DNA from: an uncultured Nitrososphaerota archaeon
Lineage (GTDB): Archaea; Thermoproteota; Nitrososphaeria; Nitrososphaerales; Nitrosopumilaceae
DNA: 64,000 nt
Direction of reading: 5' to 3'
Assembly (NCBI GenBank): GCA_963824385.1
Contig: CAWGPD010000001.1
Coordinates: 32,001-96,000 of the forward strand
In this document: in pieces, positions 1 to 64,000 of the stretch
Position numbering within the stretch: position 1 is the first letter of the stretch
Layout of the letters: every line of letters begins with the position of its first letter
Notes under the pieces: generated by a model
Databases searched by the model: none
Seen by the model: the letters and a program-made list of their open reading frames with translations, nothing else
What the model was told of the DNA's origin: nothing
Position numbers and translations under genes: made by a program

Positions 1-1
1 A

Positions 2-229
2 AAGATAATCAAGCATGATCTTGACTGTATAAAAAAAGCAGACGTTCTAGTAGTATTACCAGAGCCAAGTTTTGGTGCATCAATCGAGATGTTTGTAGCA
101 AAGAATGCAAAAAAGAAAGTCATTTTATTTTCAAGTAAACCAGTTCCCAGTCCATGGCCGGTTGGATTTTCAGATATTATAGTAACAAGCAAAAAGGAAT
201 TGGTCAGAAAATTAAGCAAGATGATGTAA
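2..229 (+). CDS. Partial (3' end) nucleoside 2-deoxyribosyltransferase-like protein
   Basis: Manual translation KIIKHDLDCIKKADVLVVLPEPSFGASIEMFVAKNAKKKVILF...MM*; the D..I..AD.LV / S.G...E pattern fits the family. Confidence 0.6.
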   Translation, partial: KIIKHDLDCIKKADVLVVLPEPSFGASIEMFVAKNAKKKVILFSSKPVPSPWPVGFSDIIVTSKKELVRKLSKMM

Positions 230-298
230 AGCTTGTTGTTAAAATTATAATTGGCAACTAGGATCAGTTTTAAATAATTTAATCACGTATTAGTAATT

Positions 299-371
299 GG
301 GACGGAAACGCGGGGTAATAACCCGGACGTGACGTACAGTGGTATGGCAGGTAAAAACACGTTTCCGTCCA
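299..371 (+). ncRNA. Candidate small structured RNA
   Basis: GC-rich island closed by an 11-bp stem (GGACGGAAACG 300-310 / CGTTTCCGTCC 360-370) with an internal CGGG/CCCG hairpin; TTTAAATA box about 25 nt upstream and T-tract downstream. Confidence 0.45.
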
Positions 372-457
372 TTATCATATCAAACAAATAATTTTTTAAT
401 GAAATTTATTTTAAAAATGACTAATTTGATATGTGAGACTACATGGTTCTAAATGCA

Positions 458-1105
458 TCATCTAATTATCATGACAGGACATTTGGCTTCTTCTGATACT
501 CTCCTGCTAACACTTCCAAGTGCTGCAAATTTATTCACCCCACGCAATCCTTGACTACCAATTACAATTAGATCCGTCTTTGTTTTAGTTGCAAATTTTA
601 ATATTGAATCAGAAGGTCTTCCCATAAGAACCTCAACTTGTACTTCAACTCCATATTTTGTACACTCGTCGATTTGGTGTTGCAATTTTGTTGGAATGAT
701 AAATTTTTTTGGCAGGATTATTTCACGTTTTAATTTGTTTAGTTTTTTATTTATCACTTCACTTAGAACTCCAGATGGAATGTCAGAGGCAACCTCAATT
801 ACAGAAAGTATGTATATCTTTGAACGGAATGATTTTGCCATTTCAAGTGCCTCGCTTAATGCATTTTTTGAAAAGCTAGATCCATCATATGGGACAAGGA
901 TTTTTCGGTATTTTTGTACAACAGGTGGCGCTCCAGGCATTTTTGATTGCATCCTAGAAGACATAAAATCTATCTTTGATAAATCCCTCAGGAGATTCTC
1001 ATTTGAGCCATATTTTGCATTTTTGAGTATGATCTTTATTGTTTCTCGTATGGCGGATATTTGATTTGCAAGTTCATCGTTTTCTGAATTCTTTGACAAT
1101 GACAT
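458..1105 (-). CDS. Universal stress protein with N-terminal extension
   Basis: KILVPYDGS...DLIVIGSQG...LGSVS...CPVMIIR USP motifs. Confidence 0.9.
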   Translation of the reverse strand: MSLSKNSENDELANQISAIRETIKIILKNAKYGSNENLLRDLSKIDFMSSRMQSKMPGAPPVVQKYRKILVPYDGSSFSKNALSEALEMAKSFRSKIYILSVIEVASDIPSGVLSEVINKKLNKLKREIILPKKFIIPTKLQHQIDECTKYGVEVQVEVLMGRPSDSILKFATKTKTDLIVIGSQGLRGVNKFAALGSVSRRVSEEAKCPVMIIR

Positions 1106-1161
1106 TATCTTTTCTTCCTACAAACCACGATTTTACTTGTTATTAGACCTAACTGATATCA

Positions 1162-2026
1162 TCATGCAAAATGTGGATCATTTTTTGCAAGTCGTTTATG
1201 AGTCTCTGCCTCAGTGTATGCTATTACAATATCAGTTGCACTGATGACACCGCTTAGATTATCACATTCATCAATTACAGGAATTCCACTCACTTTGTAT
1301 TCAACCATCAAATTAGCTGCTTGAGCAAGATCATCTTCAGAGTGTACAGTTATCAACTCGGAACCAATGACATCTCCAATTGTCATTCCCTTACCCGAGT
1401 CATCTGGAAGTAAATAGTTTCTACTGGGATTTTTGAAATAATTACTATTTCTAAGAAAAGAGTCGTATGTTATTAGCCCCATCACTTTTCCCTCACTATC
1501 AGTTACAACAAGTCTAGAAATTTTATTTTTATTTAACATGTCAAGTCCAAAGCAAAGTGAATCAGTCTTTCTACATGTCATTAGTCTTGTTGACATGTAG
1601 TCCTTTACTTTGTACATCCTAGAATATTTAATTGCAAAATTATATACTATGTCAGACTTGGTAGTCAATCCAACCAGTTTTCCATCTTCATTTGTTATTA
1701 TCACAGAACCGATTTGAAAAGTATACATCCTTACTGCGCATTGAGAAAGCATATCGGACTGGCCTGAAGATACAGTTACAAGATTTCTACTCATCATCTC
1801 GTTTAATTCAATTTGAGTCAAATTTCGAGCGGTCTTGTCAGATTCTAAGAAATTTCCAATATCCCTTTCCGTAACAATTCCAATTGGAATATCTTTTTCA
1901 ACAATTACAATTCGTTTAATGTTATTTTTTTGCATCAATTCTAATGCATCGTGTATTGTATGTTCTTTGTATAATGTTACAATAGATTCAGTATATTGTT
2001 TCAGCCTATTTCCACCAATATTCCAT
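1162..2026 (-). CDS. Four-CBS-domain protein (probable 1-bp indel just after the ATG at 2026)
   Basis: Repeated CBS motifs (GIVTERD, GLTTKSD, GVISATD); the frame stays open upstream of 1938 to about 2028. Confidence 0.8.
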
Positions 2027-2102
2027 ATCTAAAAATATATTTAAAATCAAATTATGATTTTCATTCGTGATTATCAAGGATATAATAAAAATTTCACAGT
2101 TC

Positions 2103-2444
2103 CTAATTCTCTAAATCAGAATTAGGAACAATTTCGACTTCAAGAGAGCCATTTTTGAAGCATGTCATTATGGACTTTACTCTGGATTTGTAGAGAAAAT
2201 ATTTTTTCCCGTCTTGGTTAATAGAGCCTGATATTCCCAGTAATTTGTGCCCATGTAACAATTGCACTCTACGGTATGCAGTGCTAATTGGTATTCCACA
2301 CTCGTTGCTTAGGTCGATTGCAGATTTTGGCATCTCCATTGTGGCTTCCAATATACCTCGCGAGTACTTGTCTGCCAGGATTTCAAGATACGCATCTTTT
2401 GTGGATGGTTCTTGAACTGTTTTCCCTTGTAGTAAGACTTGCAT
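2103..2444 (-). CDS. Thaumarchaeal ArsR-like winged-helix regulator
   Basis: ILADKYSR.IL...KSA.DLS.ECGIPISTAYRR...GKKYFLYKSR. Confidence 0.8.
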   Translation of the reverse strand: MQVLLQGKTVQEPSTKDAYLEILADKYSRGILEATMEMPKSAIDLSNECGIPISTAYRRVQLLHGHKLLGISGSINQDGKKYFLYKSRVKSIMTCFKNGSLEVEIVPNSDLEN

Positions 2445-2483
2445 GATGTTGTGTAATGCACTTTTTCATATAATGATCAGGTA

Positions 2484-2502
2484 TGCATTGCAATACAATG
2501 CA
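2484..2502. promoter_or_regulatory. Palindrome TGCATTG-N5-CAATGCA upstream of the wHTH gene (possible autoregulatory operator)
   Basis: Perfect 7-bp inverted repeat about 40 bp upstream of the start, next to the TATA box. Confidence 0.35.
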
Positions 2503-2664
2503 AGCAATATCCATTAATTCTTCAAACATGTTTTTTATCGTATGATCACAATCAGCCTATTTGGACGAGGCGGTCAAGGCATCAAAACTGCATCTCATAT
2601 TATAGGAGAGGCTGCATTTGTATCTGGAAATCAGGTTCAAGACTAGATGATTATTGGTCATCAG

Positions 2665-4812
2665 TTACAAAGCAGCATTAGAAATTACCATTCTTGCATC
2701 AACTGCAATACAGCCTTTACCTTCTTCAAAGACAAGTAATGGATTTATGTCAATTTCCAATATATTAGAAAAGTCTGTAACTAGTTGAGACATTCTCTGC
2801 AAACAATCAATCACAGATGCAATGTCACTTGGTTTTTCCCCCCTGACTCCAGCAAGTATCTTACTTGCCTTTGTAGATTCAATCATTTCAATGGCATCTG
2901 ACTTTGTTATAGGGGCAAGCCTAAATGATACGTCGCTAAAAATATTTACATAAATTCCACCTGTTCCAAACATAAGTAACGGACCAAATTGGGGATCATG
3001 TTTTGCTCCTATGATAACTTCTTTTCCTCCACTTACAAATTTCTCAACTGTTAGTCCCAAAATTTTTGCAGTAGGTTTTTTGTTCTTGACACTCTCCATT
3101 ATTTTGCCAAATCTTTCTCTCACTTCATTTTCATTTTGAATATTTATCTCAACTCCGCCCACATCGACTTTATGTATTATATCAGGAGATGATATTTTCA
3201 AAACAACAGGAAACCCAATTCTTTTTGATACCTCAATGCATTCATCAATATTAGTAACTAGAATTGGCTCAAGCACTGGCACTCCATATGCTTTGAATAT
3301 AACCATGGCATCAAGACCAGAAATGTAATTCTTGCCTTCCTGTCTACACCTATCCATTACATCCTGGACCTTTTTTACATCTACGTCGTATCTTTCTATT
3401 TTTTCAGATGGTCTTTGAATAATAGAACGATATTTTTGCATCATTGCAAGAGCATCAGTGGCAGATTCTGGAAAGGCGTATTGTGGTATTCCGTTATCAT
3501 CAAGAATTTTCATAGCATCTTCATCCTCCATAAATCCAGTTATGCACGAAAGAATTGGCTTATCCTTGAATTTCTTGCTAGTTTCAACCATTATCTGCGC
3601 TAATGCCTTAAGATTGGCCATAAGTAGAGGAGTTGAGATAACTATAACGGAATTTACATCCTTGTCCTGCATAACACATTCAAGTGTTTTTTGATATCTT
3701 AGATGATCAGCATCACCTATCATATCAATAGGATTAATCGTCATTGCATTTGCAGGTAGAATTTTTTTCAATTCAACTAGTGTGGATTCAGATAATTTTG
3801 CAAGCCTCAAGCCATAACGTAATGACGAGTCTGCAGCTATCACTGCAGGACCCCCTGCATTTGATACAATAACAGTGCCGCCATCTAACGGAATTGGTTG
3901 GCAACTAAATGCCATCGCATAATCAAATAACTGTTCTAATGTTTCCACTTTAATTATTCCCGCCTGTTTGAAAATTGCATCATATGCTTCACGTGATCCT
4001 GCAAGTGCACCTGTATGAGATGCAATTGCTTTACCTCCCACAGGTGACTGACCGACCTTCATTGCAAGAATTGGCTTGCTCTTTGAACCATTTTTTGTAA
4101 TGCAAGATGTTGTTTTTATGAAATTCTTTGCATCGTGTAGATCCTCAATATACATGAGAATTACTCGAGTTGACGAATCATTTGCAAGATATGTTAGAAT
4201 ATCATTCTCATTTAGGTCCGCTTTGTTTCCCATGCTAAACACTTTTGAGAATCCAATTTCCTTCATCTTAGCATATTCAATCATTGCGCCGCATATTGCA
4301 CCACTTTGAGAAACAAGTGAGATATTTCCAAATGCTGGCATTCTTTTCATAAAACTTGCATTAAGAGAAATTTTTGGATCAGAGTTCAAAAACCCAACAC
4401 AATTAGGACCAATTAATCGAATTCCATATTTTTTTGCAATGTCAATAACCTGATTTTCTAATTTCTTACCTTGTTCTCCTGCTTCTTTAAAGCCTGCAGA
4501 GATTATCACTGCCCCTTTTACTCCATTTGTGCCGCACTCTTCAATTACTTGTGGAACTGCCTTACTGGGAACGATTACAATGGCAAGATCAATGGGCCCT
4601 TCAATGTCTTTTATGTTAGGATAGCATTTAATTCCAAATATTTCAGAATTTGAAGGATTTACTGGATACAAAATACCAGAATACTTGGCATCCACAAGAT
4701 TTTTTATTACGGCATTGCCAATACTATCTTTTTTATCTGATGCTCCGATAACCGCAATGCCTCTTGGAGAGACTATCGCCTCAACGTGTTCCAGAAATGA
4801 ATTATCAATCAT
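2665..4812 (-). CDS. ADP-forming acyl-CoA synthetase (acetate/4-hydroxybutyrate-CoA ligase family, alpha-beta fusion)
   Basis: IAVIGAS, GPNC, SQSGA, phospho-His motif SHTGALAG, C-terminal ATP-grasp (KISSPDIIHK, EIDINPL). Confidence 0.9.
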   Translation of the reverse strand: MIDNSFLEHVEAIVSPRGIAVIGASDKKDSIGNAVIKNLVDAKYSGILYPVNPSNSEIFGIKCYPNIKDIEGPIDLAIVIVPSKAVPQVIEECGTNGVKGAVIISAGFKEAGEQGKKLENQVIDIAKKYGIRLIGPNCVGFLNSDPKISLNASFMKRMPAFGNISLVSQSGAICGAMIEYAKMKEIGFSKVFSMGNKADLNENDILTYLANDSSTRVILMYIEDLHDAKNFIKTTSCITKNGSKSKPILAMKVGQSPVGGKAIASHTGALAGSREAYDAIFKQAGIIKVETLEQLFDYAMAFSCQPIPLDGGTVIVSNAGGPAVIAADSSLRYGLRLAKLSESTLVELKKILPANAMTINPIDMIGDADHLRYQKTLECVMQDKDVNSVIVISTPLLMANLKALAQIMVETSKKFKDKPILSCITGFMEDEDAMKILDDNGIPQYAFPESATDALAMMQKYRSIIQRPSEKIERYDVDVKKVQDVMDRCRQEGKNYISGLDAMVIFKAYGVPVLEPILVTNIDECIEVSKRIGFPVVLKISSPDIIHKVDVGGVEINIQNENEVRERFGKIMESVKNKKPTAKILGLTVEKFVSGGKEVIIGAKHDPQFGPLLMFGTGGIYVNIFSDVSFRLAPITKSDAIEMIESTKASKILAGVRGEKPSDIASVIDCLQRMSQLVTDFSNILEIDINPLLVFEEGKGCIAVDARMVISNAAL

Positions 4813-5054
4813 ATGTTAAGTCAATTGTACATTTCAATCATATAAGAAATTAGGTAAAACCATCACGACTGAGAATAAAAGTTGAGAACAGAGATAATCT
4901 GTTTATTAATAGGACATCCTGCCTAAATTTAAGATTAGAATGAATTTGAGTACTGAAAAAATCATAATAAATAAACTTGAAAGTATTTTGGAAAAGTCAA
5001 AAAGTGTAAAACAAAGTTCTGATGTTAAAGAATTATCAAATTAGGCTTTAGAAG

Positions 5055-5215
5055 TCTCTTCTCATACCTCTTGCAGTTACAGCGATGGTGGGTGGTATAA
5101 TTGGCTCTAAACTTGGAGCATTCAAGTTCGATCATGATAAAGTAAGAATCATGGTTGAGGAGTTGTGGGAGAGAGCTGCGGCATTAGTCTTACAATGAAG
5201 CTGCTTACAGGATAA
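5055..5215 (+). pseudogene. C-terminal remnant of a TauE/SafE-like membrane protein
   Basis: Reads LLIPLAVTAMVGGIIGSKLGAFKFDHDKVRIMV; no start or N-terminus is visible. Confidence 0.3.
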
Positions 5216-5284
5216 ATTCTAAAACTAATTAGACATCATCAATCAAGCGAGAATCTTAAATAACAACAAATCATGTTCTAAGCA

Positions 5285-5812
5285 TTGCAGATTAAATCAC
5301 TAATTTCATTACTAGCTTTATGTAGTATTACGGTATTTTCTCCAGTCTTTGGTCAGACTAGTTCAGCTCCAATAACTGTAACAACTGACAAGGCAACATA
5401 TTCTGATGGGTCTACAATCACGATTTCTGGAACGGTAGCAGAACAACTCAGCATACCGATATCCGTAATCATCAAAGATAGTACTAACAATTTAGTCTAT
5501 GTTGCTCAAACAAGCCCCACTTCTGGCAATACCTATTCAGTCCAGGTAGTTGCAGGCGGAGATATCTGGAAGACTGCAGGTACATATGAAATTGATGTGA
5601 CATATGGAGGACCAGATAAAACTGCCAAGACGACATTTATGTTCACAGCAACTGCCCAAGCAGCACCTGCAAGTACTACAAGTACTGCAAATCAAACAAG
5701 TCCCAATCAAGCAGTTCCAGAGTTTGGTCCATTATCAATGCCAATATTTGCCATATCCATACTGGCAGTAGTAATTGCGTATGCTAGAATAAGAATGTCT
5801 TTCAAGTTCTAA
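5285..5812 (+). CDS. PEFG-CTERM secreted surface protein
   Basis: Signal peptide, ITVTTDK.TY..G domain, C-terminal VPEFG plus TM helix and basic tail. Confidence 0.85.
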   Translation: MQIKSLISLLALCSITVFSPVFGQTSSAPITVTTDKATYSDGSTITISGTVAEQLSIPISVIIKDSTNNLVYVAQTSPTSGNTYSVQVVAGGDIWKTAGTYEIDVTYGGPDKTAKTTFMFTATAQAAPASTTSTANQTSPNQAVPEFGPLSMPIFAISILAVVIAYARIRMSFKF

Positions 5813-5840
5813 ACATAAAGCAAATTTTTCAATTAAATCA

Positions 5841-6311
5841 TCAATGTATAATCATAACAGGACATTTTGCAAGTTCAGATATTTTTCTACTCACACTTCC
5901 AAGTGCCTTTATTTGACCTACACCGTGTAATCCCTTACTTCCTATCACAATTAGATCAGGATGTATACCACGTTCAAATTTTAAAATTGATTCAACTGGA
6001 TTTCCCGCTACTACGTCATAGGAGGTATTCAGTGCACCTTTTGATTTGCATATGGCCACATCTGCAAGAAGTTCTTTTCTTGCAATAGACTTTGCAGCCA
6101 CAACAAATTCTCCTATTGATTTTTCCAATCGTGTATCTTTTTTCAGCAAGGAAAGCAGCATTCCAGGAGGAAAATCACTTGTATCTACTGCAGTAATTAA
6201 ATATAATTTAGATTTGAATTTCTTGGCAATTTCTATAGCATGTACAAGGGCTTTTCTAGAATATTTTGAGCCATCAATTGGTACAAGTATTTTTTTTACT
6301 GACTCTGCCAA
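5841..6311 (-). CDS. Universal stress protein
   Basis: KILVPIDGS...GSKG...LGSVS...CPVMIIH. Confidence 0.9.
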   Translation of the reverse strand: MAESVKKILVPIDGSKYSRKALVHAIEIAKKFKSKLYLITAVDTSDFPPGMLLSLLKKDTRLEKSIGEFVVAAKSIARKELLADVAICKSKGALNTSYDVVAGNPVESILKFERGIHPDLIVIGSKGLHGVGQIKALGSVSRKISELAKCPVMIIH

Positions 6312-6443
6312 TAATGAATATCTAAAAACACTATACTTAAGTTAATTCTAAAATTTCATTTGTGGGTATACACAGACATTATAATAAAAACCAAATTTGA
6401 GAATTAGCGAAAACCTGTTAAGCAGACTTGTACAAATTGCCTC

Positions 6444-6932
6444 ATGGACAAACCCAAGAAACCAGATACTCCCAACCAGCCAATCGTACCCTCTTGGAGA
6501 CAAAATTGGGGAGATTTGGACAGAGTATTTGACAACTTTCGAAGAGACTTTGAGAGAACCATGACGTCATTTCCAGCCATGAACCTTCCATCAATGCATG
6601 TTTCATCAGTATCATGCGATGTGCTAGATGAGGGAGATCATTATGTCATAAATGCGGAATTACCAGGGATCACAAAAGAAGATGTCAAACTCAATGTCTC
6701 AGACAACAACGTGGAAATATCTGCAGAACACAAAGAAGAGACGGAAGAAAAGAAGAAAAACTATATCAGAAAGGAGCGAAGAGCGTTTTCGTATCACAGA
6801 AGTTTGCCACTACCTGAAAAAGTAGATTCTGCAAAAGCCAAGGCAAAACTAAACAATGGAGTTCTATCAGTAGAAATTCCAAAAATAACCCCTACGCCAA
6901 AGCCTAAAAGCAAAGATATTCCAGTTCAATAA
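6444..6932 (+). CDS. Small heat shock protein Hsp20
   Basis: Alpha-crystallin domain (AELPG, RSLPLPEKVD, LNNGVLSV), C-terminal IPV motif. Confidence 0.92.
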   Translation: MDKPKKPDTPNQPIVPSWRQNWGDLDRVFDNFRRDFERTMTSFPAMNLPSMHVSSVSCDVLDEGDHYVINAELPGITKEDVKLNVSDNNVEISAEHKEETEEKKKNYIRKERRAFSYHRSLPLPEKVDSAKAKAKLNNGVLSVEIPKITPTPKPKSKDIPVQ

Positions 6933-6975
6933 TTTTTTATAATTATAAAAATATTACAAGATAAAAATCTTGAAT

Positions 6976-7884
6976 TTATTTCATAAATGCAGATAACTTG
7001 CCGATATCATCGAAGATTTTTTCGGTAGATAGTTTCAAGAGTTTAGATTCTTTTTCGTCAAGATCTAGTTGCAATATTTCTTTTACCCCGTTTTTCCCAA
7101 AAATTATAGGAACACCCATAGAGAATCCACTAAAGCCATACTCGCCATCCAAATATACTGAAGCAGATGCAAGAAAATCCCTCTCTTCCACTATCGATTT
7201 TGCTATATCAAATGTGTTTTTTGCAGCACCAAATACAGATGCCTCTTTGTAGGCAACAAGATATTTCCAATAGTTTTTTAGTTCATAAGTTATTTCACTA
7301 GTTTTTTTTTCTGAGAGGCTAATTTTCTGACCTTGTGATTTTGCGTTTGAAAAAAGTGGAACCATTGTAGAACCATGTTCACCAATAACCAATCCATCTA
7401 TTTGTCCTTGTTTTACGCCCAGTTCTTTTGCAAGAAGGTAGCGAAATCTACTAGAGTCCAAACTAGAACCCATTCCAATAACTCGTCCTCTTGGAAACTT
7501 GGTTTGTTGCAGTATTTGATACGCCATAACATCTATAGGATTAGTTACAACAATCACCTTTGCCTCATCTGCATACTTTGTGAGATTTTTACATATTTCT
7601 GATACAATTGGAACATTAAATGGCAAAAGTTCAGCCCTGTCTTCTTTGATGACTCCACCGCTTACGGTAATTATTACAACATCAGAATTTTTCATCTTGG
7701 AATAATCATCAGTTCCCATAACAGAGATGAGTGATTTTTCAGGCAGAGCATTGCTAACATCCATGGCTTCACCAAGAGCTTTATTCTTTGATCTATTGAT
7801 AATGACCAAGTCATCTAGTCCTGATTGTCCAACTAAAAATGCAACTGCAGATCCTACACGACCTGCACCAATTATAGAAATCAT
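6976..7884 (-). CDS. Lactate/malate dehydrogenase family protein (divergent)
   Basis: GAGRVG, VTNPID, LDSSRF, GEHG motifs. Confidence 0.85.
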   Translation of the reverse strand: MISIIGAGRVGSAVAFLVGQSGLDDLVIINRSKNKALGEAMDVSNALPEKSLISVMGTDDYSKMKNSDVVIITVSGGVIKEDRAELLPFNVPIVSEICKNLTKYADEAKVIVVTNPIDVMAYQILQQTKFPRGRVIGMGSSLDSSRFRYLLAKELGVKQGQIDGLVIGEHGSTMVPLFSNAKSQGQKISLSEKKTSEITYELKNYWKYLVAYKEASVFGAAKNTFDIAKSIVEERDFLASASVYLDGEYGFSGFSMGVPIIFGKNGVKEILQLDLDEKESKLLKLSTEKIFDDIGKLSAFMK

Positions 7885-7890
7885 CAGTAG

Positions 7891-8373
7891 TTACTTTACA
7901 ACAAGGACTGGAATATGTGACTTGTGTACAATTGCATTTGAGACACTTCCCAAGAACGCTTCTTTTATTCCTCCCATCCCTCTAGATCCTATAACGACAA
8001 GATCAAATTTGTTTTGTTTCATAAAATCAATAATATCAGATGTCGAATCTCCGTAGATAATTTTATGACGAAACACAATACCATTTTGTGCCGATTTTAC
8101 TTTGGCTTGTTCCATAAATTTTTCTGCATCTTTGATAAGTTTTGCCTTTAAAGGAGTTACAAGATCACCCAGATGCTGAGGATAAACTGAGACTACGTTA
8201 ATGCCAGTTATTATTGCGCCGCATTGTCTTGCCAGAAAGATTGCCATATCAAGTCCAGTAAATGATGTCTTTGAACCATCTAGCGGTACTAGAATTTTGG
8301 CAATTTTTGTCTTGATCATAAAATCACTTGGAGATAGGTATGATTTATCATCACCTCTTATTATCGCAGACAA
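7891..8373 (-). CDS. Universal stress protein
   Basis: KILVPLDGS...GSRG...FLGSVS...PVLVVK; the true start may be MIKTK. Confidence 0.9.
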   Translation of the reverse strand: MSAIIRGDDKSYLSPSDFMIKTKIAKILVPLDGSKTSFTGLDMAIFLARQCGAIITGINVVSVYPQHLGDLVTPLKAKLIKDAEKFMEQAKVKSAQNGIVFRHKIIYGDSTSDIIDFMKQNKFDLVVIGSRGMGGIKEAFLGSVSNAIVHKSHIPVLVVK

Positions 8374-8437
8374 AAACCAACTGTTTTACTTTTATAGCCC
8401 TAGATTATTATTGAGGAAATAAGGAGCAAAAAGAGAA

Positions 8438-9607
8438 ATGAGTTCACCACAAGTAATCTATGGACATTTAAAAGAAGTAAGAGATCTCAAGGTAGATAAA
8501 ATATTAAAGAAGGCAACCACTATCGATTCGACTGATTCCATATCTAAAATAGTCGGAGTTTTGATAAATTCTGATTCTTATGAGGTATTCTGCATGGACG
8601 GCAAGGACGTTCTCACAATAAGCGCACGTGAGCTTTTAGGCATCAAAGACATGGGGGATGTAAAGATAAAACCATTATTACGAAAGATTCAGCCGCTGAC
8701 TAGAAATGATACTGTGGAAAAGGCAGCTGCAATTTTATCTCATTACAGAATGCGTTCAGTACCAGTAGTAGAAGGAAATGAGATAGTCGGAGCAGTCAAT
8801 GGAAAAGACATTGTTGAACTATTACAGAAACAGGATTTAAAATGGGTACCAGCTAGTAACATACTAACTGCAGACCCGATTACTATAACCAGTACTGATT
8901 CTATTGCAACTGCAAGAAAATTAATGATAACAAAAAGAATTGATCATCTTCCAGTCATCAAAGGCGGTAAAGTTTCTCAAGTGGTGACATCTATGCACTT
9001 GTTGCAAGTGATAAAACCTACAGAAAGATTAGGGATGGGGTTAAGAGGACTAGATTTACAAAAGAAATACAAAGAAAATATAGCAAACATGGGCAGTACA
9101 CGCATTCCAAATCTTAACACCAATGCGCCACTCAGTTTAGTGATAGAATCAATGCTAAAGAATGACTCATCATGTTGTTTGCTTACTCTAATGGACCATG
9201 TCCATGGAATAATTACTTACAAAGATATCATCAACTTGCTTGAATCAAGAGTACCAAGTGATGTTCCACTATACATTGTTGGCCTTCCTGAAGATTACAG
9301 TAGTGCAGAAATTGTCAAAACAAAGTTTGACAAAATTATTAGAAACCTTACGAAAGTATACCCTGAAGTAGAGCAGGCCAAGGCATCAATTAAGACAGTA
9401 CACAACCCAGATAGCAATAGACCACATTACGAAGTCAGTGTCAGAGTATTCAGTCCATACAGAACCTACAACTATACTGAAATGGGATGGGATCTCTCAA
9501 AAGTTTTCGATACTCTAGGTAGCAAATTAATCCGAAACTTGTCTCAACGCAGCAAGAAACGTTGGAAGACTAGCATTAGAAAAGTAGACAAGCATGATAT
9601 CTTCTAG
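8438..9607 (+). CDS. Four-CBS plus C-terminal HPF/RaiA-like domain protein (putative ribosome hibernation factor)
   Basis: Four CBS repeats, then a beta-alpha-beta-beta-beta-alpha pattern ending in WDLSKVFDTLGSKLIRNL, like the HPF DLYAAID...KLERQL helix. Confidence 0.7.
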   Translation: MSSPQVIYGHLKEVRDLKVDKILKKATTIDSTDSISKIVGVLINSDSYEVFCMDGKDVLTISARELLGIKDMGDVKIKPLLRKIQPLTRNDTVEKAAAILSHYRMRSVPVVEGNEIVGAVNGKDIVELLQKQDLKWVPASNILTADPITITSTDSIATARKLMITKRIDHLPVIKGGKVSQVVTSMHLLQVIKPTERLGMGLRGLDLQKKYKENIANMGSTRIPNLNTNAPLSLVIESMLKNDSSCCLLTLMDHVHGIITYKDIINLLESRVPSDVPLYIVGLPEDYSSAEIVKTKFDKIIRNLTKVYPEVEQAKASIKTVHNPDSNRPHYEVSVRVFSPYRTYNYTEMGWDLSKVFDTLGSKLIRNLSQRSKKRWKTSIRKVDKHDIF

Positions 9608-9684
9608 AAGATAGAATTCAAGATTAGTTCTCTAAAAGGTAGAATATCACATTATTATGTAACGATGTTCTAAACAAATGCGAT

Positions 9685-9792
9685 ATGGATGGAGATCATT
9701 TCTGGAAACAAAACGTGTGCTCTGACTGCAAGCGAGTCAAATGCCAAAAAGGATGCAATTGTGATTGCCATTGGAACAAAAATAACATCTAA
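9685..9792 (+). CDS. 35-aa Cys-rich microprotein
   Basis: Manual translation MDGDHFWKQNVCSDCKRVKCQKGCNCDCHWNKNNI*. Confidence 0.5.
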   Translation: MDGDHFWKQNVCSDCKRVKCQKGCNCDCHWNKNNI

Positions 9793-9880
9793 TGCAATAT
9801 CTGAACAAAATTCAACACTCACAGGTCATTATGAATAAAAATAGATTCTCAAGTTTTAAATTATCAAACAAGTCCATAAC

Positions 9881-10795
9881 ATGCTAAACATGCAACGAGA
9901 TTTACAACTAACTTTTAGAATGATAATTAGTTTTCTAGCCCTTACTCTAATCTATCTTGTATTTTTGGGCTTTATTGCCGCATATTTTGGACTAGGCATA
10001 CTCCCCATAGCCATGATTGCAGGATTGATGATTGGCGCACAGTGGTTCTTTTCTGATAGAATCGTTTTATGGAGTACGGGAACCAAGATTGTATCCAAGG
10101 AAGAATTTCCAGTGCTACATCAAATAATAGAAAGTTTATGCCAAAAAGCAAACATTCCAAAACCAAAAGTTGGAGTGATGAAAAGTGATGTTCCAAATGC
10201 ATTTGCAACAGGAAAAGGCCCAAAAAGTTCTGTAGTAGTTGTAAGCTTGGGAATTTTGAAAATATTAGACAAGGACGAGCTTGAGGGGGTTTTATCACAT
10301 GAACTTACTCATATAAGAAACAGAGATGTTACAATCATAACACTTGCAAGTCTGTTCTCTACAATTGCATGGTTTCTCATGCAATCTTCAATGTTTAGTA
10401 CAATGTGGGGAGGAGGCTATGGAGGAAGACAGCAGCAAGGCGGAAATACAATTTTGATTCTAATAGTAGCAGGAATAGTTTGGTTCCTAAGTTTTCTAAT
10501 CATCAGAGCAATATCTCGATACAGAGAGTTTGCAGCAGATAGAGGAGGTGCATATCTTACAGGCAAGCCAATGTATCTATCACGTGCACTGATGAAGATT
10601 AGCGGAGAGGTCAAGGTTGCACCAACCCAGGAACTTAAAAAAATAGAAGGACTGAATGCGTTTTTCATAATACCAGCAATATCAGGCCAGACCATTGCAA
10701 GGTTCTTTTCTACGCACCCTCCAGTTACAGAAAGGGTAAAACGCCTGATGCGAATAGAGCAAGAACTTCGCGATTCGGATACACAAGGAATTTAA
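9881..10795 (+). CDS. htpX: Zinc metalloprotease HtpX (M48)
   Basis: PNAFATG, HELTH, SRYREFAAD, STHPP. Confidence 0.93.
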   Translation: MLNMQRDLQLTFRMIISFLALTLIYLVFLGFIAAYFGLGILPIAMIAGLMIGAQWFFSDRIVLWSTGTKIVSKEEFPVLHQIIESLCQKANIPKPKVGVMKSDVPNAFATGKGPKSSVVVVSLGILKILDKDELEGVLSHELTHIRNRDVTIITLASLFSTIAWFLMQSSMFSTMWGGGYGGRQQQGGNTILILIVAGIVWFLSFLIIRAISRYREFAADRGGAYLTGKPMYLSRALMKISGEVKVAPTQELKKIEGLNAFFIIPAISGQTIARFFSTHPPVTERVKRLMRIEQELRDSDTQGI

Positions 10796-10862
10796 TATTA
10801 AATCATAGTTTTCCTTTTTTATCAAATAATCAGAAATTGCAAAAATATACTCTGACATTTGG

Positions 10863-11407
10863 CTATTTAGCCTTCATCCGTTTTATTTTTTCTTGAAGTA
10901 ACATACATCCCTGGATTAGTGTTTCTGGTCTAGGTGGACAACCTGGAACATAAACATCAACGGGAAGAACCCCATCAATTCCCGGTAGTACGTTATACGA
11001 GTCAAAGTATAATCCTCCAGTAATTGCACATGCCCCCATTGCTATGACATATTTTGGATCAGGCATCTGATCATATACCATTCTTAATCTAGGAGCCATC
11101 TTTCTGGTTATAGTTCCCATGACAACAATAAGATCACATTGTCTGAGAGAACCAAATGCTTCGATGATACCAAATCTTTCAACGTCATAACGAGGGCTAG
11201 ATGCACTCCAAATTCCACACTACAACATGCTGTCTCAAGATGGACTGGCCATAGAGAGTAAATTCTGCCCCAGTTTATTGCCATGTCAAATGGTTTTCCA
11301 ACTGCTTTGATTAGTACGTCACCAAGTTTTCCAACTAAGACATTAGTTGCATGTGGTGCAGTATCTTGATTAAATAATTCTTTTAGCATTGTCATGTTTC
11401 TATACAT
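10863..11407 (-). CDS. nuoB: NADH-quinone oxidoreductase subunit B, standalone copy (1-bp deletion near 11205)
   Basis: TACCSVE in one frame; MGACA...[13 protein letters not shown] in the other. Confidence 0.85.
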
Positions 11408-11532
11408 CTCTTTCCCTATTAAACTGGTTCAGACTAAAATTCCCTAGTCCAAACTTTGGAACAAACTACAGAAAATCTGTTCCCTTTGCACTATTTCTTA
11501 ATAGTTCGGGTGTCGTATGATGATTGGGTCCT

Positions 11533-11951
11533 ATGTTTGCAAGGATACTTGTAGCAGTCGATGGTTCGGAATCTGCAAAAAAAGCATTTGAAAAATCAAT
11601 CTACCTTGCTCAGAAATGTAGATTGGAAAGCCAAATCTGGTTCACGTTGTAACATGCGAACTTGGTGGAGATAGTACCATCATTTATGATCTGTTAGATG
11701 AGGCCAAGATAAAGGCTAAAAAAATGTTGGAAGAATACAAAATGGAGGCCTCTAAAAATAACATTCCATTGGAAATCACGATAACACAAGGAGATGCAGC
11801 AAAGATCATAATTGAATTTTCAAAGAAGAACAAGTATGATCTTATAATCATGGGAACTCGTGGGAGAAATGCCTTTGAGGAATTGTTACTTGGTAGTGTC
11901 TCGTTGAAAGTTATGCATCATGCAGTTTGCCCAGTAATGGTAGTAAGATAG
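11533..11951 (+). CDS. Universal stress protein (frameshifted near 11625)
   Basis: MFARILVAVDGSESAKKAF from 11533; C-terminal MGTRG...LLGSVS...CPVMVVR. Confidence 0.8.
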
Positions 11952-12034
11952 TGTATTTGGAATATTTACCTTTGAGAGTCATTTATTTTCTTGATCATTG
12001 TGTTCTTTTTCTTTTAATTGGAATGTATTTGGCC

Positions 12035-12178
12035 TTATGGCAAAATGTGAATTGTACCATCATCAAACCAGTTACAGTCACAGAGTTCCTGAGAATTTTT
12101 TCCAATTTGCTTCATGCATATCATGGCTACTCCCTTATGATCATCTTTTGAATGTCCGCATGTCTTACAGAAATTCAA
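12035..12178 (-). CDS. 47-aa zinc-finger-like microprotein
   Basis: Manual translation (TTG start) MNFCKTCGHSKDDHKGVAMICMKQIGKNSQELCDCNWFDDGTIHILP*. Confidence 0.6.
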   Translation of the reverse strand: MNFCKTCGHSKDDHKGVAMICMKQIGKNSQELCDCNWFDDGTIHILP

Positions 12179-12360
12179 ACTGATGAAATCCTATAACTGA
12201 ATTTATTATAACCAGAAGTGTTATGGACAATTTCCAGTGATTGTTTCAATGAGATAATTGATCTTCCAAGTTCTTAAAACTTTACGATAGCGGATGTATT
12301 CCCGAGCAAATCTGGGGTAAACCATTTTTACGGATTGTCAATAAACTCGTTTGGAGAATT

Positions 12361-12390
12361 AAAATAAAAAAAGGAAAAGGAGTTTTGTAA
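12361..12390 (-). terminator. Pyrimidine/T-rich terminator-like element after the cyclophilin gene
   Basis: Minus strand TTACAAAACTCCTTTTCCTTTTTTTATTTT directly after the stop; related copies at 13025-13060 and 16891-16924. Confidence 0.5.
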
Positions 12391-12870
12391 CTACTCTGAA
12401 ATGGTAATGCGAAAGATTTTAGCCTCTTGGTCAGGGTAGTCATTCTTGCCTCTAGGAAGGTGGCCGATCTTGTCAGCAACATCCATGCCGTTCTTTACCT
12501 CGCCAAACGCGGTATACTGGCCGTCAAGAAACGTGCTGTCGCCTGTTACGATGAAAAACTGTGAACCTGCACTGTTTGGGTCGTCGGACCTTGCCATGGA
12601 AACAACGCCTCTCTGGTGAGGTTTGGAATTAAATTCTGCCTTTATTGCATATCCAGGTCCTCCCATTCCCCAACTGCTTTTGTCTGGTTGTTTTGTATTT
12701 GGATCTCCGCCCTGAATCATGAATCCGGGTATTATCCTGTGGAAAAGTATGCCATCATAAAAATTGGACTTGGCCAGTTTGACAAAATTCCGTACGGTCT
12801 CAGGAGCATAATTTGGTAATAGTTCAAAAACAATGTTTCCAAAGTTGGTCTCTATTGTCATTTGGGGCAC
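12391..12870 (-). CDS. Cyclophilin-type peptidyl-prolyl isomerase
   Basis: FHRIIPGFMIQGGDP, SMAR, SAGSQFFI. Confidence 0.95.
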   Translation of the reverse strand: MPQMTIETNFGNIVFELLPNYAPETVRNFVKLAKSNFYDGILFHRIIPGFMIQGGDPNTKQPDKSSWGMGGPGYAIKAEFNSKPHQRGVVSMARSDDPNSAGSQFFIVTGDSTFLDGQYTAFGEVKNGMDVADKIGHLPRGKNDYPDQEAKIFRITISE

Positions 12871-12914
12871 TTTTCACAAACAGCCATTTTATCATAAGAG
12901 TCTTTCTTCATTCC

Positions 12915-13040
12915 AAGGAGTTTTGTAGTGGAGTCTTTACAGTTTTTGAACTAACAGTTGGTACGAGTCCAAGAGATTTTGTGAGTAAAATTTGATAGAA
13001 AGTGTGTAGTAAGATTATCGAAATCACTACAAAACTCCTT
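12915..13040. repeat. 126-bp segment bounded by perfect 16-bp inverted repeats (MITE-like)
   Basis: AAGGAGTTTTGTAGTG (12915-12930) / CACTACAAAACTCCTT (13025-13040). Confidence 0.55.
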
Positions 13041-13138
13041 TCCTTAATTTTTTATTTTATCTTATTGTTTCATGTCTTTAGAATTATAATATATTTTCAA
13101 CAATTGTTTCAGTTGAGGGAATTAAATACATGTTACAA

Positions 13139-13152
13139 TTAGGCTTGCCTAA
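13139..13152. promoter_or_regulatory. DtxR/MntR-type operator TTAGGCTTGCCTAA
   Basis: Palindrome between the TATA box and the ATG of the multicopper oxidase; four more copies in the window. Confidence 0.7.
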
Positions 13153-13154
13153 GG

Positions 13155-14662
13155 ATGATATCAAAAACCGTTATTTTGTTTGGCATAATCATTGCACTCT
13201 CATCTGCACTAACAGGAGTTGTTGTCTATCACTTTACTTCAAATTCAAACCAGGCTACAATGGTAACCCAGACTGCAACTCCTACTATACTCCAAGGTGT
13301 TACTAGGACCTATTACATTGCAGCAAACGAGGTAAACTGGAATTATGCTCCATCAGGTACAAACCTGATAACAGGTCAGCCGTTTAATGCTACTACTTGG
13401 TCAGCGCTCTATACACAAAATGGAGTAGACAGGATTGGTACTGTATATCTAAAATGTCTCTATCAGGGATATACCGATGATTCTTTTACAACATTACAAA
13501 ACAGAACTGCCGAGTGGGAACATCTTGGCATACTGGGGCCTGTTATTCATGCAGAAGTTGGTGATACCATCAAAGTAGTATTCAAGAATAATTGTAGAAT
13601 TCCTGTCAGTATGCATCCACATGGTGTTTTGTATGACAAGGCATCAGAGGGCGCACCATACAATGACGGCGTACCTGACTCACAAAAAGGTGGTGAAGCA
13701 GTACCGCCTGGTGGCAACTTTACATATATCTGGAATGTGCCAGAGAGGGCAGGTCCTGGACCACACAATCCAAGTTCCATATTGTGGATGTATCATTCGC
13801 ATGTAAATGAGATTACAGATACCAGTGCAGGACTTGTTGGACCTATTATAATAACAAGAAATGGAGAGGCAAATCCTGACGGTACTCCGAAAGGGTGTTG
13901 ATAGGGAAATGTTATATTGTTTACAATACTTAATGAAACCAGCAGTCCATATTTGCCAATCAACATCAAGACATTACTGGGAGACATCTAGCAGGTAAAC
14001 GAAATGACCCAATTCTGGGAAAGCAATCTCAAGTATTCTATTAATGGTTACATGTTTGGAAATACACCAGGACTTGATATGCAACAAAATACTCATGTGC
14101 GTTGGTATGTGGCAGGAATGGGTAACAAGAGTGGATGCACGCACCACATTGGCATGGAAATGCATTAATGATAGCCGGCATGTCACAGACATGGTAGAAC
14201 TTCTTCCAATGAGCATGAAGGTGCTAAACATGTACCCTGACAACGTGGGCACCTGGCTTTTTCACTGCCATGTAAATGATCACATCCAAGGTGGAATGAT
14301 GGCATTATATACTGTAGAGAAAATTAATGCAACACAATCCAACAATACAACTGGGGAAAATCTCAAAATTGGATTAACAACTGATACTGCAAATCCAACT
14401 ACTGGACAACCAACTAATCTCAAGGTAGATTTTATCGATGGTCGACCAATTCAATGAGGACATGTTGATTACAAAGTTAGCATTCTCCAGGGAACAACTG
14501 AGGTCTTTCCACCTGCTTTTACACACTACTGATGGTTCTGTCACTATTCCATACAAGTTCCAAAATGCAGGAGCCTACCAGGTGGTAGTTGAGGTGGACG
14601 GGGTTTGGTTCCTGCCAGTTTCAGAGACTGCGCAATTTCCAATCAATGTTTCAAGTTCATAA
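13155..14662 (+). CDS. Secreted multicopper oxidase (ceruloplasmin/hephaestin-like cupredoxin domains), several frameshifts
   Basis: YYIAA.E..WNYAP, LGILGPVIHAEVGD, SMHPHG, WMYHSH, WLFHCHVNDHIQGGM spread over successive frames. Confidence 0.8.
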
Positions 14663-14960
14663 AATATATGTAAAATTTAGTTGAAAGAATTTTTGTATTA
14701 GCCTTTGTATTGAATTCATTTTATGAAACTAAAGTGTATTAAAAAAAATAAGATATTATCTTTTGAACTAACTGTCAGTTCAAGTCTTAGGATTCAAATC
14801 TTCGGGTTCAGACCTGTTAGATTCTGTACACAGAGTCCAAGTTACAGTTTGTAAATCATGAAGGACTTGTACTAATTTCACGTTATAATGATATTTCAAA
14901 TTGTTAGAATTAACATTTGTTTTTACAAATTGTTTCTATCATACAGTTAAAATGCTACAA

Positions 14961-14974
14961 TTAGCTTGACCTAA
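14961..14974. promoter_or_regulatory. DtxR/MntR-type operator TTAGCTTGACCTAA
   Basis: Same palindrome and promoter layout, upstream of the ZIP gene. Confidence 0.65.
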
Positions 14975-15052
14975 ATGTGCACGCAAATTCTATAGTTTTA
15001 TCATATGCTACAATAATAGGCTCTTTTATGGCTTCATCAGGAGGTAAAAAAG

Positions 15053-15870
15053 TTGGTTGACTTTACAACGACACTGATACTCAGTGCGGTCATGGGTCTT
15101 TCTACCTTTTTGTCTCTACCACTTGTTCTCCGCAAAAAACTGGGTAATAGAAAAATCATATTTTTCAACTCTGTTGCAGTTGGCATTCTTGTCTTTCTGA
15201 TGGCAGACATCTATTCTGATGTAGCTCCGATGTTAAGTAACGGTTCCTTGCAAGGGTATGGCACAGATCCATTTTTTGATCGGTTATGTCGCACATATGC
15301 ACTGGTGGATTTCTTGTCTTGTATTTCTTGGAACACAAATCAAAGCACGGATTATCACCTATCAAACTGGCTCTGATAATTGCCATTGCTATGGGATTCC
15401 AGAACTTAACTGAAGGATTAGTCTTGGAGTGCAAGTGTAAAGTATGGACTTGTAGGTAAGACGTTTGTAATACTGGCAGGTTTCTCAATTCAGAATTTAA
15501 CAGAAGGCTTTCCAATTGCTGCCCCGATGGCAGGCAAATTGGACAGAAAGTTGGCATATTATGTATGATGTTCCTAATAGGAAGTGTTCCAACAATACTT
15601 GGTGGTGGCATTGGATATGTTTACAATTCAAATGTCCTTGATGTACTGTTTAATGGCATTGCAATAGGTACTATACTATATGTAATACTTCCAATGTTTA
15701 GAATACTCTTCAGGGAACCACGTGAGGAACCAACACAGGTTGTTGCTATAATACCACAGGGCTCAAAAGAAAAGCACGGTCATACTCTGGTACATGCCTT
15801 AACCCAGCGAGCCATCTATCTTGGAATTTTTATTGGCTTTGCACTTGGCTGGATTGTAAATTTAGTGTAA
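15053..15870 (+). CDS. ZIP-family metal transporter (frameshifted)
   Basis: AVGILVFL, GFQNLTEG and QNLTEGF motifs; paralog of 43179-44027. Confidence 0.75.
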
Positions 15871-16065
15871 GACGAACAATATCTTGTGTAAACTAATTTT
15901 TGATACATAGTAATCAGAATGACAATGTTAGTTGTTTTTTTATCTATGTTAGAGTCTGTCTTGTTGTAGAAAATTATTTTTTTGAATTTATGATGTATTA
16001 CACGAAATTAGAATTAGAATTTATTTTAATATCTTGTTTCTTTCAAACAGGTTAAATGCTCTTGA

Positions 16066-16079
16066 TTAGCCTGACCTAA
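16066..16079. promoter_or_regulatory. DtxR/MntR-type operator TTAGCCTGACCTAA
   Basis: Palindrome 2 bp before the ATG of the pentapeptide gene. Confidence 0.65.
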
Positions 16080-16081
16080 TC

Positions 16082-16825
16082 ATGCAGACAAATCCAAAAA
16101 TCATTTTATTTTTTATCACTGCAATATTGATCCTATTCCCAATGGGACAAGTAACAAAGGTTTTTGGTGACAATCAAAATCCAAATCAATATGCTGACGA
16201 AAATAATTTTGTAACACCATCAACAAAACTTTGCAAAATGCAAGTACATCCAGGTGTAGACTTGAGTAATTGTCATTGGTATGACCTTCGTATTCATAAC
16301 GCTAATTTGTATGGCGCTAATCTGTCAGGAAGTGTATTTGTAAACGCAGATTTGCTTGGTGACAACCTTCAAAATGCAGATCTACAAAATGTAAACTTGA
16401 AGGGAGTCAACCTTTCAGGTGTAAACCTTTCAGGTGCAAACCTTCGTGGCGCTGACCTTAGATATGCAGTTATTTGGTCCACAAATTTTAATGGAGCGGA
16501 TCTTAGAGGTGCCAAGTTTACTGGAACCACATTTCCGTGGTCTACCTTTCAAGATGCAAACATGCAAGATGCAATATTCACACAAGCCCAATTTGGTGGT
16601 GTTGATTTTACAAGTGCAAATATGAAAGGTGTAGATCTTTCATATTGCGTATGTCAGACTTCTACTTTTACACATGCTAATCTGGAAAATGCAAACCTTT
16701 CTGATGCATCTCTTGTAGGGGATATCTTTGCACATGCAGACCTTCATGGTGCAAACATGCAAGGAGCTGATATTTCAGGTATTGATAACTCGTGTTATGG
16801 AAATAAAATTTGCATGTATCCTTAA
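16082..16825 (+). CDS. Secreted pentapeptide-repeat protein
   Basis: Signal peptide plus A(D/N)LXX repeats. Confidence 0.9.
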   Translation: MQTNPKIILFFITAILILFPMGQVTKVFGDNQNPNQYADENNFVTPSTKLCKMQVHPGVDLSNCHWYDLRIHNANLYGANLSGSVFVNADLLGDNLQNADLQNVNLKGVNLSGVNLSGANLRGADLRYAVIWSTNFNGADLRGAKFTGTTFPWSTFQDANMQDAIFTQAQFGGVDFTSANMKGVDLSYCVCQTSTFTHANLENANLSDASLVGDIFAHADLHGANMQGADISGIDNSCYGNKICMYP

Positions 16826-16955
16826 GATGTATGTTTGATCAGGAAAAATCAGTTTTGTCATGATTCTTTCAATGAAATTACTCCCCATTCAAAATAAAAA
16901 AACTAAGGAAAAAAGTTTTGTAACAAGTCTTACAGGACTAGAGTATTCAGTGGTT

Positions 16956-17070
16956 TTAGGCTAGTGAGATTTGGTGACCAGCAAGAGTACAAAATATGCA
17001 CAGTGCATAATATTTACTCCAGATATCTCGCGTACAGCCACATTTACAGTCACATTTTTCTTAGTTTCAA
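16956..17070 (-). CDS. Cys-rich microprotein (needs one A removed from a homopolymer)
   Basis: Reconstructs as MKLRKCDCKCGCTRDIWSKYYALCIFCTLAGHQISLA*. Confidence 0.35.
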
Positions 17071-17142
17071 TTTTTTATCCTATATATCATAAGACTGACT
17101 GGGGTATTTGTAAGATTATCTAATTTATCAATTTGACAAGGT

Positions 17143-17590
17143 CTAGTGAACAATGGTAACAGGACAGGCAGCGTGTTCTGATACATGCCTTGCAGTACTT
17201 CCAAGTCTTTTCAGAGATGAAACACCGGTTGAGCTTTCTGCTTCCCATTACCACTAGATCAATTTTTGATCTTTTTACCTCTTTTAAAATAGCATCGGAT
17301 ACGTCATCATGGACAATTTTATAAAATGTCTTTGCGCCCTCCTCTCTGCATTTTTCTGTAATTTTTTTCATCTCCTTTTCACCCTGCTCTGTTAGAGATT
17401 TTACAACCTGTTGATAATTCATAACTGCAGTTCCTGAAAAAACAGAGTCACTTATTGGATAGTAGACAGGAATTACCATCAAGAGTTTCAGATCAGCATT
17501 AAAATTTCTTGCAATATCTTTTGCCAATTCTAATGCCTTTTTTGAAAGAGGTGAGCCATCATATGGGACCAAGATATTTTTTAGTAGCAA
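17143..17590 (-). CDS. Universal stress protein (frameshift near 17228)
   Basis: NILVPYDGS, VMGSRK; the other frame supplies LGSTARHVSEHAACPVTIVH*. Confidence 0.85.
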
Positions 17591-17860
17591 TTAGAACAGT
17601 TCCTTGACTTTACTTTTGTATACTTCAACAATTTGTCCAAATTCTGTATAGTCACTAGCAGATGGAATTTGCATTCGCATTGCACATTGTGATACAAAGA
17701 CTGTCAACGCGTTTCCCACCATCATGTTAAAAGTCATCTCAGAGAGGTCTTTAACCGCAGGAAAAGCCATTTTAAGAAATGGCAGGTAGATCTTTGTCTG
17801 GTTTAACATTAGTTCCATGTTCTTCTCAATTGCTGCTTTTACCTCAGGCTGGATAGTCAT
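17591..17860 (-). CDS. Conserved thaumarchaeal hypothetical protein
   Basis: Coding-like 89-aa ORF in the operon with the USP. Confidence 0.65.
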   Translation of the reverse strand: MTIQPEVKAAIEKNMELMLNQTKIYLPFLKMAFPAVKDLSEMTFNMMVGNALTVFVSQCAMRMQIPSASDYTEFGQIVEVYKSKVKELF

Positions 17861-17861
17861 T

Positions 17862-18074
17862 CTAATTCACCGAGACTACCTGGTACGGTTTTGATTGATA
17901 GTGAGTAGAGCATAGAAACACCATTTCTCCATTTAACACCTTGGCTGTAATCGAGATTCCATTTAATTCTTTTTTGCATATATGGCATGTAAGCGGTTTG
18001 ACATCAGATTTTATGAATTTTTTTTCATGTGAAAAATACAAGTCCTGAGTATGGAGCTCTCTGCCATATTTCAT
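17862..18074 (-). CDS. Small CxxC...CxxH zinc-finger protein
   Basis: QDLYF...CHICKKELNGISITAK...LCSTH; paralog at 51870-52086. Confidence 0.7.
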   Translation of the reverse strand: MKYGRELHTQDLYFSHEKKFIKSDVKPLTCHICKKELNGISITAKVLNGEMVFLCSTHYQSKPYQVVSVN

Positions 18075-18132
18075 AAAAGACAGTTTCAATATTATTAAAG
18101 TGATCTTCATTATCAAGATAGAGTTCAAGTGG

Positions 18133-18148
18133 TTATCAGTTCTGATAA
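18133..18148. promoter_or_regulatory. Palindrome TTATCA-N4-TGATAA
   Basis: Perfect arms in a divergent promoter, about 13 bp upstream of the TATA box; second perfect copy at 29832-29847. Confidence 0.55.
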
Positions 18149-18188
18149 TCCTGACAGAAATTTTATACTAAATTAATGGATTATTGTC

Positions 18189-18638
18189 GTGACCGTGACT
18201 CGCGATATAATGTCAAGTAAAATAGTCACAATTGAATCAAATGTATCATCTACTGAAATTGCAAAGATCATGGACAAAAACAAGGTAAGCAGTATCATAA
18301 TAACAAAAGATCAAGTGCCAGTTGGCATAGTAACGGAGAGAGATATGGTATCAAAGATTGTTGCACAAAACAAGAAACCGTCTGAAGTAAAGACTGCAGA
18401 GATTACAGCCTCACCTCTTTTCATAGTAAGTTCACTTACACCCACAGATGAGGTAGCAAAGAAAATGGTAGATAAAAAAATTAGGCGAGTTGTGGTAATG
18501 GATTCTGACCAGGCACTAGGAATCATAACAGTGACAGATTTTGTAAAGCACTTGCATGAGATGCTTGCGGATTCTGAAAATTACAACAAGGTTCTATATC
18601 AGCGTCTAATAGAAGACTGGGAATACTGGATGTCCTAA
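18189..18638 (+). CDS. CBS-pair protein
   Basis: GIVTERD, GIITVTD. Confidence 0.9.
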   Translation: MTVTRDIMSSKIVTIESNVSSTEIAKIMDKNKVSSIIITKDQVPVGIVTERDMVSKIVAQNKKPSEVKTAEITASPLFIVSSLTPTDEVAKKMVDKKIRRVVVMDSDQALGIITVTDFVKHLHEMLADSENYNKVLYQRLIEDWEYWMS

Positions 18639-18761
18639 TCAGGACATGAATTTGTTAGTATAAAATTTGAAATTAATGTATGAATCCAAGGATGGTCCCG
18701 GCATTACCAGATATTATAATAGGATGTCAAGTTTTTATGTATCAATTTCATACTGGAACCA

Positions 18762-19205
18762 TTGGATAATTTTTCTGCCAAAGACATAATGAAGAACCCG
18801 GTTGTTACAGTTGATTCTGCCATGTCAGTTATGGATACAGCAAAGATAATGGATGATGCAGGCATTGGCTGTGTTGTTGTCATAGAGAACAATATTGCAG
18901 TGGGTATAGTAACAGAGCGCGATTTTGTCAAAAGGGTTGTATCTCGTGCAATTCCACTGACAACTCCAATAAAAAAAGTAATGTCGTCTCCGTTGATTGT
19001 AGTAAATCCAGAAGAGAACATTTGGGAAGTGGCAGAACTTATGAAACAGAGAAGGATTCACAAGGTTCCAGTGGTATATCAGGATCTCCTAGTTGGAATT
19101 GTAACAGCAACTGACTTGACCAAACTATGCAGCATTGGCTCTGATTCAGAGATGCGAAGGATAACAGACCAGATACTTTTGCGAATGAAGCCTGCAGACA
19201 AGTAA
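18762..19205 (+). CDS. CBS-pair protein
   Basis: GIVTERD, GIVTATD. Confidence 0.9.
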   Translation: MDNFSAKDIMKNPVVTVDSAMSVMDTAKIMDDAGIGCVVVIENNIAVGIVTERDFVKRVVSRAIPLTTPIKKVMSSPLIVVNPEENIWEVAELMKQRRIHKVPVVYQDLLVGIVTATDLTKLCSIGSDSEMRRITDQILLRMKPADK

Positions 19206-19211
19206 TTTAGT

Positions 19212-20074
19212 TTAATTTTTAACTATAGCGCGTACAATGTCAGTCTTTGTTACAATTCCTACCAATAGCTTGCCCTTGACAACTGGCAGTCCGCTGATTC
19301 CATTACTTATGCATCAAGTGGGACGACATTTGATACATCGTCTGATACATCTACAGTTATTGGGTTTGATGTCATAATATCAGTTGCAATAAATGTCAAA
19401 AGATAACTTCCAGTACGTTTTGAGCGATACTCTTTTGGATTTGTAGCCATCCTATAGTTTTCAACTTCGGTTCAATATCCAGATTGTTTTAGCCATAGAG
19501 GCATCTTGGCAGGTATGAAATCTCTGTGAGTGATAATTCCAACAGGCTGTCTGTTTCTTTCTACAACTACTCTAGATATTTTATTGTTGACAAGAACACT
19601 TTCAACATATAGTAATGAATCTGCTGGTTTTACTGTAATTACATCTCTTGTCATGATTTTAGAGACTAGTAATGGTTCTGTGGCTTGTGTTAAAAATACG
19701 GATGCCAGTACTCTACTTGTAATAATTCCAGCTAGTGTCTTGTCTTTGTGTAGTACTATAACAGAACTGATTTTATTATCAAGCATTAGTTTAGCACAGT
19801 CGTATAACGTTGCACCTTCTGGAACAGTAACAAGGTCTTTAGACATAACATCAGATACGCGTGTAGCCTCTAGTGGTTTTGCATCAATTCTATAGATTGC
19901 CTTTACCAGGTCTTTTTCTGTAAGCATGCCTACTGGCTTGTCTTTTTCTGATACCATAAGTCGGCTAATCCTGTGCTTGAGTAAAATTGCTCTTGCATCC
20001 AAGAGGCTTGTTCGTGGGGTTACTACAATTGTTTTTTTTATTACTTGATTTATGCTGTCATTTTTTAGTTTCAA
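19212..20074 (-). CDS. Four-CBS-domain protein (frameshifted C-terminus)
   Basis: GMLTEKD, GIITHRD; the last CBS (ISGLPV...VGIVTKTDIV) lies in other frames down to 19212. Confidence 0.8.
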
Positions 20075-20278
20075 TAATTTTCATATATTTTGGGTGGATT
20101 ATAGGCTTTTTACAAATCTCACTTGTGATAACACTGTCAATACTTTCATAATTACAATCCATCTAAATTTTTGGCGATAATTTTTAAGTCATAGGTTAGA
20201 GTTCGGGGGTTCTCTTGCTGACAGTCAGTGCTGGCATTGAGAATATAGATATTACATAGATCCACCATTAGGATCATA

Positions 20279-20861
20279 TCAAGTTTGTATTCTTTGCCAA
20301 TCTTTAACTAGTAATTCTAAACGAATTACTTCATCTTTATCCAACTCACAACTATGCGCAATAAGATTTCGAACTTTATTGAATTGAGAAAGTGTTTGTT
20401 GCATTGCCTTTTGGCTTCTAATTTTGTCACAAAATAGTTGCCAATTAGATTCTATCACAAATAAGCTCTCCAAAATTTGTATAAGTTAATTGATCTTCAT
20501 TAGATGGTATTACCAAGGTCGTTTCCTTTTCAGCCTCTTGTAACTTTTTTACATTATCCTTTATTCCTTGTGGAACTCCTTTTTCCCACCAATCAGTTCC
20601 ATATTCTTCTACAAGGGTTTCTTTTATTAATCGTCTTACAGAATTTTCAAAACAAAAATAGATCACATAAAAATCAGCCATCCTTCTGGCACTTTTTCTT
20701 ATATCTGCATCAAATAACTCAGATTCTACATTCTCGTCCTTGGTCACAGTCTGCATATGACCAATATCGATACCTTGTTTTTCTAATTTAGCCAAGTCTG
20801 TTTCCAACATAAGATTTCTCATCCCAAATAATTTTACTTCGTCAGATTTTTTTTCACTCAT
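20279..20861 (-). CDS. Swt1-like HEPN-domain protein (frameshift near 20460)
   Basis: FCFENSVR, DWW, YTNFGEL and HEPN motif RNLIAH. Confidence 0.75.
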
Positions 20862-21465
20862 TCAAGATATGCTCTTTCAAACTTTTGAAGATAGCATTAA
20901 AAACTTCGATATCAGTCGTGGGTGGTAGATTAAGATTAATTGTGTAATTAAGCCCTAATTTCGTAGTGAGTTTTTCTTTTTGCTGATGCTGATACAAATC
21001 AGGCAATTGTTTCGAGGTTTCTTTTACAATAGGGTCGGATTCAAAATCTGCTAAATCACATAATACTTTAAACGTACCTGCAACATTTGGAACAGTTTTA
21101 TCATCATCACCAACCCCAAGTATTGATTTCAATTTTGCCTCAACTTGTTGCTTAGTTAGTCTGTGTGCATAGGCATTAGCGGTAAAGAGAACATTGTAAG
21201 ATTCCTTGATTCTCTTTGATAATACTTGTCTTGAAATAGAATCATCTCTAAAATCTTTATAATGTTCTGTAGGAGTATTTGCAGGATCCAAGAATCCAAG
21301 ATTTTTCAGCAATGGGATCATAGCATTGTAACTTGATGATTTTAAACCAAGCATTGTTGAAATAAAATCACGATTAAATTTAGTTGGAACATTTGCAGTT
21401 TTAATTGCCCCAAAAAGGTTTGCCACTGACTTATATGCATTAACATATGGCGGATAATTTACCAA
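20854..21465 (-). CDS. DUF5343-like protein
   Basis: PPY...IK.A.VP.KF, LK.LGFLD...PT..Y..FR, C-terminal LNYTINLNLP.TTDIEVFNAIFKSL; recognised from memory. Confidence 0.65.
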   Translation of the reverse strand: MVNYPPYVNAYKSVANLFGAIKTANVPTKFNRDFISTMLGLKSSSYNAMIPLLKNLGFLDPANTPTEHYKDFRDDSISRQVLSKRIKESYNVLFTANAYAHRLTKQQVEAKLKSILGVGDDDKTVPNVAGTFKVLCDLADFESDPIVKETSKQLPDLYQHQQKEKLTTKLGLNYTINLNLPPTTDIEVFNAIFKSLKEHILNE

Positions 21466-21834
21466 CGTTGTTACTATATTTTTACTACGATAAATAGATC
21501 ATGGTAATTATACAATAATTCTTTCATTTTCCATATCAAAATGAATTACCATGTTTAGATCTAAGTATCTCATTTATTTCATAATTTTTGTAATTTTGAA
21601 CTTTCAAAATCAAACAGTACTTTATATTCCATAAAATATGATTTACTAATCAAATCAAAAATCTTCATAGGATCCTTCTTGAGGTGAACACTAGTAAAAC
21701 GATATACTTGATGCCTGAAATTATCTAGTTTAGATTGCATTTCTCTAATTTTAAGGATTTTAAGTCGCTATTGTTTGAAAATAACCAAATTCATACAAGG
21801 ATTATTATTTAATACCATATTTCCAAACCCCTAG

Positions 21835-22492
21835 ATGTATAGCGGAGAGCGTGAAGTCCAGTCAAAGAGAAAAGCCCTTGCTGTCCTACAAGACGAGATA
21901 AACAGAATTCTTAATGCTGTAAGAGACCTCTCAATTCTGCCTGGCTTGATCATCAAGGCAGACAAGTCTGAGATAAAACAGACACTTGAGCGAATAAAAA
22001 ATACCGAAGATGAAGTTGAAGCCCTCCGTAGAAAAATCACTAGAGATATTCAGACATTGGAGGGCTTATGATGCATAGGGAGAATATTTTAAACTCGGCA
22101 TATACCATGGATGAGATTGCAGGATACATCACAGGCATTGCATTTAGGCTCTCAAACATCAAGGCTGCAACACTCAAAAAAGAAAATCTTGACAAGAGCA
22201 TTACAGAACTAGTAGAACTAGCAGTAGACCAGATTCAAAAAATTAATGAAATAATCAGGGCTCTAGCAAACAACAACAGTATAGTGGCAATTGACTTGGC
22301 ACATGAAGCACAAAAAATAGAGAGACAGGTAGACAACAAGTACAGGGCATTAAGCATTAGAATACTTGATGAAATTAGCACGCCAAAAGAGGGCTGTTGC
22401 TTCTTAAAGACATAGTAGAGGGAATAGAAGAAATGTCAGACAAAGTTCTCCAGGTTTCAGACTCGTTTATTTTGCTTGCCCTAAGCCTATAA
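21835..22492 (+). CDS. DUF47/PhoU-like phosphate transport regulator (two frameshifts)
   Basis: MYSGE.EVQ start, helical E..VE.LRR and IER.VD.KYR repeats; continues in other frames to 22492. Confidence 0.7.
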
Positions 22493-22556
22493 AATATTAA
22501 AAAACATTTATTCCGTATACTATTAGACTCCACCAGATTTTTTTCTAGCCTGCTCT

Positions 22557-23228
22557 CTACATCAGATTAAATGCTTTCAACACTGAATCTACTGATGCCT
22601 GTATCACATTGTATGAAAGTTCTCCCAAAGTCGGATTTTCAGACATGCTACCTGCATACGGATCACATGTAGGTGTATTTGGAAGATGTCCAACACCGCT
22701 AAAGTATTTTTGTTGATGTGCTTGCAGTTCACAGTTGATGTTAGTCATTGGAACTAGGGGACCTGCATCATTTGGCGCTACTGCCAATTCGACTTTGTAT
22801 GTAAAGATTATTCCAGTGTGCTTGTAGACTGTAAATTTTGTTGTCTTGTCTGTGAATCTGTAATTGTTGTTAATTCCCCTGTCTATTTTTATGATATGTG
22901 CACAGTTGTAGTTCTTTGATAGCTGGTCTTTTACACTGATTGTTGTAAAACTGATTCCATGATACTGTACTTCGTTTTGTATTGTTGGTAGTATTTGTGG
23001 ATCCATGTGACTGTCCATCGGAGTAAAGATGCAAAGGTTAGACTGCGGTATTGTTGTTACTGTCTTGACTCCCCACCCAGCATATGTACTAGTTGATGGA
23101 GGGTTTGCAAATACGGATACGGTTGTGGTTGTTGGAATGAACGTGCTTACATTTAATGCAAATACTGGACTCATTCCAAGTGCTACGATGCAGATTAGTG
23201 CTAGTGAAGCGATTTCTCTTATTTTCAT
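22557..23228 (-). CDS. Secreted hypothetical protein
   Basis: Signal peptide ending VFA; no family recognised. Confidence 0.6.
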   Translation of the reverse strand: MKIREIASLALICIVALGMSPVFALNVSTFIPTTTTVSVFANPPSTSTYAGWGVKTVTTIPQSNLCIFTPMDSHMDPQILPTIQNEVQYHGISFTTISVKDQLSKNYNCAHIIKIDRGINNNYRFTDKTTKFTVYKHTGIIFTYKVELAVAPNDAGPLVPMTNINCELQAHQQKYFSGVGHLPNTPTCDPYAGSMSENPTLGELSYNVIQASVDSVLKAFNLM

Positions 23229-23345
23229 ATTACCCGTCCCATGTGATTGAATTCTACAACCATTGTAATAATATGGTAATTAACCTGTATATAACTAGTA
23301 ATAATGAACAAAACCAAGGGTACTAGATAGTTACAAGATAACTAC

Positions 23346-23600
23346 TTGACTGATATACCATACATGACAGGATATGTACTTGCAAGCAATTACCGAAAGA
23401 AAGTGTTGTTAGCATTAAAAGAAAAGGCATTAACGCCTAACGTTATTTCTGAGAAAACTGGCATTTATCCAACACATGTTAGTACAACTTTGACACAATT
23501 ATCCAAGATGAGTATCGTAGTTTGTCTAACTCCTAAGCTAAAGAAAGGAAAGTTATATGATCTTACAAAAGAAGGTAGAGGAATATTGAATTTTATCTAA
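23346..23600 (+). CDS. Winged-helix transcription regulator
   Basis: S.YR.KVL..L...TP..I...THVS.TL..L...G.LY.LT..G. Confidence 0.75.
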   Translation: MTDIPYMTGYVLASNYRKKVLLALKEKALTPNVISEKTGIYPTHVSTTLTQLSKMSIVVCLTPKLKKGKLYDLTKEGRGILNFI

Positions 23601-23733
23601 CATCACAAATGAAGACATAGTCTTTAGACATTCATTAAAAATTATCACATGCATACACGAGATTCTTGAAGTAGAATTTAATTTCTCGATATTCAAACCC
23701 ATCTTGTTCTAGCAACTGTTTGAGATTTTGGGT

Positions 23734-23871
23734 ATGACAACTATAACCTACAAGTTCCAAATCACTATACCAAAGAAGGTAAGAGAGAAACACAGTCTTC
23801 AGGAAGGAGACTCGATCATGTTCTTAGAGGAAGATGGTAAAATCTATCTTACAAAAAGTACAGATGTTTGA
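23734..23871 (+). CDS. AbrB/MazE-family DNA-binding protein
   Basis: Manual translation MTTITYKFQITIPKKVREKHSLQEGDSIMFLEEDGKIYLTKSTDV*. Confidence 0.8.
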   Translation: MTTITYKFQITIPKKVREKHSLQEGDSIMFLEEDGKIYLTKSTDV

Positions 23872-23877
23872 TCATTC

Positions 23878-24183
23878 TCATGATTTTTTCTTCAAGTAAT
23901 CCTCAAGAAATCCCAAAAATGCACTACCATCTTTGACTCCTTTCTCATAAGATACCTTTTCCATGTTGTAAAGATGTTTCAAAAAGTCCAAGTCTGCTTT
24001 TGAAAACCATTCCACCATCTCCATAAAATACTGGATTGCCTTCTCATCACTGTTGGTGCGTTTATCATCTAAAGTAGAATCTATGTTTGGCGTTTTAGTC
24101 ACTACCAAATCACCTAAATCCTCCACTAGCAAACCGCTCTCCACCAAGATCGTGTCGTAGATACTGTTCCGTATGATTTCCAA
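23878..24183 (-). CDS. Hypothetical protein (start uncertain)
   Basis: ORF track; the C-terminal part looks coding. Confidence 0.4.
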   Translation of the reverse strand: MEIIRNSIYDTILVESGLLVEDLGDLVVTKTPNIDSTLDDKRTNSDEKAIQYFMEMVEWFSKADLDFLKHLYNMEKVSYEKGVKDGSAFLGFLEDYLKKKS

Positions 24184-24358
24184 AATCTACTGTAACAATA
24201 AAGAACCCCTTACTTGGAACACCGTCTTTGAAAATAACTAAATCATTTTCCCAAGTATAACCAAGTACTGTTCCTTTTCTTCCATCTCTTGTTTTTACAG
24301 AATCTCCTTCCCAATATACAACTGGAAATCCTGCGATGGATGGAAAATGTTGCTTCAC
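24110..24358 (-). CDS. Hypothetical protein (SH3-like beta barrel?)
   Basis: GDSVKT.DG.KG.V pattern. Confidence 0.45.
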   Translation of the reverse strand: MKQHFPSIAGFPVVYWEGDSVKTRDGRKGTVLGYTWENDLVIFKDGVPSKGFFIVTVDFGNHTEQYLRHDLGGERFASGGFR

Positions 24359-24478
24359 GTATTATAGCATGTTTAGTATAACTTAAAATCATCTATTATA
24401 AAGTTTAGTGATAATTAATATTTGAATTCAAATGGTAATACACATTTTCAATATGTATTAGAACGTATTTTTGATATA

Positions 24479-26087
24479 TTATCCCAAACTGCCCCCAGCC
24501 CACCTAGAGCCCTTACTTACAAGCCATGCCAAGTATGCATATCCTGCAGCGTGCAATGCATCGTCATTGGTTTCCTCTGGATGAGTATACTTAACATAGC
24601 TTTTACCAGAAGATTCCGCCGTTTCAGATTCTATGCATGTAAAATGTTCAATCATCCAGTCCATATTATTGGGATTTTTATATGGAATATGGATTCGTGG
24701 AATGCCGTCAGGGTAGTTTGCGTTATCTTCAGGGCGTTTTATTAGATCTATTATGGTCTCAATTACCCAGGTTCTATCTACATTAATTTTATGATCTGAA
24801 TTAATTATTTCATATGGAACTTCAGAATTATACCTGTAATGGCACTTGTAAATTCTAGGTCCATATTTTTTTGAAAGCTTCTCAACCTGTCTTGTACCAC
24901 CACCAGAGTCCATCACAATTTGATCAACTTCAAACTTGTCAATTAATTCAGAAACCATATCAGTCTTGGGTTTCAGTAGAACTTTCTGTAATCTTTGTTA
25001 CATACAATAACTTGAATCTTGGGACATCTTTGTTGACCAGCTGCCAAATCCAGCCTACAGTGAACGCTTGAGTACCACCACCCCAGTCTACTCCCATAAA
25101 TACTAGAAGATCATGATCAACTAATTCATGTGGAGTGAAATCAAGATTTCTGTCAAATAATGTACGAATCTCTTTTTCAAGTAATGGTTTGACATTTCCG
25201 CCATACCACAAACCCTCAACCTCATTTGCAAATCCTCGTGGCGGATAGGTTTTTCGTTTGGATTCTATATCTTCTTGTAATCTGTCTGGCGCCATCTCCT
25301 GAGAAAGATGATACGAACTTATTTTTGAGAGGGGGTTTTTTGCAATCCAAGTTTTTGTTTTTAAATCATATTCTTTTTGATCTCCCGTATGCCACAACTT
25401 CCACCAGCCATCGCCTGTTATGCTTCCAGTACCAACGTGCACACATTTCCCAAATTTTGATTTTGCAAGTGCCTCTTCTAGTACAGGTATAGATTCTACA
25501 TTTGTTGACTGGATTTCATCGACAACTGCAAAATCTGCAGGAATAGACCTAGCGGCTTCAAAGTCTTGCTGGGCAGAGTACATGAACAAGTGTGAACCAT
25601 TTTTAAAAGACAGCCATGAAACGTTGCCCTTCTTGTGCACTAGTCCTTGAAGTATCGGTGATTCACCAATGGCACGACTACGTACTCTCATTTTTGAAAA
25701 CACGGAAACGTGGCTTTTACGGTCTGAGAGGTATATTCCTACAGTATTTGGATTTTTTTCCAGATTAAAAAGCAACCAGTTTATGGTAAATTCTGTAATT
25801 TCCATTTGTCTTGGTTTTACAATCATAATTTTCTTGTTTTGATCAGAATAGATTTGCTTCAGATATTCTCGTCCCTCAAAAGAAAATTTTTTGCCCTGAA
25901 TTTTTCTAACTGTTGTTGTCCAGTCTATGAGATTGTCAGGAGTATTTGGAAGTGTTACGGGCATCACAAATTTTTTCTCGAATATTTTTTTTATTCTAGC
26001 AATTTCCCTTCTTGCAAGTAGATTATGCGCCGCCTTCCACCTAAGCTGCGACATGGTCAGTCCCCATCTTTTGCTTGAAGAGATCAT
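24479..26087 (-). CDS. Viral terminase large subunit (ATPase plus RNase H-like nuclease), frameshift near 24963
   Basis: KPRQMEITE Walker A-like, AVVDEIQ Walker B, GVDWGGG, MDSGG and DDALHA nuclease motifs. Confidence 0.8.
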
Positions 26088-26520
26088 CGGTTTCTGTTTG
26101 TACTATAGTATCAGTAGTTGGCGTGCATTCAAGATTATTCTTCTCAAGATATAGTTTTAAGATAAGTTCCTTTGTCTTACGATATTCTGAATATAGCCAC
26201 CTTTTTTTATGAATTGGCCCTGATGATTTTATTGCTACATCTAGTTCGGCGCTTCGTTTTTTCATTTCAAGTATTTCATTGTCTAATTCTAAAATTGTTC
26301 TACCATTTGATAGTCTGCAGTTTTTAAAAAACTCAGGTCCCTGTACAGAAATGTATTTCTCATGCCAAATTCTAAAGTATCGCCTGACCGTTTTTACGTT
26401 TATTCCTGTCTCATATGCAACTCTATCAGGCTTGTACCTTTGCTCAAAATATGGCCAGAGTTGTCTTTCGATCTCACTCTGTTCAGCCAATGTTGGCCTT
26501 CCGTTTCTTTTTTCAGACAT
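26041..26520 (-). CDS. HTH protein, possible terminase small subunit
   Basis: GRPT N-terminus, VAYETGINVKTVRRYF HTH, coiled coil; overlaps the terminase start. Confidence 0.6.
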   Translation of the reverse strand: MSEKRNGRPTLAEQSEIERQLWPYFEQRYKPDRVAYETGINVKTVRRYFRIWHEKYISVQGPEFFKNCRLSNGRTILELDNEILEMKKRSAELDVAIKSSGPIHKKRWLYSEYRKTKELILKLYLEKNNLECTPTTDTIVQTETDDLFKQKMGTDHVAA

Positions 26521-26859
26521 ATCTCCACTCGAATCGCGATATTTGGATTCTGCTCACGGCGTTTTTGAAAGGTACTGAGATAAATGTATTAAAACTTTTT
26601 TAGGTCATTTTTTTCCAAAAAACTACTTTTATTAAAATTGACATATTCAACTTGTCATACAAATCAGTCAGCTTCTAATCGATAGTAATATCTCAGATGA
26701 CAAGCCAAGAAAAATTGGCCCTACCAGTTAAAACCAGTTTTCTGGACAAACAAAGTATGTCAATTATATAATAATGAAATCATATCATCTATCAAATCAT
26801 TGCATCATATCTGAAAACTACCCATTAGATTAAATCCCAATTCCAGTTTACCATATTGC

Positions 26860-27369
26860 ATGATATCTGACATACTAAACGAGCCAGTCTCCAAGTTTAC
26901 AAATAAAAAAATGACTACAATATCAAGCAATCTTACCATTCAAGACGCAGCAAAGGCAATGGCAGAATCTAAAGTAGACAGCATCCTAGTCTTTGAAAAT
27001 GGAAAAATAATAGGAATGGTTACAGAAAAGGATATTTTACAAGATATTGTAGCAAAGGGACTAGACCCCTCAAGTACAATACTCAAACAAATAGCAAAGA
27101 GCCCATTAATTACAATAAACAAAACCGCTCCAGTAAAAGAGGCCCTAGAAATAATGAAAAAGCATGATATCAGAAGGCTGGTAGTAATGGACAAGCGCCC
27201 AATTGGACTAGTAACCCAGAAAATGGTCTGCGGAAACCTCACTGACAGAGATATAGTACTGCCAGAACTTGAGATGCCAGACAAAACAACATGTCCATAC
27301 TGTACACTACATTTCAAAGACAACTCTAGTCTTTGCAGTCATATAGACAGAATCCACATCAAAATATAA
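26860..27369 (+). CDS. CBS-pair protein with C-terminal C2H2 zinc finger
   Basis: GMVTEKD, GLVTQK; CPYC...LCSHIDRIH. Confidence 0.85.
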   Translation: MISDILNEPVSKFTNKKMTTISSNLTIQDAAKAMAESKVDSILVFENGKIIGMVTEKDILQDIVAKGLDPSSTILKQIAKSPLITINKTAPVKEALEIMKKHDIRRLVVMDKRPIGLVTQKMVCGNLTDRDIVLPELEMPDKTTCPYCTLHFKDNSSLCSHIDRIHIKI

Positions 27370-27429
27370 CCACAAAAGAAACTTTTGCATAATTTTATAA
27401 CAATCATAGAACAGTACGCATGATTATAC

Positions 27430-28011
27430 ATGGCAGTAAAAAGACAGCCCCACCCTACAAAGCATGAGCAGACTAGAAGCATAAGCTATCGTTTACCAGA
27501 GCACATTATCGAAGAATTAGAAACAGAGGCCCAGCAAAAGGAGATATCTCAAAATGTTCTGGTAAAACAAATTTTAGAAAAATATGTTGGTTGGGAGAGG
27601 TTTGCAAAAAATATTGGCATGGTTCCAGTTCCCAAGGAAATTCTCGTTGTATTAGGTGAAAAAATGGATGGAGAGGTAATGAATGAGATAATACATACAA
27701 TGACTCCAATGATCAAAGACTGGGTCATGTTCATGAAAGGCGGCTATGATCTAAAACGAGTAATAGAATCACTTGAGGATTACATGAGAGCGTCTGGAAT
27801 GACATCAGACCATAGAATCGAGGGAGGCATTCATCATTTTATCATACAGCACAGTCTTGGAATACGCTGGTCGCTATTTACAGAACTTTTTTTGAAGCAA
27901 ATATTTCACGAATTTCTGCCAAATCTTGCCATGAAATCTCGCACTACGCCAAATACAGTCATAGCAAGTATTGCTCTAGGTTCTGACTTTAACGAACACA
28001 ACCATAGTTGA
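27430..28011 (+). CDS. Thaumarchaeal RHH-like regulator / conserved hypothetical protein
   Basis: SISYRL...ELE.EA...IS.N.LV.QIL.KYV.W; IQHSLG.RWS. Confidence 0.7.
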   Translation: MAVKRQPHPTKHEQTRSISYRLPEHIIEELETEAQQKEISQNVLVKQILEKYVGWERFAKNIGMVPVPKEILVVLGEKMDGEVMNEIIHTMTPMIKDWVMFMKGGYDLKRVIESLEDYMRASGMTSDHRIEGGIHHFIIQHSLGIRWSLFTELFLKQIFHEFLPNLAMKSRTTPNTVIASIALGSDFNEHNHS

Positions 28012-28249
28012 TATAATTATCACATCATGTTGTAAGATGAACGTCTAAAAGTCTTTTATTTCTTTGCCAAGATCTTCGAAAAGCTGTTCATACTCGTTCA
28101 TGAATGCTTTTACAAATTGTGATTCGTCTCGAGTCATAGTGATTTGGTATTTTTTCTTGCATATAAAATTAATTTGCAAATTTCTTCAATATCTTTCATG
28201 TTATGTGATTAATAGATATTACAACCAGATGGAATGTAATTATAATTCA

Positions 28250-28325
28250 AAGGTTATACTAAAAAATCATTAAAATCTAAAATGTTCCACAAGGATTTCA
28301 TTTTGTTTCTGATACGAAACATTTC
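28250..28325 (+). repeat. Direct repeat copy 1 (about 76 bp)
   Basis: AAGGTTATACTAAAAAATCATTAAAATCT...CCACAAGGATTTCATTT...GAAACATTTC; matches 28949-29025. Confidence 0.8.
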
Positions 28326-28359
28326 CCTAAATTTTACTCATAATTTTTTTGTATGAAAA

Positions 28360-28632
28360 TTAGTCCTTTTTTTTATACACATCACGTCTATGTGATACAT
28401 CGTAAACATTTGCAGTACCTAATTCACGGAAAAAAAGAATCCTGTAATCTCCAACGCGAATCCTGTAATGATTATCATATCCCTTTAGTTTCTTCATGTC
28501 AAGCCTAACCATAGGCCATGTAGTCTCAAGCTCCTTCAACGCTTCTCTGATTCTATTTTTCAGATCCGTGTGAAATCCATCAATTTTATTAGAAATTTCT
28601 TTTTTGACTAAAACCTTGATTGGTACGTCTAG
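28360..28632 (-). CDS. RelE/ParE-family toxin (no canonical start codon visible)
   Basis: Manual translation ...DMKKLKGYDNHYRIRVGDYRILF...VSHRRDVYKKKD*. Confidence 0.8.
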   Translation of the reverse strand, partial: LDVPIKVLVKKEISNKIDGFHTDLKNRIREALKELETTWPMVRLDMKKLKGYDNHYRIRVGDYRILFFRELGTANVYDVSHRRDVYKKKD

Positions 28633-28881
28633 TTATCTTAATGAATCCAAGGATACAAACTTCATACCGCCTTTTTTCTTCTTGGATTCAAAATTCTTTA
28701 TTGCCTTAATTTCATATGCATCAGGATTGTCTTCTAGTATCACACTTTTCTCTATCATTTTATGTAATTTGATAATCTGCACGCGCAAAAGTTTCATCTC
28801 TTTATCAGTGGTTTGCTTGTAACTTTTAACTTCCTTTATAATTTTTTTAATATCATGATGTGATACTGTTTTGGTTTCCAT
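28633..28881 (-). CDS. Putative antitoxin (archaeal RelB-like)
   Basis: Small ORF directly upstream of RelE; E..P...EIKAI...KFVSLD C-terminus. Confidence 0.7.
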   Translation of the reverse strand: METKTVSHHDIKKIIKEVKSYKQTTDKEMKLLRVQIIKLHKMIEKSVILEDNPDAYEIKAIKNFESKKKKGGMKFVSLDSLR

Positions 28882-28948
28882 AGAATATTTGTTATACTAT
28901 TGATTGACTAAAAAGGATTCTTATTTATAAAAATCCATTCTTAAACCC

Positions 28949-29025
28949 AAGGTTGTACTAAAAAATTATTAAAATCTGAAAATGCTCCACAAGGATTTCA
29001 TTTCGTGCCTGTTATGAAATATTTC
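28949..29025 (+). repeat. Direct repeat copy 2 (about 77 bp)
   Basis: AAGGTTGTACTAAAAAATTATTAAAATCT...CCACAAGGATTTCATTT...GAAATATTTC. Confidence 0.8.
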
Positions 29026-29034
29026 ACAAAAAAT

Positions 29035-29796
29035 CTAGCTTACAGTTACAGTTCCAATTCGCCATGGGTGAATTGTACAATAGTAATGATACACTCCCGG
29101 ATTGTCAAACTTGTAAGAAAATGTATCTCCAGTATTTAGTAGGCCGCTGTTAAACATTGGAATTATATTTCCGTTTGAATCTATACTTTGGATATCATGT
29201 TGTATAGTATCTTGATTTTGCCATGTAACAGTTGTTCCAGGAATTATCTCCAAGTTAAGTGGCAAATAGAACCCAGTACCTGCAGTTACAGAGTTTCCGT
29301 TTGGAATCAGGATTTTAGCATTGTTTGATACACTAACAGTTGGAATGGGATCACTTCCAACTAAAAGATAATTTAGAAAATATTTCTGGGCATTGTCTTG
29401 CATGTTGGCTGTTACCTTCCACATGGAATCACCTCCTGTTGCATAGAGTCTTGTTCCATCAAGAGAGACAGTAAATGTATCCTGGGAGACAGTTTGCGCA
29501 GTGCCCTGGCCATGAAATGAACCGTCGTTGTTGTATGTAAAATTCCACGAGTCGCCAGTAAATCTGGCTACAAAAATTCCATTACTTCCCTCCACTAGAA
29601 TTGCACCATTTCCTATAGTTGTTGGATTGACAAGAGAGAGTCGCATGCTTGAAGTATACAAAGCTGGATTATCGCCATTAATCATTGCAGCCCCACTGCC
29701 TTTCATGGAATAAGTAGAATCTGCAAAAGCAAAACTAGATGAGACTGCCACTAGACCTAATATGATTCCCAAAACTAGGGCTCTCATTTCTAACAT
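29035..29796 (-). CDS. Secreted blue-copper (cupredoxin) protein
   Basis: Signal peptide; C-terminal TVTW.N.D...H...YYCTIHPW (axial Met replaced by Arg). Confidence 0.85.
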   Translation of the reverse strand: MLEMRALVLGIILGLVAVSSSFAFADSTYSMKGSGAAMINGDNPALYTSSMRLSLVNPTTIGNGAILVEGSNGIFVARFTGDSWNFTYNNDGSFHGQGTAQTVSQDTFTVSLDGTRLYATGGDSMWKVTANMQDNAQKYFLNYLLVGSDPIPTVSVSNNAKILIPNGNSVTAGTGFYLPLNLEIIPGTTVTWQNQDTIQHDIQSIDSNGNIIPMFNSGLLNTGDTFSYKFDNPGVYHYYCTIHPWRIGTVTVS

Positions 29797-29831
29797 ATAG
29801 TACTAAATACACTATATAATTAACATATACA

Positions 29832-29847
29832 TTATCAGACATGATAA
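29832..29847. promoter_or_regulatory. Palindrome TTATCA-N4-TGATAA
   Basis: Centred between the divergent cupredoxin and cyclase TATA boxes. Confidence 0.55.
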
Positions 29848-29890
29848 CCATTTCCAGCTATAATACACAATTCTAAAAAAGAACAGGCAG

Positions 29891-30787
29891 TTGATAGTAA
29901 ATACAATGATATCATTTCCTTATGATGTAACAGAGGATAGGTCGCGATTTCAAAAATCTGTAATAGACGGGGATCTTGGATATTATGATACAATAGCAAG
30001 AAAATTCATACCGCAAGAAACTTTGGATTCTCTTCTTGAGAATATAATTCCTGAAAAAGAACATCTCCTAGTTTCTGAGAAGGATCCAAGATTATCACAA
30101 TCAGTAAACAGAATTAGAAGAAATTTATCCATATATCAGAGAAATCCAAGTGATTCATACGCCCAGATTTTTCTTAAATATTTATCCAACAGATATTTGA
30201 GTTCAATACGAGAACAAAAGCTGGATGCTGCAATACTCTATGTTGATGTGGTAGGATCTACAAAAATTGCCACCCAGCTTTCTGCATCAGAGTTGTCATC
30301 TCTAATTCGAGTATTTTCTCAAGAGATGTCAATTATAATTTCTAGACACGGAGGTTTTGTTTTAAAATATGCAGGCGATGCGGTGATTGCGTATTTTCCA
30401 TCGTCTAGCGAGTTTGGAAATGCAACTGAGAATGCAGTAAGATGTGGAAATATAATGAATGCAATAATAGAACAATCACTTAACTTTGCTTTTCGAGATT
30501 TTGCGTTGCCACCAATTCAAGTCAGGATCTCAATTGATTTTGGCACTAACGAAGTCGTATTTTTAGGCCCGGAGCCGGATTTAATTGGACATACTATTAC
30601 AATTGCATCAAAGATGATTCGATTTGCAAAGCCCGGACATATAGTAATAGGAGAAAACGCACATAAACAATTAATCGAACCACACACAACCAGTTTTATT
30701 CCTGCAGGCAAAGAGATAGAATGGGAATACAGCGATCCAGGGACAGGAAAGATATATCCCATATACTTTTCAGGAGATAAGAAATAG
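29891..30787 (+). CDS. Class III adenylate/guanylate cyclase
   Basis: LYVDVVGST and KYAGDAVIA metal-binding motifs. Confidence 0.85.
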   Translation: MIVNTMISFPYDVTEDRSRFQKSVIDGDLGYYDTIARKFIPQETLDSLLENIIPEKEHLLVSEKDPRLSQSVNRIRRNLSIYQRNPSDSYAQIFLKYLSNRYLSSIREQKLDAAILYVDVVGSTKIATQLSASELSSLIRVFSQEMSIIISRHGGFVLKYAGDAVIAYFPSSSEFGNATENAVRCGNIMNAIIEQSLNFAFRDFALPPIQVRISIDFGTNEVVFLGPEPDLIGHTITIASKMIRFAKPGHIVIGENAHKQLIEPHTTSFIPAGKEIEWEYSDPGTGKIYPIYFSGDKK

Positions 30788-30789
30788 AG

Positions 30790-32200
30790 ATGGAACAAAA
30801 ACCCAAGAGATATGGTCTTTCAGACCTTGAGAGATTTGTAGAGATTGGAAACAGGTCCCTTCTAGTAAAAGGAAGGTCTGGAACTGGCAAAGAGACACTT
30901 TGTTTTGAACTTGCAGGGGGCAAGGTAAAAGAGTACAATGTCATATTTATCACAAGAAACCAAACAGACAAAATACTTTACAGACGATTTCCGTGGATTA
31001 CAGATTTTATCTCTCCTTCAAATATTGTTGAAATATCACCAGAAGACGCAGTATTGACAGACCCTTCATTTGTCATATCTGCCATAGTAAATGCAATAGC
31101 AAACTCTTCTAAAAAAGTCAAAGATCCTTTTCTTGCCTTGGAGAGTGTAAGAAAGCCGTTCATCATACTTGATGTCTGGGATTCAGTTTCAAGAGAGATG
31201 AATGCGTTAGATAGAATGCGTGCAGAGAAACTTTTGACATCACTTGCAGAAAAATATGATGGATTCATAATTTTCCTAAGTGAGCAACAAGATACTGCAT
31301 CACTTGAATATCTAGTAGATGGAGTGATAGAGACATCACAACGTTACTTTAAGACATATAGAATAAGAGAAGTAAGCCTTGAAAAATTAAAAGGCGTCCC
31401 CATCAAGAGGCCAAAGATTCCATTTACACTTCAAAATGGAAGATTCCAGTCATTTTCAAATCTGCGCAGTAACATGAAAAGCATTTCAATGTTTATTCCA
31501 TCTCCAGATTCAGATGTACGATATTCTACAGGTAGCAAGGATTTTGATTTAAAATTAAACGGAGGTTTTAGGAGAGGCTCTGTAATTGGAATTGAGATTG
31601 ATAGTGATGTAGACCGTTTTGCTTTTGTGCCACTACTCTCACCTATTGCACTAAACTTTATGGTTCAAAATAACTCGGTTTTAATATCATCCTCATCAGA
31701 CCAAGATGTAAGTGCTGTAGTAAATTACCTAACACCATATGCAAACAAAGACGCATTAAATAATTTCAGGATATTTGGACACACCTTTGGTACAAAATCA
31801 GATTACATCATAGAAAGAGAGGGCTTGGATTTTGAATCATCTAACAAAGAATGGCAAAAAACATACAGTACCCTAAAAGAAAACGGCAAACCACTCTTAA
31901 TGTCAGCAGATTATAGCTTCTTGGAGCTTGCCTACCAGTCAGAAGAAAAATTAATCTTAAAATCCCTGATTGATAATTCACGCATGATAAGACATAACAA
32001 GGATCTCTTTTTGATTATTTCAAGACCTGGATACAAGTCATTAGAGATTATGAAAAGTGTATGTGACTTGCACTTGAGATTGTTTGATCATGAAGGTACT
32101 GTATTTCTATCTGCACTCAAACCGCAGCTATTCTTGTGCAACATGCAATCAAGTCTTTGAAAACGGATATCCTCAACTAGTTTTAGAAGATTCAGTATGA
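30790..32200 (+). CDS. KaiC/GvpD-like double RecA-fold ATPase (frameshift near 32153)
   Basis: GRSGTGKET Walker A, LEYLVDGVI, LEKLKG, second domain STG..DFD.KL.GG. Confidence 0.75.
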
Positions 32201-32289
32201 TAAAATTTGCATAAATTATCACCACAATCATATTTTCAAGATAGATAATGGGCATTTTACTTTAATACACCTTATACCGATGTTATTCC

Positions 32290-32766
32290 ATGATTAAAAT
32301 TCCAGCCAAAGTCCAGGAAATGTTCAAAGATCAAAAGGTCATAGTAGTAGGCTCTGTTGATGCCAACGGCCTTGCAAATTTATCTCCAAGAACTTCGTTT
32401 TATTTTACAGATACTGCAGTATACTGGTTAGACTTTTTCAAGCACAAGTCACAAGGAAATTTCAAGACAATTCCCTGGGTAAGTGTAGGAGTATTTGATA
32501 AAAAAGAACTCAAGGGATATCAAATAAAAGGCAAGGTTACATTTGTTACAGAATCTAAAGAAAAAGCCAGAATTACAGATATTATAACAAGGTCTGTAAC
32601 TGGAAAAACATCAAGTAAGATATTTGAAAGAATGAGTCAGAACAAGACTCCAGATGTAATCATGTTTGCTCCCAAGGCAGTGTACTCACTTAGTCCAAAA
32701 GAAGAGTCAGGTGTAGCCATGATAATGGAAAAGGACGGAGAGACTATCTCTCTTCTAGGAAGATAA
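32290..32766 (+). CDS. Pyridoxamine 5'-phosphate oxidase-family FMN-binding protein
   Basis: V.S.D.NG..N.SPR, K...N....P.V, GYQIKG. Confidence 0.75.
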   Translation: MIKIPAKVQEMFKDQKVIVVGSVDANGLANLSPRTSFYFTDTAVYWLDFFKHKSQGNFKTIPWVSVGVFDKKELKGYQIKGKVTFVTESKEKARITDIITRSVTGKTSSKIFERMSQNKTPDVIMFAPKAVYSLSPKEESGVAMIMEKDGETISLLGR

Positions 32767-34153
32767 CTTTTTTCTTAGAATATCAAGTGTTGTTGTAGGG
32801 TCGGCTTTTCCCTTTGTCTTTTTCATGACCTTGCCTACAAGATAGTTAACGGTATCAGGATTCTGTCTTGCTTCTGCTACTGCCTTTTCCTCTTCTTTAA
32901 AGACTTCATCAATTATTTTTTCAATTGAATCTGCGTCACTTACATGTCCCAAATCAAGGCTTGACATTACATCCAAAAGAGATCTTCCCGTCTTTACCAT
33001 TTCTTGCAATGCCTGTTTACCTGAGTTTCTTGTCAGTTTGTTATCCATTATAGAATCAGCCAGAGAAGAGATGTGTTGTGCCGTAATTTTTAATTCAAGT
33101 TTCTTTTCTCGCGTATCTGCATAACTTAGTAAATCTGTTGTTATAATATTTGCAACTTCTTTGGCGTTTTTCTCGTTGTGTGATTTTTCAAACAAATCAG
33201 AGTAGAATCTGTCTGAAGATAAAACATCTGCAACTTGTGCAGGAATTCCATATTTTTTGACATATCGTTCTCTTTTTGCAACAATGCTTTCAGGCATTTG
33301 TTTTGTTATATTTTCAGTGTATTCATTTCTAATCAAAACTATCGGAATGTCTGCTTCAGGAATGTATCGATAATCTTGTTCTTCTTCTTTTGATCTTGAT
33401 GATACTGTAATTCGTCTTGCATCATCCCAGTGTCTTGTCTCTGCAGCAACTGGAATTCCTCTTTCAAGAAGGCTCTGTTGCCTTGTTATCTCAAAATGGA
33501 GTGCTTTTTCTATATCCCTAAACGAGCCTACGTTTTTTATCTCAACTCTGTTTCCATCCCCTTCAGATATATTCCCATCTACCCTCATTGCACCCTCAAG
33601 ATATGGGTCAGATACGCCAATGTTTTCAACAAGGTCTGCCAATACATTTAGAAATATTCTGACCTGTTTTGGAGTCTCAAAGTCTGGCTCTGTTACAATT
33701 TCAACAAGAGGAGTTCCTGCCCTGTTATAGTCAACAAGTGTTAACATGGATTTTCCCTCATAGACTAGTCTTCCAGGATCTTCCTCTAGCTGTATTCTTC
33801 TGATTTGTATCTCCTTTCCTTGAATTGTAATCTTGCCATCTGAGCCTATACTTGTTGGACCATATGCATTATACTGAGTAATTTGGAAATTTTTTGGCAG
33901 ATCAGGATAAAAGTAATTTTTCCTAAAAAAGCCAATTTTATGTGGAATCTTGCATCCAAGTGCAAGTGAGATCATGGCAGCTTTTTCAACTGCCTTTTTG
34001 TTCAATATGGGAAGCGAGCCAGGAAGACCTGCGCATACTGGACAGATGTTAGAGTTTGGTTCAAGGTTTCTATATTCTGCCTTGCATGAACAAAATAGTT
34101 TACTTTCAAGTCTTTGTAAGTTGGCAGTGAATCTCTAGTCCTATTCTTGTCAA
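32755..34153 (-). CDS. gatB: Asp/Glu-tRNA amidotransferase subunit B (frameshift near 34110)
   Basis: IGLEIHCQL start, RKNYFYPDLPK, EEDPG, DYNRAG.PL.EIVTEPD. Confidence 0.92.
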
Positions 34154-35601
34154 AGCGGTACCTCTGGAAGAGCGGTAGTTTCTTGTAACGCATGTGCAGC
34201 TTGGAGTAATTTTTTCTCTTCAAATGAATTTGCAAATAGTTGTATGCCAATTGGAAATCCTGAACGTGATATCTCAAATGGAACAGAAATGGCAGGAATT
34301 CCAGAAAGATTTGCTGTAACAGTATTGATATCAGTAAGATACATCTTTAATGGATCGTCAATTTTTTCGCCAACCTTAAATGGTAAAATAGGCATTGTTG
34401 GAGATATCAAAAAGTCTACTTTCTTAAATGCCTCATCAAGCTGAGCCTTTATCATCGCCCGAACTTTTTGGGCCTTGAGATAATATTTTCCATAATATCC
34501 TGCAGATAATACAAATGCACCAAGCAACATCCTTCGTGTCACTTCAGGGCCAAAATTACTTCGCGCTTTAGAGATAAATGCCTTGAACTCATATCCTTCT
34601 GTCCCAAAGTCAAATCCATATCTTAGATTATCATATCTTGAAAGATTGCTACTTGCTTCTGCTGATGCTATTGTATAATACGCTGCAACAGAGTGTTCTA
34701 CAGCATCAAGAGAAACTGGAATACATTCAGCTCCGAGTTCCTGTAGTTTTGATATTGCCTTGTCTGTTGCAGATACAACTTCCTTGTCTACACCTTCGCC
34801 AATCATCTGAGTTATGATTCCAATCTTTTTTCCAGAGATTCCCAAGGAGATGTCTTTGGTATAATCAACACGGTCATTTTTTATCGTAGTATTATCATGT
34901 ACATCATATCCTGAGATAATATTTAGTAAAAACGCCACATCTTCTACAGTTCTTGCCATGGGGCCGACCTGCTCTATACTGTTGGCATATGAGACAAGGC
35001 CATATCTGCTAACTAGTCCATAAGTTGGTTTTAGACCAACAACAGAACAGAAACTTGCAGGACTTCGAACAGATCCACCTGTATCAGAACCTAGTGAGGC
35101 AAGACATTCTAGTGCGCCAACTGAGACACCACTGCCCCCAGAAGAGCCACCTGGCACATAATCAACATTCCAAGGATTTCTACTTGGTCCAAAATAACTA
35201 AATTCAGTTGTAGAGCCCATTGCAAATTCATCAAGATTTACTTTACCAATAATTATGGTATCTTCAGATTTTAGCCTAGATACAACAGTTGCATCATATG
35301 GCGCAACAAAATTCTCAAGCATTTTAGATGCACAGGTTGTTTTTATTCCAGCAGTGCAGATGTTGTCTTTGATAGATACAGGCATTCCAAAACAGATTCC
35401 GACTTTATCTTTTGACTTTATTTTTTTATCAATCTCTTTGGCTTTATCAAGTGCGTTTTGGTTATTTACAGTAATAAAAGCATGAACTTTATCATCGACT
35501 AGTTTTATTCTGTCTAATGTTTTTGCAACAAACTCTTCTACAGATAGTGCACCAGATTTTGCCTGAGATACAAATTCAGTGGCTGAAATTCCAAGATTCA
35601 T
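34150..35601 (-). CDS. gatA: Amidotransferase subunit A
   Basis: KDNI, GGSSGGS, GSDTGGSVR amidase signature. Confidence 0.96.
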   Translation of the reverse strand: MNLGISATEFVSQAKSGALSVEEFVAKTLDRIKLVDDKVHAFITVNNQNALDKAKEIDKKIKSKDKVGICFGMPVSIKDNICTAGIKTTCASKMLENFVAPYDATVVSRLKSEDTIIIGKVNLDEFAMGSTTEFSYFGPSRNPWNVDYVPGGSSGGSGVSVGALECLASLGSDTGGSVRSPASFCSVVGLKPTYGLVSRYGLVSYANSIEQVGPMARTVEDVAFLLNIISGYDVHDNTTIKNDRVDYTKDISLGISGKKIGIITQMIGEGVDKEVVSATDKAISKLQELGAECIPVSLDAVEHSVAAYYTIASAEASSNLSRYDNLRYGFDFGTEGYEFKAFISKARSNFGPEVTRRMLLGAFVLSAGYYGKYYLKAQKVRAMIKAQLDEAFKKVDFLISPTMPILPFKVGEKIDDPLKMYLTDINTVTANLSGIPAISVPFEISRSGFPIGIQLFANSFEEKKLLQAAHALQETTALPEVPL

Positions 35602-35868
35602 TTAAACCATTTTTGGTGCACGGATAAAGTTGTCTTGGTCTTTTTTGAGGTGATCAATTAACGATATATCATATGGTTCATGTTTGTCATCTCTGAGATT
35701 CTCTGCATCAACTTCATTTCTTAGAGTATCATCAGAATTGAATTCAACAGTATCAAGTCTATCAAAATATTTTATTATCTGCTCTACCTGCTTGATGTAT
35801 TTTTCTGGCTCTTTGAGTTCAACCTTGACCAAATCCCCCAGATGCTCAATCTCTTTTTTTTCTACCAT
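35602..35868 (-). CDS. gatC: Amidotransferase subunit C
   Basis: Size, position, LRDD and FI.APK motifs. Confidence 0.85.
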   Translation of the reverse strand: MVEKKEIEHLGDLVKVELKEPEKYIKQVEQIIKYFDRLDTVEFNSDDTLRNEVDAENLRDDKHEPYDISLIDHLKKDQDNFIRAPKMV

Positions 35869-35878
35869 ATCGTTTCAC

Positions 35879-37190
35879 TTACGGTGTAAGCCTATCGACA
35901 TCACGTGGATAAAAGGTAGCATCTCTGATATTTTCAGTTCCAGTAAGTGCCATCATTAATCTCTCAAGGCCTATACCACATCCTGCGTGAGGTGGGACTC
36001 CATAATCAAAGACACGCAAGTGATAATCAAATGCTTCCAGTTTGAAGCCCTTGTTTTTCATCCTCTCTTCTAGTTCAAGTCTTTTTTCAATTCTTGTACT
36101 GCCTGAAGACAATTCAAGATCTCCAAACATCAAGTCAAATGACTCGGATGTCTTTTGATCATCATTTTTGGCTTTAACATAGAATGGTTTTGGAGCAAGT
36201 GGCCAGTCCTTGATAAAGTAAAATCCGCCAAGATTGATCTTTTTTAATTGTGAAGGATACAAGTCATCTCCCCATTTTGTAGTGGCTCCTGCATTTTGCA
36301 TCTTTTCCACCAATTCAGTATACGCATACTGGGGAATTTTTTCAGGAATTTCCGGAACTTTGTAATCAGTTGTCTTTATCAAATCACAATAGTCTCTTAC
36401 TACACCAATTGATCTTTTAATTATATTTTCAGTGTGCATCATTATATCATTATAATCTGCAAATGCTTCTTCAATATCTATTGAGATTGCCTCTGAGAGG
36501 TGTCTGTTAGTTCTAGATGCTTCGGCTCTAAATATTGGCGCAATCTCAAATATTTTTTCAAATGATAACGTCAGCTGTTCTTTGTAAAGCTGAGGACTCT
36601 GTGCTAAAAATGCCTCTTTGTTATAGTAAAATATTGGAAACAATGCAGCACCGCCTTCTGTTGCAGTTGCAATCATCTTGGGGGTGTTTACTTCAAGAAA
36701 TTCTTTTTCATACAGATAATCGCGAATTGATTTTAAGACCAGGCCTCGCATCTTAAAGATATGCTGTAAGATATTTCGTCTAAGATTCTATTGCCCTAAG
36801 TTCAAGTCTTGTATCGATATTTGGAACAACTTTGGTCTGCCATGTAAAGGGCGCAATTTTTTCAACTATTGAAAATACACGTAGTTCACTTGGTGTTATC
36901 TCAACTCCCCTTGGAGCCTTGGGAGAAGGTTTTACAATTCCTTTTATTGCTATAGTAGATTGCTCTTTGAGGTTTACAAGACTAGCTTTAATCTCATCTG
37001 GACAGACACCTGCTTTTGCAGTAATCTGTATCTGTCCCTCTTTGTCATTTAGCATGACAAATACTAGATTTCCATGATCTCGCACACTTGAGACCCAACC
37101 CATGACAATGACCTCTTTTCCATCCATCGAAGTATCAAGTTGAGTAGAATAGATAGTCCTACGCCAATCCCCAAGTTCTGTGCCTATCAT
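35879..37190 (-). CDS. aspS: Aspartyl-tRNA synthetase, probably non-discriminating (frameshift near 36786)
   Basis: OB-fold (GWV..VRDHG), LAQSPQLYK, FRAE, PPHAG.G.GLER. Confidence 0.93.
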
Positions 37191-37262
37191 GTTTTCATCA
37201 AATGTCTTTTGGTTAGTGTTAATTTGTGTTACTAAAAGCGGTTAGAATATAGTAGTACGACA

Positions 37263-38081
37263 TTATGGGGTTGTCCCAGTCTTTAATTTTTTTATTACCA
37301 TACTGCCGCCCAAAATAGATCCATTTCCAATTAAAATCTCTGTGTCATCATCTAGAATAGTTGTAAATCTTGAAGTTATCTTGGTAACAATACCAGAATA
37401 TTTTTCTGAACCATTTGATAACTCGATCTTGTCACCTTCTGCATATGGCAAGTGTGTTGTCAGAGGTGGTTCTTTTAAGATGCGAACGTTTCCCTGAATT
37501 ATGGCAGAATTTGGAACAAGGTATTCCGTTCCATCCACAGTATTGATCTTTGTATATAATGCACTTATCTCTGCAATCATTCCACGTACGTTGTCATTCA
37601 CTATGAAAATTGAATCGCCTATCTTTGCAGGAAATGTAGTGAGCATTATAGCTCCAGAAAGTACGTTTCCCACTATAGTTGAAACACCTAAACCTACAAC
37701 TATAGCTGCAACTCCCCCTCCCAAGAGAATCGTTTGAAGTTGTACGCCCCATAGGTATAGCAGTATCAATGATGCAATTAGTGTTATTATTATGATTGAA
37801 AAAAAAGAAATACTTGCAACAAGGTGAGATGGCATAACATGTGGAATTCTTTTCAAAGCACCTCTAATTGAAGAAATCACTACAAATGATACAATTACAG
37901 TTATCATAGTTTCTCCAATCAGAATGTGGTTATGCCCCAATCCCAAATTTTGTGCAAAGTAGTTCTCAAATATCGCGATGCTTATCCTTGTCGTCACTAT
38001 CAAAATTGCCAATTTTATTATCAGGGTTTTAAACTCCCCCCTGGTCGATTGTTTATTTGATTTTATTTTCTGGTCTTGCAA
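37263..38081 (-). CDS. MscS-family mechanosensitive channel protein
   Basis: TM helices, GLG....GN.LSG, IGD, VPNS. Confidence 0.8.
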   Translation of the reverse strand: MQDQKIKSNKQSTRGEFKTLIIKLAILIVTTRISIAIFENYFAQNLGLGHNHILIGETMITVIVSFVVISSIRGALKRIPHVMPSHLVASISFFSIIIITLIASLILLYLWGVQLQTILLGGGVAAIVVGLGVSTIVGNVLSGAIMLTTFPAKIGDSIFIVNDNVRGMIAEISALYTKINTVDGTEYLVPNSAIIQGNVRILKEPPLTTHLPYAEGDKIELSNGSEKYSGIVTKITSRFTTILDDDTEILIGNGSILGGSMVIKKLKTGTTP

Positions 38082-38236
38082 TATTTATTCAACCCTGTTC
38101 CAATTTACTTCAAAATAATGGTGTTTGTCAAGATATTTTGCATTGTCATCGCATATGAAGGACTTTTTTTAAAATAATGAAAAATTGTACGAACAATAAC
38201 GGCTATGTAGAAATACAAGTTAGAATCACATAACAC

Positions 38237-38407
38237 ATGGTTGGACCAAAAGATGGAGGATTTGGTTTTGATGGCGCTCCAAAATATACTAAACTAGAAG
38301 GCAAAAATGCCATATGCGTACAATGTCAAGCAGGCCAACATAGCAAATGTCACGCTAAAGATAATCCGGAGATACTTTGCGATTGCGAACTATGTCTAAT
38401 TTCTTAG
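38237..38407 (+). CDS. 56-aa Cys/His microprotein
   Basis: Manual translation MVGPKDGGFGFDGAPKYTKLEGKNAICVQCQAGQHSKCHAKDNPEILCDCELCLIS*. Confidence 0.6.
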   Translation: MVGPKDGGFGFDGAPKYTKLEGKNAICVQCQAGQHSKCHAKDNPEILCDCELCLIS

Positions 38408-38473
38408 TTGATATGATTCTAAATATGATCACACATAAAATTACTGGATTAATTTTGGTCCATGCAGAACATC

Positions 38474-39434
38474 TTACTGAGTAGCATTTACGTTAAACTG
38501 TATTGTTGCTTGTAGTCCACTCATAGTTGCATCCTCAAGATTCATTTGAAGAATTACATTTAACTCGCCGGCTGTTGTAATCTGATATAACGCATCGTAT
38601 ATCCCAATTCCACTTGCGACTGAGACTTCATTTGGTTTGACATTTTGCATCATAGGAGGACATGTAAGTCCACTATTTGGAACAAGTTGTCTTTGAACAC
38701 TAGACGGCGGATTAATTTCCCAATGTAAAGAAGGAACAGTTCCACAGCCTACTAGGTTTTGAAAGATCTCTTTATCTGAGATATTCTGGTATGTCACAGT
38801 AAATTGCGGATTATCTCCAACTTTTAATGGGTTAGGAGTCATTTCTACAGACAGTATTTTTATTTCAGGTTTTGTCATAGTAATTGTCAGATTTGCCGGA
38901 GAAAAAGGCTGACTTGTAACACTAGTTTTATTTTGAATTACTATTGGAGTTGAGGCAGTATTAACAGTTGGTGGAACTGAGGTAGTATTGACAAATTTTG
39001 GAGCGGGAGTAGTGTCGACAGATGGTGGAATTGAGGCAGTATTAACAGACATGGGAGATGGCTGAGATATTTTATCTTCAAGTGATGCAAGCCTATCACT
39101 AAGCGATTTAATTTCCCCATCTAGATTCTCGGTATTTTGCTGAAGTTGAGTTATCGTAATATTATTTTCTTGCTCAATCTGTTTACTAACACTTAGTTCG
39201 CTGGAAAGAGATTGTATTAATTTATCTTGATTCAGCTGTCTTGTTTTTTAGGTCACTCATTTGCAAACTTTCATTGAGCCCAACAGTCAGATGCTGAATT
39301 GCAATATCCTGTTCAGTAGCCTTGGAGTTCATATTTTTCATATCTGATTGTAATTTTGTATTACTTGCAACCTGCAATCCAAGACTAATTGAGGCTATAA
39401 TTACAGCTATTATTACAATATGTTGTATTTTCAT
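38474..39434 (-). CDS. Membrane-anchored coiled-coil / Pro-Thr linker / Ig-like protein (frameshift near 39230)
   Basis: TM N-terminus in 39222-39434; the frame continues into 38474-39052 (P.PLKVGD...F.VT..N). Confidence 0.65.
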
Positions 39435-39574
39435 TTTCTACAACACTGTTTTTGAGACTTTTTGCTATAAACATCTTCTAGCTTAAAAATGTGTTCACAC
39501 TATCAAAAACATTTGATCAATTCAGATTACAAAAATAATTAACAGCCCATAGATGGCAACAATATGCTTGGAAA

Positions 39575-40499
39575 TTAGTTTACTTCAGGGGCTTTGTATA
39601 ATTCCAGTGATTTATTTTCTACAATTACATATCCATGACATTTTATCAAGGATTTTAGATCATCAGAAGGAACTTTTGAAACATCATACGCACATAAAAG
39701 AACAATCTGCTGATATGGCTTTACCCCCAAACGAGGATTCTAGTTTCAAGTGTTCCACACCAAGGTCATTGCGTATGTACCATGTACAATCTTGATCTGC
39801 AAATCTTGTAAGATAACCGGAAATATTACATGAATGCATATTATTAATCCAGTCGGATAATTTTTTGACGGTCTTTTTCATATCTATTTCTATATTGGAC
39901 TCTTTTTTAATTACATCAGGACCACTCCTTATCTTGAATGTATCAGAAGTTGGCAACAGGTCTTTCTGATACAGCCCAGATAGCACATCATAAGTAATGT
40001 TTCTGATATCTTTAATTTTCGTGGGAAATTCAGAAACAAGTCCGAGTGGAGCCTGTGTCCTCATACTAAAAAAATCGGTCAAAATAATGTCAATAGTTTC
40101 AGCGTGTTTGTAAAGTACAAGTATGTGTTCGGCAGTAGACCTGTTAATTATGAAATCATATACACTGTACTCCTTTACTTTAGCAATTATTTCATCAGTT
40201 TTATGAGCAATTGATTTCAAATGAGTGTATTTTAACAGTTCTTCTTTTATTACATCCATCATGAGATTTGCAGAAACGGTTCCGGTTAATTGTTTCAAAG
40301 CATCCTCAAACATATGAAAATTTTTGATCAATTCAGTTTCAGACATTCCAGTTTTTAAAGTAATTTGTTCCATCAGATCACCATATGACGATTTGCCAAA
40401 AACTTTGAAAGCTTTTTGAATAGATTCATGAAAAATTTTGTCAGCGTTGGGAGGAATCCGAGTATATCCCAACCTAAGTAAAATGTCTATTGATTCCAT
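39575..40499 (-). CDS. MEDS/DcmR-like sensory-type hypothetical protein (frameshift near 39690)
   Basis: EHILVLY..., ...C.YDV...LIKCHGYVI in the continuation frame. Confidence 0.5.
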
Positions 40500-40669
40500 T
40501 GCCGCATAAATTTTGTACGCATATACTAATAAGATACTAGTTCAAAAAAATAAACAAATTATATATTTTTATAAATTAAATCATAATTTATAATAATTTA
40601 ATCACAATTCATAATAATTACATCTGCATGACATGAATTTTATTTATTTTAGATTAAAATAGAGTACCG

Positions 40670-41755
40670 TTGAACATACGCTCACATATGACTGATCTTT
40701 ATCGAGTATTACCAGAGGAGATGGATGATCTTGTCATTAAACTTGGTCAGCCAAGATACAGAGCTCATCAGCTACTCCATGCATTATATCACGAATCACC
40801 AAGAAAAATGTCTGATCTACATCAAATTCCATCCTCCATGAGAGATGCTCTTGTCAATGCGGGATATGCACTGGGTACTGAAAGTGAAGTCAATCACATT
40901 GTAAGTGAAGATGGCAAGACGACAAAGATACTTCTCAAGTTTGACAAGGAAACTCTTATCGAGACTGTACTAATGCAATATCACTCATCAAAAGAAGACG
41001 GGCATCCCAGATCAACAGTTTGTGTTTCCACCCAAGTGGGATGTCCAATGGGTTGTGTGTTCTGCGCTACAGGTCAAATGGGTTTTGAAAAAAATCTAAA
41101 AGCTGAACAGATTGTTGCCCAAGTACTCCACTTTACTCACATTTTACGTCAAAGAGGAGAACATGTAACAAATCTTGTTTTCATGGGGATGGGAGAGCCG
41201 CTTGCAAATTATGATGAAACAGTCCGAGCTGTTAGACTGCTAACACATCCTCGCGCATTTGGATTAGGACAGCGAAGTATTACAATTTCAACAGTTGGTG
41301 TCATTTCAGGAATAGACAAACTTGCAGAAGAAGATATTCAAGTCAAGCTTGCAATTTCACTACATGCACCAAATGATACGTTACGAAAAAAACTAGTTCC
41401 AACGGCAGGACCTCATTCTGTTGAAGATTTAATCTCAGCAGCAAAGCGTTATTTCAAAAAAACTGGAAGGCGTGTCACTTTTGAATATGCGCTAATTGAT
41501 GACATAAATGATTCAAACAAAGTAGCTGAAGAGTTGGCACAAGTTTTGAAAGGTAATGGAGCACATGTAAATTTGATTCCTATGAATCCAACAGCGGGAG
41601 GATTTTCCCGTCCTGCCAGAAAAAGAATACTTGCATTCCAACAGATACTCCGTGACGGAGGAGTAAATTGTACTGTCAGGGTAGAAAAAGGCTCCGAGAT
41701 ATCAGCAGCTTGTGGCCAACTTAGAACAGATGTTATAAAAAATATCACACATTGA
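40670..41755 (+). CDS. rlmN: Radical-SAM RNA methyltransferase RlmN
   Basis: CVSTQVGCPMGCVFC, FMGMGEP, SLHA, AACGQL. Confidence 0.93.
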   Translation: MNIRSHMTDLYRVLPEEMDDLVIKLGQPRYRAHQLLHALYHESPRKMSDLHQIPSSMRDALVNAGYALGTESEVNHIVSEDGKTTKILLKFDKETLIETVLMQYHSSKEDGHPRSTVCVSTQVGCPMGCVFCATGQMGFEKNLKAEQIVAQVLHFTHILRQRGEHVTNLVFMGMGEPLANYDETVRAVRLLTHPRAFGLGQRSITISTVGVISGIDKLAEEDIQVKLAISLHAPNDTLRKKLVPTAGPHSVEDLISAAKRYFKKTGRRVTFEYALIDDINDSNKVAEELAQVLKGNGAHVNLIPMNPTAGGFSRPARKRILAFQQILRDGGVNCTVRVEKGSEISAACGQLRTDVIKNITH

Positions 41756-41841
41756 GACATTTAAAAAATAAGCAAGGACAGACTTGTCAAATGCCTATAA
41801 CATGACAAACCTCTAAATTAAAAAGAAAACTAACTATACAC

Positions 41842-42057
41842 ATGGTTCTTACAAGTAGGGAGAAAACAGTCATAATTGTATCACATCTAGTTTCACTGTA
41901 TTCAGAAAAAATGGAAGACGGAAAGATACCAGACGGACAATCAGTCATTGACTTTATAATGAAAAACATTCCTCAAGAATACAAGTCAGAGATATCTATG
42001 GATATCATTGACGACGTGTTTAACTTCATTGCAAGCAGCCCCATGGAACTTTCATAA
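41842..42057 (+). CDS. Conserved thaumarchaeal hypothetical protein
   Basis: MVL..RE...I.IS N-terminus; upstream of purP. Confidence 0.6.
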   Translation: MVLTSREKTVIIVSHLVSLYSEKMEDGKIPDGQSVIDFIMKNIPQEYKSEISMDIIDDVFNFIASSPMELS

Positions 42058-42084
42058 ACCCCCAAGATTAGAAATGATCACATC

Positions 42085-43110
42085 ATGTCGTCAATAGCAA
42101 CTTTAGGTTCTCATTGTGCGCTTCAAGTCCTCAAGGGTGCAAAAGATGAAGGATTCAAAACCATTCTAGTGTGCGAGAAAAAACGTGAAAAACTGTATAA
42201 AAGATTTCGGTTTATAGATGAATTTGTACTAGTGGATTCATTTTCTGAAGTGATGGATCAGAGATGCTCAAATATTTTAAAAGAAAACAATGCAGTAATT
42301 GTACCACATGGAACTCTAATAGCTCAGATGAGCTCATCAGAGATAGAATCAATCAAGACACCAATCTTTGGAAACAAGTGGATTCTCAGATGGGAGTCTG
42401 ACAGAAACATGAAAGAAAAACTCATGGTGGAATCCAAATTAAAAATCCCAAGATCATTATCTAGTCCAAGTGAAATAAATGGTCTAGTAATTGCAAAAAG
42501 ACACGGTGCCGCGGGAGGAAAGGGATACTTTCTTACAACAAATGAAGAAGAGTACATAAAAAAACGCGACAAGCTAATTGGAGATGGAATAATCAAAGGA
42601 GACTCTGACTTGTATCTACAGGAATATGCGTTGGGAGTTTCAGCGTATTTACAATATTTTTATTCTGAGCTCAAGTGGAGAGCTAGAATTTTTCGGAGTA
42701 GACCGAAGATACGAGTCAGATATTGATGGCCTTGGAAGAATTCCACTCAAGAGCAAATCGACATTGAGTTAATTCCATCATTTAACGTAATAGGCAACAG
42801 TCCTCTAGTATTGCGCGAATCACTACTTGAGGAAGTCTATGCGATGGGTGAGAGATTTGTAGAAGCTGCAAAACGGCTAGTTGCTCCAGGTATGACAGGG
42901 CCTTTCTGTCTTGAGGGAGTCTATGACGAAAACGGCAAATTTACTACGTTTGAGTTTTCTGCAAGAATTGTAGCAGGAACAAATCTGTATGTAGACGGTT
43001 CTCCATATTCATCACTAATCTATAATGAACCCATGAGTATGGGACGAAGAATAGCCCGAGAGATAAAGAATGCAAATACCAAGAATAGCCTATCAAAAAT
43101 AGTTACGTGA
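42085..43110 (+). CDS. purP: Formate-dependent AICAR transformylase PurP family (two frameshifts)
   Basis: IATLGSHCALQ, GGKGYF, GPFCLE, FEFSARIVAGTN. Confidence 0.88.
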
Positions 43111-43178
43111 TTTTAGCCAATAATATTAGACGATAAAACCAGCACTTGTAGAATATGAAAAATCCAAAAATTCTGGCC

Positions 43179-44027
43179 TTATGCACCACCAAGTGTAACG
43201 ATAAGGTCTGTGACAAAACCAGCACAAAGACCAAAGAAAAGTCCAATCATCAAAACATTATTGGTCGTTTGTTTTCGCCCGGAATTATACATCAACATAG
43301 AAACATAGATCAGTGCACCTCCCGCCATGGATAAAAACAAAATATAGGCAACATTAGATATCCATAGACTTCCCAGCATGGTACCCACAAATGTTGGACC
43401 ACCTCCAATCAGTCCTACTTTGGCAAGAAATTTTGCACTGGGTTTTTTCAATATTCCAGTAAGCGGACCTGCTATACCAAACCCTTCTGTAGTATTATGC
43501 GCTCCAAATCCTATAATCAGTATAATTGCAAGTCCAATTTGTCCTGCCACATACGACTGACCAATTGCTAATCCTTCACTAAAGTTGTGTGCACCAATTC
43601 CAATTGCTATCATCATTGCAAGCCTGTATGCACTTGCATCATGGAAAAGCCTGTGAAGATGATCATCACCTTCTTTGAGGTTATCAAGAGAGAGTATCTG
43701 TGGAAATTGTTTTGTCATCAGTTTTGTTTCGTATAATACCAAACCTAACAGACCAATTGCTATACCACCAAACATTGCGGCAAGATCAATTACTGCATCG
43801 CCAATTGGACCTTTTCCAGAAAAAGCATCAGTTGCTGCACTTGATGCAGTCTCATAGCCATGGCTAAAAACATCAATAATTAAAAATACTAAAATTCCAA
43901 GTGCAAACGCATTCAAGAATCCCTTCTTTTTTGAACTGAGATGTTGTAATACCGCCACAGGAAGGCCAAGAAAAATTGTAAACCCAGCTATTGCACCAAG
44001 TAACAAAAGTTGCCAATAATCAATCAC
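43179..44027 (-). CDS. ZIP-family metal transporter
   Basis: HNFSEG and HNTTEG motifs, multiple TM helices. Confidence 0.92.
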   Translation of the reverse strand: MIDYWQLLLLGAIAGFTIFLGLPVAVLQHLSSKKKGFLNAFALGILVFLIIDVFSHGYETASSAATDAFSGKGPIGDAVIDLAAMFGGIAIGLLGLVLYETKLMTKQFPQILSLDNLKEGDDHLHRLFHDASAYRLAMMIAIGIGAHNFSEGLAIGQSYVAGQIGLAIILIIGFGAHNTTEGFGIAGPLTGILKKPSAKFLAKVGLIGGGPTFVGTMLGSLWISNVAYILFLSMAGGALIYVSMLMYNSGRKQTTNNVLMIGLFFGLCAGFVTDLIVTLGGA

Positions 44028-44037
44028 GGTAATTTCA

Positions 44038-44051
44038 TTAGGATAAGCTAA
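44038..44051. promoter_or_regulatory. DtxR/MntR-type operator (minus strand TTAGCTTATCCTAA)
   Basis: Between the TATA box and the start of the ZIP gene. Confidence 0.65.
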
Positions 44052-44111
44052 CTTATTTAAATCACGGACTGGTTCTAGAATTTGAGAATTACACCCGCGT
44101 CGTTTAAATAG

Positions 44112-44125
44112 TTAGGCATGCCTAA
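44112..44125. promoter_or_regulatory. Perfect palindrome TTAGGCATGCCTAA
   Basis: Directly after the TTTAAATA box of the wHTH gene. Confidence 0.7.
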
Positions 44126-44136
44126 TTCAAAAAATA

Positions 44137-44466
44137 TTGAAAAAGAAAGTTCCATTATCACAGCTTAAAAAATATGATATCAATCAAAAAATTCTAGAAG
44201 CGTTAGCAGATCTTCAATCAAGGTCAATATTATTTTCAATCATTAAGGAAGGAAAGACAGCACTAGAATTATCAGAAAAATACAGGATTCCCCTTAGTTC
44301 TGTTTACAAAAAGATTTCAGATTTAGAGCAACTTGCTCTAGTAAGTGTTGATAAATGGGTCTTGTCAGAGAATGGAAAAAAATTCAAGGTATACAAGAGC
44401 AGAATTAGTCGGGCCGAAATAAGCATAAAAAAACCAGAGCCGGTTATAATTTTAAGCCCAAATTAA
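44137..44466 (+). CDS. ArsR-like winged-helix regulator
   Basis: ILEALAD..SR.IL...IPLSSVYKK...GKKFKVYKSR; paralog of 2103-2444. Confidence 0.8.
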   Translation: MKKKVPLSQLKKYDINQKILEALADLQSRSILFSIIKEGKTALELSEKYRIPLSSVYKKISDLEQLALVSVDKWVLSENGKKFKVYKSRISRAEISIKKPEPVIILSPN

Positions 44467-44514
44467 AGCCGATGTTCAAATAGTTAATATTCAAAGAAAA
44501 CCCACCTCAAAAAA

Positions 44515-45162
44515 GTGAAGAAATACTATTACTTTGCAATACCTGTAATCATAACAATAGCAGCAGCCTATTACATGGCAACACCACATGAAACCAAACA
44601 GAATGAATTGACACCCCAGATGTTAGTGCAAAATGGTTCACCAATGCTTGGAGATCCTAATGCAAAGATAACGATTGTAGAGTTTGGAGATTATCAGTGT
44701 ACATATTGCCATTTGTTTCATGAAAACACCAAAGATGCATTACTTCAAGAATATGTCGATACCGGTAAGGTCAACTTTGTATTTCGTGATTTCCCACTAA
44801 ATGGTCCAGATTCAGTGTTGGCAGCAGAGGGGTCATACTGTGCTGACGACCAGGGCAAATACTGGCAATACCATGATGAGTTGTACAAAAACTGGGCAGG
44901 CGAGAAAACTGGATGGGTAAATCAAAAATCATTGGACAAATTCGCTACAACAGTAGGTTTGGATTTAGATACATTTGATAAATGCATGTCAGATAATAAA
45001 TATGAGCAAAAAGTGTTAGATAATCAAAAATTCGGTGAGAATATAGGAATAGACTCAACACCGTCATTTATCATATTTGATAGTAAGGACGCCACCAAAG
45101 TAGTAGGCGCGCAGCCTTTATCAGTATTCCAGCAAGTTCTGGACAAATTCCAAAATAGTTAG
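44515..45162 (+). CDS. DsbA-family thiol-disulfide oxidoreductase
   Basis: GDPNAK.TIVEFGDYQCTYC, STPSF. Confidence 0.9.
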   Translation: MKKYYYFAIPVIITIAAAYYMATPHETKQNELTPQMLVQNGSPMLGDPNAKITIVEFGDYQCTYCHLFHENTKDALLQEYVDTGKVNFVFRDFPLNGPDSVLAAEGSYCADDQGKYWQYHDELYKNWAGEKTGWVNQKSLDKFATTVGLDLDTFDKCMSDNKYEQKVLDNQKFGENIGIDSTPSFIIFDSKDATKVVGAQPLSVFQQVLDKFQNS

Positions 45163-45172
45163 GTGATAATTC

Positions 45173-46447
45173 ATGGTCAAACCTAAGATAGAAAAACAAG
45201 ATTCTGTAAAATTATACAAACTTCGAAAGATGTTAGAAGAATTATCCGATAAAGAAGGACGTGGTACGGAATTAATCTCGCTTTATGTTCCTCCAAAAAA
45301 GGCATTGCATGAAGTCATAAACAATCTTCGCGAAGAGCAGGGAACTGCAGATAACATCAAGTCAGACCTTACAAGGACCCATGTAGTAGATGCATTGTCT
45401 AGAGTAATCCAGAGACTAAAACTCTACAAATCATCTCCCGATAAAGGACTGGTCATGTTTTGTGGTGCATTACCACCAGAAGGCGGAGGTCCAATTGGAA
45501 GCGAAGTCATAAAACTATACGAGATCGAACCTCCAAAAGAACTGCAGACATTTCTATACAGATGCGATGATCATTTTCACGTAGATCTTCTCAAGGAAAT
45601 GTTAAGGGATGATAACATGATAGGATTTTTAGCAATTGATGCCAAAGATGCAGGATGGGGATTATTGCGCGGTGACAAATTAGATGTGTTATCAGAGACA
45701 TCATCAGGTGTTGCAGGAAAACATAGACAGGGAGGCCAGTCTGCAAGAAGATTTGAAAGACTAAGAGAGATGGAGCTTAATGATTACTATAACAGAGTAG
45801 CTCATACAACTCGAGAATATTTTATCGACATTTATCCGGTAAAGGGCCTCATAGTTTCAGGACCAGGACCAACAAAAGAGAATTTCTTGAGAGAAAACTA
45901 TCTAGAATATAGACTGCAAAACAATATTCTTGCAACTCTTGACTGTTCTTATGCAGGTTCAGAAGGAGTGCGCGAGGCATTTGCCAAAGCCCAAGATGTT
46001 CTTACAGATTATAGAATGGTTGAAGAAAAAAAGATGGTAGAAAAACTATTCGCCGACATACATTTTTCAAGAGGCCTTGCCACATATGGTCTCAATGAAA
46101 TTATTGATCTTATGAAAAGAAACGTGGTAGAAACAGTACTAGTTACAGATGATACAAATCTGCGAAAAATTGACATCACATGTAGAAGATGTCAAAATGT
46201 CCAGACAGAGATTTTAGAACGTCCAAAGGTCATTCCAAGAGTACAGGTACTACTTAGTCAGCCTTGTCCTAGCTGTAAAAGCATGGACTTGGAATCAACT
46301 GAACGGGACATTGTAGATTATCTAGATCTTCTTGCAGGTCAAACAGGTGCAAAAGTCGAGGTCATCACTGGATCAACTGAATATGGCACAATGCTTTCAA
46401 GCATAGGTAAAGTTGGCGCATTTTTAAGATACAATCCAAATCAGTAA
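45173..46447 (+). CDS. prf1: Peptide chain release factor aRF1
   Basis: NIKS, YRCD, GGQS motifs. Confidence 0.96.
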   Translation: MVKPKIEKQDSVKLYKLRKMLEELSDKEGRGTELISLYVPPKKALHEVINNLREEQGTADNIKSDLTRTHVVDALSRVIQRLKLYKSSPDKGLVMFCGALPPEGGGPIGSEVIKLYEIEPPKELQTFLYRCDDHFHVDLLKEMLRDDNMIGFLAIDAKDAGWGLLRGDKLDVLSETSSGVAGKHRQGGQSARRFERLREMELNDYYNRVAHTTREYFIDIYPVKGLIVSGPGPTKENFLRENYLEYRLQNNILATLDCSYAGSEGVREAFAKAQDVLTDYRMVEEKKMVEKLFADIHFSRGLATYGLNEIIDLMKRNVVETVLVTDDTNLRKIDITCRRCQNVQTEILERPKVIPRVQVLLSQPCPSCKSMDLESTERDIVDYLDLLAGQTGAKVEVITGSTEYGTMLSSIGKVGAFLRYNPNQ

Positions 46448-46557
46448 TTTTTTAAAATTAGTCATAATGAAACAGACTTTGATAGAAAAGTAAATTCGAT
46501 GAGGCATACCGCCAGCATTCAATAAACAGTAAATATCATTTAGAATTAAGATCAATT

Positions 46558-47265
46558 GTGCATTTTTGGCTTGGATCACATTGTTATGTTGAAAATGGAA
46601 ACACATTATCACATCCAACTCAGGTCACTGCAATTTCAGATGTAATTACACTTGTATCAGATCTAGGAAATCATATTCCCGACAAATCATGGATGCTTTA
46701 TCTTTTGGAATTATTTAATGCACAACAAACCCCTGTTGAACTAAATCTCATATGTTCGTTTAATGACGATGGTAAGTTTCATGCCATATTTGGAGGCGTA
46801 AATCAATTCGAGTTTAAGATCAAACCAATAGTTGAACATTCATACCTACGCCAAATCATCATGGAATCAGCAGAGCAGAGAATTTCATACCATCTCAAAG
46901 ATCTGACAACAGGTGAGACGGATTCATTTGTTTTACAGCAAGGTAAAAATTTGTTTGATTTTACCATAGTAAAGAATTTCACAGGACTTGAATGGCACAA
47001 CAGGGTAGGAAATACCCCATATCCAATCAGATATGAAGTGAAGATATCACATCTTGCGTATGGAATAAATGATAATCGTTCAGATTTACAATCTTTAACA
47101 TATTTTCCATACAATCAATTAATTGCAGATTATGAAGGGCGTTCAAAAGAATATCCGGTATCGTTAGATAATTTTGAGATCAAGGAGGGATTTATCACAT
47201 ACAGGATTGGAAGCGGCAAATATAATTTGGGAATCATAAACAGATTTCTAAAACCATACCTCTAA
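46558..47265 (+). CDS. Hypothetical protein
   Basis: Long ORF with GLEW.N motif; no family recognised. Confidence 0.55.
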   Translation: MHFWLGSHCYVENGNTLSHPTQVTAISDVITLVSDLGNHIPDKSWMLYLLELFNAQQTPVELNLICSFNDDGKFHAIFGGVNQFEFKIKPIVEHSYLRQIIMESAEQRISYHLKDLTTGETDSFVLQQGKNLFDFTIVKNFTGLEWHNRVGNTPYPIRYEVKISHLAYGINDNRSDLQSLTYFPYNQLIADYEGRSKEYPVSLDNFEIKEGFITYRIGSGKYNLGIINRFLKPYL

Positions 47266-47290
47266 ATATTTTAAAATTTCACGCAAATTC

Positions 47291-47611
47291 ATGGAGCATG
47301 TGACACCAGAAGAATTTGATTCAAAAGTATTAAAATCTGACAAAAAGACACTTGTTCTATTTTATGCAACATGGTGTCCATATTGTTCCAATTTCAAACC
47401 AACTTTTGAATCTGCAAAAATTGAAAATACAGACAAGATGGGTTCAATTATTGACGAGGATGAAAATCCACTCTGGGACAGATTCAATATCCAGGCAGTT
47501 CCCACAATGCTGTTATTTCAAAATGGAAAAATAATTTCAAGAAGAGATGCCAAAAAACATGTAGGTCTTACAAAATCAGACATGGATTCAGTCGTTACTG
47601 AATTATCTTGA
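47291..47611 (+). CDS. Thioredoxin
   Basis: FYATWCPYC, VPT. Confidence 0.9.
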   Translation: MEHVTPEEFDSKVLKSDKKTLVLFYATWCPYCSNFKPTFESAKIENTDKMGSIIDEDENPLWDRFNIQAVPTMLLFQNGKIISRRDAKKHVGLTKSDMDSVVTELS

Positions 47612-48031
47612 TAACATATTGTCTCTAATTTTTTTTGCCAGTTCGTCAAGATCATCATTTGTGCTAATCATTCTTCTTGCCCAAGAATTTCCTATCTTGT
47701 GATATCTTGGAATAATATGAACATGTACATGTGGAATTATCTGGTTGGCTGATTTTCCGTTATTTTGTCCAATGTTAAATCCGTCTGCCCCTGTTGCTGC
47801 AAGAATACTGCGTGCTATAACAGGTACTCTAGAAAACAGTTCACCAACTTCATCATCAGACATGTCAATAATTTTTTCGTGATGTAACTTGGGCATTACT
47901 AGCGAGTGTCCCTTCTGTATTGGATACTTGTCCATAATTGCAATGTGAGTCTCATCTTCAAATATTATATGAGCATCTTGTTTTTTATTCACGATATTGC
48001 AGAAAATACAATCCATGTCTTTTTTGCACAA
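47603..48031 (-). CDS. HIT-family hydrolase
   Basis: DCIFC, HVHVHIIPR. Confidence 0.93.
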   Translation of the reverse strand: MCKKDMDCIFCNIVNKKQDAHIIFEDETHIAIMDKYPIQKGHSLVMPKLHHEKIIDMSDDEVGELFSRVPVIARSILAATGADGFNIGQNNGKSANQIIPHVHVHIIPRYHKIGNSWARRMISTNDDLDELAKKIRDNMLSR

Positions 48032-48116
48032 AGTATTTTATTTATACTCACCTTCATGAGATCTTAAAACTACACTTGCTCATGTCAGATACTGTTATTT
48101 AGGGTAAAATTTTGAC

Positions 48117-48731
48117 TTGTATCGTAAAATGGGAAAAAAAGATAGAGAAGAGCGAGTCCAGGAAAGAGAGAGTTTTTACCAAAAGCGACAAAAGACCCAA
48201 TTTAGAAACAAGGCAATAGCAATAGGCATTTTATCAGGAATTATTGCAGTACTTGCAATATCCAGTTATAATTTCTACATATTATCTTCACAAGTAACAC
48301 CACAAGGCATGCCCGTCGGATCAGGCCCTCTTGGAGGAATTCACATTCATGGAGGACTGTTAACCATGATTTACGGTCAACAATTTGATTATTCGTCTAC
48401 AGCTTACCAGATAAAAAGTCCATACATTAGTTTCCAAAAAGGAAATGGTGAAACAGTATTCATGAATGCTGCCAATGTGACAATGGGATTTCTCTTTGAC
48501 TCATTAAAAATTGGATTAGATGATAAATGCTTTACATTCCCAGACAAACGTGCATTTTGTACAAATGACAAGTACACATTAAAGTTCTATGTGAATCATC
48601 ACGAAGTACCTGATCTGAGAAACTATGTCTTCAAAGACCAAGATAGAATGCTAATATCATATGGCAACGAGAATGACACTCAAATAAATGCCCAGTTGGC
48701 CAAATTAGACGGATTCCAACTAATAACTTAG
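48117..48731 (+). CDS. Conserved thaumarchaeal membrane-anchored protein
   Basis: Basic N-terminus, TM helix, LKFYVN...YV..D.DR.LISYG. Confidence 0.65.
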   Translation: MYRKMGKKDREERVQERESFYQKRQKTQFRNKAIAIGILSGIIAVLAISSYNFYILSSQVTPQGMPVGSGPLGGIHIHGGLLTMIYGQQFDYSSTAYQIKSPYISFQKGNGETVFMNAANVTMGFLFDSLKIGLDDKCFTFPDKRAFCTNDKYTLKFYVNHHEVPDLRNYVFKDQDRMLISYGNENDTQINAQLAKLDGFQLIT

Positions 48732-49954
48732 GATTCAGAGAGTTCGTCTTTTAGTATCTTAAATTCATCCAAAGTAATTTCCCCTTTTGCCAATCTATTT
48801 TTGAGAATAGTCATTGCATAATCCCAATCATGTTGTTCAGGGGTAGGCTCTATTGGCAGTGGTGCATCCTTTATTGTTTCAACTTTGGCGCTTGGAGTTT
48901 TTTGCTTCTTTCTAAGATAAAGTATTGTTACAACTATTCCAACTCCTACAAGGGAAATCATTGGATATAGTATGGCATTAGCAAAGTTTGTAGAACTGCC
49001 TGACGTCAAATTATTTTTCTGCACTCCCACAGATTTTTGTGCAGCCAGATTAGCCGCCATGTCATTCACTCCAATGTTTTCATTGAGTTGAATAGTTTGC
49101 TGGGTGTTTTGTGACGGATTGGAAGATGGACTAGAATTTTGTGCACTAAGAAGTTGTTGCAATTGCCTTGCAGCAGCATATCTTTGTTGGAGAATTTCAT
49201 CTAATGATTGGGTTGAGTTTTGAACAGTGGAGTTTGAATTTTGAACAGTGGAAGAATTAGTATTTTGTACATCAGGCGCAGTTGGAGAGGGCTGAGTAAA
49301 CACAATAGATGCAGATGAAGGAAGACTAGTGCCAGCAGCGTTTACAGTTGACACTCTATAGGAGTGTTCTGAGTTTGGTATCAGGTTCATATCTTGATAA
49401 GTTGTTGTTTGTGAGTTTGCAATAACATTAAAGCCACTACCATCATTTCTTTCAATTTCATATCCTGTTATAGGAAGACTAGTATTGTTTTGAGGAGCTA
49501 GCCAGTTAGAATCAATTTCAGTGGGGGAGACAGATGTTGTTGTCAAATTAGTAGGAGGTGGCGATGTAAGAGATGACCCGTCAGGCGAAAAAGCAAAACT
49601 GACTGTTTTACCATCTGTTTTATTTGCAACAAAGGCAGTTGCATTGTACATTCCTTTAAGAGTCAATAGTTGCTGGTTACTTGGAATACTGGTATCTACA
49701 CTTATCTGAAATGTGTGGTTACTATCAGTGGTTCCAGATGTAAGTAATACAAATTTGTTAGTTGGATCAAAAATTAGAAGTGTGACATTAGGAGGATCAG
49801 TACTCAACGTAGTGCCAGAAAACTGGATCACATCCCCTCCTTTATAAAATAGTGAGCTGGTTTGAAGGGATGTCACATCAGCATAAGCTGGAATTATGAC
49901 AGAAATTGAAATAACAGATAAGAGTGTAACGAGGCATAGTCCATTTTTATTCAT
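48728..49954 (-). CDS. Secreted fibronectin-III protein with TM helix and SHOCT domain
   Basis: PP.NL...W.AP...ITGYEIER...YRVS.VN..G; LK.RLAKGEIT.DEF. Confidence 0.8.
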   Translation of the reverse strand: MNKNGLCLVTLLSVISISVIIPAYADVTSLQTSSLFYKGGDVIQFSGTTLSTDPPNVTLLIFDPTNKFVLLTSGTTDSNHTFQISVDTSIPSNQQLLTLKGMYNATAFVANKTDGKTVSFAFSPDGSSLTSPPPTNLTTTSVSPTEIDSNWLAPQNNTSLPITGYEIERNDGSGFNVIANSQTTTYQDMNLIPNSEHSYRVSTVNAAGTSLPSSASIVFTQPSPTAPDVQNTNSSTVQNSNSTVQNSTQSLDEILQQRYAAARQLQQLLSAQNSSPSSNPSQNTQQTIQLNENIGVNDMAANLAAQKSVGVQKNNLTSGSSTNFANAILYPMISLVGVGIVVTILYLRKKQKTPSAKVETIKDAPLPIEPTPEQHDWDYAMTILKNRLAKGEITLDEFKILKDELSES

Positions 49955-50163
49955 ATCAAGAGTTCAATGAATCCAACTGTTAAAAACTCGGTAGAATTGA
50001 TTCTTTTGGACGTTTAACTTAATGTTAATGCATAGATTCAAAGAAATGACATGATCAAATTCAGATTGGAGATATACCAAAATCCCAAGTCGATCAGTAT
50101 GAAGAATATGATCTCATGCGTGAAAATTTCTAGTATGTATAAAATAGGGGGATGTAAAAGATA

Positions 50164-51849
50164 GTGACAATAATGGAGATATCAAGTAGGAATGTAGTTG
50201 AAGGTACGGCAAGGGCTCCACATAGAGCCATGTACAAAGCAATGGGTCTAGATGATAACGATTTAGGAAAACCATTCGTCGGGGTATCACATAGTGGAAA
50301 CGAAGCCACTCCGTGTAACATTCATCTTGGAAGATTGGCAACTCATGCAAAGGCAGGAGTAGAAAGTGCAGGCGGTACACCAAGAGAATTTTCAACTATT
50401 GCCGTAAGTGATGGAATTGCAATGGGACATGAAGGTATGAAGTCATCTCTTGTAAGCAGAGAAATCATTGCAGATTCAATTGAATTAATGGTAAGAGCTC
50501 ATCAGTATGACGGATTGGTTGGGATTGCAGGTTGTGACAAGAGTCTTCCAGGCACAATGATGGCCATGGCTCGTCTTAACTTACCATCAGTCTTTGTGTA
50601 CGGTGGTACAATAATGCCAGGGGTTTACGAGGGAAAACAAGTTACAGTTCAAGATGTTTATGAGGCAGTAGGTGCGTATGATGCAGGCAATTTAACATTA
50701 GAGGCACTAAAAAATCTAGAAAATGTCGCATGTCCAAATTCGGGTTCCTGTGGAGGAATGTATACTGCAAATACTATGGCATCAATTAGTGAGGCAATAG
50801 GAATAGCACTTCCAGGAAATGCATCACCGCCAGCAGAAGATCCAAGAAGAGAAAAAATGGTCTATGAAAGCGGAAAAGCTGTAATGAATTTACTTGAAAA
50901 TGGAATAAGGCCAAAAGACATTTTGACGTATGAGGCGTTTGAGAATGCAATTACAGTTGCCAATGCAATAGGCGGTTCAACAAATGCAGTATTACACTTG
51001 CTTGCCCTATCACGTGAGATGGGAGTAAAACTAGAACTAGATGATTTTGAGAGAATTAGAAGAAAGACGCCACATCTTGCAGACATGAGACCTGGAGGGA
51101 CATATGTCATGTTGGATTTTGACAAGATAGGCGGAATTCCATTATTGATGAAAAGTTTACAAAAGAAAAATCTCATAAATGAAAATATAGTTACTGTAAC
51201 AGGTAAGACGGTAAAACAGAATCTAGATTCATTACAGATTTCATTTGACGCAAATCAGCAGGTCTTAAAATCAATCGAGTCCCCAATTCATGAAGTTGGA
51301 ACTCTAACAATTCTTAGAGGAACACTTGCGCCAGAAGGAGCAGTGGTAAAGGTTGCAGGAGTTCACACTAAAGAATTCAGAGGAAGAGCCAAAGTATACG
51401 ACAGAGAAGAAGACGCATTTGATGCAATATCAAAACGACAGATAAAGGAACATGATGTAGTAATAATACGATATGAAGGTCCAAAGGGAGGACCAGGTAT
51501 GCGAGAGATGTTAGGAGTAACAGCCGCTCTTGTTGGACAAAATCTGGGTGAGAAAGTTGCATTGATAACAGATGGAAGATTTTCAGGTGCAACAAGAGGT
51601 TTCATGATAGGCCATGTTGCCCCAGAAGCATCAGTTGGAGGAAATATCGCACTTGTTAAAGAAGGAGATGAAATAGTAATCAATCTTGAAAAAAATAGTA
51701 TCGATATAATGGTATCAGAAAACGAACTTGCACAAAGAAGGAAAGATTGGAAGCCAAGAAAACCAAATTATGAAAGTGGCGCTCTTGCAAAATATGCGTC
51801 ACTAGTAACTTCCGCTGCCGAAGGTGCAATTACAAAACCAATCTGGTAA
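50164..51849 (+). CDS. ilvD: Dihydroxy-acid dehydratase
   Basis: [30 protein letters not shown]. Confidence 0.96.
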
Positions 51850-51869
51850 ACATCAGAATTTTCTAGCAT

Positions 51870-52086
51870 CTATTCTTGTGGAATGTGATACTGGCAGAAA
51901 AGCCTCAATTTCATACCAATTCTTTTTGCAGTAATAGATACGCCATCTTCAAGGCCCTTTTGGCATATAGTACAGATTGCCTCTCGTGTGGTTGTTTTCA
52001 CAGGAGTTTTTTTTACTGCAAAATACAGGTCTTGGAACAGCAACGATTTTGCCTTACCAAAATCTGGAATCAGTATTTGAGACATA
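51870..52086 (-). CDS. Small CxxC...CxxH zinc-finger protein
   Basis: QDLYF...CTICQKGLEDGVSITAK...FCQYH. Confidence 0.7.
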
Positions 52087-52193
52087 CCTAATATACAGCA
52101 CAATCAGATATAAAGGTACCGTACCATACCGTAATTATAGTAATCAGATGTGGCTTAATTTTAAATAGAGAGATACAATGAGTTTGTTCATGG

Positions 52194-53549
52194 GTGGCCA
52201 CATTTGGGCATTCAAGCCTTAAGATAATACCTCTAGACTATACTGGCTCCCAATTTGATTTGTACAACAAAATATCGCATGACTTTGATCATGCATTCTT
52301 CTTTGAATCCCTTACAGGACCTGAAGAACTATCAGAGACATCACTGATTGGTTTTGATCCTGCAATTATTATCAAAGGGTATTCTGACAAAGTTGTGCTC
52401 CATTACAAAAGTGGAGGTGCCATGACAATTCAAACAAATGATCCCTTATCTGAAATCAAGAAACTGGTTTACAAAATACCTGATCAAAAATACCGATATG
52501 TTGGAGGAGCAGTTGGAATTATCAATTATGATGCAATTAGATTATGGGAAGAGATTCCAAATTCACATAAAGATTCAGAAGAGCCTTTGATGGAGTTTGG
52601 AATCTACACGGATGGAATACTTTATGACAACAAAGAAAAAAAATCATTTTATTTTTATTATGATAAAAATAGAATTGATGGAATATCATTCTCAAATATA
52701 GAGTGCGGCAAGTTTTCAGCCTCAGAAATTTCAGAGAATTTGGATCAAGACAAATTTGTAGAAATGGTAAAAAAGGCAAAAAAATACATTCATGATGGAG
52801 ATATTTTCCAAGTTGTACTTTCAAGAAAATTCAATTTTGAAGCAGAAGGAGATTATCTTAAAGTATACAAAATTCTAAGACAGATCAATCCTTCGCCATA
52901 TCTCTATCACATGAAACTAGGAGAGAGGACCATAATAGGTTCAAGTCCTGAAATGCTATTACGAATTACAGGAAATCAAGTAGAGACATTTCCAATTGCA
53001 GGAACAAGACCAATTACAAAAGATGAGAAGAGAAACGAGGAACTAAAAGAAGAGTTGCTACATGATGAAAAAGAACTAGCAGAGCATACAATGTTGGTAG
53101 ATCTGGGCAGAAATGATATTGGGCGAGTATGCAAATACGGATCTGTGTACGTCAAAGAACTAATGGCAGTCAAAAAATTCAGCCATGTTCAGCACATAGT
53201 AACTCACGTAGTAGGAACTTTGGATAAAAAATATGACATGTATGATGCCATGAAAGCAGTCTTTCCAGCAGGTACTGTTTCAGGCGCTCCAAAGATTAGA
53301 GCAATGGAGATAATTGATGAATTAGAGCCAGATACTAGAGGACCGTATGCTGGCGCTGTAGGATACTTTTCATTTAATGGCTGTTGTGACTTTGCAATAG
53401 CAATAAGAAGTATTTTCATGAATGGTTCAAAGGGATTCATTCAGACAGGGGCTGGAATAGTCACAGACTCGATTGCCCAAAATGAGTGGATGGAAACAGA
53501 ACACAAGGCAAATGCAATGATATCAGCTTTGAAGGAGGCATCAAAATGA
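52194..53549 (+). CDS. trpE: Anthranilate synthase component I
   Basis: [40 protein letters not shown]. Confidence 0.95.
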
Positions 53550-54133
53550 AATTTTTAATCATAGACAATTATGATTCGTTTGTATACAATATTGCCCAGA
53601 TACTTGGAGAACTAAATGTAGAATCAGATGTGATTAGAAATGACAAAATAACAATAGAAGATATCAAAAAGGGAAATTATGATGCAATAATAATTTCTCC
53701 AGGGCCTGGGACTCCAGAGGATGAAAAATATTTTGGCATATGTACCAAAGTTATCAAGGAATTAGGACCGACAAAACCAATACTAGGAGTATGTCTGGGC
53801 CACCAAGGAATCATACATGCATTTGGAGGGAAAGTTGTCAATGCGGGAGATGTAAGACATGGCAAAACAAGTCCTGTAGAATACACACCATCACCACTCT
53901 TTGAAGGAGTGCAAAATCCATTCAGAGCAACACGATATCATTCCCTAGTTGGCGACAAGACAATAATTCCAGAGGATCTTAAAGTAACTGCAATAGCTCA
54001 GGATGACAAAGAGATAATGGCAGTAAGTCACAAAAAATACCTAATCGAAGGCGTCCAGTTTCATCCAGAGTCAATCATGACTACAGAGGGCAAAAAAATT
54101 CTAAGTAATTTTATCAAGTTGGTGCAAAAATGA
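53546..54133 (+). CDS. trpG: Anthranilate synthase component II
   Basis: IDNYDSF, SPGPG, GVCLGHQ, QFHPES; start at MKFLII. Confidence 0.95.
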   Translation: MKFLIIDNYDSFVYNIAQILGELNVESDVIRNDKITIEDIKKGNYDAIIISPGPGTPEDEKYFGICTKVIKELGPTKPILGVCLGHQGIIHAFGGKVVNAGDVRHGKTSPVEYTPSPLFEGVQNPFRATRYHSLVGDKTIIPEDLKVTAIAQDDKEIMAVSHKKYLIEGVQFHPESIMTTEGKKILSNFIKLVQK

Positions 54134-55176
54134 TCTCAGAATACATTACCAAGATTTCATCCAACAAGAATCTCAACTATGATGAGATGTCTCAGGTTAT
54201 GAATGAAATTTTGGCTGGGAAAATTTCTGTAGATGAGACAACAAGTTTTCTTAGAACTTTGACAGAAAAGGGAGAGACTGACCAAGAGCTTCTTGCAATG
54301 CTTGATAGAATGCAAGAAAATTCAATTCACATACATCCCAAAATTGATCAGAACATAATTGATGTTTGTGGAACGGGCGGAGATAGACTAAGCACATTTA
54401 ACATTTCAACTACAGTATCATTTGTTATTGCTGCATCAGGTGTGGTAGTTGCAAAACATGGAAACAAATCATCTTCTGGAATAAGTGGAAGTGCAGATAT
54501 TTTTGAATATTTTGGATATGATTTGAACATGGAACCAAATAAAGTAGAAGAAATAATTGAAAAATTTGGAATCGGATTCATGTTTGCACCAAAGTTTCAT
54601 CCAGCCATGAAAAATGTTGCAGAGTCAAGAAAAATCATAGGTAAAAGGACTGCATTTAACCTCTTGGGGTCTCTAACTAATCCTGCATCAGTAAAACATC
54701 AGCTTGTCGGAGTATACTCAAAGGAGTATCTCAGTCGCGTGATATCCCTTTTAGAATCAAGAGGATCAGAAAGCATAATGACTGTAATTTCCGAGGACGG
54801 TCTTGACGAATTATCCACAACATCAAAAAATTACATTTATCAGTTAAACAAAGGCGAAGTAACAAGCTCAGTATTAGATCCCACAGAACTTGGTTTGAGC
54901 AAAGCTAAACTGCAAGATCTCCAAGTCTCAACAAGGGATGAGGCAATCAGTGCATTCGTATCAGTTCTCAATGGAACTGCAAAAAAGCCCATGTTAGAGA
55001 TAACAGCTCTTAATGCAGCAGCAGGGCTGATAGTTGGAGGATTTTCAGAAAAATTTGATGAAGCATTAAGCATATCACTTCAGACAATTAAAAAAGGTAA
55101 GGCATATGATCTCTTCAGGGATTTTATCAAATATTGTGGAGATGTAACAAAGTTGGAGACTTTTGAGAAAAAATGA
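54130..55176 (+). CDS. trpD: Anthranilate phosphoribosyltransferase
   Basis: DVCGTGGD, KHGN, GSAD, DGLDE. Confidence 0.95.
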   Translation: MISEYITKISSNKNLNYDEMSQVMNEILAGKISVDETTSFLRTLTEKGETDQELLAMLDRMQENSIHIHPKIDQNIIDVCGTGGDRLSTFNISTTVSFVIAASGVVVAKHGNKSSSGISGSADIFEYFGYDLNMEPNKVEEIIEKFGIGFMFAPKFHPAMKNVAESRKIIGKRTAFNLLGSLTNPASVKHQLVGVYSKEYLSRVISLLESRGSESIMTVISEDGLDELSTTSKNYIYQLNKGEVTSSVLDPTELGLSKAKLQDLQVSTRDEAISAFVSVLNGTAKKPMLEITALNAAAGLIVGGFSEKFDEALSISLQTIKKGKAYDLFRDFIKYCGDVTKLETFEKK

Positions 55177-55946
55177 AAGATATGCTAGAAAAACTTGCCA
55201 AGAATTCACAAAAGGCAATAAATGATAAAGTCTATGAAATTAGTTACAAAAATTCAAAGTCAGAAATAAACATAATTGAACAAATTAGAAACAACAAACA
55301 TGCATCTCTAATAACCGAAGTAAAATTCTCATCCCCCTCTCTTGGAGAGATAAGAGAGATCTCAGACCCTGTTTTAATTGCAAAACAAATGGTAGATGGA
55401 GGTACAACCGGACTATCAGTTTTGACACAGCCATATTTGTTCAACGGGTCACCAGAATATTTTACAAAAATTCGCAAGCAAGTTCAAGTTCCACTTTTAA
55501 TGAAGGATATAGTAATCGATAAAGTTCAAATTGATGCCGCTGAAAAATTAGGAGCCGACATAGTCCTACTAATACAGGCAATATTTGATAGAAATTTTGC
55601 AAGTGATATTGATGAGTTTATAAAATATGCACATAAAAAAAATCTGCTAGTATTACTAGAATCCCATACGAAAAAAGAATTTGCAGATTCAGCAAAAACT
55701 CGGGCCGACATATTAGGCATCAACAATCGCAATCTAGACACTTTGGAAATTGATCTAGATACAACAAAGACCATCTTAAAAGATAGAGATGAAAAAAGAA
55801 TCATAATTTCAGAAAGCGGAATAGGATCGTCAAAAGACATTCAATTCCTTCACAAATGTGGCGCAGATGCATTTCTTGTTGGCAGTAGCATAATGAAGAG
55901 TAAAGATATCAAGGGATTAGTATCAGAGTTGGTATTAGCAATATGA
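55173..55946 (+). CDS. trpC: Indole-3-glycerol-phosphate synthase
   Basis: EVK.SSPS.G, SVLT, GINNR.L, SESG. Confidence 0.94.
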
Positions 55947-57145
55947 AACTAAAATACCCAAAGAATGGCAAATTTGGAGAATTTGGAGGGAGATACATTC
56001 CTGAAACCCTAGTTCCCGCAGTAGAGGAACTAGAAGAGGCATATCTAAAGTACAAAAACGATACAGAGTTTAAGAAAGAATTACGATATTACCTAACACA
56101 GTATGCCGGAAGGCCTACACCTCTTTATCTTGCAAAAAACCTAACAGAGTTTGCTGGTGGGGCAAAAATATATCTCAAAAGAGAGGATTTGTTGCACGGT
56201 GGAGCCCACAAGATTAACAACACTCTAGGTCAGGGACTGCTTGCAAAGAGAATGAAAAAAAGAGAATCATTGCAGAAACTGGTGCAGGACAGCATGGGGT
56301 TGCAACTGCCATGGCATGTTCTGCATTAGGACTTAATGGTGAAGTATACATGGGCTACAAAGATACTCAGAGACAAAAGCTAAATGTATTTAGAATGAAT
56401 TTACTTGGTTCCAAGGTACACCCAGTTAAAGAAGGAACTCAGACCCTCAAGGATGCAATCAATGAAGTCTATACGTGATTGGATTACAAATGTAAAAACA
56501 ACCTACTATCTTTTAGGATCAGCAGTTGGCCCTCATCCATACCCAGTAATGGTAAGAGACTTTCAATCAGTCATAGGAAATGAAATTCTTGTACAGATGA
56601 AGGAATTAGAAAAAAAATCTCCAGATTCTGTCGTGGCATGTGTAGGCGGAGGCTCAAATGCAATAGGAACTTTTTATCCATTAATTGATGAAGATACCAA
56701 GATGTTTGGAATTGAAGCTGGTGGAGAGGGAATCAAAAGTGGTCATCACTCTGCAACACTAGTAGGCGGTTCAAAAGGAATTCTCCATGGCATGCTTACA
56801 TATCTTTTACAAGACAAAGAGGGACAAATTAGTGAGACGCATAGCATATCTGCAGGATTAGACTATCCAGGAGTTGGACCAGAGCATTCGTATCTAAAAG
56901 ATGCAAAGAGAGTAAAGTATGATGCAGTAAATGACAAGGAAGCAGTAGAGGCATTTCTTTTACTTTCAAAACATGAAGGAATCATACCGGCTCTTGAGTC
57001 AGCACATGCAATTGCATATGCAATAAAAATTGCAAAAAATATGCCAAAGAGTGAGAGTATCGTTGTAACATTATCAGGCAGGGGAGACAAAGATGTAGAA
57101 GAAGTTGGGAGATATTTGAGTAAAAATGTCAAGAATAAAAAGTAA
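55943..57145 (+). CDS. trpB: Tryptophan synthase beta chain (two frameshifts)
   Basis: [36 protein letters not shown]. Confidence 0.93.
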
Positions 57146-57932
57146 ATTTCAATATCTCAAGTCCAGAAACCAAAAGGCCTTGATTGCATATGTAATGGCA
57201 GGATTTCCAAATGAGAAAGGTACTCTATCTGCAGTTCGCGGATTAGTAAAGGGAGGAGCGGACATAATAGAACTTGGAATGCCATTTTCAGATCCTTTAG
57301 CAGATGGACCTGTAATTCAAAATGCAGGCTTTCATGCATTGCAAAAAGGAATGAATTTTGAAAAGTTTCTTACCTTGGTGAAAAAAATTCGTAAAGAAAC
57401 AGACATTCCACTTGTTTTGATGACATACACAAATCTCCTTTATAGACATGGGTATGAGAAATTCATATCCATTGTAAAAAAGGCAGGAATTGACGGATTG
57501 ATATTACCTGACATGTCAGTTGATGAATCAAAGGAATTCCTCCAAGCCGCAAAGAAACATGAGATGGATACAATATTTTTAATCTCACCAAATACATCAC
57601 CTGAGAGAATCAGGAAGATAGCAGCGGTTTCATCAGGTTTTCTATATCTAGTGTCAGTATTTGGAACCACAGGAGGTCAACAACAATTCCAAGATTATAC
57701 CACACGTGCAATTAAGAATGCAAAAAAGATACTTGATAGAAAGATTCCACTTGGAGTAGGATTCGGAGTAAGCAATCCAGATCAGGCAAGATTCATAATA
57801 AAATCTGGTGCTGATGCAATAATTGTGGGAAGTGCATTTTTACGAGTGATAGAAAATTCAGCGTCAGAAAAGATTGAAAATAAAATTGAATCTTTTACAA
57901 AGAGCCTAAAGAAATCCACAATTGCAGAATAA
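57126..57932 (+). CDS. trpA: Tryptophan synthase alpha chain
   Basis: [20 protein letters not shown]. Confidence 0.95.
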
Positions 57933-57963
57933 GAAATAAAAAGACCTCCAATCCATCATGGAT

Positions 57964-59575
57964 ATGCAGACTGAATCTACAAAATACATTTTCGTAACTG
58001 GAGGAGTCATGTCTGGCCTTGGAAAAGGAGTAGTTTCATCATCTATTGCAAAGTTACTTCAGACTTTCTAATCAAAAAGTCTCTTGTGTGAAATTTGATC
58101 CATATCTGAACTATGATGCAGGAACAATGAACCCCATTGCTCATGGCGAAGTCTTTGTCACAGAAGATGGCGGAGAGTGCGACATGGACATAGGAAATTA
58201 TGAAAGATTTCTCAATCAGAACATACCAAGAACTCATAATATTACAACAGCCCAGATTTATTCAAGTGTAATAGAGGCAGAGAGACGCGGAGAGTATCTA
58301 GGAGCTTGCGTACAGATAATTCCACATGTAACAGATGCAATCAAAGACAGGATAAGAAAGATAGTCAAAATTGAGGGACTGGATATGCTGGTAATAGAAT
58401 GCGGTGGAACAGTAGGTGATATTGAAAGTTTACCGTTTCTTGAAGCATTAAGACAGATGAGATTAGAGGAAGGACCTGAAAATGTAATCTTTGTACATGT
58501 AACTCTAGCACCTTCTCTTGATGTAGTGGGAGAGCAAAAAACAAAACCTACTCAACATAGTGTTCAGGAACTACGAAGAATTGGTATCCAACCAGATTTA
58601 CTTGCAGTCAGATGTACAAGACCGCTTGAGACTGCAGCAAGAAAGAAGATTTCATTATTTTCAAACGTTACTGAGCGTGATGTATTTTCATGTCATGATG
58701 CAGAATCAATTCTTTTGGTTCCTCAGATGCTATATGATCAAGGAATCATCGATGTAATATTCAAGAAATTTGGAAAAGTTGGGTTAGTTAACACTTCTGT
58801 AAACTGGGACAAGTGGAATGCAATCATAAATTCATTTCAAAATACGAAAGAGTCAGTCAAAATTGCAATGGTTGGAAAATATGTTAAACTTGCAGATAGT
58901 TATGTAAGTGTAAATCATGCCCTAAAACACGCTGGTGCAAAGATTGGTAAAAATGTAGTAATTGACTGGATCGATTCTGAAGAATTAAACGGAGATGTAA
59001 ACAAACTGGCATCATATAATGGCATAATCGTCCCAGGAGGTTTTGGAGATAGGGGTTCAGAGGGAATCATCAGTACGGCAAACTATGCACGAGAGAAAAA
59101 TATTCCATACCTTGGAATCTGTTTTGGTTTTCAGTTGGCGGCAGTAGCGTTTGGAAGATATGTATGTGGATTGACAAACGCAAATTCTACAGAAATATCA
59201 CCCAATACAGAAAATCCAATAATTGATCTTCTGCCAGAACAAAAATCAATTGAGAACAAGGGAGGCTCATTACGTCTTGGAGCGCATGATATTACAGTTG
59301 AAGAAAACACACTAGCATTCAAGATTTACAAATCTAATAAAATACAAAAAAGACATAGGCATAGATTTGAATTTAATCAAAAATACTTGGAGACGTTTTC
59401 CTCAAAGGGCATGAAGTTTTCAGGGTACAGTGACAGCAAAAAACGAATGGAAGTATTAGAGATTCCCATGCACAGATTCTACCTAGGAGTTCAGTATCAC
59501 CCAGAGTTTAGCAGCAGACCTGGTCATCCAGAAGAATCATTTGAGGCATTCATCAGGGCATCTGCCAACGCCTAA
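57964..59575 (+). CDS. pyrG: CTP synthase (frameshift near 58063)
   Basis: [17 protein letters not shown]-terminus upstream of the [28 protein letters not shown]. Confidence 0.94.
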
Positions 59576-59578
59576 GAA

Positions 59579-60571
59579 TTATTTTGGAATTTCATATATT
59601 CTCTGACGTGTATCACGGAGTGAGACTCTACGTTTGACATATCCTTTCTCAAGTAGGTGACTCAGTGCAAGTCTAACAGTCCTGTCAGGAAGTAGTGTCT
59701 TTTCAGCAAGTTCCTTTTGGGTAAGAGAGCCTTCGTATTCAAGTGTCTTTAGTAGCAACTTGGAGCTTGGAGGCATATTCAACAATTCATCTGCAAGTTT
59801 TACTTTTTTGGCAAGAGCCGAGACAGTAGTAGAGTCCTTTTTCATTCTAATCACATTTGCAGGTTGGGGAAACTTTGTACAAGTCACATTCTTGTCAACT
59901 TTGAATCTGTCTTTTCCATCAACTACAACTTCACATCTCAAACTAGATGATATGTCATCTATTTCGATCAAAGTATCCTCAGGAACTATCAGAGGGCGTC
60001 TTGTAATATCAAGCGAGTTTACCGATACAATACAGAAAACTTTAGAATTTTGATATATTGCAGGACCGCCTGCAGACATGGAGTATGCAGATGAACCAAT
60101 AGGAGTCGAGATAATCAAACCATCACTGCTATCATGCCAAAGTTCTTCTCCATTTACCCGTAAGACGTGTTCAACAAGTGTTGCACTCTTTGAAGAAAAT
60201 ATTGCAACATCGTTTAATGCTGGGTAGATTGCCTTGTCATCAATTTTTACACCGACCCTTGGAAGAGCTTCAATCGAAAAATCACCTTTTTTCAACCTGT
60301 TAAGATAAAGTGGAAATTGTTTAAGATCAGTCTGGGCTAAAAATCCGCTTGATTCGTACTCGTTTATACCAAGTACCGGGATTGTCGAGTTTGTAAAATG
60401 ATGGAAATATGTTCGAACTCCTCGGTCTCCACCTGTTACAATGACATAGTCAATGTCTTTTCCTAGAGGTTTTTTTCCATGGGCTATAGATTCAATCCCA
60501 TGACTTTCAAGTGAAAGTTTGAGAGATTTTACTGTCTGTTCATGATCTTGGCTAAATATGGCAACTTTCAC
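59579..60571 (-). CDS. NAD kinase fused to a C-terminal winged-helix domain
   Basis: GGDRG, LND, DGLI.STP.GS.AYS.SAGG; C-terminal LTQKELAEKTLLP.RTVR.AL. Confidence 0.85.
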   Translation of the reverse strand: MKVAIFSQDHEQTVKSLKLSLESHGIESIAHGKKPLGKDIDYVIVTGGDRGVRTYFHHFTNSTIPVLGINEYESSGFLAQTDLKQFPLYLNRLKKGDFSIEALPRVGVKIDDKAIYPALNDVAIFSSKSATLVEHVLRVNGEELWHDSSDGLIISTPIGSSAYSMSAGGPAIYQNSKVFCIVSVNSLDITRRPLIVPEDTLIEIDDISSSLRCEVVVDGKDRFKVDKNVTCTKFPQPANVIRMKKDSTTVSALAKKVKLADELLNMPPSSKLLLKTLEYEGSLTQKELAEKTLLPDRTVRLALSHLLEKGYVKRRVSLRDTRQRIYEIPK

Positions 60572-60602
60572 AGGTTTGATTTATGCCGCACACAATAAAA
60601 GC

Positions 60603-61475
60603 CTAGACACTTGAGAATTGCATTAAATTGTAAAGATATGCTGCATTTCTCTCTGTATCTCCAGCGATTGGAACTTTTCCAAGTCCAGTAGCTTTTGTTT
60701 CAAGAGCTGCTTGTGCTGCCCCTACTGCAAAACAGATTGCCCAAATAGGATCTTTTTCTTTCAAATATGTACAAGTGAATGCTGCACAAAATATGTCACC
60801 AACCCCAGTCGTATCACCTATTTCCAGATTTGGAATTTTTAAGTGATACATCCTATCTTTTGTGAGCATCGTGATGTTTTGTTTGTTAGTATAAAGTACA
60901 TGTTTGACACCTTTCTTTTGCAAAGCAATCATTGCTTCTTTTTCTTTTAAACCCGTAAGATAAAATGCCTCATCAGGATCTGTTTTAATTGCAGTTATTC
61001 CCGTTAAGTCAAGCAGTGTTTTTTCCAAAAAGACTTTGCCAGTATCATCCACTCGACGGAGATATCCTTGAGGATCAAGTAATGTAAAATCAAAGTTTTC
61101 TTTTATTGCATCTAGCGTGTCTTCAGAAACTTCATCAAATACAGGACTTACAATTGCAGCATCGGCATCAGATTTTATCGATTCTATTGGATCACATTTT
61201 GTTTTAAGATAGAGTTCACGTTCTATTCCAAATATTTTCAATAAGAATCTAGTACTAGGAGTATCAACGATTGAATTCTGAGAAAGAAAAATTCCTTTTT
61301 TTTCAAGTTCAGTTCTAAATGAAAAATCTTTTCCCACTTTGGTATGAAGATCAATTTCAAACTTCATATTTTTTGCAGTTAGACTGCAATAACATGCAGG
61401 ACCACCAGCAGTTTCAACAATATTATTTTGAGATATCTCGTCTATTGTGCAATGAGAGAAAATTGCAATCTTCAT
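60603..61475 (-). CDS. PfkB-family carbohydrate kinase
   Basis: AGG, DPQG, DTTGVGD. Confidence 0.85.
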   Translation of the reverse strand: MKIAIFSHCTIDEISQNNIVETAGGPACYCSLTAKNMKFEIDLHTKVGKDFSFRTELEKKGIFLSQNSIVDTPSTRFLLKIFGIERELYLKTKCDPIESIKSDADAAIVSPVFDEVSEDTLDAIKENFDFTLLDPQGYLRRVDDTGKVFLEKTLLDLTGITAIKTDPDEAFYLTGLKEKEAMIALQKKGVKHVLYTNKQNITMLTKDRMYHLKIPNLEIGDTTGVGDIFCAAFTCTYLKEKDPIWAICFAVGAAQAALETKATGLGKVPIAGDTERNAAYLYNLMQFSSV

Positions 61476-61502
61476 TTAATTTAATGCCGATAACCTTTCC
61501 AT

Positions 61503-61607
61503 TTAGTCCTTTTTCTGACCCTTTAGACAGGATTGACAGATTATCTTGCCTTTTACTACAACTATATCCACGTTAGAGGCAAGACAGACATGACAGAGGC
61601 CACGCAT
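61503..61607 (-). CDS. 34-aa CxxC...CxxC microprotein
   Basis: Manual translation MRGLCHVCLASNVDIVVVKGKIICQSCLKGQKKD*. Confidence 0.6.
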   Translation of the reverse strand: MRGLCHVCLASNVDIVVVKGKIICQSCLKGQKKD

Positions 61608-61812
61608 GTTGTTTTTAGAATCAATATGAAATTTAAATTTTCTACGATATCAGAATTCAATAATCTCTCAATTTCTCACAATCGCCTCAAAGAAATAGAA
61701 TGGAAAACTCTAAACAAGTAAGATAGAGATCCAAGACTTTGTCCGTCAGATCATAAACATGGTAAGAAAGCGGTTCAAATATCGTTATAAAGAGGAGCCT
61801 TACAGGTAAAAC

Positions 61813-62100
61813 ATGCCACTAAAGCGTGCTAGTCGTGGAAGACAGAAGGGAGGAAAAGGTTCCACTGGACGTATTCAATGCACTAATTGCGGTGCTACAG
61901 TTCCACGAGACAAGGCAAAGAAAGTAACATCAAGACTAAACCTAGTAGAACATACTTTGGCAAAAGAGTTAAGAGCTCAAGGGGCATACATTGCATCACC
62001 TACAGTACTCAAATGGTATTGTATTTCATGTGCAATACACTTTGGAATTTTAAAAATTAGATCAGCAGAGTCAAGACGTCAGACTGGCAGACTGAGATAG
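61813..62100 (+). CDS. rps26e: 30S ribosomal protein S26e
   Basis: KR.S.GR.K, C.NCG..VP.DKA, YC.SCAIH. Confidence 0.95.
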   Translation: MPLKRASRGRQKGGKGSTGRIQCTNCGATVPRDKAKKVTSRLNLVEHTLAKELRAQGAYIASPTVLKWYCISCAIHFGILKIRSAESRRQTGRLR

Positions 62101-62101
62101 T

Positions 62102-62674
62102 CTAATCTTTTATTCCGTGAGCAGTTGTTATTATTCTCTGAACAAATGTGATTCCTGCAATTATTATGACAATTATTACTGCATAATTTAGAAAACCAAT
62201 CATTCCAATTATTGCAATTACAAGTAATCTTTCTGCACGTTCTCCTATGCCTATTCCTTGAAGTTGAACTCCAAGAGATTCTGCTCTTGCTCTAGTATAA
62301 CTAACAAGTAAAGAAAGTCCTATTGCCAACAATACAAGATACCCTTGGGAATATCCTCCAACTAAGATTCCAAGAAATATTGCAACTTCTGCAATTTTAT
62401 CAAAAACAGAATCAAGAAATGCCCCCTTTTTAGAAGTCTTTCCAGTTATACGTGCAACTTGTCCATCAACAATATCAAAAAATCCTGAAACAAGCAACAA
62501 GATTCCTCCAAGGATAAAAGAATATTCAAGATGAATGGCATAAATAATTGCAGACGCAAATGCAAAACAGAGTCCAACTGCAGTCCAGACATTTGCAGAC
62601 AATCCAGTAGATGCAAAAACCTTGCCAATATTCTGAAGGGTCGGCTTTAGGCTCTCTCTGAAGTTGTTAAGCAT
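62102..62674 (-). CDS. CDP-alcohol phosphatidyltransferase (archaetidylinositol-phosphate synthase-like)
   Basis: D.VDG.VAR...G.FLDS..D, SY.RARAE, ERAER. Confidence 0.9.
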   Translation of the reverse strand: MLNNFRESLKPTLQNIGKVFASTGLSANVWTAVGLCFAFASAIIYAIHLEYSFILGGILLLVSGFFDIVDGQVARITGKTSKKGAFLDSVFDKIAEVAIFLGILVGGYSQGYLVLLAIGLSLLVSYTRARAESLGVQLQGIGIGERAERLLVIAIIGMIGFLNYAVIIVIIIAGITFVQRIITTAHGIKD

Positions 62675-62794
62675 TTGATACTAGCCATCTGACAATAATT
62701 TATACCATATATCTTAGAGCATGTCTATCAAAATATGTTCAGATTTGAATAAAATATTAAAAAATCTGATATAATAGGACGTTTTAGAACTCTT

Positions 62795-63007
62795 GTGGGC
62801 CTAATAGCAAAAGGTGCAAAATGCAGTGTTACAGGCTGTGATGAAGCCGGGGTTCGTTCACTTACTGCCTCAAAGGTAGAAGGTACTGGAGTTGACATTC
62901 CACGGGGTTTGAAAAAGGCCATTCTTTGCAAAGAACACTACAAGGAATGGAAGAAAGCAACAAAGGAAGACAGAGATACAGAACAAGCTAGATTTAGTAG
63001 ATTCTAG
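62795..63007 (+). CDS. Conserved small archaeal Zn-binding protein
   Basis: CSV.GC...LCKEHYKE.KK. Confidence 0.75.
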   Translation: MGLIAKGAKCSVTGCDEAGVRSLTASKVEGTGVDIPRGLKKAILCKEHYKEWKKATKEDRDTEQARFSRF

Positions 63008-63099
63008 ACAATTAGCAGCCATTTTGAAGGTACTTTTTGTATCATAAATTTCCATGCCAAAATAATTTGAAGAAAAGTATTGCTCACAAATATTAGGAA

Positions 63100-64000
63100 T
63101 TAGCGCTTTTTAGCAAAATATGCTTTAGAAAGATCATCATAATACTTGTTCAATTTCTTGTACAATCGCTTTGGTTTTCTGGGTTTTTCATTACTTAGTG
63201 CATAAAGACAAAGTATTGGAAATGCTATAGTTGCATCAGTGTAAACCATTATCACATCTTCATGAGCATCTTTTACTTTACCCCAGCTCTTTCCTTCTTG
63301 CAAGGTTGCACCAGATAGTCCTCCAGTATCAGGTCTTGCATCTGTGATTTGTATGATATAATTTTGACCGCCATGGCCAAGACCAAGTATTTGATCAAGT
63401 AATGGGCCTGTTTGCTGTGCAGTATTTTTTGGCACACCTCCACCCAATTCAACTATTCCCGATTTCTTGGAATTATATAAAATTGCAGCTTGTTCTATTA
63501 TTTCTCTTACAAAGTCAAGACTATGAATTTTATTTTCTAGTCTTAGAGGAGCCAAGTCCAATGCAAGTGAGGAGTCTTTCAGAGTGGACACATAGACTGG
63601 AACATCATAATCATATGCAGTTACAACAAAACTACGATCCGGATTCTTAGAATGCGCTTTAGAATATTTTCCCATCGCATTACAAAATTCAGCAGTGGTG
63701 AACGGTTTATCAAGCAGATCTTTTGTAAACATTTTTTGTACAATCTTGTCTTCAGCTTTGAGTGTCTCCTCACCCTTGATGTATACGTCACGAATTCGGA
63801 CAATATCCTTTGCATATAGTATCATATCATCTACCTCAAAGTGTCCTTGTTTTACAGGAAGATTCCACGCAAAATGATCTTCATGATATACATTTGCACC
63901 CGTAGAAACTATCCAGTCAACAAAACCTCGTTCAATAAGAGATTTGAATAACCCTCCAAAACCAACAGGGGTCATTGCACCTGCTATGGTAAGACAGATA
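63100..64000 (-). CDS. Deoxyhypusine/homospermidine synthase-family protein (5'-partial)
   Basis: STGAN.YH, GGGVPKN, GGLSGAT.QEG.SWGK, DATIA.P. Confidence 0.9.
   Translation of the reverse strand, partial: ICLTIAGAMTPVGFGGLFKSLIERGFVDWIVSTGANVYHEDHFAWNLPVKQGHFEVDDMILYAKDIVRIRDVYIKGEETLKAEDKIVQKMFTKDLLDKPFTTAEFCNAMGKYSKAHSKNPDRSFVVTAYDYDVPVYVSTLKDSSLALDLAPLRLENKIHSLDFVREIIEQAAILYNSKKSGIVELGGGVPKNTAQQTGPLLDQILGLGHGGQNYIIQITDARPDTGGLSGATLQEGKSWGKVKDAHEDVIMVYTDATIAFPILCLYALSNEKPRKPKRLYKKLNKYYDDLSKAYFAKKR

Follow-up and report, generated by a model that had tools for sequence, protein, structure and literature searches.

A predicted HibA/AHA-family ribosome hibernation factor from a Nitrosotalea-type ammonia-oxidising archaeon, and a candidate stress regulon linked to the genes of its family

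We propose, with a probability of roughly nine in ten, that the 389-aa protein encoded at 8438..9607 (+) of the window, by which we mean the whole 64,000-nucleotide stretch of DNA analysed here, is a ribosome hibernation factor of the HibA/AHA family from a Nitrosotalea-type ammonia-oxidising archaeon, and that, judged by its sequence, fold, homology and contact residues, it would park and protect 70S ribosomes. The family is already published, Nitrosotalea orthologs included, and the protein itself is a rediscovery. HibA was described in 2026 by Madru et al. in Nat Commun (PMC13324472), and AHA, the Haloferax volcanii protein HVO_2384, in the same year by Souza et al. in EMBO J (PMC13728122), which bears out the remark in the preliminary description of this DNA that CBS-containing hibernation factors had recently been reported in archaea. 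The new lead is a palindrome found upstream of orthologous genes, together with its candidate regulon, both of which suggest that hibA may be switched on along with other stress genes.

The gene, which profile searches identify as a fusion of four CBS domains with an HPF domain, is an intact open reading frame running from ATG to TAG without an internal stop, and the opposite strand carries stops throughout 8438-9607. A TATA-like box (8390..8397, +) was recognised by sequence, with a similar T-rich box at the same place in related loci, and a Shine-Dalgarno-like AGGAG (8422..8426, +), likewise assigned by sequence, lies 11 nt 5' of the ATG. Contigs of the soil metagenome runs X1 and X2, both of which are possibly the source of this DNA, span 8000-10000 unbroken with 0 differences, and run X6, from a separate study, covers three pieces of the same interval, also with 0 differences. 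Met252 (codon 9191-9193) stands where homologs have a nearly invariant Trp. A paired indel error was considered as its cause and rejected; because the X1, X2 and X6 contigs agree with the letters of the window while X11 has the Trp codon, we regard Met252 as a real strain allele. Rfam returned zero matches over 7800-10000, and a sigma-70 promoter and terminator scan, which is uninformative for archaea, gave 8 sites against 5.8 expected and 0 terminators. A short inverted repeat at 8340-8351 was spotted by eye.

The preliminary description had read the protein as four CBS domains followed by an HPF/RaiA-fold domain and a basic tail. Pfam CBS matches, structural models and Foldseek confirm this architecture, and all the strings that it quoted are present in the protein (LYIVGL at residues 278-283, AKASIKT at 314-320, YEVSVRV at 331-337, YNYTEMG at 344-350 and DLSKVFDTLGSKLIRNL at 352-368). 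The CBS tetrad, delimited by Pfam, model and Foldseek, occupies about residues 12-270 (8471..9247, +) and contains a long CBS3 loop, placed by the HibA alignment and the model at residues 192-212 (9011..9073, +). The HPF/RaiA-fold region covers residues 275-372 (9260..9553, +), as assigned by profile, C-terminal model, Foldseek and VIA-align, and the basic tail (9554..9604, +) is evident from sequence, with 9 Lys or Arg among the last 24 residues, and is modelled with low confidence. Pfam found three CBS stretches in the whole protein (E 5e-21) and left its HPF model unmatched, and neither NCBIfam nor Pfam matched the C-terminal 115 aa; the assignment of a fourth CBS repeat and of an HPF fold comes from structure. 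Among homologs, Pfam S30AE was matched by 13 of 64 full-length sequences and TIGR00741 by 10 of 40 C-terminal ones (E<=0.1).

The full-length AlphaFold2 model (mean pLDDT 85.1) retrieved the CBS tetrads of MJ1225, SSO3205, Sri, AMPK-gamma and Dri over about 270 residues in a Foldseek search; no HibA chain is among the matches listed, from a structure library that extends to 8 April 2026 and may lack the HibA entries. The C-terminal 116 residues, modelled alone from 40 sequences, gave a pLDDT of 87.8 and 28 Foldseek matches at E<=1e-3, all among those listed being HPF, RaiA, PSRP1, RafH or pY proteins. VIA-align, a structure search independent of Foldseek, was run with the same model against 48,161 chains, and its top 16 matches belong to the HPF/RaiA family (Z 9.5-14.0; rmsd 2.2-2.7 A for the top five), the next, unrelated chain scoring Z 7.9. 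The comparison of the C-terminal domain with HPF by AlphaFold and Foldseek, which the preliminary description had proposed as a check, thus returned the HPF fold. The last helix is followed by the 17-residue tail only, and the 100S-dimerisation domain of long HPF is absent.

Membership in the HibA/AHA family rests on profile ranking and on an ortholog in a published set. When 5.8 billion proteins were searched, 339 of the 4631 candidates turned out to be relatives; identity ranges from 99% to 55% among the 120 relatives listed, and since most of those with a name are 'CBS domain-containing proteins' from Nitrosotalea or Thaumarchaeota, we infer a Nitrosotalea-type ammonia oxidiser as host. A profile of 64 full-length homologs found as its best PDB match HibA (9SR9_H, E 1.5e-45) in a single stretch over profile positions 10-367, then 9L96, a 406-aa CBS protein with the same two-part match, and both Sri (1e-35 or weaker) and Dri (8e-27) ranked below HibA. 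PDB entries 9SR9-9SRF and 9T7H are Pyrococcus abyssi HibA (PMC13324472). Compared singly with HibA by phmmer, the protein matches at E 5.4e-8 over residues 27-288 only. The database ortholog P0035 is 76% identical without gaps, and its residues 272-389, compared by eye, are identical to the Nitrosotalea devanaterra C-terminal domain in the source data of Souza et al. (PMC13728122). Those HPF source data hold four Nitrosotalea records, one of them a 389-aa protein marked 'extracted_CTD 272-389', and the seed set of the same study included Nitrososphaera viennensis (PMC13728122). The full-length HibA profile match and the 76% ortholog in the published set therefore back the identity of an HPF-fusion hibernation factor that had been put forward from the letters alone. 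The two reports place the fusion of four CBS domains with HPF in 47% of 4026 archaeal genomes (PMC13324472) and count 3160 AHA homologs in 6968 genomes (PMC13728122). Experiments on ammonia-oxidiser orthologs were not found in the literature, which was searched mainly among open-access papers and which yielded, on this factor, only the three hibernation papers cited here.

What such a protein would do can be anticipated from its better-studied relatives. Pyrococcus, Thermococcus and Haloferax orthologs are reported to bind ribosomes, inhibit translation and preserve 70S particles, with a regrowth defect on knock-out, and knock-outs in T. barophilus and H. volcanii lower the 70S pools and delay regrowth (PMC13324472, PMC13728122). 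The HPF domain of HibA occupies the 30S mRNA/tRNA channel, its tail touches h23, uS7 and uS11 near the mRNA exit channel, and the protein blocks in vitro translation, for which the C-terminal domain is required (PMC13324472); the CBS module of HibA and AHA is seen in as many as three positions on the 50S subunit, with one of its loops reaching into the peptidyl transferase centre (PMC13324472, PMC13728122). The HibA 16S contacts R299, R336, W351 and R366 correspond, by eye in a profile alignment, to R302, R336, W351 and R366 here, and from these conserved contact residues we predict 30S channel binding and translation inhibition for this protein also. Residues 192-212 of the loop align gap-free with HibA 187-207 (the HibA loop in the peptidyl transferase centre being 190-207); its length is identical in 53 of 53 close homologs, with P194, G199 and G204 invariant, its pLDDT falls under 50 at 196-203, and Y195 of the HibA loop, which stacks on an adenine of the peptidyl transferase centre, has no clear counterpart. 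In the mechanism we envisage, the HPF domain would sit in the 30S mRNA/tRNA channel, the CBS tetrad would fill vacant tRNA sites on the 50S subunit, where the CBS3 loop could enter the peptidyl transferase centre, and one adenylate, preferably AMP, would be held, probably at the CBS4 pocket. The outcome would be an inactive, protected 70S ribosome that could be reused on regrowth.

The gene is the only HPF-domain copy found in this 86%-complete genome: a close-homolog profile gave no second or standalone HPF gene above E 0.0098, and a wider HPF profile matched once, at the gene itself. Across the family, the domain occurs in 81 of 150 other Nitrosopumilaceae genomes and in 15 of 25 genera, mostly within full-length fusions, ten matches being standalone HPF frames of 114-140 aa. 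Order-wide, 77 of 101 genomes match, and the weakest of these matches may be CBS matches, because the profile includes part of CBS4. Madru et al. name Nitrosopumilaceae among lineages without such factors, as marine plankton (PMC13324472); with the domain in 81 of 150 genomes, that remark fits only part of the family.

Around hibA lies a stress island of Usp genes, Hsp20, malate dehydrogenase, HtpX and several CBS proteins, with a universal stress protein gene (7891..8319, -) diverging from hibA in the same arrangement as in 7 of 9 other loci examined. Directly 3' of hibA, five loci (L004, L005, L006, L009 and L010) carry a convergent thermosome-like gene, so named by its translation, in the place taken in the window by htpX. 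Other CBS proteins, which have at least three repeats or the length of a tetrad, are encoded at 1162-1938 (-) and 19472-20074 (-) and elsewhere in the genome (C1:161681-162517, C1:261596-262435 and C4:377565-378410). The product of 1162-1938 most resembles MJ1225 and a Sri chain of Methanosarcina and possibly belongs to the 'SriC-short' group described for Nitrososphaerales (PMC13454478). All these proteins coexist with hibA, though the papers report sri and hibA rarely together. In P0121 and one Nitrosotalea record of the Souza source data (PMC13728122), the start of a Usp is joined to the end of an HPF with differing breakpoints. Such joined proteins would follow if the divergent usp-hibA pair were inverted, but both are probably chimeras of amplification or assembly, and one stands in a published dataset. 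Four genes of the window, resembling NADH dehydrogenase subunit B, a multicopper oxidase, a membrane transporter and an aminoacyl-tRNA synthetase, appear to be split into two frames (10863-11407, 13155-14457, 15053-15870 and 35879-37190), by assembly frameshifts or as pseudogenes. A gene in pieces at 24479-26520 (-) resembles a terminase large subunit (Pfam GpA_ATPase, E 4e-6); its neighbours are without a family, and the region is possibly a provirus remnant.

Comparison of ortholog upstream regions brought out a motif, ATTATC-N6-GATAAT or, more fully, ATTATCA-N4-TGATAAT, about 30 nt 5' of the TATA box; L003, whose upstream region is too short, was left out when the loci were first checked for the motif. 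In this genome 28 sites lie within one mismatch of it, 19 of them outside called ORFs in a genome that is 86% coding. From 16 intergenic sites of this genome, hibA's own not among them, we built a matrix that matched the genome 74 times at >=12 bits, whereas ten column-shuffled matrices matched it 1-41 times. The window itself holds a degenerate copy at 8359..8378 (+), which keeps the left half and the TATA spacing of the strong copies in relatives and scores 4.4 bits; the close relatives L001 (8.1 bits) and L011 (8.3 bits) likewise keep the left half only. Because only the left half is kept, the site at the window's hibA may have weakened or left the regulon.

How the activity of the protein might be governed depends in part on its nucleotide pocket. 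The HibA ATP contacts T137, I161, P165, I254, T256 and D259 correspond to T144, I168, P172, I258, T260 and D263, and the CBS4 pocket residues I168, P172, G257, I258, T260 and D263 are invariant in 53 close homologs; since this pocket is kept, AMP is likely to bind there. Asp169 occupies the position of HibA Ser162, a beta-phosphate contact (Asp in 56 of 64 wider homologs), His170 replaces HibA Arg163, and His187 replaces the CBS3 Asp of HibA in 53 of 53 close and 27 of 64 wider homologs. With the CBS4 residues kept and the CBS3 Asp changed to His187, we infer one canonical adenylate site, against two filled in Haloferax AHA. It is conceivable that the tetrad works as an energy switch, AMP promoting and ATP releasing ribosome binding, such that translation would track the adenylate charge. 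The invariant CBS4 pocket would suit such a role, as would the affinities of the HibA CBS module (Kd for AMP 12 uM, ADP 65, ATP 113; PMC13324472), the two AMPs held by Haloferax AHA (PMC13728122), a preprint on nucleotide control of related ARC/Sri proteins mentioned in PMC13728122 and PMC13454478, and Asp169, which could sharpen the preference for AMP. However, AMP and ATP are reported to leave the states of HibA on reconstituted ribosomes largely unchanged, with 'no clear effect' on binding, and the isolated CBS part of HibA not to inhibit translation (PMC13324472); moreover, the second pocket carries His187 in every close homolog, and a palindrome conserved 5' of the gene suggests that control in Nitrosopumilaceae is transcriptional. 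Souza et al. themselves offer adenylate control of AHA as a hypothesis (PMC13728122), and we consider the switch unlikely. Of the preliminary description, then, the CBS-HPF fusion and its identification as a hibernation factor stand, whereas silencing according to AMP/ATP is not established: the CBS4 pocket is kept, but nucleotides are reported to have no clear effect on HibA binding (PMC13324472).

Far less probable still, the protein could be a CBS regulator in which, in this lineage, the HPF-like domain no longer acts on ribosomes and has some other nucleic acid or partner as its target. HhpR-type tetrads are indeed transcription regulators, HibA was pulled down with replication and recombination proteins (PMC13324472), and a search of 151 family genomes left 69 without the gene; against this, the 16S-contact residues, the loop for the peptidyl transferase centre and the basic tail are all kept, and a standalone HPF persists without the CBS part in 10 family genomes, which shows that the function retained is that of the HPF domain. 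Quite compatible with the hibernation factor we propose, and about evenly poised in our judgement, is mainly transcriptional control, in which the gene would belong to a stress or dormancy regulon under a putative activator at ATTATCA-N4-TGATAAT just 5' of the TATA box. The matrix reaches >=12 bits 5' of the HPF-bearing gene, whether fusion or standalone, in 36 of 40 genomes picked across genera from the 82 HPF-positives, where shuffles predict 0.29 and where the genomes are kin; in this genome as a whole 41 of 1838 upstream regions do so, and in other families of the order 0 of 19 valid upstream regions attain that score (21 loci, L084 with its short upstream and L074 with its 2.5-kb region being left out). 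Over 151 genomes a strict pattern matched 984 times and its reversed control 24 times, with at least three matches of the pattern per genome in 82 of 82 HPF-positives (median 9) and 20 of 69 negatives (median 1). This contrast is inflated by the sites of the gene itself, by base composition, by how complete the genomes are and by their kinship; the median is higher in the HPF-positives in 11 of 11 mixed genera. In Thermococcales, hibA is reported to be under the Phr repressor (PMC13324472). On the other side, the window's own site is degenerate, the best 20-mer near it scoring 5.7 bits and 17% of the genome's upstream regions reaching its 4.4; L004-L010 are no independent test, because the seed consensus came from ortholog promoters; other spacer lengths give 19-26 matches against 28 for the 6-nt spacer, which makes the raw site count weak alone; and AHA is described as constitutive in Haloferax (PMC13728122).

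Among the genes that bear the motif in this genome are 7 of its 20 CBS genes and 3 of its 15 Usp genes (six of the ten served as training sites), and further an M50-CBS protease, a P-type ATPase, a nitroreductase, pyridoxamine-oxidase-like proteins and an adenylate-cyclase-like gene. Strong copies of 12.7-24.4 bits (2056-2075, 18131-18150, 18702-18721, 29830-29849 and 32231-32250, with more elsewhere in the genome) precede CBS genes, the adenylate-cyclase-like gene and a pyridoxamine-oxidase-like gene. Two side observations belong here: at 29891-32160 (+) a strong palindrome precedes an adenylate/guanylate cyclase-like gene, behind which lies one for a KaiC/GvpD-like ATPase, and a near-identical Usp-CBS-CBS block with motif sites occurs twice in the genome, at 17120-19205 and C5:9975-12905. 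Neither the palindrome nor its regulon was found in the literature on ammonia oxidisers, again searched mainly among open-access papers.

A candidate reader of the palindrome is encoded within the island, namely a small winged-HTH (ArsR-like) protein of 113 aa (2103..2444, -), picked out by co-occurrence and proximity; it was the sole regulator candidate put to the co-occurrence test. Of the 82 HPF-positive genomes 75 have a close ortholog (best E below about 1e-29), as do 8 of the 69 negatives; it lies within 10 kb of hibA in 28 of 48 same-contig cases. Thirteen genomes without an ortholog, including the single-contig G007 and G012, nevertheless keep 5 or more sites, G026 has the ortholog and zero sites, and shared gain and loss of the stress island would give the same pattern of co-occurrence. 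The assignment of this protein as regulator is tentative. Building on it, we sketch a broader and somewhat doubtful scheme, in which Nitrosopumilaceae hibernation is wired into a family-specific dormancy regulon: the winged-HTH activator of the island would bind the palindrome by the TATA box and switch on hibA or the standalone HPF along with genes for Usp and CBS proteins, the M50 protease and the P-type ATPase, and regulon, regulator and factor would have been lost together in many lineages, the whole being an archaeal counterpart of DosR/FixK.

Ammonia-oxidising archaea drive nitrification in soil and ocean and endure long starvation, and HibA/AHA offers them a concrete route to keep their ribosomes. 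The protein described here adds little to this picture, since the occurrence of the family in ammonia oxidisers is already in published datasets. The palindrome, if it holds, would be of greater consequence: it would name testable co-regulated dormancy genes and a candidate regulator in a group for which the literature search turned up no regulon, and would suggest that the control of hibernation differs by lineage, being constitutive in Haloferax, Phr-repressed in Thermococcales and palindrome-linked here.

Taken together, the closest known systems are HibA and AHA themselves. With HibA, the protein shares four CBS domains (1-269) and an HPF domain (270-392) in a chain of 392 aa against 389, the long CBS3 loop, the CBS4 pocket and several 16S contacts; it differs in its distant sequence, in a CBS3 loop of other sequence, in Asp for Ser162 and in His for the CBS3 Asp. 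AHA has the same architecture, but holds AMPs at sites 3 and 4 and is constitutive (PMC13728122), whereas here only the CBS4 site is canonical and an upstream palindrome accompanies the Nitrosopumilaceae orthologs. SriA-D of Methanosarcina (PMC13454478) and Dri of Pyrobaculum (9E6Q, 9E7F) are homologous ribosome-binding CBS tetrads, yet they have no HPF domain, and Dri has two tetrads where this 389-aa protein combines one with HPF. Bacterial HPF, RaiA and RafH and plastid PSRP1 have the fold of residues 275-372 in common with it at 9-20% identity, but no CBS module. Finally, the dormancy regulons of mycobacterial DosR and of proteobacterial FixK/Fnr resemble the motif-bearing set in gene content and also include a hibernation factor; they use another DNA motif, against the archaeal promoter layout seen here, and the likeness is one of content and not of homology.

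Follow-up and report, generated by a model that had tools for sequence, protein, structure and literature searches.

A recurrent stand-alone terminase gene pair in Nitrosopumilaceae genomes, tentatively read as a helper-dependent packaging module

Terminase genes count among the hallmarks of tailed viruses, and the two genes at positions 24479-26520 of the window (the whole 64,000-nucleotide stretch of archaeal DNA analyzed here) raise the question of what a terminase is doing in a cellular chromosome when no other virus gene accompanies it. An earlier, sequence-only reading had described a full-length large subunit (TerL) coupled to an upstream helix-turn-helix (HTH)/coiled-coil gene, and had proposed either a provirus relic or a domesticated module. 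We find that the module is apparently an intact terminase pair, with a TerL that reads as an ATPase-nuclease and a TerS-like subunit predicted to bind DNA, and that lone TerS-TerL pairs of this kind are recurrent, selected families, at least two of them in the ammonia oxidizers of Nitrosopumilaceae. Since related genomes carry it too, again alone, the pair probably serves a purpose and is probably not the remnant of a dead virus.

The module contains three minus-strand open reading frames (ORFs): 26041-26520 (159 aa), 24960-26087 (375 aa) and 24479-24958 (159 aa). The 375-aa ORF matches the phrog_675 profile, 'terminase large subunit', over profile positions 21-213 (E = 2.5e-39) and the Pfam family PF05876, GpA_ATPase (4.1e-6; 27.1 bits against a cut-off of 25.6), and the 24479-24958 ORF matches phrog_675 over positions 408-547 of 576 (4.8e-12). 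Because the two ORFs cover different segments of the same profile, TerL is full length, as had been claimed, and is split by one +1 frame change; the matches span both the N-terminal ATPase and the C-terminal nuclease. Part A (24960-26087), whose true start is likely the ATG at 26054, holds the ATPase domain and the first nuclease aspartate (VKPRQMEITE, VVDE, GTGS, GVDWGGG). Part B (24479-24958), in the +1 frame, holds the remainder of the RNase-H-like nuclease domain (VMDSGGG, NDDALHA) and is 65% identical to the C-terminal portion of TerL at locus L002. We collected 90 TerL homologs, most of them ~520 aa long and unsplit; a search for longer or fused homologs found none, and the TerL profile had no match among PDB sequences.

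The split itself was located by alignment to unsplit homologs, where the window translation ends ...STETQ|D* and the homologs read STE.QADM. The window sequence at the break is CAAGACTGATATG, where CAA GCT GAT ATG is expected, which leaves one surplus base at position 24964, within an AGCT site (plus-strand AGTCT, which becomes AGCT when the base is removed). A public-run contig (run X2, record 6) is identical to the window over 24815-24963 and then reads CTTGGGTTT, which equals the window minus base 24964 and restores the frame; this is a single contig, with a depth of 3.6 and 9 loose letters. The public-run contigs leave 24992-25065 uncovered, and those of X1 also leave out 24918-24991. Since the extra base is missing from an independent contig and is placed at an error-prone motif, the frameshift is probably an assembly error at the AGCT site, and the single indel of the sequence-only reading lies where that reading had put it. 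The assembly also carries other gene-splitting indels, essential genes included, several of which map to AGCT sites; a practical caution for anyone using the assembly of this genome is that indels at such sites split its genes.

The window TerL retains its Walker-B, GTGS and nuclease motifs. The Walker-B segment FAVVDEIQ and the GTGS motif are kept across 19 aligned sequences, with the sole exception of L042, which has GTAS. In 31 sequences, the Walker-B aspartate and catalytic glutamate (D176 and E177) are invariant, as are D320, D379 and D494, the acidic residues of the RNase-H-like nuclease found in GVDWGGG, VMDSGGG and NDDALHA. The P-loop position is occupied by VKPRQMEITE, which lacks the canonical GK[S/T]; this deviant form is invariant in both solo and viral relatives and may be akin to the lysine-first P-loop of lambda gpA. 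Solo and viral copies do not differ in Walker-B, GTGS or the three nuclease aspartates. To judge from these alignments, both enzyme activities appear to be under selection, as would be expected only of an enzyme that still cuts and translocates DNA.

Directly upstream, on the same strand, lies the TerS-like gene (26041-26520, 159 aa); its product has GRP and an HTH at the N-terminus and continues as a long hairpin of antiparallel helices. The gene ends at 26041, inside terL (start at 26054 or 26087), an arrangement common to all related loci and in keeping with the coupling noted earlier. An AlphaFold2 model (pLDDT 76) predicts a three-helix HTH and then the hairpin, with helices at residues 11-26, 31-38, 42-99 and 103-131. 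The conserved motif is GRPxxAE...TGxNxKTV, and homologs stand upstream of terL at L002, L038/L103, L039, L098 and L101. The protein matched no Pfam, PHROG or PADLOC family; the best PDB hit had an E-value of 0.25 by profile search and 0.32 by Foldseek, and Foldseek against BFVD gave at best 0.046 (a phage HTH protein), with entries named TerS at 0.25 or above; none of these is significant. An hhalign comparison between its cluster and a second TerS-like cluster returned a probability of 0.6%. The ESM Atlas offered leads only, in clusters of hypothetical HTH proteins from viruses and Nitrososphaerota (scores 0.90-0.94). We call the protein TerS-like by its position and predicted architecture only. 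A paralog occurs elsewhere in the same genome (G000:C4:365386-365853), as the partner of a 281-aa, ATPase-only terminase-like gene (the two together at C4:364551-365853) whose product had no BLASTP match at 1e-3 among the collected TerLs.

We then looked for the rest of a virus. The searched genome comprises 1.68 Mb and is 86% complete. Across all of it there were no matches to the HK97-type capsid profile PF05065, to the portal profiles PF04860, PF05136, PF05133 and phrog_2662, to profile A4 (built on the relatives' putative portal), or to the tyrosine integrase family PF00589. With Pfam, 53 window ORFs lying from 458 to 47265 yielded neither a virion nor an integrase family; the ORFs at 47-64 kb were covered by the whole-genome family searches only. 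A tblastn search of the genome with all picked ORFs of six related viral contigs gave no virion-gene match; besides terL, its hits were one helicase, two ORFs resembling methyltransferases and a handful of stretches that were short or low in identity. Downstream of terL come two small ORFs and then cell-type genes, with no portal. Thus, of the features that mark an integrated tailed provirus, the capsid, the adjoining portal, the integrase and the att repeats were all sought and not found, in line with the sequence-only reading. Profile recognition of thaumarchaeal virion proteins is poor, and the relatives' own putative portals have no PHROG match.

The relatives that do sit in viruses are informative. 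TerLs 40-48% identical to that of the window occur in uncultured tailed-virus contigs such as L036, L041, L043, L107 and L042; L036, L041 and L043 carry a conserved putative portal of ~470 aa downstream of terL, and L042 carries a PHROG portal. Because related TerLs sit in portal-bearing viral contigs, possible helper viruses exist. Among 48 IMG/VR loci, no copy was more than 46% identical to P0002, the first sequence of the query alignment. The profile of the relatives' portal matched 2 of 201 genomes in a family sample of the same size as that used for TerL (positive control, G063).

The survey for solo pairs that the earlier reading had suggested was productive: the pair adjoins ordinary cell genes, with no other virus genes shared, at 12 further loci (L002, L031, L032, L033, L034, L035, L038/L103, L095/L099, L100, L101, L104 and L105; TerL is shortened beside an insertion sequence (IS) at L035, and L104 shows one flanking ORF only). 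An all-against-all comparison of 12 loci (the window region and 11 others) found that they share terL, partly the upstream gene, and nothing else. At L120, cell genes directly flank the pair within ~330 nt. At L034 the pair is accompanied by a tyrosine integrase (PF00589, 3.7e-7), an MCM helicase (2.9e-12) and a type IIG restriction-modification gene, a predicted gene set with the architecture of an integrative element. TerL matches were found in 24 of the 201 genomes of the GTDB family Nitrosopumilaceae and in 5 of 17 of the genus; one genome (G109) has TerL at three places, and the pairs occupy differing, non-syntenic chromosomal places. Homologs are therefore not confined to complete proviruses.

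Nor does the family evolve as if relaxed. TerL dN/dS is 0.09-0.22 in the five of ten pairs with unsaturated dS; dS is saturated in the other five, every comparison with the window copy included, so this range excludes the window copy. For the window TerL compared with L002, pN is 0.18 in the ATPase half and 0.20 in the nuclease half, with pS values of 0.81 and 0.84, and the two halves are equally conserved. Decay does occur in the family, as a truncated 343-aa TerL beside an IS (L035) and a 233-aa fragment (L040). In the tree, solo copies are not cleanly monophyletic with respect to viral copies, a topology compatible with a history in which pairs may have been captured repeatedly from viruses and then slowly lost.

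Around the pair, a variable island of 6.6 kb (20132-26761) is missing in three close relatives, G211, G212 and G200; at the same chromosomal site, G169 carries a different, 19-kb insert with HEPN, NTase and NERD genes. On the minus strand, the island encodes the PADLOC candidate defense gene PDC-M34A, a DUF5343 protein (20854-21465; PF17278, 7e-48; PDLC04589, 9e-56), and the HEPN-like PDC-M34B (20279-20861; PDLC04592), which is split at GAGCTT into ORFs of 138 and 64 aa that match PDLC04592 at 1.1e-31 (profile positions 3-130) and 5.4e-14 (133-188). These are followed by a plus-strand DUF47/PhoU_div paralog (21835-22415), split into 78 and 115 aa and intact at 218 aa in a variant contig (C5). 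A secreted-looking 223-aa protein with no family assigned (22557-23228, minus strand) has a 43%-identical homolog adjoining the solo pair at L100, and an 84-aa winged-helix regulator (23346-23600, plus strand) has a 62%-identical homolog adjoining that at L105. The two small overlapping ORFs directly downstream of terL (82 and 101 aa; 23878-24358, minus strand) have no family assigned; contig C5 keeps both, with their overlap, beside a different HTH/coiled-coil gene. A separate 1-kb islet (27999-29028), also absent from G211, G212 and G200, holds a RelE/ParE-like toxin and its antitoxin (28360-28881, minus strand), close copies of which lie near the L031 solo pair (85% and 69% identity by BLASTP; 77% over the full length of the toxin by tblastn).

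The GC content of the island (0.32-0.38, against ~0.36 around it) shows no evident compositional anomaly. No direct or inverted repeats flanking the island, the pair or the L034 element rose above shuffled controls, and a 36-nt, 72% repeat at 24453/26584 is at chance level (76 of 200 shuffles reach the same). No tRNA gene that could serve as an integration target was found in the window or in eight of the loci, and the island contains no integrase or replication gene. Since the island lacks an integrase and PF00589 is absent genome-wide, the copy as it stands cannot excise.

How, then, is the pair to be explained? One account is an inert relic, a tailed provirus deleted except for terS-terL, functionless and bound to decay. 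This is the interpretation given for NitKor-E1, the one terminase-only element on record (PMC6563490), and the missing integrase, the frameshift in the assembly and the real decay within the family (the 343-aa and 233-aa TerLs and the 281-aa ATPase-only gene on C4) are all consistent with it. However, the frameshift is missing from an independent contig and falls at an error-prone motif, TerL is full length with all motifs and both halves equally conserved, and 12 other loci have kept just these two genes, with purifying selection in the unsaturated comparisons. Random deletion is not expected to leave the same intact pair at each locus. We therefore consider that the relic proposal fits poorly and is unlikely. 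A different function would be anti-virus interference, the resident terminase competing for, or mis-cutting, the DNA or procapsids of related viruses and so protecting the cell or population. The neighborhood lends this some color: the island holds the PDC-M34A/B candidate system, with the RelE/ParE pair 1.8 kb away, other pairs adjoin type IIG restriction-modification (L034), HEPN_Swt1 and GmrSD (L117) or HEPN/NTase genes (L002), and the G169 insert at the same site is similarly stocked. Against it, neither TerS nor TerL matches a PADLOC model, and of the 144 ORFs that lie no more than 5 kb from 17 pairs, 12 had PADLOC matches (E≤1e-5), compared with 15 of 150 in controls (16 arbitrary 10-kb stretches of related genomes with 172 ORFs, of which the first 150 were counted), so there is no enrichment. 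Several of the matches, in pair neighbors and controls alike, are housekeeping look-alikes. Interference seems to us improbable, more so than the relic.

Two further accounts were weighed. If the host had domesticated the pair, either as a gene transfer agent (GTA)-like machine with capsid genes elsewhere or for a cellular role in cutting or translocating DNA, then purifying selection and preserved catalytic residues would be expected, as observed; yet six capsid/portal profiles have no match genome-wide, the tblastn with viral contigs yielded no virion gene, and the distribution is patchy and non-syntenic, with multiple copies in one genome and the island absent from the closest relatives. 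These observations fit poorly with the host-congruent inheritance implied by a domesticated module and make host domestication very unlikely; the part of that proposal which the evidence favors, by inference, is its satellite or packaging variant. As for a complete but unrecognized virus, its remaining genes too divergent to detect, thaumarchaeal virion proteins do go unrecognized by PHROGs and Pfam, in genuine viral contigs too. But the island is just 6.6 kb, with ends defined against empty sites, and size alone nearly refutes the idea; moreover, the rest of the island codes for DUF5343, HEPN and DUF47 proteins, a regulator and small ORFs, and the L120 pair is tightly bounded by cell genes. 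We regard this as the most far-fetched of the explanations.

The reading that we favor, tentatively and without counting it as probable, is that the pair serves small cryptic elements as a satellite-like packaging module dependent on a helper; both the dependence on a helper virus and packaging itself are what we infer from the gene content, recurrence and distribution described above. According to this helper-dependent reading, TerS would bind a packaging site within or close to the terS gene, where TerL would cut. Infection by a related tailed virus would provide empty procapsids; TerL, docked on the viral portal, would pump into these the island together with the host DNA next to it. The pair would then spread as satellites do, or by lateral transduction and homologous recombination, for which no integrase is needed, and a stand-alone TerS-TerL family would thereby move among Nitrosopumilaceae genomes within small variable islands or cryptic integrated elements. 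A bolder form of the proposal, which we hold to be doubtful, is a 'terminase-only satellite': a minimal selfish TerS-TerL element with its own packaging site that would hijack the procapsids of infecting tailed viruses and spread, along with the host DNA on either side, through lateral transduction and homologous recombination, with neither integrase nor replicase.

If true, this would be the first tailed-virus satellite in archaea, and the first type of satellite to consist of a whole terminase and nothing else. Packaging modules of the kind proposed would, if real, add a new route of gene flow and virus interference in the organisms that drive nitrification, and would advise caution in provirus predictors that take terL as proof of a virus. 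Whether soil and marine ammonia-oxidizing archaea hold packaging modules that ride in the capsids of other viruses is open to test.

Comparison with known systems places the window pair among several partial likenesses. Its TerL has the same length, domain order and catalytic motifs as viral GpA-like TerLs (PF05876/phrog_675), but in the viral contigs the ~470-aa putative portal and head genes follow terL, directly or past a few small ORFs, whereas in the window two small ORFs and then cell-type genes come next; tree branches are ~1.0-1.1 substitutions per site for viral TerLs, versus 0.17-0.74 for solo copies. GTAs of the RcGTA type share with the window a terminase maintained under selection in a cellular genome, but their inheritance is vertical and they retain genes for capsid, portal and tail, whereas the searches here turned up no capsid or portal and the pair is patchily distributed. 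Phage satellites of the PICI/SaPI type are small chromosomal elements that lack capsid genes, carry their own small terminase subunit and use the TerL of their helper. The window island is likewise small, chromosomal and capsid-free, with packaging-specificity gene(s) of its own, but it carries TerL as well, lacks integrase, replication and regulatory modules, and has no known helper; the L034 element resembles the PICI core more closely, with integrase, replicative helicase and TerS. To our knowledge, known satellites carry TerS or redirecting proteins, never a TerS-TerL pair alone. According to a 2025 preprint (10.1101/2025.02.15.638363), the only archaeal satellites described before it were pSSVi and pSSVx, and no tailed-virus satellite is documented in archaea. 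The closest parallel is NitKor-E1, a cryptic integrated element of Ca. Nitrosopumilus koreensis AR1, whose terminase genes are its sole virus-like genes and whose function was called 'enigmatic' in the description cited here (Krupovic et al. 2019, PMC6563490). Judged from that description, both NitKor-E1 and the window island are thaumarchaeal and chromosomal, have TerS directly upstream of TerL as their only virus-like genes, and bear toxin-antitoxin and nuclease cargo. NitKor-E1 differs in having a tyrosine integrase and defined ends, where the window island has no integrase, and it was treated as a single relic; unlike NitKor-E1 as published, the window TerL family is a recurrent lone pair, found at many loci and under selection.

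The terminase pair lies on the minus strand at 24479-26520 of the window and comprises a TerS-like gene (26041-26520, 159 aa, no family matched), whose stop (26041) overlaps the start of terL, and terL itself, which is split into two parts. The first part (24960-26087, minus strand, 375 aa) matches phrog_675 'terminase large subunit' (2.5e-39) and Pfam GpA_ATPase (27.1 bits against a cut-off of 25.6), and the last part (24479-24958, minus strand, 159 aa, +1 frame) corresponds to the C-terminal positions 408-547 of the 576 in the phrog_675 profile (4.8e-12). A database search gave 90 TerL homologues among 1625 candidates, mostly single proteins of ~500-540 aa, several of them under the source name 'Nitrosotalea sp.'; the nearest genome locus, L002 in an uncultured Nitrososphaerota MAG, is 69% identical. 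Alignment of 19 TerLs (the window's, 13 copies in non-viral context and 5 viral) shows that the ATPase and nuclease motifs are retained, as the sequence-only reading had claimed: VKPRQMEITE, FAVVDEIQ, GTGS, GVDWGGG, VMDSGGG and NDDALHA. The P-loop VKPRQMEITE is a deviant form common to all 19, and across 31 database homologues neither the Walker-B D/E nor the three aspartates vary.

The break in terL sits between ...STETQ and DM..., where aligned one-piece homologues read STE.QADM. The window reads CAAGACTGATATG where CAA GCT GAT ATG would fit, which implies one extra base, 24964, within AGCT, so that the single indel does map to an AGCT site, as had been proposed. Record 6 of the public sequencing run X2 is identical to window 24815-24963 and then reads CTTGGGTTT, which is the window without base 24964; this check comes from a single contig of depth 3.6 that extends nine letters beyond the break; it is modest, yet it shows exactly the predicted change. 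Genes split likewise by single frame changes in the window include aspS and gatB (essential), purP, a multicopper oxidase, a DUF47 gene and a HEPN gene (13155-14457, 20279-20861, 21835-22415, 32755-34277, 35879-37190 and 42085-43110). When window 11431-24421 is compared with contig C5 of the same genome (G000:C5, 24,858 bases, an 85-96% identical variant of this stretch), AGCT is touched by 4 of 31 indel events, against 0.5 expected; the motif occurs in the window at 0.46 of its expected frequency. This looks like a systematic assembly or base-calling error at AGCT, a motif that is possibly methylated, and errors of this type may be the cause of the 86% completeness of the genome (1.68 Mb, 5 contigs), in which the window occupies G000:C1:32001-96000. 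On the basis of the X2 contig, the similarly split genes and the AGCT-linked indels, we take the terL break to be most likely an error of assembly, and terL itself to be intact, encoding ~524 aa when read from position 26054 (ATG).

Between the window copy and L002, pS is 0.81 and pN 0.18 in the ATPase half, and 0.84 and 0.20 in the nuclease half; the part of terL downstream of the break is thus no less constrained. In the five of ten TerL pairs with unsaturated dS, dN/dS is 0.09-0.22. In a TerL tree of 21 rows, restricted to loci of known context with none excluded, the solo copies (those without other virus genes) mostly cluster, with end branches of 0.17-0.74, while viral branches are ~1.0-1.1 except for L036 (0.55); the tree is weak at its deep nodes, with long viral branches interspersed among the solo copies.

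The upstream gene had been described as an HTH/coiled-coil gene coupled to terL, a description borne out by the overlap and by an AlphaFold2 model (pLDDT 76), in which a three-helix HTH extends through its last helix into a long antiparallel hairpin, the predicted build of a small terminase subunit. An N-terminal motif, GRPxxAE...TGxNxKTV, is common to six relatives, five of which lie upstream of terL elsewhere, the sixth being a paralogue in the same genome (G000:C4:365386-365853). Neither sequence nor fold searches returned anything significant for this protein, and a second cluster of upstream proteins, which includes the TerS-position genes of viral contigs L043 and L107, has no detectable relatedness to the first; 'TerS-like' is therefore an assignment by position and architecture.

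The reported lack of portal, capsid and integrase genes held in profile searches of the whole genome: neither an HK97 capsid (PF05065), nor a portal (PF04860, PF05136, PF05133, phrog_2662), nor a tyrosine recombinase (PF00589) turned up, while the named control genomes matched in each search. Since the virion proteins of viral relatives themselves go unrecognised by PHROGs, we also ran tblastn against the genome with every ORF picked from six related viral contigs. No virion gene was hit; the matches were to terL, one helicase, two methyltransferase-like ORFs and a few stretches that are short or of low identity. A profile of the relatives' common ~470-aa putative portal had no match either.

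A survey for solo pairs found the pair among ordinary cell genes at twelve further loci, a context assigned by Pfam and PHROGs for L002, L031, L032, L033, L034, L035 and L038/L103, and only by BLAST against viral ORFs and the own genome, plus PADLOC, for L095/L099, L100, L101, L104 and L105. Their flanks map to differing places in the window genome, so the pair is not syntenic. When the window region and eleven other loci were compared all-against-all, the common families were terL, part of the upstream genes and antisense shadow ORFs over terL, together with a few of two or three members, for example FEN1 and the toxin-antitoxin pair; these loci have no virion gene in common. L034 additionally carries, beside FEN1, genes for a tyrosine integrase, an MCM helicase and type IIG R-M; truncated copies occur at L035 and L040. 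TerLs 40-48% identical to the window's come from contigs that also encode a portal candidate: L036, L041 and L043 share a conserved putative one downstream, and in L042 PHROGs recognises one. Upstream of terL, gene order in L107 follows that of L043. None of 48 IMG/VR loci exceeds 46% identity to P0002, the first sequence of the TerL query alignment. TerL matched in 24 of 201 genomes of a family sample (one unpublished, G093) and in 5 of 17 of the genus, with three places in G109; the portal profile matched 2 of 201 in a same-sized sample, namely G063 (the viral contig itself) and G156. Among 401 genomes of the phylum, strong TerL matches are restricted to the window's family.

In DNA comparisons with 40 genomes of the genus, window positions 20131 and 26762 are directly adjacent in G211, G212 and G200, and G169 carries a different 19-kb insert there (L089, G169:C11:86500-106400) with HEPN and NTase/NERD genes, a 1516-aa subtilase-lipase protein and others. 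This site, in the intergenic stretch that separates two CBS-domain genes, is a hotspot: empty in three relatives, it holds 6.6 kb in the window and 19 kb in G169. Besides the terminase pair, the 6.6-kb island encodes a secreted-looking protein, a small winged-helix regulator, a DUF47 paralogue and two small ORFs, as well as DUF5343 and HEPN genes (20279-21465) that match the PADLOC candidate system PDC-M34 (A 9e-56, B 1.1e-31). It lacks tRNA genes, and its repeats do not exceed chance. A second, 1-kb islet with a RelE/ParE pair (27999-29028) is likewise absent from G211, G212 and G200. To the left of the island, window 458-20074 is unusually rich in genes for universal stress proteins (4) and for CBS-domain proteins (at least 6). 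C5 probably stems from another strain in the bin, not from a duplication. Its own island differs (9.6 kb; pirin, flavodoxin-like, isochorismatase, amidohydrolase and MFS genes) and its DUF47 gene is intact; it has the two small ORFs seen downstream of terL in the window and, at the terL position, a 201-aa HTH/coiled-coil gene.

A second, distant lone-pair family occurs at L116-L120 (G188, G054, G032, G170, G161; five genomes, four genera), where a TerL-like protein of ~600 aa, 22-28% identical, stands with a ~160-aa partner between housekeeping genes; the two pair genes are the only ones in all five loci, two further families being found in only two or three. At L117 a PDC-M34B-like HEPN_Swt1 gene adjoins the pair, beside a GmrSD/Schlafen/EVE protein. 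A third case lies in the window's own genome (G000:C4:364551-365853), with an HTH-CBS gene on one side and purM on the other. A TerS-like gene of 155 aa (32% identity to the window's) comes first and overlaps the gene for a 281-aa protein whose sole match is to the ATPase domain (PF03237, 34 bits). Here a third type of TerL is present as a truncated copy, an example of real truncation.

What, then, maintains the pair? The sequence-only reading offered a provirus relic or a domesticated module. Neutral decay does not explain why the same two full-length genes, with catalytic residues, persist at many independent sites, and the relic is accordingly disfavoured. Domestication by vertical descent in the host leaves the patchy distribution, the multiple copies and the absence of the island from close kin unexplained. 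A defence role might be suggested by the candidate defence pair in the island, but it is not supported by the neighbourhoods at large, where PADLOC matches 12 of the 144 ORFs close to 17 pairs; for controls the count is 15 in the first 150 of 172 ORFs.

The part of the domesticated-module proposal that fits most facts is a candidate packaging module of small mobile elements, which we propose would depend on the capsids of related viruses. Full-text searches on Nitrosotalea terminases and on NitKor-E1 brought up no other lone terminase pairs; the supplements of such papers may list more terminase-only elements. The only printed precedent found for a lone pair is NitKor-E1 itself, the terminase-only element of Ca. 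Nitrosopumilus koreensis AR1 (PMC6563490).
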